A program made the position numbers and the translations under genes. This document shows positions 1 through 64,000 of a stretch of 64,000 nt of DNA, one piece after another. A model generated the notes under the pieces. That model saw only the letters and a program-made list of their open reading frames with translations. It did no database searches and was not told where the DNA came from. This stretch comes from Neocallimastix sp. 'constans' (lineage: Eukaryota). Location: contig JBODTK010000148.1 in assembly GCA_050613775.1 (NCBI GenBank), positions 310,001-374,000 on the forward strand. Reading direction: 5' to 3'. Each line of letters opens with the position of its first letter. Position 1 is the first letter of the stretch.

Positions 1-849
1 ATAATATTCGTTACGAATTTTATTAGTATTATTATAATTTTTATTATTATTTGGTTTATTTTTATTTATATTATTGACATTTGAATCGTTTATAACGGTA
101 GTTTTTGACCTTAAAATTTCGGCTTTTTCAAAAAAGTCATGCCTTTTGTTTAATTCTTTAATAAGATCATCAAAAGTTTTATAACTATAAATTGGTGGTG
201 AATTTATACCAATTCTATCTAATTCATTTACTGCAAATAAAAGTTTAGTTTCCTCATCAAAAGGAATTCTTTTTAATTTATTAGATTCAAATTTATGTCG
301 TTCGAAAAGATTGTTTAATTCATTAATATATTGAATATAGTCATTGTTTATTAACTTAAGATTAATAATTTTATATTCAAGAATATTTAATAGTGCTTGG
401 CCAGATTGATAGAAACGGTTTTTTAATCTATCAATCATACTATAAGCAGTTTTACATCCTCGTAAATATTCTTGGTTTGATTTTTCTAAACTATTTATTA
501 TGATAGATTGAACCGCATTATCCGATTTTATTTGACCTCTGTTCATATTTGAATATTGGATTTCTTTTTCAATATAAATATCTAAATCATTGGCAATGAG
601 ATGCCTCTTTAAAGGCTCATACCAATCTAAGAAATTTTCTTTATTTAATACGAAATCTTTAATTTCAAAAACAGATTTAGTTATATTTCCATAATATTTG
701 TTTATGATAATCCTTTTATCATTGGATTCATCATCTTCATATGAAGAAATCGATTCATCGTCCTTATTTTCAGTTGGATTCGATGAACTCGAACTCTCTT
801 CAATATGATTATTATTGTTATTCTTTCTTTTAGCCATTCTTTGGAACAT
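1..849 (-). CDS. Ty1/Copia gag ORF (N-terminal part, open to the window edge)
   Basis: Manual translation from ATG at 849: MFQRMAKRKNN...LNKENFLDWYEPLKRHLIANDLDIYIE...VQSIIINSL...CKTAYSMIDRLKNRFY... with no stop before position 1. Matches the Copia Gag (UBN2/Retrotran_gag_2) pattern 'NF..W...L' and 'TAY.M...L...F'. Lies directly downstream of an LTR plus PBS. Confidence 0.8.
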   Translation of the reverse strand, partial: MFQRMAKRKNNNNNHIEESSSSSNPTENKDDESISSYEDDESNDKRIIINKYYGNITKSVFEIKDFVLNKENFLDWYEPLKRHLIANDLDIYIEKEIQYSNMNRGQIKSDNAVQSIIINSLEKSNQEYLRGCKTAYSMIDRLKNRFYQSGQALLNILEYKIINLKLINNDYIQYINELNNLFERHKFESNKLKRIPFDEETKLLFAVNELDRIGINSPPIYSYKTFDDLIKELNKRHDFFEKAEILRSKTTVINDSNVNNINKNKPNNNKNYNNTNKIRNEYY

Positions 850-936
850 TAATATAAAATAATTAATTATATTATAAAGTCATTAAAATCATTAAAATGT
901 TTTAAAAATTAAAATTAATAATAGGTCTCTTGATAT

Positions 937-951
937 ATGAGACTCTTAATC
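937..951 (-). promoter_or_regulatory. Primer-binding site of Copia element 1, complementary to the tRNA-Lys(CUU) anticodon arm
   Basis: Minus strand reads GATTAAGAGTCTCAT immediately after the LTR-terminal CA. The plus-strand ATGAGACTCTTAATC equals the anticodon stem-loop of eukaryotic tRNA-Lys(CTT) as recalled. Confidence 0.75.
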
Positions 952-1194
952 TGTTAAGGAGTCAATATAAGATATGATGTGTACACAACAAAATGTATTA
1001 TTATTTAATTAAATTTAATTTATTATTTATTAATTTATATGATTTAAAAAAGTATTTAAAAAGACTCAAAATATTAATTTCATAAAAAAATTTTCTTTTT
1101 ATATTTTACATACAAATTATTACTTAATCAAATATTATAAATATTTATTATACTTTAATGTACAAAAGTTTAAATATTATGTTGAACTTTAACA
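952..1194 (-). mobile_element. 5' LTR of Copia element 1
   Basis: TGTTAAGG...TTTAACA inverted termini, abutting the PBS and gag, loosely similar to the LTR at 1560-1760. The right boundary is inferred from the terminal motif only. Confidence 0.65.
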
Positions 1195-1559
1195 AAATTA
1201 ATACTATTAAGATTCATTTTCTATCGTTAATAATTAATTTTTAATATAAATATTTTTAATATATTAAATTTCATATATTATTTTCTATATTACTACAATT
1301 ATTATAGTAATAATATTTTTATTACTTTTCTATTATTTAATTAATCACTTAATAAAAATGATAAATATTAATACTATTATTATTATTAACTTTTATATTA
1401 AAGAACATAATTACAAAAAATTATATTTTTAATTATTATATTTATCATTACTAGCAAAAATTATAATTTTTAATTATATTATTAGTAAGATATATGAATT
1501 GTTTATATTACATATAAAAATTTATTTTATATTGAAATTTAATATGAGCATTTAAAAAT

Positions 1560-1760
1560 TGTTAAGGCGTTACACAGAATGTTTTGTACACGATATTTAT
1601 ATTATTATATATTTATTTATTAATTAATTATGATTTTATATTTTTTTATTATAAAAGGACTTAATTATTTAATATTATACATTAATTCAATATTTAATCT
1701 TTCACGTACACATTATATCATTAATATACTTTATAATATCTTAATGTATTTTACTTAACA
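1560..1760 (-). mobile_element. 3' LTR (201 bp) of Copia element 2, with adjacent PPT at 1761-1768
   Basis: TGTTAAG...CTTAACA termini. Minus-strand AGGGGGAA polypurine tract directly precedes the LTR and lies downstream of the RNase H region. Confidence 0.8.
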
Positions 1761-1782
1761 TTCCCCCTACATTAAGTATTAT

Positions 1783-1869
<87 letters not shown>

Positions 1870-3909
1870 CTATATATACAAATAATGAAAAATAATAATA
1901 TATTTTTTAACTATATATACAAATAATGAATAATAATAAAAAAAATTTTTTTTTTTAATCTGTAAAAATTAAATTTGTATAATGATTCATTTTTATGACT
2001 GTAATCCTTTTTGTTAGAGGATCAGCTAACATATTTTCTGTATTAATATATTCTAATATAATATTATTGTTATTTATTTCTTCTTATATAAATTTATATC
2101 TTGTATCTATGTGTTTACATCGACCTTTTGAATTTGTATCTTGAGCTATTGCTATACAAGCTTTTTATCTACCATAATTTTAATTTTTATTTTCTTTATT
2201 AAATATTTCTTTAATTAAATTTTTAAACCAAATACCTTGTTTGGCACATTCAGTCAAACTTACGAATTCAACTTCTGCTGTGGATAAAGTTACGCTTTTT
2301 TTGTTGTTGAGATTTCTATGAAATTGGACTATCACCATGTAAGAAAATAAAACCGTTAGTAGACCTTATTGTTTTTTCATCACTTGCAAAATCTAAATCA
2401 GAATATCCAATGAAACTATTTTTTTCATTATAGCATAATGATTTGTTAATTTGTTCCTTTTAAATATTGTAATATGTGCATTAATGATCTATTGTCCGTT
2501 TCGGTTGGATTTTCACAATTTCTTGAAGCTGGGCTTACTACGAAAGATATGTCAGGTCTGGACTTTACTGCTATAGAGCACCAAGTAAAAATTTATATTC
2601 TGCAACATTAACCAAGTATGAATTTTCTCTTTCAAAATCAGTTACATTTCTGAAAGTCGTTTTGACACTCTTTTTTTTATTCATCTTATATTTTTTGATG
2701 ATCTTGTTGATGTAATCTATTTGATTTATTTTGTATCCATCTTTAGTTTTATATATATTGATACCGATTATTTTATTTGTCTTTGATTCTTTTGAAATCT
2801 TATATTTACCTTTTAATTTAATAATATATTAATAATTTAATAAATTATATTAATAATATAATTTATTTCATTACCCTTTCCTGTTATTAAAATGTCATCA
2901 AATATAACGTTAGTAAACAAATTAATTTATTACTTTTATCATATTTTCCAAAAAGATATTTATCTATATTGTATTTTCTAAAACCAATACTAATGAGAAA
3001 ATGTGATATTTCTTTGTACCACATTCTACTAGCTTGTTTTAAACTATAGAGAGCCTTCTTTAATAGCCAATATTTATTTTTATTGTAATTTTTATCACCT
3101 AAAGGTATTTTCATATATATTTTTTCTTCTAAATCCTCATTTAAGTATGTAGCTTTAATATCTAATTGTTTAAGGTTCCATTCATTTAGAGAGGCTATAC
3201 CAACTATTAATCTGAGACTGTCAGGCTTGAATTGCTGGTGAATATGTTTCAATAAAATCTTGCCCATGTATTTGTTGGAAACCACGAGACTAGTCTTGCC
3301 TTTTTTTTTGTTATCATCCTTTTCAGTGAATATCCATTTAGTATCTATTATGTGTACATTTTTTGGAATTTTATTAACTACTTCCATTACATTGTTGTTA
3401 TACATATTTGAAATTTCTTCTTTAATGGCTAATTTCCATTCATTGCTGTCTTCTGAATTGATGGTTTGTTTGTATGTGTTTGGAACGTTCGTAATAATGT
3501 TCATAACTTTGTGTCGTTTGTTTTATTATTTTTTAATTTTTTTTCTCTTAAACTTAATGATTCGTTATCTGAATCACTATTATATTCACTATCTTCGAGA
3601 GAGATCTTTTATTATTTAAATTATTTTTATTGTTATCATTATTGTTTAAATAATTATTATTTAGGTTATTATTGTCAATTAAACTATTTTTATTTAAATT
3701 AGTATTGATTTGTTGATTATTATTAAAAGAATTATTATTTGTATCATTATTATTGTTTGAATTATTATTACTATTATTTAAATTATTATTATTATTATTT
3801 AAATTATTGTTATTTTTTAAAAAAAAAAATACTATTATTATCATAATTATATAAATTATTGTTATTATTTAAATTGTTATCATTAAATAAATTATTATTA
3901 TTCAAATCA

Positions 3910-4183
<274 letters not shown>

Positions 4184-6934
4184 TATCTCTATAATTATTA
4201 TTATTCATATCTCTATAATTATTATTATTCATATTGCTATAATTATTATTATTCATATTGTTATTATTATTTAAAGGATTTTTTAATTGTAAATCATTCA
4301 TAATATCATTAGAATTATTACTTTCCCCTCAATTAGTAAATCCTTGAAATCAATAAGAGAGTCAATATATTTATTGCAAAAGAAAGTAGTATTAATAGTA
4401 CCAAGAGTATCTTCTAAAAAATAAGCATCTCTGGCGGTAATAATAAAATTAGTAGAAACATCTAAAATTTTATAACCAAGAGAATCAGTTAATAACAAAG
4501 GAAAATACCAGGTTTGGAATTATTTTCAAATTTATTGGTTTTATGATTATTATAAAAAGAAGGCTTTACAACCAAAAACTTTAAGATGTGCAATATCAAC
4601 GGGTTTGTTGAAAAATAATTCATTAGGAATTTTATTTTCACTACTCCGATAAGGGTTAATATTATACAAATAAGCAGCACATAAAATAGCGGAATCCCAG
4701 AATTTGAGAGGAAGTTTAGCAGAACTCAATAAAATCGTTGCACAATCGTTTATAGTTTGGTTTAAGCTCTCAGATTAACCATTTTGCTGAGAATTTCCTG
4801 GAGTAGAATGAATAAAATTAATACCTTTAGATTCCATAAATTTAATTAAATTTTTATTAATGTATTCTGTACCATGATCAGATTTAATATTAATAATTTT
4901 GAAAGGAGTAGTATTAGAAATAAAGTTATAAAATTTAATAAAAGTATCAGGAATATCTAACCCAACATTTTCTGGAAAAACCATCAAGAAAAGTGAAATA
5001 GTAATTAAAATCATTAAAAGAATTTTCTAGTTTTCCTATAACATCGGTGTGAACTAATTCCATTGGTATTTCAGATTTATTAAGAGTGTTATAAAAAGGT
5101 TTTTTCTTTAACTTGCTGATTTTGCATTGATGACAATTTTTAGAGATATAAAGTTTCAAATGTTCTATAACAAAATTTTGTATATTTTTATTAACGTAAT
5201 GACCTGATCTCGGGTGCCATAAAACAGTATCTATATGAAAAACGTGATTTTTTGAAGTAATTATTATTAATTGATATGGTATCAAAAAAAAATAAATTTT
5301 CGTCATCTGCATAAATATTTGCTATTAATTTATTATTTTTTATTATCTGTAATCTGTCCTTATTATTAATATTTTCCATAATTAATTTCAACACAGAGAA
5401 TGTGTTGAAATTAAATTATTTTTGATATTTGACGAGTAATAAACATTAGATAAAATAAATTTATTATTTTTAAATTAGCCATTATAAGTTCCTATATGTT
5501 TTATTTCATCTAGGGTTAAATCCACTTGGGTAAATAATATTTTTATTGTTAACGTAATTAATGTCTTTTAAATTATTTAATTCATTTGTTGGATTGATTC
5601 AGTCCCACTATTAATAATACTGCCTTTGAATATCTCATCCACAAATTCTCAAAATCAGTAATAAATATCCTGATTTCTTCTCTATTATAAACTAGTTTCT
5701 TTATTATAACTTCCCTTCGTTATATTAGCAAAACTAGATATTACAAATATATAAAACCTTCTTTTTTTTAATTTAAAAAAAATACATTAATACTAATATA
5801 ATAATAATTAAAAAATTATTTTATATATGTGTGTAAAAATAAAACACATTAATACTAATATATTATAAAAATTATATAAAATTATAATAAAATTTTAAAA
5901 AAAAAAATTATATATATTATTATAAAATTATATAAATATATATATTTATGTTAGTAACAATTAATAAGTTATATAAAATAAGATTATAAAAATTTATTTA
6001 AAAAATTATTATTAAAAATTATTTATAAAAAAATAATAAAAAATAAAAAAAAAAATAAAAAAAACTTATTATAAATAATTATCATAAAAATTATAAAGAA
6101 ATAAAAAAAAATTATAAAAAAATTATAAAAAAATAATAAAATAATAATAAAAAAAAAATTACTGAAAATTATCAATAATGATTAGTAATAATTATAAAAA
6201 AAATAACTATTGCTGAAATTTTTTAATAATGATTAATTATAGTTTTAAAAAATTATTATATAAAAATATAAAAATTAAAAAAAAAATTATTATAAAAAAG
6301 TATTATATAAAATCAAAAAATTAAAAATTAAAAAAAAATATATTATATATAATTATCATAAATAATTATTATAAAAAAAGATTATAAAAAATATAATTTT
6401 GTTAGTAATGAATAATAAAAGTTATTAAAAAAAAATAATTACTATTGAAATTTTTATTTTTTAATAATGAATAAAAAAGAGCTATTACTGAAATTTTTTA
6501 ATAATTATTAAGAATAATTTTAAAAAAAATAAATATTACTGATATTTTTTAATGATAATTAATAACAGTTTTAAAAAAAAAATTATTTTAAAAAAATTAT
6601 AAAAAAAATTTTTATAAAAAAATATTAAAAAAATAATAAATTATAATAAAAATAACAAATTATAAAAATAATAAATTATAATAAAAATAACAAATTATAA
6701 AAATAATAAATTATAATAAAAATAACAAATTATAAAAATAACAAATTATTATAAAAAGTATTAAAACAAATATTATAAAAATAACAAATTATAATAAAAA
6801 TAACAAATTATAAAAATAACAAATTATTATAAAAAGTATTAAAACAAATATTATAAAAATAACAAATTATAAAAATAACAAATGATTATACAAAGTATTA
6901 AAACAAATATATATAAATTATTATAAAAAGTTAT

Positions 6935-7415
6935 AAAAAACTAAAATATTATTATAAAAAGAATAATTTGTTACAAAAAGATTAAAAAAAATTTATAAAA
7001 AAGTATTATTAAAAATATTATAAAAAATTATAAAAAATTATTATAAAATATTATATTATAATATTTTATATATATATAAAATATAAAATATATATATAAT
7101 TGAAAACAAATTAAAATAATATTATATATATATATTTAAAAAAAAAATTATAAAAAATTATAAAAAATTAAAAATAAAAAACTAAAATATTATTATAAAA
7201 AGAATAATTTGTTACAAAAAGATTAAAAAAAATTTATAAAAAAGTATTATTAAAAATATTATAAAAAATTATAAAAAATTATTATAAAATATTATATTAT
7301 AATATTTTATATATATATAAAATATAAAATATATATATAATTGAAAACAAATTAAAATAATATTATATATATATATTTAAAAAAAAAATTATAAAAAATT
7401 ATAAAAAATTAAAAA
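6935..7415. repeat. Tandem duplication of a ~241-bp A-rich unit, followed by three copies of a ~42-bp unit to ~7545
   Basis: ctaaaatattattataaaaagaataatttgttacaaaaag occurs at 6941 and 7182. ttgaataatattagtatataaatatttaaaag occurs three times in 7420-7545. Confidence 0.85.
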
Positions 7416-8951
7416 TAAATTGAATAATATTAGTATATAAATATTTAAAAGAAAAAAAAAATTGAATAATATTAGTATATAAATATTTAAAAGAAAAAAA
7501 AAATTGAATAATATTAGTATATAAATATTTAAAAGAAAAAAAAAATAAGTAATAAAATATAGTTTGTTAATACACTCCTGAAATATTAAATTTCTCATTA
7601 TTTTTTTAAAAGTTTTTATTTTTTTTTTATTATTTTATTTAATATAATTATAAGTATATTAGTATGAAATAAATAAATGAAATAAGTACAAAATATATAA
7701 AATATTTCATCAATTCTTAATAATATATTATATTAAATGGGATATAAAATATTTTGAATTTGAAATTAAATAATAAAATGTACAAATATAGTAAATTTGG
7801 CAAATACAAATTAATTTAAAAAAAATTATACTATTTTCTTTTAATATATAATATAATTTTTTTAATATATAAAAATATACATAAAATACATATATATATT
7901 TTTTATTATTTATTAATTTAAATTACTATATGTAATGTCACAACTATAAAAAAAAAAAAAAAAGGAAAAAAATATTAAATTAATATAGAATAGAAAAAAA
8001 ACGTAAATTTAAATATATTTAAATAAATAATAAATTAAGTAATATATTATAATATAACGCCTTTTTTAATAACATTTATTAATCATCCAATTTAATTTTA
8101 TTAATTTTTTGTATATTTCATATGATAATATTTAATAAAAAAAAATTATATATATTAAAAATAAATAATTTATTATTTATGATTTATTATTTATGATTTA
8201 TGATTTATTATTTATTATTTATTATTTATTATTTATTATTTATTATTTATTATTTATTATTTATTATTTATTATTTATTATTTATTATTTATTATTTATT
8301 ATTTATTATTTATTATTTATTTATTATTAAAAGAATGTTTTAAATTTTAAAATTTAATACTTGTTTCTTTCTTTATAAAGATATCAAACAATAATTTAAT
8401 ATTTTTATGGTTATATTTTTGTATTTTTGATTATTTTTTTTTCCTCCCCAAAATTTGAAATTATTAATAAAAAAAAATTAATAAAATTTTTAATTTCAGG
8501 AAAAAAAAATAATAATAATTAATTAATGATAATTAATAATAAAAATATAAAATATTAAATCATTAATAATAAAAATAATAAGCAATAAAAATAATTTAAA
8601 AAAAATTAATAACAACTTATAAATTCATGATATAAATACATATCAATAATTTCTAATTTATAAATAATTATTAAAAATTTTTTTTTTTTTTTCATTTATT
8701 ATTTTTCCAAATTTAATAATTAAAATATCCATTTAAAATGAAAATGGGAAAATACAAATATTACTAATCGTACTAATTATAATTATAATAATAATTAAAT
8801 AAAAATAAAATTATTTATTTATTTTTTTATTAATTCTTTAAATAGTTCTAATAAATAATTAATATATATATATAAATATTTGAATTTGAATTTGTATTTG
8901 TTTTATCTATTAAGTAATTAATCCTATTTTTATATTTTTTATATTTATTCC

Positions 8952-9055
<104 letters not shown>

Positions 9056-10135
9056 TAGAATTAACAAATTATTAATAAAAAAAAAAAAGAAAAAAATTGT
9101 ATTGCTTCCATTTCCTATTATAATATTTATTTTTATTTTTTATATTTTTATTTTTTAATTTTTTAATTTTTTTTTTATTTTTTATTTTTTATTTTAAAGA
9201 AAAAAAAATTATATTAATTAGCATTACTTATATAATATCTTTGTTTAAGTTTATGTTTCATTATTTTATGTTTGACAAAACATGTTTGTTCTTAATTCTA
9301 TAGGTTATCTTTTTTTATCTAAAAAAAGTAAAAAATTTTTTCTCTTATTTTTTTATTATTATTAATAAATCCATATTATTTTTTCTTAATCAAAAAATTG
9401 TTCTATTATTATTATTATCTATTATTATTATTATTATTAAAAAAGAAAAACATACAGCATTGTTTTATTAAGTTTATGATTATTCAATATTCCATTATTT
9501 CATTATTTTATGTTTAACAAAAATATTAAGTTTATGATTATTCAATATTCCATTATTTCATTATTTTATGTTTGACAAAACATGTTCGTTCTTAATTCTA
9601 TTGAAGATTGTTTTAAGTAATAAATTATTTCTTTTTTTTTTTTTTATAATGAAATAATTTTTTTCAAAACATTAATACCATTAAATCATCAGCTTAATAT
9701 AAATTTAAAAAGGATACTTTCAATATTGTTTTATTATTATAAGTTTTATTTTTTTTTTTTTTTTTTTTTTTTTTATATTTGTCCTTATTTAATGGATTTC
9801 GTTTAACGATTTTTTTTTTTTTTACGAAAAAGTTAAATACATTTATAAAAAAAAAAAAATAGTTGAAAAATTTTTTTTCTTGATATTGATATTTATAAAA
9901 TGTAAATGTAAGCTTTTAAAATAATATTATAAAAAAAAAAAAATTAGTCTATTTATTAAAGACAATCATTTAAAAAAAAAAAAAAATCTACTTTTTTTTT
10001 CTTTTTTGGTTCGTTTAAAATATTTTTCAGAAAAAATATATATATATTAACGTAAATAAATATTATTAAAAAAAATGAATGAAATTTAAAAAAAAATTAT
10101 AAAATGTTTTTTTAAAAATTTATTGATAAAGTCTA

Positions 10136-10869
10136 TTATATATCTTGAATTATATGTGATGGGCATAAATTTTCATAACAAATACGATAAACGGCAGTAA
10201 ATAATGGAAATTCTTCAGTACAATTATGTTGAGTTAAAATTTGATAAATTTCTTTCGAAGTAATGGTACCTTGTAATTTTTGACCATTTAACATCTCTTT
10301 TTCTAAGTCATCGAACGACTATTTTTTTTTTTTTTATTTTAATTAAATATTATATAAATAGGTATATTATATAAATAAGATATTTTTAATAACAATTATA
10401 TAAATTAATAAAACATAAATTATGAATATATTAACTAATTTTACTTATTTAAAAAAAAAAATTATTACCTTTCCAGTTAATACATGAGCTTCAGCTAATT
10501 TTCTATGACGTCCACCATAGCATGTAGTAACTACATCAGCAACACCACAACTTTCAAAGAAAGTTTCATTCTTAATTCCAGTGTAGAACATATGTGAAAA
10601 TTTCTTCATTTCTGCTATGCCAATTCTTATTATTGCTGCCTTTGTATTACTACCCATTCTATAAAAATTTTAAACAATATTAAAATATCATAATTAATAA
10701 TTAATTCAATTATAAAGTTCATTCATTATATTTAAATAATAATATAAATAAGCTTACTTTAATCCATCTACAAATCCAGCAGCTAAGGCAACAACATTTC
10801 TATATAAAATTATTTAAATAATTATTTTTTTTTTAATACAACGATTATACTATTTTTTCTTAACTATTC

Positions 10870-10902
<33 letters not shown>

Positions 10903-12046
10903 TTGTTTTTGATTTTGTTTCAATTATATTATTTTATAATCTTTTTTTTTTGGCTTTTGTTTTGTATTAATTATTTTACTTTAAAATTTTCTTTAAAAAT
11001 AATATTCTTTTTAAAATTTTCTTTAAAAATAATATTCTTTTTTTATTGTTATCTATTTTGTTTTAATTATAATATTTTAAAATCTTTTTTGGTTTTTTGT
11101 TATGTTTTAATTATTTTTTTAAAAACTTTTTTAAAAATATTTTTTTTTATAATATATCTAAAAGTATTCTTAATGAAATTTTTTTTTTCTCTTTTCTCTT
11201 TTAAATATTATTATATCTTTAAATATTCTTTAATTATTTAATTATAACTAGATTTCAAAATATTTTTTAAAAGCAATATTAACAAAATAAAATATAAATT
11301 CTTTTTTAAAAACAACAAAAAAAAAAACTTACTTCAAAGCACCACATAATTCAACACCTGAAACATCTTGAACAGCATTAACTCTGAAATAACTAGTATT
11401 AAATAGTTTTTTAAATATTTCTCCATTTTGTGGATCGCTATAACCAATGGTCGTTTCACAAAATTGTTCAATAGCTACTTCACTAGCAACATTAGCACCC
11501 ATTAAAACACTAACATCAATTGATAATGATTTTCTGATTTCTTCTGAAATTAAAAGTAAACCACCTTTTGAAATATCAATTCCTTTAATTAATGAAATAG
11601 CTCTACAATCTTCCCGTAGTTTTCCTCTTATTTTTTCACATGTAGATTTTACAAATTGATGTGGTATAACAAAAACTAAAATTGTAGCATTTTCAACACA
11701 TTCTACAATATCTGAGCATGCAACAACATTTGGTGGAATTTTTATACCTGGAAGATATTTAACATTTTCATGACAAGTATTAATAATTTCTGTTAACTTG
11801 CGTCCATTGATATATTCTTCAAATACCCACATTTTAACAGTACTACTAAATTCGGGATGTGTTAAAACATTTTTTCCTATAATCTTTGATATAGCAGAAC
11901 CCCTACAATAAATCATTATATTTAATAATTAAAAATTTTAATACTAAAATACAAAAAATTAAATATTATATATTTATATTTAATAAGTACCAATTTCCAC
12001 TACCAATAATGCAGACTTTCTCCTTTTCACCACTTATTCCTGGCAT
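10136..12046 (-). CDS. GPD1: Glycerol-3-phosphate dehydrogenase (NAD+); 5 exons: 12046-11991, 11902-11333, 10799-10758, 10658-10469, 10318-10136
   Basis: Spliced protein [25 protein letters not shown]...MWVFEE...HENVKYLPG...PHQF...[11 protein letters not shown]...[33 protein letters not shown]...[18 protein letters not shown]...NGQKLQG...FPLFTAVY. All introns are GT-AG and preserve frame. Confidence 0.97.
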
Positions 12047-15000
12047 TTCTGTTTACAAACGAAGTAATGTTAAATTATAAATTCCTATTACTTATAATTG
12101 TTATATTTAGTTGCTAAAATTTATATAGGCTCTATAAAGACAACACTTTCTTTTTTTATTTAGAAAAAAAAATACTTTATTTTAATGAAACAATTACTTT
12201 ATATTGTTTGGGTATTTTTTATATATTTTTTTAAAACCAATAAAAATAAACTTCTTATTTATTCTTATTGAAAACTATATCTTAATTTAAGAAAATATAT
12301 ATATATTTTATGTTTATATACTTTAAGATAATTTTTTTATATCTAAATAATATTTAAAATAAATTTAAAATTATCATTAATAATAAAGTATATATAACTA
12401 TAATTTTAATAAATATTACTTTAATATTTATTAATATTATAATATTCAATCAATCTATATATATAAACAATTAATATATAATATATATTACCTTTTAAAT
12501 TATCGCACTAGTATTTATATAATAAATATTTTATTAAATAATATTTTATGATTATTTTTATTTATTTTTATGTTTTTTTTATTTTTTTGGATGTTTTATG
12601 TTTTTTGATATACTTTTACACTTTTCTATTTAATTATTATAGTTATTGTTATATTAATTATTTTTACTTTAAATAATTTCCTTTTTTTTGGTTTATTTTT
12701 TAATTTATAATGGTGATATTTTCATTTCCTCTATAAATATATATATATATTATAATAAGTAAATATTAACATAATTAACATATAATAGAACATATATCTA
12801 ATTTATTTAAAATTGATTATTTACAATTTTATCTTTAATTTATTAGTTGGTTCTTATTTATGTCTTCAATAAATAAACTTTAAAAATCTTTTTATTTTTT
12901 TTTTTAATATCTATTTTTTATGTTTATTATTTTTATTTTTCTCTTTTTTTCAATAAGGTATTTTCTTCTTCTTACTATATTTATTTATATAATTTTTATA
13001 AATTACGTTTAATATAAATATAGTAAAAGAAAAAAAAAATAAAATTATAGATTTTCTTTTTTTATTGAGAAAATATATATTATGATAAAAAAAATATATA
13101 ATAAACAAATATTATAAAAGAATTTATTTTAATTATAAAATCTTTTAATATCTTTATAATTTATTTTTTTATAAAAAAAATAAAATAAAAAATTATAATA
13201 TTATTTCCCCCTTCAATAACAATTCTTTAATAATTCAAGAATTGTTTACTTTAATACTATATATTATTTAGAAAAAATAATAATTAATAAATAAATAATT
13301 CATCTAATTTCAGTATTAAATGAAAACAAAAGAGAAAAAAAAAATAAATACTTCTGAAAATAAAAAAGGAAAAAAAAAAAAAAGGAAAAAAAAGAAAAAA
13401 AATATAAATAATAATAAAAATAAAAAAATTTTAAAAAATATTTTTTTTTTACATATATTATTATTAATTATAAATTATTAAATTTGTATATACAATATAA
13501 AATATTACAAATATTGAAATATCTAATATAATGATATATAACCGAATTAAATGTAATATAATGGAAAATAGATTAAAATATAAAAAATTATTAAATTATG
13601 AAATTTTATTATTTATTATTCATTATTTTCATTATTTACAGCTATAAAAACATAAAAATACAAATTATTAATATGTATATATGACTATTTAATAATAAAT
13701 AATATTAAATAATTTATTATTATTAATTAGTATTAATTATATTTTTATTTTTATTTCTTCTTTATTAATTTATCAATATTAAAAAAATTTTTTTTTTGAT
13801 TCATTATTTATTAATCACCAAAAAAAAAAAATAAGAAATATTAAATAAATATAAAATATTAAATATTAAGTAATAAAATTTAAATGAAATATTGAAATAC
13901 TCGTAAAAAAATATATAAAAAAATATAAAAAGAAAAAAAAAATAATTTTTTATAAAATTCTTGGAAATTTTAATAAATAGTAACAAATATAATAACAAAT
14001 ATATTATAATAATATAAAATTAATTTGGTAATATATTGAATATATATTATGTTTATATAATATATGGAATATATAATGTTATATATTAAATTATTTTGTA
14101 TGGATAGAGAAAAAAGGATAAAAAAAGTTTTTGTATATTGAAATAACTTTTATTAAATCTATAGAACTGATTTAATATATTATACCTTAACTTATTATAT
14201 TAGTAATATATCTCATTTAGTAAAGAAAATTATATAGCTAATAGAATAAAGTTTATTTATTATTTAAAATTATTTATTTAATATTATAATGTTTTATTTA
14301 TTTATTAATATCAATTAATTTATTTAATTATTAATATTATTTATTTATTTATCAATAGTAATTAAGTTTTTTTAATATATTTATATTTGTACAATATATG
14401 TTTAAACACAAACTACTTTATAAATTATTTTATTATAAATTAAAAAAATTACTTTTTAGTAAAAATACAAAAAAAAGTTTTTTGTATTAGAAATATTTAA
14501 TAACGATAATATATAAAATATATTGATAAATATACTGTAAGTATTAATGGAGAATATAAATATATTTTATTAAAATTTATTGATTCAATTTGATTTTTAT
14601 ATAATATAATATATTAATTAATATATTTTAAAATACATATTTATTAATTTTTATTTTAAACACGGTTCTTTAATTTTATATAATTTATATTAATATAATA
14701 ATATTTTAATATATTATTTTATTTAAAATATTATATATTATATGGTATATTTATTATATCTAATATATTATATTATTTAATAAATTAATAATATCTCAAT
14801 ATATTAATTTAAACATAATATAATCTACTAGACTATTAAATTAAAATTATTTAAACAATAATTTAATATATAAAATATATATGAAATATATTATAGTATA
14901 ATAGAAATAACTTTATTAATATACAAAAAACAAAAATTTTTATTAGATTTGAATTATTGTAAAACAAAAGTATTAAGTCTCTTTGGGCTAATTGGATAAT

Positions 15001-15140
15001 ATAATTATACCTAATTAGAATTAAAATTATTAAAAAATAACTTTTATCTATAATATATTATATTATATCTATTTAATATTAAATAATTCTTTCAATTCTC
15101 ATTTTTTATATTTATTTGTAAATATTTATATTTTTTGCTT

Positions 15141-15203
<63 letters not shown>

Positions 15204-16848
15204 TTATTCGTTCATTCATTCATTCATTTATAATAAAAATTCATTATATATAATAATCTATTTTTTATATTTTTATATTAATACTAGATTTGTTTAGTAC
15301 CAATTTACTATTTATAATTCATTTTTATTTATTATTTATTATTTATTATTTATTATTTATTATTTATTATTTATTTATTTATTATTTATTATTTATTATT
15401 TAATTATTTATTATTCAATTATTTATTATTCAATTATTTATTATTCAATTATTTATTATTCAATTATTTATTATTCAATTATTTATTATTTATTATTTAT
15501 TATTTATTATTTATTATTTATTATTTATTATTTATTATTTATTATTTATTATTTATTATTTATTATTTATTATTTATTATTTATTATTATTTATTTTTTA
15601 TTTTTTATTATTTATTTATTTAGTCATTTTTCAACTATTATTCTTATAGCTTAGAATTTCCAATTAGCGTATTAACTAATTAACACTTCAAAAAAAAAAA
15701 ATAGAATAATTAAAGCCAACTTTATAGTATAATTACAGCCAATATAATAGCAACATTTTACCAACAATAGTTATTTGGCTTAGAATGAATTTAGAATTTC
15801 ATTTAATTAGTAATATTAAATAAATATTTATATATAAATCTTAACAAATTTATTTATATATTTTTAACGAAATTCAAATTATTTAAAGATGATTTGTTTA
15901 ATTTTATTAATCAATCTACAACCAATTTAAAAGGTTAGAACTATAGGTAATTTATAGTACCTAAAAAATTCTGGAATAAATGAATTTTTTAATAATAAAA
16001 TATAAAATTATTATAATTTATTAGTATTATTTTAAGTTTGCAACAATTTTATTTTTAAATATAAAATTTTTTTTAATTTAAAACATATTTTATTATATAT
16101 AATCTAGCAAAATATATATTTTGTTAATAATAAATTATTGAAGAAATTGTAATGATGTTATAATAACAAAAAAAAATTGAAAAAGTATCTTATGATTTAT
16201 ATAATAGTATATATTTTTTTAAACAAATGAAAGTATAAATAATTCTTTGTCATAAAGAAAAATTAAACTACAAAAATTTAAAAAGATTATATTTATAAAA
16301 AATTTAAAATATTTTTAATATATTTTATAGTAATATAAAATATTTGTTATAAAATTTTTTAAATAAAAAATTTCAAAATAGCTTAGTAATTTTTTTTTTT
16401 TACTATAAAATTTGAACAAAGTTAATATTTAAATTTATTTTATATTTATAAAATTAACACGTTTTGATTATAATCCTAATCTTTATAAATTTATAAATTA
16501 TTTAAATAAACAATAAAATTATTTAAAAAAGGAAAAACTTTCTTTTTTGTTGAAATTTAAATATAGTACATAAAATTTTTAAACTTTTTACAGCTAATAT
16601 ATTCACTGCTAAAACGTTGATTAAAAAGAATTGATCTTAAAAAAGTTTTTTTTGAATTAAAAAAATATAATTATAAATATTACAATAAATAATAAATTAT
16701 ATGAAATTATTTGAAAGTGGGCAGTTAATTATTATATTATATTTTATTATTAATATTTTATTTTTTTTTTTTTAAAAAAAGTTAATAAGCTTTTTTTTGT
16801 ATTAAAAAAAATTGAAACGAAAAACTGAGATGAAAGAGTTAATTAAAA

Positions 16849-16879
<31 letters not shown>

Positions 16880-18912
16880 ATTAATTAATTAATTATATAT
16901 AGAACATTTGAACTTTTATTTCTATTAAATATTAAATAAAGTAGAAAAAGTACAAATATATATATTTATTGTAAATATTAAATATTGTTTAACCTTATAT
17001 ATTAATTAAATTTTAACATATAAAGCAAATGAAAAATATTTAAACATATAAGGCTAATGAAAAGAATTTGTTGTGGATTATTTAAAATGTTATATTAATA
17101 AAACTTTATTAATGAATTTTATAAATGAAATATTTTTTTTATTTATTGTTAAATTTCTAATAAACGTACTTTTTTTTTTTATTTTAATATTTGTTTTATT
17201 ATGACTATTAATGTATGCTATTTTATATTTTATATGAAATAAATAATATTAAGAAAGTTTTACCTATATATTTTTGAATACTTTTAATTTTTTATTGATG
17301 AATATAAAATTTATATTTAAATATATAGAGTTTTAGTTATTTAATGATTTTTAATCCTTTATAAATTTTTATATCTATATATTTTTATTTTAATTATTTT
17401 ATTTCATTTTATATTTCTCTTATGTAGTAATAAAAGATTAATTATTTAATTGTTTTTTTTTAATAGGAACTGTAAAAATTAAAAAAAATTTTTATCCTTT
17501 TTTGAAACCTTTTTTTTTTTTTTTTTTTAAAAATCAATTTTGAAAGTTAATTTTAATTTATTCTTCATTGATATTATTGGTCAATTTTCAAAATCATTTA
17601 ACTATTGAAAAAATAAAAAAAAATTAATAAATTATTAAAAAAAAATTTTTTTTTTCTATATTAAAAAAAAAGATATTAATTAATTTGTGTTTTATATTAT
17701 GAAAAAATAAACAAATATGTATAATCAATTATTAAAGCAAAATTGAAAAGTAAAAAGTGAAAAACTCAAATGAAAATTATAAAAAAATATTGTAAAAAAT
17801 AACAATAGTAGGAATAATAAATAATTTGTTTTAATTAATAATTTATTTTTATTAATATATTAACAATTACTTTAATTAATATAATTATTCATTAATTGTA
17901 TAATAAGTATCTTTAATAGATAAATTAAGTGTAAATAATAAATAATAAATAATAAATAATAAATAATAAATAATAAATAATAAATAATAAATAATAAATA
18001 ATAAATAATAAATAATAAATAATAAATAATAAATAATAAATAATAAATAATAAATAGCAATAATTATTAATAAATATTAATATCAAATATTAATATTTAT
18101 TATATGATATATATGATATATAATATTTATTTTATTGAATATATAAGTTCATTTGAATTTATTAAATATATCATATATATACATTTATAAATAATATTTT
18201 TAATTTTTAGTATTAAGGCAAATATTGTTTACTATTGTTTTAAGTTATTTTCCTTTTTCATGAAAATTTTTAATAATAAAATTTAATAATGAATATTTAT
18301 TAGTTTATATCATATCAAAAATTCATAAACTTTTTTTTTTTTTATGAAACTTTATAAAAGGCAATAATATTTAATAATATGAAATTATATAAACTATATG
18401 TATATAAACTATATATATATTTTTATTTTTATTTCATTTTATTTTTATTTTCATATTATTTTTAATTATATCAATAATGAAATTAAATTATTTTAAAATG
18501 ATAAACTTAATTTGTATTTGACTTGAATTTAAAACACCGGTAAAAATGTTTAGATTCAATTAATATGAAATTTTAAATATATTATTCAATTATTTTTTAT
18601 ATGAATCAATATATAAAGTATATTAACAGTTAATAATTAAATACTAATATTTCACAATAATTTATAATTTTACAATATTCATTCTTACAGCTTATATATA
18701 TATTTATTAGTATTATTTTTATAAAGATATATTTTAAATATAAGTTTTTATAGTTTTTGTATTTTTAGAATACTTTAATGATGCAAAAACTATTATTTTA
18801 TTTATTTTATTATTAATAATATTATATTTTATTCTTCGTTTTATAATTCAAAAAAACTATCATTTTATATATTTTATTATTAATGACATATTTTATTCTT
18901 CATCTTATATAA

Positions 18913-18963
<51 letters not shown>

Positions 18964-19751
18964 AGATGCTTATAAAATATATTATTTATTTATTAAAAAT
19001 AAACATCTTTAAATATTAAATAACGAATATTTTTATATTATAAAAAATTAAAAAATATTCATTTTACTAATTTTATTTTCTATTAATGCTTATTTATTTA
19101 TTAGTATTACTATTACTATTTTAATTGTTCAAATAATAAAAGGTTAATAATCATTATTGGTATTATTAATAAATAACTAGTAATTATAAGAAACTTTATA
19201 AGCATGTTCAATTTTTAGAAAATAGCCATAAAGTAAACAAAAAAAAGATTGTATAATACTTAACAAAAAAAGATAAATCACAATATTTCATACTAAATAA
19301 AAATTTTAATTCTATGATAATGAAAAATTAAAAATTGTAATAAATAATACATAATTATTGTAGTTGTAGTCGAATAATGTATGTATAATGTACATTATAT
19401 TAAGAATGCATTTTTATAACAAATTAAAAAAAAAAAAATTGTATAAATTGTATATAAATAGTTAAAATTAACTATTTTATATACAAATTAAAGTATAGAA
19501 TTAATAAAATATGATAGATAGAATAGATTTAACTATTATATTTAATTATGAAAAGGTAGTACCTTTTTTTTTTTTTTGTAATTTTAAAATTAGATCATAT
19601 ATATATATATTTGTTCTAAAATATTATTTAAAATTCAAAATCAAAAAAAAAAAAAAAAAAAAAATGATTAATGAGATTATTGACAAAAATTTTTTGTAGG
19701 TATTAATATATGTTTTTATTTTCGGGATTGTTTTTTATGTATAATTTTTAC

Positions 19752-19791
<40 letters not shown>

Positions 19792-20708
19792 ATTTGGATG
19801 GTCTACTAATATTAAATTCACAAATAATTATAAAAAAAAATATATAATAATAATAATAATAATAATAATTATTATTATTATTAATATATAAATATTTCAT
19901 TAATTAAAGTATATCATGTTACTAGTTGATTTTTCATTTTGGAATTTCTAGAATAGCTTTGTTTTTAATTTTTTTATTCATTCATTCATTTTTTTTGTAA
20001 TGAAAAATTGTTTAATTATTTTATTTTATTTTGTTAAATTCTTTTTATTTTTGTTTTTTTTTTTATATTTTTTATTTTATTTATTTGTATAATATATCTA
20101 TTATTATTATTTTTTTTTATGTTTTGATATTATGATAAATACACCATAAATATTATATATAAATATATATTTAAAAAAATGGTGTCAAAAGTGGGGTGAA
20201 CCGTTTATCCATAATGTATAAATTAAAGTTTCAAATATTTTTATTTTAATAAGTTTAATTTTTCATTCTTTATTTTATTCTATTTTAAATATTTTAAAGG
20301 TCATATCTACTTTATTTAATTAATAGAATATTAATTTTATTAATACTATTACCATTATTATTTTTAATTTGGTTTATATTTCAAATTAATAAAAGTGGTT
20401 TCGGAAATAAAAATTATAAATATAATGTGTTATAAAATTTATTTCTATAATTTATTAAAGTTGCAATAACATTTTATTATCATTTATTAAATTAAATTGA
20501 AAAACATTTGTATTATATTTTTATATTTATATTTATATACACATTCATATATTTCTTTTATTTCTTTTTATTATTTTTTTTTTTTAAGAGCAGCAATTAT
20601 TTACTTAAATTTAATTAAAAATAAAAAATTTTTTTGTATAAAATTATTTTTTAAAGTTAGGTTTTTAATTATACCGAAAATGGTAATCAAAAAAATGGGG
20701 ATAATTTT

Positions 20709-20758
<50 letters not shown>

Positions 20759-21223
20759 ATTTCTAGTTTAGTTAATTATAATAACAATAATAAACATGGA
20801 GAATTATATTAAAAATTATATAGAAATTATAATAAAAGAAAATAAATAATAAATAGTAATAAATAGTAAATAATAAATAATAATAGCTAATAAATAATAA
20901 TAGCTAATAAATAATAATAAAAAATAATAATAAATAATGAATAATGAAAAATAAATAATAAATAATAAATAATAAATAATAAATAATAAATAATAAATAA
21001 TAAATAATAAATAATAAATAATAAATAATAAATAATAACAAATAACTAACCAATATATTAAATAAAAAATAATAAAATGTAAATAATAAATAATAACAAA
21101 TAGTTAATGAATGTTTTATAAAAAAAAAAAAAAAAGTATAAATAGTACAGTATTTATTAATAAATAATAAATAATAAATTATTATTGATAAATAATAAAA
21201 ATTATTAATAATATAAATTTTAA

Positions 21224-21571
21224 TTTTTCTTTTTTCATAAGACTAGGAAGAAAATACAGTTTCATTACACAAATATTAATTTTATTATAAATGAAAAATA
21301 CATATTAAAAATTTATTGTAATAAAATAAAAATACATAAAAAAATTTTATTATAAAATAAGATAATATGAGTAAAAATGAAATTTAAATAAAATAAAATA
21401 ATAGAAAGGTACAAATATAAAGTAGATAATGTGATATCAACTTAGATCTCTCCTGAATCGAGAAAAATTTTATTATGCGATTTAATTTCCATAGATTTAA
21501 TGTGTGAAGAACCATTATTACTATTTATGTAAAATGTACTCGAAGAACTAGTAAATAGATTTATGATACAA
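21224..21571 (-). mobile_element. Short 3' fragment of the LINE family (5'-truncated)
   Basis: Minus strand: ORF tail ...IKSHNKIFLDSGEI*, AT-rich UTR, then CTGTATTTTCTTCCTAGTCTT plus an A-rich tail. Resembles the LINE 3' ends at 59535-59565 (GTGTATTCTCTTCCCTGTCT-An) and 60546-60602 (TTATTCCTAGTCT-An). Confidence 0.55.
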
Positions 21572-22100
21572 TTTTTTTTTTTTTTTTTTTTTTAAATATT
21601 CTTTAATTAAAAGCTCTGTCGCACAAGTATATAATAAATATTAACCATTTTCATTTATAAAGTAATATATTTATTTATAATAATTATTTTAAAATAAAAA
21701 CATTCTAAGCTCTTTTGCATGAAAAATATTTTTATAAAATGTATATAAATACATATATACATTTTTTTTTTTTTTTTTTTTTTTTCTAAAAAGAAATAAA
21801 AGTATTACAATAAATTTAAATATAATTAATAGTAATTAAATATTTTTTTTTTAAAAAAAAGTTTAAAATTATATGCTGTTAAATCATTTAAATTTTAGTA
21901 ATAAAAAAATATAAATATTCTAATTCTATATATTTTATCTTTTTTTTTTTTTTTTTTTTTGTATTAAAATATAATATAAATAGTATATATGCACTTAATA
22001 TATATTAATGTATTTTCAATAAAAAAAAAAAATTTACATTAAATAATTAATATATCATTAAAAAAAAAAAAATTGGTATATAACTTGGTATATAGGATTG

Positions 22101-22140
<40 letters not shown>

Positions 22141-22223
22141 TATTTAAATTTTTATATTTTAAATATATAAATAATAAATAGTTTTATTGTAAAATTTAAT
22201 ATTGTAATTTTTTTTTTCTCCAT

Positions 22224-22839
22224 CTACCATCCTTTAACTTTCATAATACAATAGTAAATATAGGTCAATAAGATCCAGATAATAAATGCAAAGCATACTA
22301 GACACATTATAGACGTTTCTATTGAAAATCCTGGATTAGGTTGTATAATATAATACTAAAAAAAAAGATATTATAAAAAAATAAAAAAAAAAAATAATAA
22401 TAATATTAATAATTTTTATTAATGTTAAGTAAAATTAATAGCAATATTATTATATATATAATTATTTACAATCATTTCTGTTGATAAGACACAATAATAA
22501 TAATCAACATCAATTCTAAAATGATATAATTCTTCTCCCTGTAACATTATCGATAGTACATTTAAAGAAAGACATATAAATAAGATATTATTATAATAAA
22601 TAATTATATATATATGAATATTAATATATATGAGAAAAATTTTTTTTATATTTTTATTATTAAAATTTTTTTTTTTTTAATTTATGAATTTAATCCATAG
22701 AATTTTATGGATTATATAATAATTATTATTTTGTTACAATAATAGATAATAATAATAAAATTATTTTTATTACCCTCCATACTATTTTATCTTTATTTGG
22801 ATCATAGGTGTGTTTATCTTCATTACCACAATCTATTAA

Positions 22840-22899
<60 letters not shown>

Positions 22900-23603
22900 A
22901 TAATATAATATAAGAAAAAAAAAATATGAAATAAAAATGAAAAATAGAATATGATATAAAATATAAATAAAAATAAAAATAGATGATAATAAAATTTATG
23001 ATGATGAAATTTATATTACATATAATTAATATAATAAACTTATAATTATAAATTTACCTGAAATACAGTAATCCGTTCTATTATTTAATTCTGTAATATT
23101 AAATGGAATATCTAATGGTATAGTTTCCTTGTTATATTCTTTAACGAAAAATTTTAATTGGTAATTATTGGTTTGATATAATTTTATGACCTTTTTTTTT
23201 TTTTTTTTTTTTTATTTAAAAAAAAAAATAAAATAAAATATTAATAAGATATAAAATTTTAAAAAAATTATAATAAAAAATTAAAAAAAAAAAAAAAAAA
23301 AAAAAAATTAAAAAAATAAGTTAATAATTACATTTTCAATACAATCCGAGTTTTTTATCAACATAGAACGTTTCTGATCATTCGTACATCCACATTCTTG
23401 TCGATTTGATTTTCCTTCACATTGCTTATATTTACCTGAATTTTTGGATACTTTAAACCTATTCTTTATTCTTTCTTTTCCAGGATGGGCATGATAAAAA
23501 GTATCCTCAATTGGAACATCCGTTCCAAGATAAGAAGGTGGTCTATAATTATACTTTGTTATTATTATTATTATTATTGTTATGTTTAATTTTATATATA
23601 TAC

Positions 23604-23634
<31 letters not shown>

Positions 23635-23974
23635 TGGAATTTTTAAAAATATTTTAAAATTTTTATGATAAATATATATTTTAAAAAAATTTTTTTTTTG
23701 TTAATTATTTTTATATTCATATAAAAAATAGAGTCAATAATAATAATAATAATAATAATAGTAATAATAATAATATAAAACTTACAGGGAGAGTCATCAC
23801 TTTTTTATTATAAGCATCTCCTGATCCATGGAGAATATCTTGATCTTCTAATTCAAAATCAGGAACAATTATACGAGTGGGTGGACATTGATTAAATATG
23901 TATTTAATGGGCAATTCATTTTTACAGAAAATAGAGTTATGAACTGGGAAAACATTTAAAATATTCATTCCCTA

Positions 23975-24014
<40 letters not shown>

Positions 24015-24847
24015 TTTAAAAAAATTTTTATAATAATTGTATTATTAATTATATTTAATTATTATTTTTTGTTATAAAAATTTATAATAAATTATATTTA
24101 TATATTTATTTATTATTTGAATAATGAATAATCTATTGATATAGAATTATTAAATAATTGTATATATATATATATATATTTTATCTTCTCTCTCTCTCTA
24201 TCTTTTTTTTTTTTTTATTCATTTTATATATATTAATAGTTAGTAATTCATTACCTTTATTCCTACATCTTTAATTTGCAAATTTAATGCTAATTCTGAG
24301 TTACCATAGTAGTTATTATTAGTATAGGATATAATATTTGGGTTCGAAAAGGTCATATAAAATTGAGAAGTGGATTGATAATGATTAGCGGCCTTTATAT
24401 TTGAACTATCCGAATTTACATTTATTGTAATATTTAATTCCCCATTATAATCTAAATAATATATATCTGGTATGTTCGTCATTTCTAAAGAATTCCAATG
24501 GCAGTCATCCATTTTTAATGCCCAGGATTGTTCCTTTAATATAATAAAATTTGTTTATTTTTTAAGGTTTTCATTAAATACCATTTTGAATAAATATATT
24601 AAAATTTTTATTTTTTTATTTTTTTTTCTTGTAATATAATTTTTATTTTTCTTTTATTTCTATTTCTAATATATATATATATATATATTTTTTTTTTAAA
24701 AAAGTTCTTTTTTAAATATATAATTACCATAGTACTGAAATCCAGTAAAGATTTATTGTTAGAATAAACATTACGACTTTTAATAATACTGAAATCTTGT
24801 TTTTCCATTTGATATATATTTCCATTCAATTTATATATTTTTATCTA

Positions 24848-24885
<38 letters not shown>

Positions 24886-25222
24886 AGTTTTATAAATATA
24901 AAAACATATATATATAAATAAATAAATATATATTTAATTATTTTAAAAAGTGAATAATTTCTACATACATCAGCTTTCTGTCCATAAACAGCTACTATTT
25001 CTCCAATAATATAATTATTTATATCCATATCTCCCATAACTATTAAATCGTTAATATCTAATTGTGATTATACATTTTTATCAATAAATATTGATATTAT
25101 TAATATTTATATAATTATATTATTTATTTTATTTTATTTTATTTCAAAGTTTTTTTTTTTTTTTATGAATATATTATATTGAATAATACTAATAATACTA
25201 ATACTACTACTACTACTACTGC

Positions 25223-25258
<36 letters not shown>

Positions 25259-27589
25259 TGATAATAATAAATGAATAAATTTTAAAAAAGCTTACTATCA
25301 TAGATAAAGAAATTTCTTTCAGCGTTTAATGAGATTGTTGCTGTATCCCCAGGTTGAAGTTCAGGGGTAGAGGTATCCGTTAAGTATACCTTGAAATAGA
25401 CTAAACTGTCATCCACAATGGTTCCTCTAAGATCGTAAATATCCCAAGTTGTAAATATGGATTTATGAGGAATACCTTTCTTCGTATCCATCCATTGACT
25501 TAATGGAAATATTAATTCGGCGATGGCTTCCCGATTACTTCTAATTTTTCGAATAATGAATGATCCTTCATTAACTATGACTGATTTATTAATATCTCCT
25601 TTGGTCCAAACTCTTCCTCCTTCATTACCTAAAATTTATAATAATAATGATAATTAATTAATAATAATATTTAAAAAATATTAAAATAATATTAAATAAT
25701 AATTACAGTAAGGAAAGAGAAGAAAATAAAAAAATATTATTATTAGTTATATTTTTAAATTAAATTGATTGATCATACAAAAAAAAAAAAAAAAAAGACT
25801 GTCTATTTATCTATTTTTTTTTTACCTATTAAAGTTAATGTAACTATAGACTCCTGTACTAAAGGCTTAACGTAAGAATTAAAATTAATGTAATCTGCCG
25901 ATGAAAATTCCAAATTATGATGGGCATGTATTGTAATTTCTAATGGATCCACACGAGATTCATGAGTAAAACTGCCTTTCGGGATAACCCTCAACATATT
26001 TTTATTATTACTAACATCATAGATGAGAAGTCGATCGTTCGTATCCTTCAGATTAATGATGTAACCAATGTAAGCATCATGAAATGGTGAATCCTTACCA
26101 TAGGCATATAACCAAATATCTAGCTCATTACGTAAAATAGGTACTAATGGGAAAGGTTCATCAAATTCTAAAGCGTTAAAATTTGAATATTCAATAATAC
26201 TTTTAGTTGGAATAGTACCACTGAAAAATATTTGATTTAGAGGGTAGAGTGAGTTCATTTGATCATCAAGATTAGAATCGAGGGAACCGAGGGAATAATC
26301 AAGAATAGAGAGGGTTCCATGCTCATTTATCATAAATTTAATTAATTGATTTGGATCGAGATGAGCCCAAGGTAACTGTAAGAAACGAGTAATAGAAGTA
26401 TTACCATAGTATACGTTTAATTGATTGGTAATGAAATAGACAGAAGAGCTCTGATAACTTGATTTAAATTCCGTAAAATATTCAGGTTGTTGAGAAGAAT
26501 TATTTATGCTGGGTTGAAGAAGTCTTGATTTTAATTTGAAGGTGTAACCACCATCATTTGAATGATAAATCGAGGTACCATAAATAAAGATATCAAAATT
26601 ATTTTCATGAAGAGCCATTCCATAAAAATACTCATCCTCCGGAAGATTGAATTCCATTGAATAGTCATTAGTTTTATCAAAAATATCGGTGGTATGAATT
26701 ACTACGGCACAATTCCTATAAACCTGGTGATAGCCAGGTTTATCTACCGGTATACCAATAAAGTAGATATTTTGATTGTTAAATCGAACCGCTGAAATAA
26801 ACTCTGTTCGAGGATCCTTATGTTGAATGGCGAGAGTCGTAAGGATATCATCAATGGTCGTGGCACGCCAAAGACCTTTCACATAATAGTTTTCTAAACT
26901 ATAAATAATTCTATTTTTTACACCAGTTGCAGGAGAGGTTGAGAAGATCGTATAAACATAAGTGGAATTTGACGTAATGGTATTGACCGTAGCCATCAAT
27001 TTAATATTTTCAAATCCTAATTTTGCTACTGTTGGTTGTAATTCATTGATACGATGAAATTTCGAAGGTAGATCGCCAGTAGGTCTAGTAAAGTCAGTAA
27101 ACTCAGATGGTAGAAAAGTGTAGAAAACCCCGGTATTAGTATGAACGATAAGGTAACGTTGTAATAGTAAGACATTTAAATATTCTTGAGTATTACATGT
27201 TACTTTTGAGATTCCTTGACAAGTTGTAAAAATATCTGGATCAACCGTTTTATTAGTTTTTCTTAGATTTAAAATTTTATAAGATTCCATAAAATCATTA
27301 GTGAGCGCCAATACTGAACGAGGACCACTGAGATTATCATCATTGGAATTTACATTAGTTAATTTTAAATTTAATATTTTTAAATTTGGATTAGAGGCAC
27401 TATGAAAATCATCAATACTACTAATTCTAAAAATCTTATTATCCATCTTAATATTTCCTGTAGCGGTTGAATTATCATATTTCTATTATATATATATGTG
27501 TTATATTATAAAATGAATTATATATATATATATATATTTTTTTTAAAATTTTTTTATATATTAATATTTCAATAATAATAAAATAATAA

Positions 27590-27646
<57 letters not shown>

Positions 27647-27727
27647 GAAAATAAAAATAAAAATTAATATAAAGAAGAGATTTTATATAATTTTTTTTAT
27701 TTATATCACCATATATAAATTAGTATT

Positions 27728-27760
<33 letters not shown>

Positions 27761-28469
27761 AAAAATAAAAGATAATAATGATGATAATGATAATGATAAT
27801 ATACAATTTTATCGGTGATATCCAATCCTAAATCTAATTCATAAGCCGTAGGAATATGTAAAATACGTTTTTCATCTCTAATACCACAACCAAGAATATT
27901 TGATCCTAAGGATTTAATTTCAATTTGAAGAGGATTAATGCTATATAAATAGGATTTATTCAATTTAATTATCCATTCAAAATTTTCATTCTTTATTAAA
28001 AAAAAAAAAATAAAAAAATAAAAATAAAAATAAAAATAAAAAAAAAAAAAAAGGAAATTTTTTTGATAATTGTATTATTTGAATTGAAAATTTTGAAAAA
28101 GATAATATATATAAGAAGATTAAGAAAAAAAAAATTAATATATATATATATATGATATAAAAATAATTTATATATATTATATATAAATCAATAAAATAAA
28201 AAAAAAATTAAATATGAATATATAGTTATACCAATTTATTTTCTGATTCAATAACATAGGCATGAGTACTATTCGAAATTTGAACGGTAGGATGTTCTCC
28301 AATTAATGAAAACGATTGAGTGGCTTCTTTGGTCATTTGAATGTTATTTGGAAAATGAGAATTAATTACTTTAATATGAAGTATAGGTGAAATACCATTG
28401 AAATATCTTTTGTGGAAATCTTCTTTACTGTATGGATTCCAATCAATGTCCATTGAATAGCGATAACAA

Positions 28470-28503
<34 letters not shown>

Positions 28504-29708
28504 TTTTTTTTTATATTTTTTAGAATTAATATTATTTATTATTATTATTTTATTATTTATCATCATTATTATTTATTAGTATTGTCATTAAAATTATAAT
28601 TATCATTGTTTTGCATTTCCATTGTTACCATAAATTAGAGTAATATTATGCATAAATATATATATTATATAAAGTTAATTTTAAATAATATGAATATACA
28701 AATTAAAAATAGAAAAAGTGATTAATAATCTCATTAATCTTATTTATAATTAATGTCTTTATTTTATTTTATTTTATTTTATTTTATTTTTTTTTTTAAT
28801 TTTTAATTTTTTTTTTATTAATTATGTTTGTTATTAAAAGTAAAAATAAAAAGTAGGAATAATATATTAATATATTTATTATTATTATTATTATTATTTT
28901 TTTTTTTTTTTTTTTTCTACAAAAGTACTTTACATATTGAAGGTTCTACTGTTATTCTTATTTTTTTAGTGGAAGCAGGTAATAAACCATCCGATTCAAT
29001 TTTATTATCCTCATTCAAATAAAATCTAGTTTTAGTAATATAGAGAGCAATTGTTTTTTCTCCTGGTTCACTATATATAGTTGAAAATCGAATATCATCA
29101 TTCAATAAATCTTGACTATTTCCTATCCATAAATTTTCTAAATCCTCTTCTTTAATATTATCCTCGTCAAATATAACACAAATACTATAGATATTACCAT
29201 CATTTGGTATATAAGAATGTTCTAATGATATAGAAATCGCTTTTTTTTTTTTTTTTTTTTTTTTTGATTATAATAATTTTTTATAGGTATATATTTATAA
29301 TAATGTTTATAATAATGATAGATTTAATGAATGTTAAGTAAATATATATATTAATATATAATAGTAGCAATTATATAAATTAGAGGAATAGAACATTAAT
29401 ATGTATATAAAAGGTGTATTAAAAAAAAAAATTATGAATAAAAATTTTCGATTGTATTTATTAGAAAATTTTCTTTTCTATTTTTTCTTTCACTTCTTTT
29501 TTTTTTTTAATTTTTTTCTTTTTTATTTCGAATTTATTTCGAATTTATACATACAGTCATGTACCGTAATATGATCACTACTTGTGGTAACTTGAAATCG
29601 TAATAGAGGAACATCTTGTCCATACACAACATTATCCTTATATTGAAAAAAAATATTGTTTAGTAGGAATATGAAAAATAGTGACAGATAGTTTGATTTT
29701 ATATTCAT
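22224..29708 (-). CDS. CatSper auxiliary subunit beta/gamma-like type-I membrane protein, ~1386 aa; 15 exons: 29708-29555, 29239-28934, 28470-28232, 27990-27805, 27482-25826, 25628-25296, 25057-24969, 24844-24728, 24533-24255, 23971-23786, 23553-23332, 23190-23058, 22832-22774, 22538-22470, 22355-22224
   Basis: GT-AG introns join into one 4161-nt frame. Hydrophobic N-terminal leader, Asp-box-like SNDGGYTF, then LP-YNYRPPSYLGTDVPIEDTFYHAHPGK..SKNSGKYKQCEGKSNRQECGCTNDQKRS..SDCIENV...ITELNNR...YDP...GEELYHFRI...C, a single C-terminal TM helix (SIMCLVCFAFIIWILLTYIYYCIM) and a short tail. The motif order matches CATSPERB as recalled (NYRPPS..FYHADP..SKKTGKFKQC..REECNCTKDQK..SDC..TEVN.R..GSELFHFRV). 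Confidence 0.85.
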
Positions 29709-30827
29709 TTTTTTTTTTTTTTTTTTCTCTATGTATTTTATATAAATATTAGAAAATAAAAATAAAGATTCAATATAGCAAGAAGTGAAAAATAGATATC
29801 TTAATGTTTATCCTTTATGAAAGAAAAAAAGATAATAATATAAAAAAATATATATATACTATTTCGTATGTATAATAATTTTTGAATATCAATATATATA
29901 TATATATTATATATATATATAATTTTTTTTTTTTTTTTTTTTTTTTTTATTATTAAATAATAATTATAATAATTATTGATAATTAGTTTAATATTATTTT
30001 ATATATATATATATTTTATATTTTATGATCATTTTAATATGTATTATGTATTATCTTATTTTTTTTATTATTATTATTTCTTTTTTTTTTTTTTTTTTTT
30101 TTTTTAAATAAATATTATTATAATATTTAATTTTTACTGCGAATAAAATTGTTTGTTGTTATTTTTTTTGTTTTTAATTTTTTATTATTATAATTATTAT
30201 TTATTTATTTTTTTTTTTTTATTTTTTTAAAAATTTTGTTGATTTTAAAGTTTAAATTCACCATAGTAAAAATTATTTAATAATAATATTAATATAATAA
30301 TATAATAACAATTATTATAAAAAAGAAAAAATCAATTTTTATTATAAATTTAAATTTGTAAAACCATAATTTATAATTAAATATAAGAATTTTATTTTAT
30401 TTTATTTTTTTTTTTTTTATTTGAAATTAAATGTTTAAATACATTAATACATTTATGTTCTATATTATTGTTATATACTATTATTATTATTATTTTTTTT
30501 AATAATAATATTGACTTTACTATAATGAACAGTATTTTTTTTGATATTAATGTAGAAGAAAATGTAATAATTAAATAATTTTTACATTTAATATATATAT
30601 TTTATGATTAGAGAAAGCAATACAACAATATGAAAGAAACATAAAGTAGACACATGCTCCATATTATCCAAAATATAAATTAATGATAATAATAATTATA
30701 ATTATAATAATAATAATAATTATAATAATAATTATAATAATAGTAATAATAATAATAATAATAATTATAATAATAATAATAAAATAATAATAATATAATA
30801 ATAATATAATAATAAAACAAAAATAAT

Positions 30828-31223
30828 GGGAGAGTTGCATTTCCCCAAATTGCATTTCGCCAGGTTGCATTTCGACAAGTGGCGTAGTATTAAAATGTTG
30901 CATTTCCCCAAGTTGCATTTCCCCAAGTTGCTTTTCGCCAGGTTGCATTTCGATAAATAGAGTATTGATATAAATAAATGAATAAATAAATAAATATTAA
31001 TTCAAAATATATTTTTTTTAAAATTGTTTTTATGTGATATTAATAATAATTAATTTTATTTATTGATTTATTTATTTATTTAATAATTTTCAATTTGGCG
31101 AAATGCAACTTGGCGAATTGCAATTTGGCGAAATGCCACATTTTTTTAATACGCCACATGCTTTCAAAAAAATTGGTGAAATGCAATCTGGCGAAATGCA
31201 ATTTAGCGAAATGCCCCACACCC
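30828..31223. mobile_element. Non-autonomous foldback/Mutator-type element (MITE) with arrayed 15-bp subterminal repeats and a 9-bp TSD
   Basis: Starts GGG and ends CCC. Left arm has tandem TTGCATTTC(G/C)CCA(A/G)G units; right arm has their reverse complement. AAAAATAAT flanks both sides (30819-30827 and 31224-31232). Confidence 0.8.
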
Positions 31224-31267
31224 AAAAATAATAATACAATAATAATAAAATACTAATAGGGTTAGGG

Positions 31268-31306
31268 TTATAATTCGAATACTAACCCCTAGTATTCGAA
31301 TTATAA
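31268..31306. repeat. Perfect 17-bp-stem hairpin preceded by TAGGGTTAGGGTTA
   Basis: ttataattcgaatacta-acccc-tagtattcgaattataa. Confidence 0.9.
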
Positions 31307-31387
31307 TAATAGTTAATAATAATAATAATAAAATAATAGTAGTAAGTAGTAATTATAATAATAATAATAATAGTATTAGTAATATTA

Positions 31388-31447
<60 letters not shown>

Positions 31448-31699
31448 TAATTGTCAATATTTATAAATATTCGATAAAATAAATTGTATAATATTTCATA
31501 TTAATATAATAAAATATATGCAATATTTGTATATATAATATAAATATATATGCATAAATCAATGTAATATTATATGATATCATTAGTATATGTAAATAAA
31601 TTATAAAATTATTCATATTCATTATAAATATAATTATAAAAAACGTAATTATAAATAGGGAAAATCTAAAGTCAATAAATACCAGTATATTAAATAAGC

Positions 31700-32036
31700 A
31701 TGTAATGGAAAGTTATGGAAACCCAAATGAACTAAAGAAAAAGAAAAAAATAAACCATCAAAGAAAATGACTGGTTATATTAGCTATTAAAGAGAATATA
31801 TAACGATAATGTGAATTTTGAAGAAAATCCTTCTCTATTAAAAGAAAAGAAAAATGTTAAACGTACAGTAGGATTAATAAATCATGCTATAGAATTGGCT
31901 AAACCTATAGAAGGAAAAAAAAAAAAAAAAAAGAAAGAAATCCATTACATAAATTCAAATAATAATATTTATTCTTTTTGGATAATTTTAATAAATCATA
32001 ATGGTTATTTGACTAATATTATGAATTTATTGAAAA

Positions 32037-32068
<32 letters not shown>

Positions 32069-33033
32069 TAAAATTAATGCAAAACAAAACTACATGCATA
32101 TTTGACGGTTATAGAAAATTTACTTTTATGATAAACAATCATAAAAATTAACTTTAAGCGCATCGTTTATTCCAAAGATATGGTAAAGAACACATTGTTA
32201 GTGTCCATGAATTGATAAAACTGGGAAGAACATTATTAGTAGCAACGAATTAATAAAAAAAAAAAAAAATAAAAAAAAACTGGTGATTATAGTAATTACG
32301 GGAACCAACTAATAATGATATGGTTTAGTTGACTCTGAAGGAATCTATCTAGGAGGGGACGTTTGTTGGAACTATTTCATTTAAATGAATACAATGAAAT
32401 TATTATCTCAACTTCTAATTATGTTAATGAAATGGAATGTTCTACAAATAAAAATATCTTTTTTACAGCGAAGAAAAAGGATGAAGAAAGTAAAAGAATA
32501 ATACGGCATCCACATTTTAGACCATGACTTCTTAATAATAATCCAAACAACAATTATTGTCTCAGTTTATCCTTAACAAAAAAATAATAAAAAGACCTTT
32601 AAGAAAATAATTTCCACATTCCTTTATTCTAAGAATTTCTATGTAGAAAGATTCATCATAAAATTTAGAAATATTAATTTTTTTTTAAAAAATATTTGTT
32701 GCTTCTATTATTAAATTCAGTCATCCTACCCCATTCTCTCTCTTTCACTGCTTAAAGTTAATTTTCGTTCTTACTATTATAATTCCATCGGTTTACTCAA
32801 CAAAATTCGATATTAAAGCAATCGTATCTCAATACCGTCTTGGACAAGAAAATCTACACTACTATTCTTCTAGGAGATACTTACTTTAGTAAGGGGTAAT
32901 TGGAGGTTGAATTAAGCCTTATATGGATTAAAACCATCTGTCAGGCAATGGAACAAAGATCATAACAATATTCCTTCAGGACAATGGCTACGAAGAAACT
33001 TATTTCCTAAAAATGTATATTCATGAAAAACAG

Positions 33034-33066
<33 letters not shown>

Positions 33067-34030
33067 AAAAGTTACTTGTATAATTGGATTAAGCGTTGAC
33101 GATGCGGTATGGTCATCACAAGGAACAACAACGAAATCAAAAAAATATCACTTTAATCATTAAAGGAAAATTGTAGTAATTTCAAAGTTTGAACCAATAG
33201 ACTTTATTCTTGGAATTAAAGCGGGAAAACGTTAACAATACATATGTAAATCTCATAAGAAAGCTTGATCAACAATATATTACAGAGATTTCAATATCAA
33301 ACACACCAGGAAAACATACACTCCGTGTATGAACGATATTATTAAAAGTGAGAATACAAAACCGTTTGATAAGACCGTATACAAAAGTTCAATAGGTATG
33401 CCGATCTATTTATCAAAGTGCCTTAGACCAGTCATATTATTTGCAGTACATAAAGCCACAAGAAATTCCAAAAATCCAACTGTTTCAGATTGGATTAAGA
33501 TAACACACATTTTGAAATATATTAATACAACTAAAAATTAAAAAATACATTATAACAGAAAAGGAAAAATAATTGCTTATACTGAGTCTAATTGCTTTGG
33601 AAATATAAAGTATAGAAAATCCACATCAGGCAACAGCATTTTAATGGGTAACAGTCCAATATATTGGGCTTCCAAGAAACAAAAACAACTACTGCCACCT
33701 CCATCACTGAAGCTGAATATATTATCACTTCTGAATGCACTAAGAAGGTCTTTTGGATCGGAAACATTTTACAGGAATTATTTAATTTCCATAATCCAAT
33801 TAAAATTAACACTGACCCAAAAGAATTTTAAACCCATAACTAGCAAAACCCATATTGAGAAAGACGAAATTAATACAAAATTAAAAATAGATCGATATTA
33901 AATTTTTCTTCAATAAAGACAATATCAATAAAGGTAAAATAGCCTTAGATTATATTGAATCAAAAAGAAATGCTAGCTGATATTCTAACAAAGAATAAAA
34001 ATAGTAAAGATGCAGATAACTTTGCAAACA
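31700..34030 (+). mobile_element. Highly degenerate Ty1/Copia remnant (RT-RNase H recognisable)
   Basis: ALYGLK (~32916), VDD (~33095), YKSSIG...LRP.I.FAV, GNSPIYWASKKQK, TEAEY, MLADILTK (~33970). Many stops and frameshifts. Left boundary approximate. Confidence 0.8.
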
Positions 34031-34557
34031 AATAATAATAATAATAAAATAATAATAATAATATAAATATAAATCATAAATGATTATGTAAAATTTAAAA
34101 TGTGAAATTATCATTATTTATGTTAATACATATTTTTATGTAAATCATCATAATAATCATTTACATAAACAATTCATAAATTCACTTGAAATAATTTCAT
34201 AATGAAAATTTCCGAATGTAGTCTCTAAATAATCTAAATAATTTCAAAATAAATCATTAATAATAATTATAATAATAATACTAATAATTATAATAATACA
34301 ATAATAATACTAATAATTATAATAAATACGATAATACTAATACTAATACTAATACTACTACTACTAATAATAATAATAAATTAATATAATAAATTTGAAA
34401 AAAAGTTATATGATGATTTTTTATATAAATTTATTAGAGTGAAATTGTAAAAAAAATTTTTTTATGTACAAGGAATAATATACATTTTTTTTTATAGATA
34501 CATAGAATTAATCTATGAGAAAAATAAACAATTGTTACACTTTAAATATTAAGAAAA

Positions 34558-34825
34558 TTACAATTAATATTTAATTAATACATATTTAATGTATTTTTAT
34601 TTTTATTAATGCTATATATAATATAGTTTTGCTTTTACGTATTATCATAAAATATCTCTCAAACTTTTTATAAATATTAGTAAAAATAAATTTACAATTA
34701 ATATTTAATTAATACATATTTAATGTATTTTTATTTTTATTAATGCTATATATAATATAGTTTTGCTTTTACGTATTATCATAAAATATCTCTCAAACTT
34801 TTTATAAATATTAGTAAAAATAAAT
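34558..34825. repeat. Direct tandem duplication of 134 bp
   Basis: ttacaattaatatttaattaatac...ttagtaaaaataaat at 34558-34691 and again at 34692-34825. Confidence 0.9.
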
Positions 34826-35320
34826 AAGTACGTTAATATAAATTATATTTATGATCAATGATATTATAATTATTTGCTATTTCGTACTATTAATACATAC
34901 ATATTATTATTTTTATTTATTTTTTAAGAAAAAATACATTAATGTAATTAATATTTATTTTATAGATTAAAAAAAAAAATTGTTTACTATTATTATTAAT
35001 ACATATGTATAAATAATTTATTTTTTTATTATAATATGATTATTTTTTTTATATCATAACAGTATCCACATGATATTACAAGTGTAAATATATTATCATA
35101 AAACATAAATTAATGAACTTTCTTTGAATATGTGTAAAGATAAATAAATAAATAAAAAAAAAAAAAATAATAAACAAATTTTTAATATAAAAGTAATTAA
35201 TATATTATTAATTTATTTTAATAATATTTAAATCAGATATATTTTAATAGTTTAATTTTATATTTTTTAAATAAATTAGTTAAATTAATTACAGTGTTAT
35301 TATTCTTTTTGGACTCTATC

Positions 35321-35354
<34 letters not shown>

Positions 35355-35999
35355 TTTAAATTTTGTCATATAAAGGTTAATCATCTATTCATTTTCCAAA
35401 TAATCCCTATTTTTATTAAGTTCTTAGTAAATCTATATAAATATTATTTATATATTTAACTACAATATTTTCAATCCTTAATTCATTTGTTTTTATAATA
35501 AATTTCATATATTTTTTAGAAAATTAATAAATTTATAAAAAATATATATATAGAAATATATTTTTTTTTTTCATTTATTTCATTTAAATAAAATATAATA
35601 AATATTTAATAATGCTTTTTCAATTATTTTTAAATAAATTTATTATATATATTCATATATTATTATTATATTTATATTTATAAAAAACAATTCAATTATT
35701 AAATTCTATAATGATTATGTATTGATATTAATATAAGATTTTTTATATTATATCTTTTTAATATTCATGTTATTTAAAGTTTTTAAATAATAAAGTTATA
35801 TATAAAATGTTATATTAATATTAAATATTGTTAATAAAAAAAAAAATTTTTATAAACATCTTTAGATTAACCACATTTTTTTTTTGTTTGGTTAATATAA
35901 TTACATAAGTAATAATAATGTTATTAAACGGCCTTAAATGATATATAATTATTTTCTTAAAATATTAATTTATATTTAATAATATTTTGAATAACAAAA

Positions 36000-36047
<48 letters not shown>

Positions 36048-36574
36048 AATACTTTAAGCTTATCAATACTAAATATATATAATGGATGTTGTTCAATGTT
36101 AAATAAATATATAAATATATATATATATATATATTTTTTTTTTTTGTTGAAAATTATCATTAAATATAGAAAGTAAAATATTATGGAGTTTTGAATTAAC
36201 TTTATATTTACATTTGGAATAAATATATATTGTATTGTTAAAATATAAAAAGGATTCTGTTTAATATTTTTTTTTTTTTTTTTTATCTTTATCTCAATTT
36301 TGCAATCTAATATGACTATTAAGAGTTAAATTAATTAATAATAATGATAATGATAATAACAATATTTAATTTTAATGAATCTTTTAAATTTACAAAATTT
36401 CTCACTCTTTTTTTTTATATATATATTTTTATTTTATTTTATTTTGTAAAATATAATTATAAATATTTAAATAGATTTTCATTTTAAAATTTAATTTAAT
36501 TCAAAATATTAATTTTAAATAAATAATAAAAAAAAAATTTTTTTTATTAAAAATTAAATAATTATTTGTTAATG

Positions 36575-36616
<42 letters not shown>

Positions 36617-36698
36617 AAAATTTAAAAAAAAATTATCATTCATTCATTCATCTTTTCAGTTTTCTTTTTTATTATTTATTTAAATTTGTTTTAATTAT

Positions 36699-36888
<190 letters not shown>

Positions 36889-39760
36889 TAATAATAATAA
36901 TAAATAATAATAAATTTTTTTTATTATTGTAAGATTTAAACTTTTTAATTAAATCTTTCGGAAAAAATTTTAAAATAAAACAAAATAAAAAAAAAAAAGG
37001 GATCATCCATTTTAAATAATATATTATATATTGATAGGAAAAAATTTTTTTTTCTGTTTTTTTCTATTTTTTAATAATGTATACATTAGTGGCTTTAATT
37101 AACGTAATTTACTCTATACAAAATAACTAATTAATAAATTCAATAAATTTTACATATTATAAAAGCTTAATTTTTTATTTTATTTTATTTTATTAATAAT
37201 TAATTATATATAATAAATTTATATTAAAATAAATTTAATTTATATATTTTTATATTAAAATGAATATAATCTATATATTTTTATATTAAAATAAATATAA
37301 TCTATATATTTTATTTTAATACTAAATGTAGAAATGAATTTCTCTATTATTTATAATAATCATAGAAATAATTTGATAAAAACTGTGATAATATTTATAA
37401 ATATTATAAATATAATCTATATTTATAATATCTCTATATATAATTTTTTATTTGTTTTAATTTTTTTTTTTTTGTTATTAATAATTATATATATAATAGT
37501 GATTGTAAAAGTTAAAAAATGAAAAAATAAAAAAAAAAAATTTTTATCTCCATTTTTATTTATTTGGAAGATACTTTAAATTTTTAAGCTTATTAGAATT
37601 ATAATATAATTATGGAATTGTTCAAAGAACTAATTCTATTTATTTTAAACTTATAAAGAATAAGAATATTATATTATATATGGAATAGTTCTGAATAATT
37701 AACAGAAAATGACACTATACAAAAAAAAAAAAAAAGGAATAATATAAAATTGGTTAAAATCAAATCAAACGCTTTTATATATAATTAATAAATATTAAAT
37801 ATTAAATATTATTTAGTAATATATATATATTTATTTATTTTTTAATTGATTTGAAATAAAAATATTAAATTTTAATATTATATGATATAACGGAAATAAC
37901 TATACAAACATATCAGACATATTATATATAATATATATTAGATAAAGATTGTAATAAAAAAAATTTTTTTTTTTAAATAAAAATATTCATTTATATATTA
38001 AGTATATTTATTAATTTATATTATGTAGAATTATTAATGAATAATTACTTTTTTTATACTATGAAATGGTTATATATAAAAAAGAAAAAAAAAAACAAAA
38101 CTTCTTTTGAATATAGAATAGTACATATTAAATTATATATGGTTCTTAATAGCTAAAAAAAAAAAAAAGGAAGATGAATAGAAAGAACAAAAATAATTAT
38201 TAAAGCTAATAAATTAAACGAGAAAATTATTAAAGCTTATAAATCAATAAATAAATTTATTATTATTTTATTGCCATAAAATAATTTTTTTTTTTTTTGA
38301 AATTTTTTTTTGTTATTTATTCCTCATTCTATTAAGAAGGTATTTGTATCATCAATCAAAGAAAAAGCGGTATATAAATATATAAAACTATAAAAATATT
38401 TCAATATAAATATAAATATTTCAATATAAATATAAATATAAATGTATAAACATTTGAATATAAATTTATATATATAACGAATGATAATTTTAATCCTAAT
38501 TTATATCCTAATATATTATAAATTTATTATATTTATTAAATTTAAATATTAATTTTTAAAATTTTTTTTTTTAAAATAAATATAAATAGAGTTTTTAATA
38601 TAATATCTTTTTTTATTTTCTATTTTATTTTATTATAATAATTTATATTTTATTTTATATTTATTATTTTTAATATAAAAAAAATTTTTTTTTTCAGTAA
38701 TCATCAATATATGTTATTTTATTTTTTATTTTTTATTTTTATACTTTTAATATATGTACACTTTATAGTGAATTTATTGATAATTTAAATAAATAACTTA
38801 TTAATTATTTTTTATTTTTATCTTTATTTTTATTTTTTTTAAAAAAAAGAAGGAAAAATATAAATAAATAAAAAATAAATTCCTTTTTTTTTTTATTCTT
38901 ATTTTATTTTTTAATTTTATTTTTTTTTTTTGAATTATTTTTATATTTCTTTTCTTTCTTTTCTTTTTTTATTAAAATTTTTATATTGTTCTGAGGTACT
39001 ACTGGAGAAATACAAAAAAAAAAAGGTTCGCCAAATAGTTATATAAATATATGAAAAGTAAATTAAAACAAGAATTATCAAACATATACTGGTTTATTTT
39101 GGATATATGAGAGAAAGCAGTTCAACTCAATAAAGTATAATAATAAGTAAAAATAAAACAATTAACAATCACTATTAAAAGAAAGGTTAGAATTTACAGT
39201 TTATAGGAAATTTTGAAATTACAATAATAGAAATAATAATTGAAATAATAATAATAAAAAAAAAGGTTAATAATATTATTCCTATATTACAAGAAGAAAA
39301 TTTCAAAACCATACCGAATATTACGAACAATACAGATAAGAAAAAAAAAAAAAAAAATTTAAAAACAGATAATTACAAGAACAAGTATATATATATTTAT
39401 TAACGAGCAGGAAATTTATTATTGAAATAAAAGTAATTTATTTAAGGGCAAAAAAAAAAAAAAAAGTAAAAAATAAAAAAAAAAAACTATTAAAATAACA
39501 TTTTTAATAAATATTATTAGAAGAAAATTTGAATAAGTGGTATCAAAATATCTCAAATATAATTCGTACTATATAAATAAAGGGAAATTATATAAAAATA
39601 ATTATAATTTTATTATTTTTTTATACTTATTTAAGAAAACTTTGTATATATAAAAATCTTAACCGAATAAATTAAATTAAGTTAAATTGAACTCTATATT
39701 TTTATTTAAGGGAAAAAAAATAAAAAAAAAAAAAAAAAAAAAAGAGAGAGAGAGAGAGAA

Positions 39761-40600
39761 ATGATTTATTGTAAATTTAATGTTATATTTTTAATAATAT
39801 TATTTTGTTCCATTATAAAAGTTCGTTCTGAAGAAGAGGATGATGATAAAGATAAAACTACTATCTATGTTACAGTGACAGCTAATTCTACAACAGAAGA
39901 AGCGACGCCTACGAAAGATGAAACTATTCCAACTTCCACGGTTGAAATCGAAAAACTACCTGAATATATAAAATTTGAAGATGCACTAAAACAAACCGAA
40001 GATCAATGTATGAAACATGTTTATGTTGTTTCTCTTAATCTTTTCCATGCTAATCAAATTGGTAATGTTGACTGTGGCAATGGTCATTTCAGTTCTTTAG
40101 AAAGTTTGAGAAAAGCAAAACCCTGTAAAAATAATCCAAAACTTCAATATGCTATTGAATATATGGATGCTAATATTCGTCTTATGTGCCATACCTATTC
40201 TACTGGTACTTATACTTATGAAGGTAAACAAGAGAAGAAACTTTGCCCAATAATTCAACTTATGAAAACAAATTATACAAAATATGAAGAAAATCTATTT
40301 GATGGATGTAAGAAAAACGATACCTGTATTGAAGATATTCTTAAGGATTATAAGAGTATAGAAAGAATTCGTACTAAACTTAAGGAAATTGATAATGATG
40401 ATGAAAAAGTTTCCTATAAAATTAATGGAGGTAATGAAACCGTTTTCTTTAAGATGAATATTACCGATTCCATTTTTAAACAACTTGAATCCAAATGTCC
40501 AACCTATATAAATATTACAAGTAGTGCTTTATCGGTGACTATTTCATTTAGTACTCTTATTGCTTTTTCTATATTTATGATTTTTATTGGTAGAATGTAA
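39761..40600 (+). CDS. Secreted Cys-rich surface protein, probably GPI- or tail-anchored, function unknown (279 aa, single exon)
   Basis: Signal-peptide-like N-terminus, acidic and Thr-rich linker, a domain with 8 Cys, C-terminal SSA followed by a hydrophobic tail. GC is raised against the flanks. Confidence 0.85.
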   Translation: MIYCKFNVIFLIILFCSIIKVRSEEEDDDKDKTTIYVTVTANSTTEEATPTKDETIPTSTVEIEKLPEYIKFEDALKQTEDQCMKHVYVVSLNLFHANQIGNVDCGNGHFSSLESLRKAKPCKNNPKLQYAIEYMDANIRLMCHTYSTGTYTYEGKQEKKLCPIIQLMKTNYTKYEENLFDGCKKNDTCIEDILKDYKSIERIRTKLKEIDNDDEKVSYKINGGNETVFFKMNITDSIFKQLESKCPTYINITSSALSVTISFSTLIAFSIFMIFIGRM

Positions 40601-40824
40601 AAAAATTTGAAAACCAAGATTAATAAATAAAATAATAACAATAATTAAAATAAAAGATAAAAATATTAATAATAGGGAAAACTATTTTATTATTTATATA
40701 TATATATTATTACTCTTCACTCATTTCTTAATTATTATCAATTAATTTTTATAATATATATATATATATAAATGTAATTATAAAAATGAATAAATAAATA
40801 AACAATTATAATGAAATATGTGAA

Positions 40825-40855
<31 letters not shown>

Positions 40856-41291
40856 GAAATAGAATTATAATATTGAAGTAAAAATAAAAACAACAATTTT
40901 AGGGAAAAAATAATAGAAATTATTTAAATATAATTGTGATAGCCTATGTATATGAAATAATAATAATAATAATAATTATAATAATTAATGGATCATAAAA
41001 ATATATATATATACATTAAATTATTTAATATTAAATATAAAATAATCCACCTTGGAATAACGCCATTAACCATAAAAACGTTAATATTTTTATAATAGTA
41101 TAATTATATTTAATTTTAGTAACAATTAAAAATCAAAATAATATTATAATCGAGGGGAAAAAAAAAGTATATATATATATATATATATTATTATTATTAT
41201 TATTATTATATTTTTTTTTTATTTTTAAAATTTTTTTTTTTTTTTGTAAATTTCAGTAGAATTTAATTAAAAGCAGTTTGATAAAATAAAA

Positions 41292-41325
<34 letters not shown>

Positions 41326-41587
41326 ATTAAAGAATAAATCGCTTCATTTATCATTGATTATTTGCTCAATAAAAAAAAAATGAAGCATATATATATATGT
41401 ATTAGTAATAATTAATCAGTTTTTACATTAATATAAGAATAAATAGTAAAAAAAAAAAAAAAGGATTAGATGATATATAGGAATATAAGTAATTTTTTTT
41501 TTCTCAAGTAATTAATAATAGTAATGAGTATAATAAAGAAAAAAGAAAAATATGATGAATTTTTTTTTTTTTTTATATTATTTCTCA

Positions 41588-41618
<31 letters not shown>

Positions 41619-43519
41619 TTTATTTTTAATATTTATTTTATTTTGTTTATTTATTTATTATTTATTATTATTATTTTTTTTTATATTTTTACAAAATTAT
41701 AGTTAAAACAAAACAAAAACTACATATAGAAATTATCAATAATAAAAATAAAAAATATATTGATAAATTATATATATTCAAAAAAAAAAAAAATATATAT
41801 ATATATATATATGTATATTATTATTTTATTTTGCTTTTATTTTATTTTTTTTTATTATAAAATTAATAATTGGTTATATTTATTTATTTCATTTTTTTAT
41901 TTTCATATCATTGCCATATAAGAAGGAAAATTATATATTATTTAATTATTTAATTATTTAATTATTTATTATTATTTAAATTGAATAATTAAAAATTTAT
42001 TATATATTATAAATTCATTCATTTAGTTATTGAATAAGAAACTATTTTATTTTTTAAAATATATATTTAAATATATTATATAATCTATTTTTATTTATTT
42101 CTAAATCTTATTATAATTTATTTATTTATGTTGTATTAAAAAAAAAATGAAAAAATATGGCGTTAAATTACATTAATATAAAAGCCACATTATGAAATAC
42201 AACACCACATCCCTTTATTTATATAAATAAACGAATAAAAAATAAATAGAAAATTGAAAATAGAAAATAAAAAATTTAAAAAAGATATTTTATAAAAAAT
42301 AGAAACAATACTTATTTAATAATCAATATAATAAATATTCAGTATGTTGTATCCTAGAATTTTACTATTTTTATTGTTCTAGTAATGGTATTTAAATAAT
42401 TAAAATTAACTATAAACCTATATTTAATAATAATAATAATATAATATACTTAATTATATTAAAACATTCATAAAATTAATGAATTTTTTTTTTTTTTTTT
42501 TTTTTTATATAAATAATAATACTTTTTGTGAAAATAGTAATAGAATAATTATTTTAATAATATTAAATTATATAGAATTTAAATATTTTTTTTTTTTTTG
42601 AAAATTACATTATAATCACTAATTTATTTTCTTATTTTTTATTCATTGATTTATATCTATACGTCACTTGATGAAATGAAACTCTTCATGTAATAAGCCA
42701 CAATGAAAGATAAAACATGATGTAATTAAACTTGGAAAAATAAATCTTGGCGTCATCTATCACATTCCTTTGAAAAATAATTTTCAATTTGCTAAAGAAA
42801 AAAAAAAAAATAAAAAAATAAAAAAAATTATATATATAATAATATAAACTAATAATAATATTAATGCAAATATTAATACTAATATTAATACTAATACTAA
42901 TACTAATAATAATTGATATATATAGTTTAATATAATAATATAGAAATATTAACAAGAAGGGAAGTGGATAGTACATTCATAATATTTTATATATAGAAGG
43001 AATATCACGTGAATATATTTGTGATATGCGGAAAATTTATGTGCAATAATTTATAAGCAGTGGGTTTTTTTAAATAATGGTTAGTTAGTAAAATTTATTA
43101 TAATAAAATTATAATATTCGTACAATTAAAATAATAATTCTAATTCCTAAAAATTTACAAGAGAGTCCTATATTACTAATCTAAATAATTTAATCTATTT
43201 ATAAGAAATAAGTAATATATTAATTATATATTCTAATATATAGAACTATGTAAATTTTATATGAATTAAAGTATTATAATTATTATAATTAATAATAATA
43301 CATATTGAAATAAAATAAAATAAAATAAAATAATTATTATCAAAAAGATATAAATTTAATATTTAATAATTATTATTAAATTCATTTGTTTTATATATAT
43401 ATGTTACACAAAATATTTAAAATGATTGATAGTATAAATTTATGCAACAAACGTATCAATAAAGTATCAATAAATATACACATAACGTAATATATATATA
43501 TTTATATATTATTTTATTT

Positions 43520-44231
43520 GTATCTTTGTACAATTTAAATCTTTTTTAATGTTTTTGGTGTCTCCATATTTTTAAGTTTATTTTTTTCTTGAATATATTA
43601 TCTCCAATAAAATTGATGTCTGAAATCTATATGTTTTTTAATTTGGTGTTAATTTCACCCTTTTCCATTATACATATACTTGCTTGGCTATCAGTATGGA
43701 TCATTATATTTAATTTCTTATTTAATATTTCTTTTAATAATATTTCTTAATTATATTATTTTCTTGACATTTTTCGAAGTGCTTAGATATTCAGTTTTTT
43801 GGGTAGAAGTAGCATGAATTCTTTGACTTTTTTTTTTTTTTTTTTTTTTATTGTTTCATCCCATTGTCTACCTGATTGCTTAAAGGCCATATAAGGCTTT
43901 ATTTAGCTTTTCTAATATCTCCCCTCCCAAAGTTTATATCTCCTTTAGGGAGGGTGGTGCAAATATCTTTATTGAGAGGAGCATTAAAATAATCATATTT
44001 TAAATATCAAAGTTGGAAGATGTTCCAGTGAAAACAGTGAAAAGCAGAAGAAGAAGAAGAAGAAAAAAAAAAAAAAAAAAAAAGAAATTAAGATGATCAA
44101 TATTTAAAGTAAGGGAGAATAAGTAAGGATCATCAATAATCAATACCCTCTCCCATTTTTTAACGGAGGGGGGGGGAAACCTCTGGATGGCAATAAGACG
44201 AGCTTTATATTTTATAAATAAAATTATTAAT

Positions 44232-44278
<47 letters not shown>

Positions 44279-44369
44279 ATTCTTTTCCTTCATTAGATTT
44301 AAATATATATATATTTTATTGTGTAATCCTTGAATTGATTTTTTATAAAAAAAAAAAAGTAAAGAATTC

Positions 44370-44465
<96 letters not shown>

Positions 44466-44509
44466 GTATGGAGCTTCATCCTTTATGACTTGAGAGTAAA
44501 TATCTAGAC

Positions 44510-44540
<31 letters not shown>

Positions 44541-44970
44541 TTTTTTTTGAAAATATTTTTAAAAAAATAAAACTTTTTTTTTTTTTTTTCTAGTTTAATA
44601 TATTATTTATTTATGAAAGATTTCATAAGTTCCCTATCCTTTCAATTTAGTAAATTGAACCATTGACACAATGTAACTTTATTGATTTAAATTTGAAGTT
44701 CTTAAGTAAAAAGATTTTATCATTTGTTACATGTTCGTTCCCCGCACTTCTATCATAAAAAAGCCACTATGTAATGTAATATCAAGCGTTATTTCTTTAT
44801 TATGATTAGTATAATCAATAGATTTATTGGTTTATCTCATCAAAATCGTGAATATATCTTTATTATTATTTGGAATAACCTCCAGTAAAATTAAAATTAT
44901 ATGTTTCTTCATTTATATTTTTTATTATTTTTTGTTTTGTTTTTATGATACATTAGTTCTTCTGAATCTT

Positions 44971-45005
<35 letters not shown>

Positions 45006-45130
45006 ATCAAAAGGTTTGATCATCATAATTGTTAACAATATCAAAGTAATCTTCACATCTGATGTATTTTAATGTAGTTACTCTTATTCTTACAGTGAAT
45101 ATAGCTAGCTTCTTGAATTTTACTAAATAA
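43520..45130 (-). mobile_element. Highly degenerate Ty1/Copia remnant
   Basis: Minus strand: WNIFQL..YFNAPLNKDI, ALYGL.KQSGRQW (~43860-43900), KHIDFRHQF (~43610-43636). Interrupted by homopolymer and AAT tracts. Right boundary approximate. Confidence 0.7.
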
Positions 45131-45160
45131 TTTAATGATTTCTTCTCTTCTCATGTTGAT

Positions 45161-45222
<62 letters not shown>

Positions 45223-45742
45223 CCTCCTTTGCTGTTATTATTTTTTAATATTATTTTTTCTTTTTTTGAGATTAAAATGATATTTCTTTTGTGGAATGTC
45301 CGTTCATATCACATCACATATATAGCAATAACTTTTTGTTATCCTTCTTATATCTATATTTCTAAATTTATTTTTCTTGTTGTTATTAACGTTAGAATTT
45401 TTTTTTTTTTTTTTTTTTTGTAATCAACTAACTGTAAGAATGGTATTATTGGTACTTTATTTATTTATTTTTTTTTTTGTTGGTAATACTTTAATTTTAT
45501 AATATCTTCCATTTTGGTGAAGATTTCCTTTACTTTGATCTAACATTCTAATTACATCGTTTTTTTTTTTTTTTATTATATTTTTATTTTATTTATTTTG
45601 TTTTTTATAATTGAACCAATATCGCTCTTTAAAAAGCTCTTGCAAATTCTTAATGATTAAAAAATTATTTTTTTTTTCAATAATATTTTCCAATTCATTG
45701 TAGGTATTCATCAAATTATTTACTTATTGTCTATTCGATTTA

Positions 45743-45774
<32 letters not shown>

Positions 45775-45795
45775 ACACTGTAGAATTTTTTCTTC

Positions 45796-46430
45796 TTTTT
45801 TTTTTTTTTTTAGTCTTAGAGAATAACTTTATTTCTTTATAATAAATAATAATAAAATTACATGATTTAAATTAAAAAAAAAATAAAATACATAAAATGA
45901 AATATTATTTATAATAATAATTATAAAAGTTCATTAGAAGCAATAGTTTCTAACTTTTCCCATTCCTCGATGATAACACCACGTCCATTATTGCGAGTAA
46001 TAATTTCAGTATTAGTGTTATCAATTGAATTTATATCAGATTTTTCACCGGGAGGTAAAAATCCATGCCTTATCATTTCGATGTTCTTGGTAACGGTAGA
46101 TTCAACGGAATACCATTTCATCATCAATCTAAAAGATCGGAAAATGAATGGTATTAACGTTTGTTAGAAACTCCGCAATCCCCACAAAATACGGAATAGT
46201 CGACGAAGTTGAACCTTGTTTAAAAATATTGTCAACTAATTGTCTTTGTTCCCCATCATTAACTTTAATTTTTGAATATATTGAAGAGCATTCAATATAA
46301 AATAATAAATATATTTACAATAATCCTTTTCTGAATCAAAAGAAACATCCAAGGATTTTTATTCAATTATCATAAAAAACTTCAAAAAGAGATCATCTAG
46401 AAAAGGTAAAGATTTATTTCTGTAATAACA
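45796..46430 (-). mobile_element. 5'-truncated LINE 3' fragment with poly(A) tail
   Basis: C-terminus GVIIEEWEKLETIASNELL* is homologous to GIIFDEWEELEAISSSNLIT* at 60047-60466. An IPYFVGIAEFLTN-like segment is present. Ends AATAAAGTTATTCTCTAAGACT-An. Confidence 0.8.
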
Positions 46431-46794
46431 CCCTAAAGAAATTAGAAAAATATTTTTAGAAAAAAAAAAATTTAGAAAAAAAAATTTTAGAAAAAATTTT
46501 TGGAACTATTTTGATGAGAAAAATGATGAAATGATTTCTATTATGTACGATTCATTGTTGCTTGTTAAGGGAGGTGGGAAAATACGATAAAAAAAAATGA
46601 TAATAATAAAATATAATAAATAAATAATAATAAATAATAATAAATAAATAATAATAAATAAATAGTAATAAATAATAACTAATAAATAATAATATTATTA
46701 TTAATTCACAATGGAGTTCATTATCCATAAATGGATGAAAAAGAAATGAAAGAGTTAGTGGACTTTTTTTTTTTTTTTTTTTGATTGTTTGTTT

Positions 46795-46834
<40 letters not shown>

Positions 46835-47055
46835 ATTGTTTGTTTGTTTGTTTTAGAAACTATTAAAACATTTTTTTTTTTTTTTTTTAATTTTAATATT
46901 TACTTTGAACAAGGTATAAAAAATAATAATATTAAAATAATTAATTAGTGAATTAACTAGCTGAATAAATGAATGATTAAAAAAAAAATGAATATATCTT
47001 TTTAAAAATTAACTTTTTTTTTTTTTTTCTTTTCTTCTTTTGATTTGGTATTTTG

Positions 47056-47090
<35 letters not shown>

Positions 47091-47703
47091 TAGATAGATT
47101 TTTCCTTGCTTTTTACTAACCTAGTATATTTAGAAACAAGAAAAAAATCACAGATTAAAAAATTCTTGTTTTTTTAAAAAAAAAAAATAAAATAATATTT
47201 AAAATATGAATACTTCCCATTATTAAACTTATATTAAATAAGTGAAGTATTATGTTTCTAAAATTTTAAGTTTTATTTTATATACCATAAATATCATTGA
47301 AACTATAAAACATTTGACATAGGCATATACATGGACTCGGTTTAAATTGTTTATAAGTTGAATTATTTTATTTACATATTCTAAATTTAATATGTATTTT
47401 TGGCTTAATATAAATATATATATTTATTATTAAAATTTAAAAATCTTAAGAATTGTTTTTTTTATTTATTTATTATTATTGAGAGATGAATGATATCAAT
47501 ATGATATGACTTAAACCAGCTTAATCTGGAAGGGAAAATATATATATATATATTAATATACAAAACTAATTAATATATCATTTTATTCTATTTCATTTCA
47601 TTTTTTTTTGGTTTTACTTTATAAAAAAAAAAAAAAAAAGTTCATATCTATTTCTGCTGTATTAATAATATATTCATTTAATAATTAATAAATAAAATCA
47701 TAA

Positions 47704-47764
47704 TGGCTGGTCATTTTTGAATTTGAATTTGAATATCTAATTCAAATTCAAAAATGACTAGCCA
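47704..47764. repeat. 26-bp-stem inverted repeat (one G-T pair, 9-nt loop)
   Basis: tggctggtcatttttgaatttgaatt ... aattcaaattcaaaaatgactagcca. Confidence 0.9.
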
Positions 47765-47856
47765 AACGAATGTTTATATCTACAATAAAGAATTTTATAA
47801 TGTTTTTTAATAAAATTATAGAATTATAATAATAATAGTTCTATTAAAAAATATGC

Positions 47857-47894
<38 letters not shown>

Positions 47895-47899
<5 letters not shown>

Positions 47900-48028
47900 A
47901 TAATTCTAATAAACGATTAGGGTTATTATTATTATTATTATTATTTTTTTTTATAATTCTAATAAACGATTTGAGTTATTATTATTATTATTATTACTAT
48001 TTTTTGATAATTCTATTAAACGATTATG

Positions 48029-48061
<33 letters not shown>

Positions 48062-48200
48062 TTTTTTTTTGATAATTCTAATAAACGATTTGGGTTATTA
48101 TTATTATTATTATTATTTTTTTTTATAATTCTAATAAACGATTTGAGTTATTATTATTATTATTATTACTATTTTTTGATAATTCTATTAAACGATTATG

Positions 48201-48233
<33 letters not shown>

Positions 48234-48274
48234 TTTTTTTTTTTTGATAATTCTAATAAACGATTTTATTATTA

Positions 48275-48305
<31 letters not shown>

Positions 48306-48345
48306 TTTATTATTTTTTTTTTTGATAATTCTAATAAACAATTAG
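47895..48345. repeat. Minisatellite of ~8 units: (T)n-GATAATTCTAATAAACGATT-NGRG-(TTA)n
   Basis: The core ataattcta(a/t)taaacgatt recurs every ~53-70 bp with a three-unit higher-order pattern. Confidence 0.85.
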
Positions 48346-49227
48346 AAATACTATCTTTTTTTATTCATTTCTTTGTAAAATAAATTATTTTAAATATCAT
48401 TTTAAAACTATAATAATGTCAATGTTTATTCTATAATAGATGATTATATATTTATGAAATTTTATAATAGAATTAAATTATTTTTATTTAATTAACTTTA
48501 CTTTTATTGAGTAAACTGCCTAAAACAAGTAATTGAAAAAAAAAATAATAAAAATAAAAAAAAAAAGTTGTTATAATATATAAAAAAGGAAAAATATGTA
48601 TATATATTTAAACTTAAACGACGAGGCTAATGAAGAAACTTCACTTAACTTCTTATAAATTATATATTTATAAAAATAATTTTAAAAATAAATATATATT
48701 TATAATAATATTAAATAAAGTATGTATAAATAGTGGTAACAAGATCGTACAGTATAATATTATATAATGTAGTAAAGTATCATTTTTAATTATTATTATA
48801 ATTAATCAAATTTATAAATACCAACTTTTGATGCCTTAATTAACAATAACAAGTACTAATAGTAATAATAATAAGTATTAACAACAAGCTTTAATAATAA
48901 CATCAATAAGTTAATTTCAATTTATAAACATAATGAAAATAGTATAAATAAAACTTTGGATTATAAATCGGAAAAAGTTTTATATATTCTATATTCTATA
49001 TAATAGAAATTATAAATTTATGCAATATTCGATATTAAAAAGTATATTTATTAGAAAGTATTAATATATATAAAAATTCTATTTTTTTAAAGTATATATT
49101 TTTTATATTCTACTTAATAAATAATATATTTTGTTTCTATTCTATTTTATTAGTAGTCATAATGTAAAAAATTTAGTAAACAAACATTAATATATATATT
49201 TCAATTTTTCCTTAATCAATTTTTTAA

Positions 49228-49278
<51 letters not shown>

Positions 49279-49702
49279 TAAATATAAAAATTAAATTTCT
49301 TTCTTTCTTTTTAAAAAATTTAATGTGGATATAAAATTTATTCCACAATTTTTTTTTTTTTTAATAAAAAGAAAGGCTATACAACCCTATATTTGGCTAT
49401 ATTGAAATAGCCATTTTTTTTTATTCAAAAATTTTTTTCTATTCATTTCATGTGTATTATTTATAACTTTCTAAAAAAAGATATATTATATAAATATTTA
49501 TTTATATCCCTATTTTTTTTTTAATAAAATATAAATTATTTTTTTTTCTTTTCCTTCTTTTTTACTATTATTATTACTATTTTATTATTATTATAAATTC
49601 TGTATTTAATATTATCTGTAGTTTATTATTTAGTTCCATATTATTAATTTTTTTTTTTTTGTCATTTGATCTTTCTTTTACTAATTATATATTAATAAAT
49701 AT

Positions 49703-49754
<52 letters not shown>

Positions 49755-51801
49755 GTAAATTTTATCTTATTTATTGTTAATAATGAATTGCCTTTATTTT
49801 ATATTTAATTGTTTTTATTAATTATTAATAATCAATAATATTAATAATAAATATTATAAATTTTTATATAAATAAATATATATATTTTACTATATTAAAG
49901 ACTATAGATTTTTCCAGATTAATAATTAAAAAGTTTAAGCCATTTTAATTTAATAAAAAAATTTTTTATTTATTTATTCATTTATTTATTTATTTATTAT
50001 GAATTTTTTTTTTATATAATTTTAATATAATATTTATACATTTCAATTGAATAATAATATTAAAAATCTACCTATAACTATTTTAAAAAAATTTAAACTA
50101 ATTTTGAGAAATGTTTTTATAAGTTAAGATTAATGAAACAATGCTTTAAAAAATATTTTTATTATAAAAATATTTTTTTAAAATAATATTTGTTTTAATG
50201 AATAATTTAAAAAATATAAAAGTTAATAATTATTTAAATATATTTTGTTATTATAATAAATATTTTTTTATTCTATCAAAGTATTACTTTTTTCCTATTT
50301 TTAACTTTTCAACTTTTTTATTTTATTTTATTTTATTTTATGTAGACCTATAAATCTTTTATTTTATTTTACCAAAATTAAATTATTATTTAATATTAAA
50401 CTTTATTTATTAATAAAATACTTTAATTCTTTATTTTAAGTTTAAATTTTTTCAATTATTCCTTTTTTGTCAAAAAAAAGATTCTTAATTTAAACTTTAA
50501 AATTTTTAAATTAAAACGTTTTTTATTTTTATTCTTGGTAACACGAATTATATTAAAAAGTATAAAAAAAAAATAATATAATTATTTATAATTATTGACT
50601 ATTTACGATTATTAATTAAATCATTTTAATATTATTAATATTATATAAAAAATATTATATATATAATGTTAGTGATAATTAAGTAATATTCCTTGAATAA
50701 TATTTAAGATAAAGTATTTAACATAGTTTTATTAATGATAATTTTAACATATATTTGAATTATTTTTATATTAAATTTCAATATAAAAAAAAAGGTATAA
50801 CAAATAGATATATATATATAATTTTTTTTAAATTTTAAGTTATATAAAATTCTATTCTGAATAGGATTATCAACCATTTTCAATTACCAACAACAACTTA
50901 TATATAAATATTAAAAAAAAAAAAGAATAAACAAATAAAACTAAAATAAAATAAAATAAAATTTTTTAAAAAACTATTCTATAATAGTTTAAATGTATTA
51001 CTAATATAACCTACCATGAAATGGAAAGGATATTAAGATCCATCGATCAAAAAATAAATAATTAAATAATAATAATAATAATAATTAAAATTCGTATATT
51101 TCATTGTTTCTCCATAATTATGTTAACTAAATAATAAAATGAACCTGTTTATATTAATTTTTAAATTATCATATTAAACTTTTTTTGCTCTTTAGTAATT
51201 AAAATAGAGTCGGTAATTAAAAAAAAATTAAAAATTATAATTTTTTTTAATATATGTATTTATATTTTATAATTTTTTTTTTAACTTTTAGTATAATCAT
51301 GATTAAAATTTATAAATATATATATAAAAAAAAATATATATAAAATAATAAACAATTTAAAAGTGTAGTCTTTTTTTTTTTATCGAAAAATTGTAGTTCT
51401 AAATTCAATTCTTTTTATTAAACATTTTATTTAATTTAAAAGTTTTTTATTATTGTTTGTTAAATCTATTTTTTAATCCATATATATAAATATTTTTTTT
51501 ACTAACTTGCATAATTAATTTTATTATTATTATTATTTATTGTTTGCAATAAATTTTTTACATTTAGTTTCTTTTTATTATTATTATTATTATTATTATT
51601 AATATTTTAATAAATAAATAATATTTTAATACTGCTATATATTTAGTTATTACATTTCATTATGTAAAATAAAAAAATCTATATAATTAATATATTTCAA
51701 AAAAATAATTTATTTATATTTTATTTTTATGTATTTAAATTAATATATAGATCATTATAATGAAATTATTCATTTTAATAGAGTTTAATATATGTAATAT
51801 C

Positions 51802-51990
51802 TTAAAATAAATATTATAATTTATGAATATCATTATTAAATGCTGATTTATAAAGAATATAAATATATATAATGAATATACTATTGATATTTTTAATATA
51901 TTGATCAATAGTATATTCATTATATATATTTATATTCTTTATAAATCAGCATTTAATAATGATATTCATAAATTATAATATTTATTTTAA
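51802..51990. repeat. Perfect 87-bp inverted repeat with a 15-nt spacer
   Basis: 51802-51888 is the reverse complement of 51904-51990 (checked by eye). Confidence 0.92.
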
Positions 51991-54900
51991 TTTTATATTG
52001 TAATTATTTATATTATTATTTATATTTATATTATTATTTTATTAATTTTATTTATTTATTTATATTAATATTATTATTTATTATTTATATTAATATTATT
52101 TATTATTAATATCTTTATTATTACTCATATTATTATGATATTTAACCAATTTGTACCACTTGAAATAATAAAAATTATTTCTTTTTATTTCTTTTTATTT
52201 AATTTTTGTAGAATAAATTAACAAATAAATAAATATCTATAATAAATATAATGAATTTGAATTAAATAAAAAATGATCTTTCTATCATCAAAAGATTTTC
52301 AACATATATGGTATAAGATAAAAAGCCATTTCAGATAAAAAAAACTTTAATAAATAAATAAATTATTATTTAAAAAAAAGTGGCACATTAAAGCTTGTAT
52401 TAATATATCCAATGTTACCATCACTTCTGAATAGAGGATTTTTTTATTATATTTTTAATTTTTAATTTTATTTTAATTTTATTTTATTTTTATTAATAAA
52501 GAATATTATATTTACTATTATATATGAATATGAATGTACATTATATTGGAGGGAATTGTCATGCTATCTATTTATATTTAGAGTATTTACTATATTGGGT
52601 AAGAATAGGTTATATGAGAAAATAACAACATAAAAAAAAAAAAAAAAAAAACAAAAAACAATATAATATAATAAAATAAAGTAAAAATAAAAATAAAATG
52701 CACACGACATACCACATACATTCTGTGTTGTTTTTTACATAATGTTGTTATTTATATTTCAGTAACTTTAAATACAACTATTTTAATATAATATATATAT
52801 ATATGAATTTTAAGAATTTTACTAACTTAATTTACATAACATTATTACTCTATGTTTTATTATTTAAAGGTAGGATAAATATTAGAATAACTTTTCAATT
52901 TTATATTTTATGTACTATTAAAGATTTTCAATGAATTATTTGGTAAAGATTAAATTTACCATATCTTATAAATATTTTATGTATAAATATTTTTCATTAT
53001 ATATATTTCATATTGTAATTATAATTTTCAATTTTATTTCATTTTATTATTATTATTTTTTTTTAACATTTAAAACTAAAAAATTAAAAAAAATAAACAA
53101 AAAGGGTTTTATTGCCTTATTTCATTAAAAATAATACTAATAAATAAATAAAAAGGTTGATGTTGATTTAATAAATAAAATAAATTATTTTTATATTTTT
53201 TTCTTTTTTAGTTATCGTTATTAGTAATTATAAATTAAAATAATTTTAGAATTAGAATGAATAAACATTAATATGAGATTTAAACATAAATTTATGCTTT
53301 ATTTGTATAAATTATAAAGAGATATATATGATTCCTTTCCCTTATTATTTATTTATAAATATATTAAATTGTGTATTTATTTATATTTATATATTTGCAT
53401 ATTTATTTATTTACATATTTATTTATTCATTTTTAATTATTTTAATATATTAATAAAATTGGCATATATTTTTTTTGTCATTTTCATTTCTTATCTTCTA
53501 TTTTATTATATACCAGCAATTACTTTATTCGAGAGAGAAGAATTAAAAAAAAAAAAAAAAAAGAAAAAAAAAGGTGGCAAAAAGGAATTTATATTATTTC
53601 ATGATTGGATACTTTTGAACTTTTTTTATTTTATATTTTATTAAATATTTTTTTTTTGTATATTAATAGAACTATTAGTATTAATATTTCTATATATTAT
53701 TAATAATATTACTAATTTTTTTTTATTTTTTTCTATTTCTTATTCATATAATTTATAATAATATAATATATATTATATTATTATATAAACTAATTAAAAG
53801 ATAAAAAAAAAGTCTATTGAATAGAGTATAAAAGAGTTCTTATTTTTTTTTTTTTTTTGTAGAATATATTCAAAAATTAAACATATTAAATATTATTATA
53901 GAATTATATATATTAGAGTACAGTTGTAAATAAATAAAAATTAAATATTTCCTTATAAACTTATATATTAACAATATATGAACTTTAATTAAATGTACAT
54001 AGATTAAACCATTAATTAGATTTTATTTTTTTTTTTTCATTAATAAATAAAAAATTTATTAAAAGTTTTTAAAATTAAAATATTTATTTACAATAATAAT
54101 ATATTGTATTTAATTTATAATATATTCATATTTATATATTTATATATATTATAATATATTAGATAATTGTTTAATATAAATATTTAATATATTAGAATAT
54201 ATTACAAGTATATATTAAGTAAACCTTGAACTTTAATTCATTGAATATAAGCATTATAATTGAATATATATTATGTATATAATAAAATATATGATGGAAT
54301 AAAATTAAGAATAAAAAGGAAGGCAAGATACAATAAAATATTAATAATTAAAAAAATTTTTTTAAATTAAAATATGAATCATTAATAAAAAAATAAAAAA
54401 TAAGAGTTAAAAACAAAAGAGAATAGAAATAATAAATAATTAAATAATAATGTATCAATAATAAATAATAGATAATGAAATAATAAATAATGAATAAATA
54501 AATAATAACGAATATTAAATAAAAAATAAACAAATAATAAATAATAAGTAATAAATAATAAATAATAAATAATAATAATTAAATAATAAATAATAAATAA
54601 TAATAATTAAATAATAAATAATGAATAATAATAATAAAATAATAAATAATGAATAATGAATATATCAAAATGATGGATAACTTTAAATATTATTTAAATT
54701 TATTTTTATTAATGAAATACTAATAAATGTATATAAATATATAACTAATTTCTTTTTTTGTGTTATTTACTTATTATTTTATTAATATATTTATTTATTC
54801 AATTATTAATGTATTTATTTATTTGTTTATTTATTTATTTAATATAGGCTATACATTTCTATTTAATTTAAAAAAATTGAAAAAATTTTTTGTTCATCTT

Positions 54901-55307
54901 TAATAATAAATTAATAATGTAAATATAAATTTTTATTCATTATCCATAATAAATTATATTATTAATATATTTCAATATATTTTAATATATGTAAACATAA
55001 TTATATATTATATTTCACAAATAAAATATTTAAAATTTTATTTTTATATTAATGAAAATTTAATATAAAAAAAAAAATTCTATAAATAATCAAAAATTTC
55101 ATCTTCATTTTTTATTTTTTTTCTATTCTATCAATTAAATATAATTTGTTTTTTAATTAAAATAACAATTTATTTTTTTGTGTAAAAAACAGTTTTAAAA
55201 CTAAATATAAAGTTTAGAAAAATACTAAATAAATAATTTTTTTTATAATATTTTTGAAGTTTATCTATTTTAAATAAATAAATAAATAAATAAAATTAAA
55301 TACAAAA

Positions 55308-56653
55308 ATGAGAACTTTCCAAATTGTTGCTCTTGCTCTTACCACTTTAGCTGCTTTAGCTAAGGCTCAAACTGCAGGTATATATTAAAGGAATAATGGA
55401 AAAAAAATTGGAAATTTAAAATTTAATATCGATAAAATTCAATAAAAGAAGAAATAAAGAAATAAAAATATGTTAAAATGAAGTCAAAATTTGAAGAATG
55501 AAAAAAATTGTTGAAAAAATAATATTATATAATGAAATATAATGAATGCAGCAAAAATATATATATATATTGATAATATGTTTAAATAAATGTTAATATA
55601 GGATATTAATTATATAAATTTTATTACAAATTTTTTTTTTTTTATAATTTTTAAATTATTTCAAAATTAATAGCTGATATTGTTCAAATGAACAAGTGTA
55701 TTGCTAATTGTCCAACTATTAACCCAGAAGCTGAATCATGTTATATTGCTTGTATTGATACTCACTACGTTCAAAAGCAACACCATAGTTCTAGTAGTTC
55801 TAGCAGTTCTAGCTCTAGTTCTAGTGGATCTCACTCTAATGATGATTCTCACTCTAGTTCTGGTTCTAATGGTTCTAGTTCAAACAGTTCTAGTAGTTCC
55901 AATGGATCTAACTCATCTAGCTCCAACGGATCAAGTAATTCTTCTAGCTCCAACGGTTCTAGCAGTTCTAGTGGATCCAACAGCTCTTCTAGCAGTTCCA
56001 ACGGATCAAGTAACTCCTCTAGCTCCAATGGATCTAACAGCTCTTCTAGCTCCAGTGGATCTGACAACTCTTCTAGCAGTTCCAACGGTTCTAACAACTC
56101 TTCTAGCTCAAATGGATCTGACAACTCTTCTAGCAGTTCCAACGGTTCTAACAACTCTTCTAGCTCAAATGGATCTGACAACTCTTCTAGCAGTTCCAAT
56201 GGTTCTAACAACTCTTCTAACTCCAACGGTTCCAGTGACAATTCCAACTCAAACAATAATAACAACAATGATTCTAACGTTGTTGGCAATGCTGCCACTG
56301 CAGTAGCTAATGGTGCTAATAATGCTGCTACTGCTGTTGCTAATGGTGTTAACAATGCTGCTACCGCTGTTGCTAATGGTGTCAATAATGCTGCTACTGC
56401 CGTTGCTAATGGTGCTAACAACGCTGCTACTGCTGTTTCCAATGCCGTTAATGGTGCTTCCTCCACTATTAGCTCTGTTGCTACTAATGGTGTTGTTAAT
56501 GGTAACGCTACTAACCCAGCTCCAAGCAAGACTTCATCTATTAACTTCATTACTCCATCTAACTCCGTTCTTACTATGGAAGAAAGTTCAGCTGAAACTA
56601 TCAAATTCTCTATGGTTGCTATTATTATTGCCATTATTTTCAGTATGTTCTAA
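55308..56653 (+). CDS. Secreted, probably GPI-anchored Ser/Asn-rich cell-surface protein (349 aa); exons 55308-55377 and 55674-56653
   Basis: MRTFQIVALALTTLAALAKA signal, phase-1 GT-AG intron, 4-Cys module (CIANC...SCYIACI..HY), SSSNGS repeats, 11-aa NNAATAVANG(A/V) repeats, ESSA followed by a hydrophobic C-terminus. Confidence 0.92.
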
Positions 56654-57566
56654 ATGTAATGAAAAAAAATTAACTCGTTTCTCTCGAGCAAACATCAAAA
56701 ATTATTACTTAACGCGTCATATATTATTAAAAATAAATCAAACGCGCACTAGCAATTATTTTTATTTATAAAAATTTTATTATCGATAAAAAGAAAAAAA
56801 ATTTTTTTTTATTTTAATTATATAACAAATTTATAATACTATAAAAGAATTTTTTTTTTATTTTTTAAATAGTATTCAGTAGTAAATAATTATAAAACAA
56901 GTAAATAATAATTATTTATTTTATATATTTTTTTAGTAAATAATAATAATACAAAACAATTAAAATATTTCAAATTATTATCAATAAACGCAAAAATCTT
57001 ATTTTTTTTTTTTATTTTTTTTTTTTATTTAATTATAAAAAAAAAAAAGAAAAGATTATTATTATTTATATGAAACGCGCATATTTGAAATAATCAATAA
57101 AATCTATTATTTTTATATACAAAAAAAAAAAAAAATTTTTTTTTTATTTATTTAGTAGAAATCAAATTTAAAAAGAAACAGAAAAAAATATTTTTTAAAA
57201 TAATTTTTTTTATAAATTTTTTATTTTTATTTTTATTTTATTACAAACTTTTTTTCTTTTTTATTTAAATTTTTTTTTTATTATTTTTACAATATGATCA
57301 GTTAATAAATTAATACTCGTAAAAAATATAATAAAAAAAAAAAAAAAAAAAAGTAAAATTAGTAAAATAAATAATCTTAATAATAATAATAATAAAAATA
57401 AAAAAAAATTAAAATATATTTTAAATCTATTAAAAAAAAAAAAAAAATATTTAAATAAATAAAATTTAAATTTTATTTAAACATATAAGAAAAAAGAATA
57501 CCAAGTTTTATTTTTATTTTTATTTTTATTTTTATTTTTATTTTTTTTTTTTTTTTCATCTTGGAT

Positions 57567-59565
57567 ATATCATTATGGAGTACGTGGTAAATGTTTTGAT
57601 TTTCTTTGTAATTTATATACTTCATCTAAAGCTCGTCCTCGATTTGCTTCAATGTTATCAAATGAATTTCCTATTAAAAGAGGTGTTCGTCAAGGTTGTC
57701 CATTATCTCCAATTTTATTCAATTTATTCATCAATGATATATTAAATGACTGTGAAAAGTTTGGTGTTAATATTGGAAGAAAAAAGTGTTGTGGTGGACT
57801 CTTTGCTGATGATGTTGTTCTAATTGCTCCAAGTGCAAAAAATTTAGAAAAATTACTAAAAAAGGTACATAAATGGGCTAATTTAAATGAAATGACTTTT
57901 GGTATTGAAAAATGTGCAACTATGGTTATAAAACCAATGAACTTCCAATCTCCTCCAAACTATAGTGACCCAACCTTCTATTTAGGAATGAATGCTATTC
58001 CTAAAGTTTCTAGTTATATTTATCTTAGTATTCCTTTTTCTGATGATCTCTTACTAGAACACATTATATCTCACATGCATTTTAAAGTTAGAAAATCCCT
58101 TCTTTCATTTACACATTTCTTCTCAAATAAACTTATCCCTATTGCATACAAGAAAAAAGTTCTTCAATCCTTTGTTATTAGTAAAGTAATTTATTATTCT
58201 CCTTTACTTGGTTCAAACAAATCCAGAACGGCCAGAATTCAAACATTAATTAATACTGGTCTATTTTGGTGTATCGGCTCCTTCTCTAAAAATGGTAAAA
58301 CAAGTTCAGAAGACAATGACTGTATTAGACATAATTCTACTATGAGTACTTATGCTTTATCTCGAGATCTAAGCATTCCTCCTATTGCTGGTGTCTGCGC
58401 AGCCTTACAGATTAAATCTTTTGCAAAATGGAGTAAATCAAACTGTATTATAAAGGATCTTATTAAATCTATTCCCAAAATGCATCATTATTCCTGGACT
58501 AAAGAATCAAGAACACTGTATAAAAAAATCAAAAAATATAAATGTGAAAAATATGACGATATTTTAGAACGTTACTGGAAATCAGTTGCCAAATTTCAAG
58601 GTATTAAAGGTCAAAATTACGATCGTAATAAGTTCTCAAACAATAAAGCTATAATTATGCTTAGTTTAAAATATCCCCAATTCAACTTAGGGTTTTCGTG
58701 GATTATTCGTTTACGCTGTGGTTATAAATACAATACTACTATTACTATTAGAATGGGTAGAGTTTCAGAAGATTGTCCCAAGTATTGCCCCTGTTGTGGC
58801 GAAGATAAACAATCTTTTGAACATTGGATTTTTAAATGCGATGCTCTTGCATCTTTTAGATGGAATTCTTTAAATTTCATCGATGATCTCTATGTTTTAT
58901 TCCTTAGGAAGATTAGAGTGTTTAATCCTCTTTCTTCCTATGACTCTATTTCTAATTTTGAAGATTATATCAATCATTATATATACTTGTTCCTTCTTGG
59001 TGGGACTTTAGTTTTAAATGAGCTACATTTTGATAGTGGGGAACAGAGACAATTGAATGAACTACTTTTCAAAGGTTCATCTGAGTCACCTGTTCCAAAA
59101 ATTGTGGGCTTGGCGGAATTCTTAACAAGTGCAATACCTATCATAAGTAGTTCGTTTGAGCTATTATTTGATAGGTATTGCAAAATACCAAACTTATCCA
59201 AGAGCGTCGACGTCGTACTGATAAGGCATAATGATAATACAGGATCGTCATCTATTTCTACGAAGGATGAATCTTGCCCTAGTAGTTCAATAAATGATGA
59301 ATCCGGGGAGAGTTTAGTGGACACCACACTATCTATTTTAAAGATGTTACTTCTAGGTTTTATTTCTTTTTTATTTGTTAGGAAGGGAAAAATTCCCGCA
59401 TAGTACAACTTGCCGAAATACATAGTATTTTCGAGCTTTTTTATTTTTTTATTTTTTAATTTTTTATTTTTAATTTCTAATGTACTTTTCACCTACATGT
59501 ATTTTTTAAAATAAAATTTAATAAAGTTTTGGAAGTGTATTCTCTTCCCTGTCTAAAAAAAAAAA
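57567..59565 (+). mobile_element. 5'-truncated non-LTR retrotransposon (RT plus C-terminal Zn finger; ORF open to 59403) with poly(A) tail
   Basis: RGVRQGCPLSPILFNLFIND, LFADD, KC, YIYLSI, CPKYCPCC..EHWIFKC. AATAAA and A11 tail. The homologous frame extends upstream of the ATG at 57652 (YHYGVRGK). Confidence 0.95.
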
Positions 59566-60563
59566 TTCTCATTTAGTCAAAAATATACCTACACTTTCTC
59601 ACTATTCATGGACGAAAAAAGCACGGAGTTTAGCAGTACACAAGCACAATAATAAACTTCCTGGAGAAATAAGGAAGTTTTACTGGGAAAATATTCATTA
59701 TTCAAGCACTCCTGCGATCAGATCTACAAAATACAAGAAATTTAAATTTGGTTTTAAAAAGTTTATTCAACGTCTATCACTTAAATATTCACAATTTTCT
59801 CTTGAATTTTTTTGGATTGAACGAATTAAATGTGGATTCAAATTTGATGTAAAAACGTATGTTAAAAGTAATCTAGTATCAGAAAATTGCCCAACATACA
59901 GCCCTTGTTGTGGTGAGAGTAACAGCATACCTAGTTTTACACACTGGATACTTTTATGTCCTAAATTTGAAGAATTTAGGCAACATTCCATTCCCTTTGT
60001 TGATGAAATTTTTATTAATTTTTCTCTAATTGTTCATGAGAAATCATTGAACATTACTGATGATAAAGAGGAAGATTTTGATGATAATATCAATTTTTAC
60101 GTGCTGTGTCTCCTTCTTGGCGGAAATGCAGTATTTGAAATCTTAAAGATCGGCTCGGGTGAAAGAAAGCGATTTATTAATAATATTTTTCAATCACCTT
60201 CGAACGAGTCTTCTTTCCCGATTTCATATTTTGTGGGGCTTGCGGAATTCCTTACTAACGTTATGCCTATTGTGATTGGTGATTTTTACACCATGATCGA
60301 TTTGTATAGTGTTAGACCTACCGTTGTCAAGAGCGTCGACGTCGTAACGATAAGGCAAAGAAGAAATTCTGATGCAGATTCGAATGATAATTTTCATACT
60401 CATGGAATTATCTTCGATGAATGGGAAGAGTTAGAGGCCATTTCGTCCTCGAATCTCATAACGTAGTTTTTTAATATTAATATATAAAAAAAAAAAAATT
60501 TCATGTATTTAAACTTCATGTATTTTTTAAAAAAAAATATTATTAAATAAAGTTTATTCCTAG

Positions 60564-60602
<39 letters not shown>
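59566..60602 (+). mobile_element. Second 5'-truncated LINE (diverged family member), degenerate, with poly(A) tail
   Basis: LVKNIPTLSHYSWTKK, CPTYSPCC..HWILLC, LLLGG, FVGLAEFLT, KSVDVV all match the preceding copy. Tail at 60567-60602. Confidence 0.9.
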
Positions 60603-60604
<2 letters not shown>

Positions 60605-61880
60605 TATATTCTATTTCAAAAGATTTACATATTCCTCCATTGTCAGCTAAGTGTGCTTTGTCTCAAGTCAAATGTTTTGATAAATGGAAAGATTCAAATT
60701 GTATTATTTCCTATTTAGTTAATAATATTCCAAAATCTAGAAAATATACATGGACAAAAGAAAGTAGAACTCTTAAACGTAAACTAGAGAAAAGAGGTAA
60801 TAACGATAATAAAATCAAGGATTTTTATTGGAAAAGAGATATGAAAATCAGTTCTATTAAAGCTGAGTTTTATGACAAAAACAAATTCGAAGAAACATCA
60901 AAATTTATAAAACTTTGTTATGAATATCCTGATCTTTCATATGGTTTCTTTTGGCTATTGAGAGCACGAAGCGGATATAGATTAGATGCTAGAATTGCTA
61001 AAGCTGCAAAAATAATAGATCAAATGTGTCCTAATTTTTGTCCCTGTTGTAAAAGTAATAAACAATGGATAAGTCATTGGTTAATCGATTGTCCTTTTTT
61101 CAATCATATTCGTAGTAAAGTTAATGATAAAATTTTATTTTTATATAATGCTTTTAACCGTGGCAACCTAACAAATGATACAGCTAATAGTAATAATGAT
61201 AATAGTAATAGTAATAATAGTAATAGTAATAATATTAATAGTAATAATAGTTATAGTATTGCTAGTAATAGTATTTTTAGTAATGTTAGTAATAGTATTG
61301 AAAATAATGTGTATATTGATTCTAGTGTGTGTGAAAAAGTGTTTAATTTCCTTCTTGGAGGTCGAAGTATTAATAACAGTACAAAGGAATGGGAGGATCT
61401 ATTTAAGTGCCAGATGAAATCAGGTGCTTATTCTGATACTCCGTTCTTAGTAGTTACTGCGGCACTTCTCCAATCGATTATACCTATTGCTATTGGCCAG
61501 CAATAGTCTTTGTTCAATAGGTTCAAATCGAGTCATACTACTACTACCAAGAGCGTCAATGCTGAAGAAACAGTAAGGCAGGCCAGCAGGGCTAGCGCAA
61601 CTAATGAAGATCATAATTTTGTATCTTAAAATTATGATTAACATTGCGAAGTCAAAATTAATTATTATACTTCAGTATAATAATGCCCTTGTGAAGTCTT
61701 ACAAATATTAATTAAATGAAACTAGAATATATTATACCATTATTTTATTTTATTTTGTGTTTTATTTTTTGTTTATTTTTTTATCCTTTTTTTTTTATTA
61801 TTTTATTACATGCATTTTATCGGATATTTAATTAATAAAGATGAAACAAGTTTGCTGCCGTTAAAAAAGAAAAAAAAAAA
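60603..61880 (+). mobile_element. Third 5'-truncated LINE (more divergent), premature TAG at 61504-61506, A-rich tail
   Basis: YSISKDLHIPP, KYTWTKESRTL, CPNFCPCC..SHWLIDC, FLLGG. The frame continues past the stop with TKSVNA. AATAAA and A-rich tail at 61863-61880. Confidence 0.9.
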
Positions 61881-61934
61881 TTCTTTTTTTTTTTTTTTTT
61901 TTTTTTTCTCATCTTGGATTTTATCTTTTTAGTG

Positions 61935-62142
61935 TTTTTAGATACTTTAATGAAATTTTTAAACCCATCTGTATTTGCTTGCAAGAGGTCGGTAATAGCC
62001 AATACCTTAATGTACATTCAAATAATTACCCATTTCTTTGTCACTATAATACAATTTTACGAAAAGCTGATCCAAATATACCCGGTATGAGAGGTCTTAG
62101 TATAAGTGTACATCGTTCTTGTTCATTTTCTCATGATCCCTT
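61935..62142 (+). pseudogene. LINE apurinic-endonuclease N-terminal fragment
   Basis: RYFNEIFKPICICLQEVG...PGMRGL carries the APE 'LQE' motif and matches FKPLFIC at the window end. Confidence 0.7.
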
Positions 62143-63076
62143 TGGAAAAGGAATAATCTATATCAGGCGTACTAATTACAGCTTTCTATGATTCTGATGA
62201 TAATCGATGGTTATCCTTTCTAAAGTGTCTTCTAGTACGAAGAGAGAAAACTGGAATGCTGGAAGATTGTAGAAAGTGAACTTGATGTTTTATATTGTTT
62301 TAAACTGGATCTGTTGTAACATTGGAGTTGTATAATTAATAATATCATGTAGTTTCTACATATTATCATTGTAATGAATCTATTGTATTTTTTACTTTAG
62401 CATTATTTTGTATATGTATTTTTTTATAGCATTATTTATACTTTCATATAGCTATTGTAAAATGGAAATGTAGGAGATTGATTCACTCCAAAGCTTGTGT
62501 TTAAGATATTATTTAATTGATAGGAATATTTTTATAGTCTTTCTCTACTAATATTTTTTCTTTTTAAATATACTTTTAGCTAATTTATGATTATTCAACA
62601 GAAAATTTTTAACATCTTAAAGCCCCCAATGATGTGGACTGTTTTTCCAGGTCCATGGAAGGTTGATGGAAAAGGAATAATCTATATCAGGTGTACTAAT
62701 TACAGCTTTCTGTGATTCTGATGATAATCGATGGTTATCCTTTCTAAAGTGGCTTCTAGTACGAAGAGAGAAAATTAGAATACTGGAAGACTGTAGAAAG
62801 TGAACTTGATGTTTTATATTGTTTTAAACTGGATATGTAGTGACATTGGAATTGTATAATTAATAATATCATGTAGTTTCTACATATTATCATTGTAATG
62901 AATCTATTGTATTTTTTACTTTAGCATTATTTTGTATATGTATTTTTCTATAGTATTATTTATACTTTCATATAGCTATTGTAAAATGGAAATGTAGGAG
63001 ATTGATTCACTCCAAAGCTTGTGTTTAAGACATTATTTAATTGATAGGAATATTTTTATAGTCTTTCACCACTAAC
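62143..63076. repeat. Two ~400-410-bp near-identical direct repeats (62143-~62552 and 62667-~63076) with a short spacer; LTR/TRIM-like
   Basis: tggaaaaggaataatctatatcagg...atagtctttc repeated at a 524-bp offset with scattered substitutions. Confidence 0.85.
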
Positions 63077-63422
63077 AAATCGAATAGAATTTCAGAAACT
63101 CAAAAGTTAACAGAAAATACATAATAGAAAAAAAAAAAAAAAAAAAAGAGTTTATTCATTACTTAAATAACAGGAAAAAAGATATTATTCATTACTACAA
63201 AATTCTTTAGTTGTTCATTTTATTTAAACTTAATCAATTACTCCACGAAGATAGGATCTTCATATTTTTATTATTATTTTATTATTTTTTTTTTATTTAT
63301 ATTTTTTTTTTAATTATATTTATTTATTTATATATATATATATTTTTATCTATATTTCTTAGTTTTTAGTATTTTAGTCTTCATTGTTTCATTTTTTTAA
63401 ATTGTAGTTTTTTTAGTTCATT

Positions 63423-64000
63423 ATGGAAAAGATATTTCACCGGGGTTCTCGCTGCTATGGAACATCTATTGACAACACAGGATTGATTTTTATTCGTGGT
63501 ATACACTCATGGACTAATGCTAAAATGAAGGAATTTATTCATTCTAAATTCAAAAAATTCAATGTTAATATTTTGTCAGTAAAAAGAATTACCAATTTCA
63601 ATTATAGCTTCTTCAGGATAAAAGTATACACTCCAAATTTCAACCTCAAAAAATTTAAAAAAGTATTTAAAAAGGCACTATCAGGAGTTAAAATTTCATA
63701 TAGTAGATGTTCCAAATGGAATCATAAGGTTTCTTTTCGGCATTTAAAACAAAATTTAATATCTATTAACACATCCAATGATATTAACACAGTAAACCTC
63801 AGTTCAACAAATTTAGTAAATGTTATTAATGGCAATCATGAACTAATTGCTCCCAATATTCCTAATCTTAATTCTCAAAATCCATTTTCACAGGAAAGTT
63901 TTCTTTTTGTCTTAATTGGAATACCAACCGATGGAATTTTGTGAAAAGAGATAGTATTGAGTATACTTCGACACAATATTTAAACCATTATTTATATGTT
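63423..64000 (+). mobile_element. 5' coding end of a LINE: basic, possibly RRM-like N-terminal region running into a frameshifted APE domain
   Basis: ORF MEKIFHRG..LIFIRGI..FFRIKV. In shifted frames, LNWNTNRWN..KRDSIEY and FKPLFIC correspond to the start of the APE domain. Confidence 0.7.

What the first reader, a model, noticed from the sequence alone, without database searches (positions are those of the whole stretch)
22224..29708. Intact CatSper beta/gamma-like auxiliary subunit gene in a probable anaerobic gut fungus
Seen: 15 GT-AG exons splice into one uninterrupted ~1386-aa protein with a leader, a large ectodomain, a Cys-rich NYRPPS...KQC...ECGCT...SDC...GEELYHFR block and one C-terminal TM helix. 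The ORF track shows only disconnected pieces. Known: that motif series characterises auxiliary subunits of CatSper, the sperm-flagellum Ca2+ channel, and CatSper components have been reported in a few flagellated non-animals such as Allomyces. Inference: this organism may use a CatSper-like complex in its zoospore flagella for motility or chemotaxis. The protein is longer than mammalian beta/gamma. Its N-terminus (YCYRY...QSFSLIGEHP...W) looks gamma/epsilon-like while the C-terminus looks beta-like, so it may represent an ancestral subunit type.
Basis: partly seen in the sequence, partly recalled or inferred. Interest (0 to 1): 0.9.

Follow-up and report, generated by a model that had tools for sequence, protein, structure and literature searches.

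The report
Gut-fungus CatSper-beta, long ancestral form
This is a real 15-exon gene of a Neocallimastix gut fungus for the beta helper subunit of the CatSper "sperm" calcium channel, already listed as such in a 2026 survey, and it likely works in the flagella of the swimming spores; it carries two extra modules that most non-animal relatives share and the animal versions lack.

Summary
Observation confirmed. Fifteen minus-strand exons with 14 GT-AG introns give 1386 aa and one C-terminal helix. A public protein from 4.4-kb contigs equals residues 28-1386 across all 14 joints. It is CatSper beta over its whole length, not a beta/gamma mosaic: Pfam CATSPERB_C 1e-41 with no gamma, delta or epsilon family; a 30-protein non-animal profile scores mouse beta 3e-95, epsilon 2e-13, gamma 0.13. 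Its shorter public model, ORY86484 of Neocallimastix californiae (identical where it aligns), already stands under CATSPERB in the supplement of PMC13358043; the same table lists pore, gamma and delta/epsilon candidates for gut fungi. What this work adds: the public model lacks 243 residues, and the extra length is an N-terminal PKD domain plus a third head repeat, found in most non-animal betas and in none of 16 animal-clade ones. The N-terminal half ties between mouse beta and epsilon by fold, so 'ancestral architecture' has some support. A role in zoospore flagella is inferred; pore genes could not be checked here.

The parts
29555..29708 (-). Exon 1, aa 1-51: start codon, hydrophobic leader (about aa 7-21), start of PKD-like domain
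   Evidence: leader hydropathy; aa 28 onward in P0003
28934..29239 (-). Exon 2, aa 52-153: PKD-like Ig domain (aa 41-147); missing from the public NCBI model
   Evidence: orthologue's residues 33-157 match PKD models at TM 0.60-0.66
28232..28470 (-). Exon 3, aa 154-233: CatSper N-terminal domain, first part
   Evidence: weak CATSPERB_1st hit E 0.018-0.063
27805..27990 (-). Exon 4, aa 234-295: N-terminal domain, second part
25826..27482 (-). Exon 5, aa 296-847: beta-propeller and first head repeat
   Evidence: CATSPERB_2nd E 2.6e-4, below cut-off; folds
25296..25628 (-). Exon 6, aa 848-958: second head repeat and start of the third
   Evidence: CATSPERB_head E 0.025
24969..25057 (-). Exon 7, aa 959-988: core of the third (extra) head repeat; skipped in the public NCBI model
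   Evidence: repeat 2 vs 3: HHalign probability 94.7%
24728..24844 (-). Exon 8, aa 989-1027: end of third head repeat
24255..24533 (-). Exon 9, aa 1028-1120: Ig-like domain
23786..23971 (-). Exon 10, aa 1121-1182: end of Ig-like domain, start of C-terminal domain
23332..23553 (-). Exon 11, aa 1183-1256: Cys-rich beta-specific block
   Evidence: CATSPERB_C E 3.7e-28 for this exon alone
23058..23190 (-). Exon 12, aa 1257-1300: stem
22774..22832 (-). Exon 13, aa 1301-1320: stem
22470..22538 (-). Exon 14, aa 1321-1343: stem with conserved Cys1336; skipped in the public NCBI model
   Evidence: Cys in 89 of 89 aligned rows
22224..22355 (-). Exon 15, aa 1344-1386 and stop: single transmembrane helix and a tail of a few residues

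Best explanation
The gene encodes the CatSper beta orthologue of a Neocallimastix gut fungus, a single-pass membrane protein that likely forms one quarter of the extracellular canopy of a CatSper-type calcium channel in the zoospore flagella. Shown: gene structure, splicing in public contigs, beta identity, domain order (leader, PKD, N-terminal domain, propeller, three head repeats, Ig-like, Cys-rich stem, one helix). Inferred from the mouse complex: its Ig-like domain would join those of gamma and delta/epsilon-type subunits, its helix would pair with one pore subunit, and the canopy would be needed to assemble the channel and send it to the flagellum, where calcium entry would tune the beat during the short swim towards plant material. 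The gene is most simply inherited vertically; the long form is likely ancestral and was trimmed on the animal stem.
For: Pfam CATSPERB_C 143 bits against a cut-off of 27; no gamma/delta/epsilon family up to E 10. Non-animal-only profile aligns with mouse beta 154-1061 (E 3e-95), far above epsilon, delta, gamma. Models of both halves (pLDDT 81.5 and 87.2) rank mouse beta first in Foldseek; C-half VIA Z 21.9, rmsd 3.3, 587 aligned. Eight ectodomain cysteines are kept in 8 or 9 of 9 animal-type betas. The supplement of PMC13358043 lists this protein under CATSPERB and accessions of the N. lanati series under CATSPER1-4, G and D/E (my count of columns). In Rhizoclosmatium the D/E-column gene rises from 0.18 TPM in germlings to 54.7 in ciliating sporangia. 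Canopy function in mouse: PMC12851028 passages. Zoospore chemotaxis and asexual cycle: PMC7609409 passages. Fungal monophyly is not rejected (p-AU 0.60).
Against: No genome is held, so pore genes were not checked here. The paper's pore columns are loose: 42 fungal proteins with 335 helices under CATSPER1, 11 with 163 under CATSPER4, more than six per protein, so they include other channels. No stage-resolved expression, localisation or current exists for this gene in what I saw; the expression figures are for other subunits in another fungus. The gut-fungal branch is long and compositionally biased, and the free tree did not group it with other fungi. The N-half fold ties between epsilon (Z 19.8) and beta (Z 19.2), and that model is of the 64%-identical Anaeromyces orthologue.
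Confidence: 0.8

Rival explanations
1. Orphaned or repurposed beta: the protein is kept as a surface protein (adhesion, sensing) without a working CatSper pore.
For: Pore subunits unverified here; published pore columns are mixed; long branch; no channel gene seen among longer frames elsewhere in the first 57 kb of the window (by eye).
Against: Stem, Ig-like domain, cysteines and helix are all kept; gamma, delta/epsilon and pore-column entries exist for the sister species.
Confidence: 0.13
2. Undifferentiated or mosaic ancestral subunit with a gamma/epsilon-type N-terminus and a beta-type C-terminus, standing in for several canopy subunits.
For: The non-animal profile aligns to mouse epsilon from the N-terminal domain on, whereas its mouse beta alignment starts later; N-half fold tie with epsilon, with the epsilon match starting at model residue 39.
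Against: The propeller-plus-head stretch scores 88.8 bits with beta against 14.9 for the overlapping epsilon stretch; identity 17-18% to beta, 11-12% to epsilon, and only beta aligns through the head; the N-terminal domain profile hits 9 of 13 animal betas; separate G and D/E entries are listed for gut fungi.
Confidence: 0.05
3. Horizontal transfer or contamination from the animal host.
For: The free tree left the gut-fungal pair in an open fork with animals, Chromosphaera and Diphylleia.
Against: 14 AT-rich introns, GC3 21%; 64% identical orthologue in Anaeromyces; the two extra modules are absent from animal betas; fungal clade tree scores 3.65 log units higher.
Confidence: 0.01

Closest known systems
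ORY86484.1 (N. californiae) and KAG4108770.1 (N. lanati), listed as CATSPERB in PMC13358043 Supplementary File 1; UniRef100_A0A1Y2FT53
   Same: 100% and 99.7% identical over 1143 aligned residues; same gene or its immediate orthologue
   Different: The public models lack aa 1-159, 928-988 and 1321-1343 (243 aa: leader, PKD domain, most of the third head repeat, a stem exon with a conserved Cys)
Mouse CATSPERB (PDB 7EEB chain E, 9UBW chain E)
   Same: N-terminal domain, propeller, head, Ig-like, Cys-rich stem, one C-terminal helix in the same order; best hit by sequence, profile and fold
   Different: About 280 aa shorter: no PKD domain, two head repeats instead of three; 15-22% identity in structural alignments
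Non-animal CatSper beta of Allomyces, Rozella, Polyrhizophydium, Sorochytrium, Chromosphaera, Diphylleia, Gefionella, Cyanophora, Carpediemonas
   Same: 1280-1430 aa, PKD domain before the N-terminal domain, long head
   Different: About 15-25% identity; the gut-fungal PKD domain is too diverged for Pfam to name
Mouse CATSPERE (7EEB chain H)
   Same: N-half superposes as well as on beta, possibly including the first N-terminal domain
   Different: Match ends before the head; profile E 2e-13 against 3e-95 for beta

Membership tests
CATSPERB | CATSPERB_C domain above Pfam's curated cut-off | tested here: met
   143.1 bits against 27, E 1.3e-41
CATSPERB | Best match among the four canopy paralogues is beta | tested here: met
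   phmmer finds only beta; non-animal profile 3e-95 vs 2e-13, 1e-9, 0.13; Foldseek ranks beta first for both halves
CATSPERB | N-terminal domain, propeller, head, Ig-like, stem in order | tested here: met
   Single-sequence Pfam hits for the first three are below cut-off; order shown by profile and folds
CATSPERB | Type I membrane protein: leader and one C-terminal helix | tested here: met
   One hydrophobic peak aa 1350-1385, helix in model; leader judged by hydropathy only
CATSPERB | Conserved ectodomain cysteines | tested here: met
   Cys 1038, 1136, 1149, 1227, 1236, 1238, 1253, 1336 kept in 8 or 9 of 9 animal-type rows
CatSper channel complex | Four pore subunits and the other canopy subunits in the same genome | not testable with these tools
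   No genome held; only the published table for sister species, whose pore columns are mixed
CatSper channel complex | Flagellar localisation and calcium current | not testable with these tools
   Needs experiments
CATSPERG / CATSPERD / CATSPERE | Match to their Pfam families | tested here: not met
   No such family for the 1359-aa protein up to E 10, though these families hit other proteins in the same library
CATSPERE | Epsilon-like N-terminal half by fold | tested here: inconclusive
   Z 19.8, rmsd 4.1, 514 aligned for epsilon vs Z 19.2, rmsd 5.5, 610 aligned for beta; residue-level alignment not shown
PKD domain (PF00801/PF18911) | PKD-type Ig fold at aa 41-147 | tested here: met
   Weak on the window's own sequence: no Pfam hit, 10.1 bits to a homologue profile against a best of 7.9 in 200 shuffles; clear for the Anaeromyces orthologue (16.9 bits; TM 0.60-0.66 to PKD models) and 14 of 30 non-animal homologues

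The most novel reading that the evidence does not exclude
Gut-fungal zoospores, described as asexual, carry a complete CatSper channel whose beta subunit keeps the original eukaryotic canopy design: an epsilon-like two-domain N-terminus (PKD plus N-terminal domain) and three head repeats, both trimmed when animals arose. The channel steers chemotaxis to plant sugars and phenolics, so CatSper began as a general flagellar sensing channel and its canopy can be studied outside sperm.
Probability: 0.25. Interest if true: 0.7.

Novelty: already known. Interest (0 to 1): 0.3.

Why it matters
The gene itself is catalogued, so the headline is not new. The useful residue is twofold. The public model misses 243 residues, including the leader and two whole modules. 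And the comparison shows that the mammalian beta is the reduced form: relatives from fungi to glaucophytes and metamonads carry a PKD domain and a third head repeat, which I did not find described (searches; most subscription papers, including the original structure paper and Cai et al. 2014, were not searchable). The canopy's function is an open question in sperm (PMC12851028, passages), and mammalian CatSper is not functionally expressed in heterologous systems (PMC5362262, passages), so a culturable flagellated fungus would be a possible test bed.

Tried and rejected
Genome search for pore subunits, sNHE and sAC: no genome held, and no pore query came from any tool. Two first exon models had boundary slips at exons 6 and 7. 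A random-splicing control was badly built (1 valid chain of 20000 draws) and says nothing. Gamma chain did not appear in the VIA lists, which show one chain per entry, so that is no exclusion. PHROGs gave nothing for the head repeats (0 families for the window protein; best E 0.047 among 30). Repeat 1 against repeats 2 and 3 is weak by HHalign (22% and 48%). The careful tree did not finish; the quick tree was used. Cai et al. 2014 is not held. No complex was folded, for lack of partner sequences. Earlier scan notes: none for this genome or sequence.

Full report
Observation. The decisive check is external: a JGI/IMG protein of 1359 aa on contigs of at most 4400 nt is identical to aa 28-1386 and crosses 14 of 14 junctions. 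I infer it comes from spliced RNA. No reads were laid, so level, strand and stage of expression are unknown. The first 27 codons rest on the Anaeromyces orthologue, which starts at the same place.

Organism and prior annotation. The largest exon found two longer proteins among 5162 candidates, from Neocallimastix lanati and Anaeromyces robustus. The cluster holds ORY86484.1 of N. californiae, which UniRef names automatically after the CatSper beta C-terminal domain; it is 100% identical over its 1143 residues but lacks aa 1-159, 928-988 and 1321-1343. Both Neocallimastix accessions stand in the CATSPERB column of Supplementary File 1 of PMC13358043. That paper was the only one holding both 'CatSper' and 'Neocallimastig'; its text mentions CatSper only as not universally retained in flagellated fungi.

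Which subunit. Exon 11 alone hits CATSPERB_C at 3.7e-28; exons 5 and 6 hit the beta propeller and head families weakly; of 14 exons scanned (exon 13 is too short) none hit a gamma, delta or epsilon family, nor did the near-full protein. Against solved structures only beta is found by single sequence. A profile of 30 non-animal relatives gives beta 3e-95, epsilon 2e-13, delta 1e-9, gamma 0.13. Models of the Anaeromyces N-terminal 986 aa and of the window protein's aa 584-1386 are confident; Foldseek ranks beta first for both (7e-25 against 5e-22 for epsilon and 5e-12 for gamma in the N-half; 1e-37 against 2e-15 in the C-half). But that region hits 9 of 13 animal betas, and only beta aligns through the head. 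I read it as a shared domain in which mouse beta has drifted, not as a mosaic.

Why it is long. A search of 1.84 billion representatives gave 268 hits at E up to 0.001, of which the best 150 were returned. Named ones include Rozella, Allomyces, Blastocladiella, chytrids, Gonapodya, Chromosphaera, Diphylleia, Gefionella, Cyanophora and Carpediemonas (1135-1652 aa) and three animals (1069-1147 aa) (20 ids looked up). Two modules explain the difference. First, a PKD domain before the N-terminal domain: Pfam finds it in 14 of 30 non-animal proteins and in 0 of 10 short animal-type ones; in the window protein it is weak by sequence and clear in the orthologue. Second, a third head repeat, a duplicate of the second (HHalign 94.7%). 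I took the 64 stored proteins of 850 aa or more left after dropping near-duplicates; 60 entered a tree. In the 16-member clade that holds the three named animals, 0 of 16 have the PKD domain and 14 of 14 measurable have 19 residues or fewer between the second repeat and the Ig-like domain. Of the other 44, 28 have the PKD domain (15 of these helped build the profile; many of the rest are cut at the N-terminus) and 32 of 34 measurable have 72 residues or more there. As Chromosphaera has the long form, I infer loss of both modules on the animal stem; 13 of the 16 clade members are unnamed and early-branching animals were not identified. The epsilon match covers 514 residues within chain range 50-613 starting at model residue 39, so at least 21 come from epsilon's first 70 residues; the PKD domain may correspond to epsilon's first N-terminal domain. 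Unrelated propellers also start near residue 40, so part of this may be a single strand that closes the propeller.

Origin. The quick tree left the gut-fungal pair on a long, compositionally biased branch in an open fork, apart from eight other fungi; forcing fungi together gave a higher likelihood and was not rejected (p-AU 0.60). With 14 native-looking introns and orthologues in other gut fungi, vertical descent is simplest.

Mechanism. In mouse the four single-pass subunits form a canopy, each paired with one pore subunit, joined by their Ig-like domains and needed for assembly and flagellar delivery; beta mediates contacts within channel dimers (PMC12851028, passages). The fungal protein keeps every part used for this. 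Partners could not be sought here. Counting columns by eye in rows 6-17 of the paper's accession sheet, accessions of the same KAG408-KAG410 series as the N. lanati beta appear under CATSPER1 (five), CATSPER2 (two), CATSPER3, CATSPER4, CATSPERG and CATSPERD/E (two); that they belong to N. lanati is my inference from the series, and the pore columns are mixed with larger channels. In Rhizoclosmatium the D/E- and G-column genes are low in germlings and high in sporangia (0.18 to 54.7 and 0.08 to 1.65 TPM). Gut-fungal zoospores are the only motile stage, reproduce asexually and swim towards sugars and phenolic acids (PMC7609409, passages). A flagellar calcium-channel role is therefore likely (0.8); a role in chemotaxis specifically is a guess.

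What I saw of each paper. PMC13358043: passages, Methods, supplementary file 1 parts 1, 10-13, 77 and searches, a search of file 2; its presence/absence figure and remaining rows were not visible. bioRxiv 230292: passages reporting CATSPERB, G and D transcripts in Allomyces; its supplements were not seen. PMC5362262: passages. PMC7609409 and PMC12851028: passages. Cai et al. 2014: only as cited.

Verdict. Real gene, correct model, CatSper beta, already catalogued. The long architecture is a modest, apparently undescribed addition shared by most non-animal betas rather than a feature of this fungus. Interest 0.3.

Noticed in passing
window 24728-25900 (head repeats; model m59b31a5ec785 residues 156-342): The head repeats superpose weakly on a chain of a phage portal-tail complex (9efk_M, Z 9.1, rmsd 2.9, 93 residues; also 8ck1_A, Z 7.7). 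Propeller plus these repeats may share a fold with podophage tail proteins; PHROGs found no sequence link.
   Followed up: partly
PMC13358043 Supplementary File 1, CATSPERD/E column: Two accessions of the N. lanati series (KAG4095578, KAG4103147) are listed, which would fill a four-part canopy although delta was described as late-arising (PMC5362262). Column read by eye.
   Followed up: no
window 10139-11928, minus strand: Spliced NAD-dependent glycerol-3-phosphate dehydrogenase gene (PF01210, E 1e-38).
   Followed up: partly
window 1-5400 minus; 32300-33900 plus; 57481-59403 plus and 59525-61506: Broken Copia-type retroelement pieces (RVT_2, E 9e-33) and a LINE-type reverse transcriptase frame (RVT_1, E 2e-18) with related fragments.
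   Followed up: partly
window 39710-40600 plus and 55655-56653 plus: Two frames with Cys-containing regions and hydrophobic C-termini, one with a long Ser/Asn/Gly tract; they look like anchored surface proteins; no Pfam hit.
   Followed up: partly
window 30805-31252: Short GC-richer tandem units (about 15 nt, reading as a five-residue repeat) in two oppositely oriented groups, possibly the ends of a non-autonomous element.
   Followed up: no
P0018 and P0091: Two public beta models carry an unrelated domain (cyclin in Gonapodya, ureidoglycolate lyase in Cyanophora), probably gene-model fusions.
   Followed up: no
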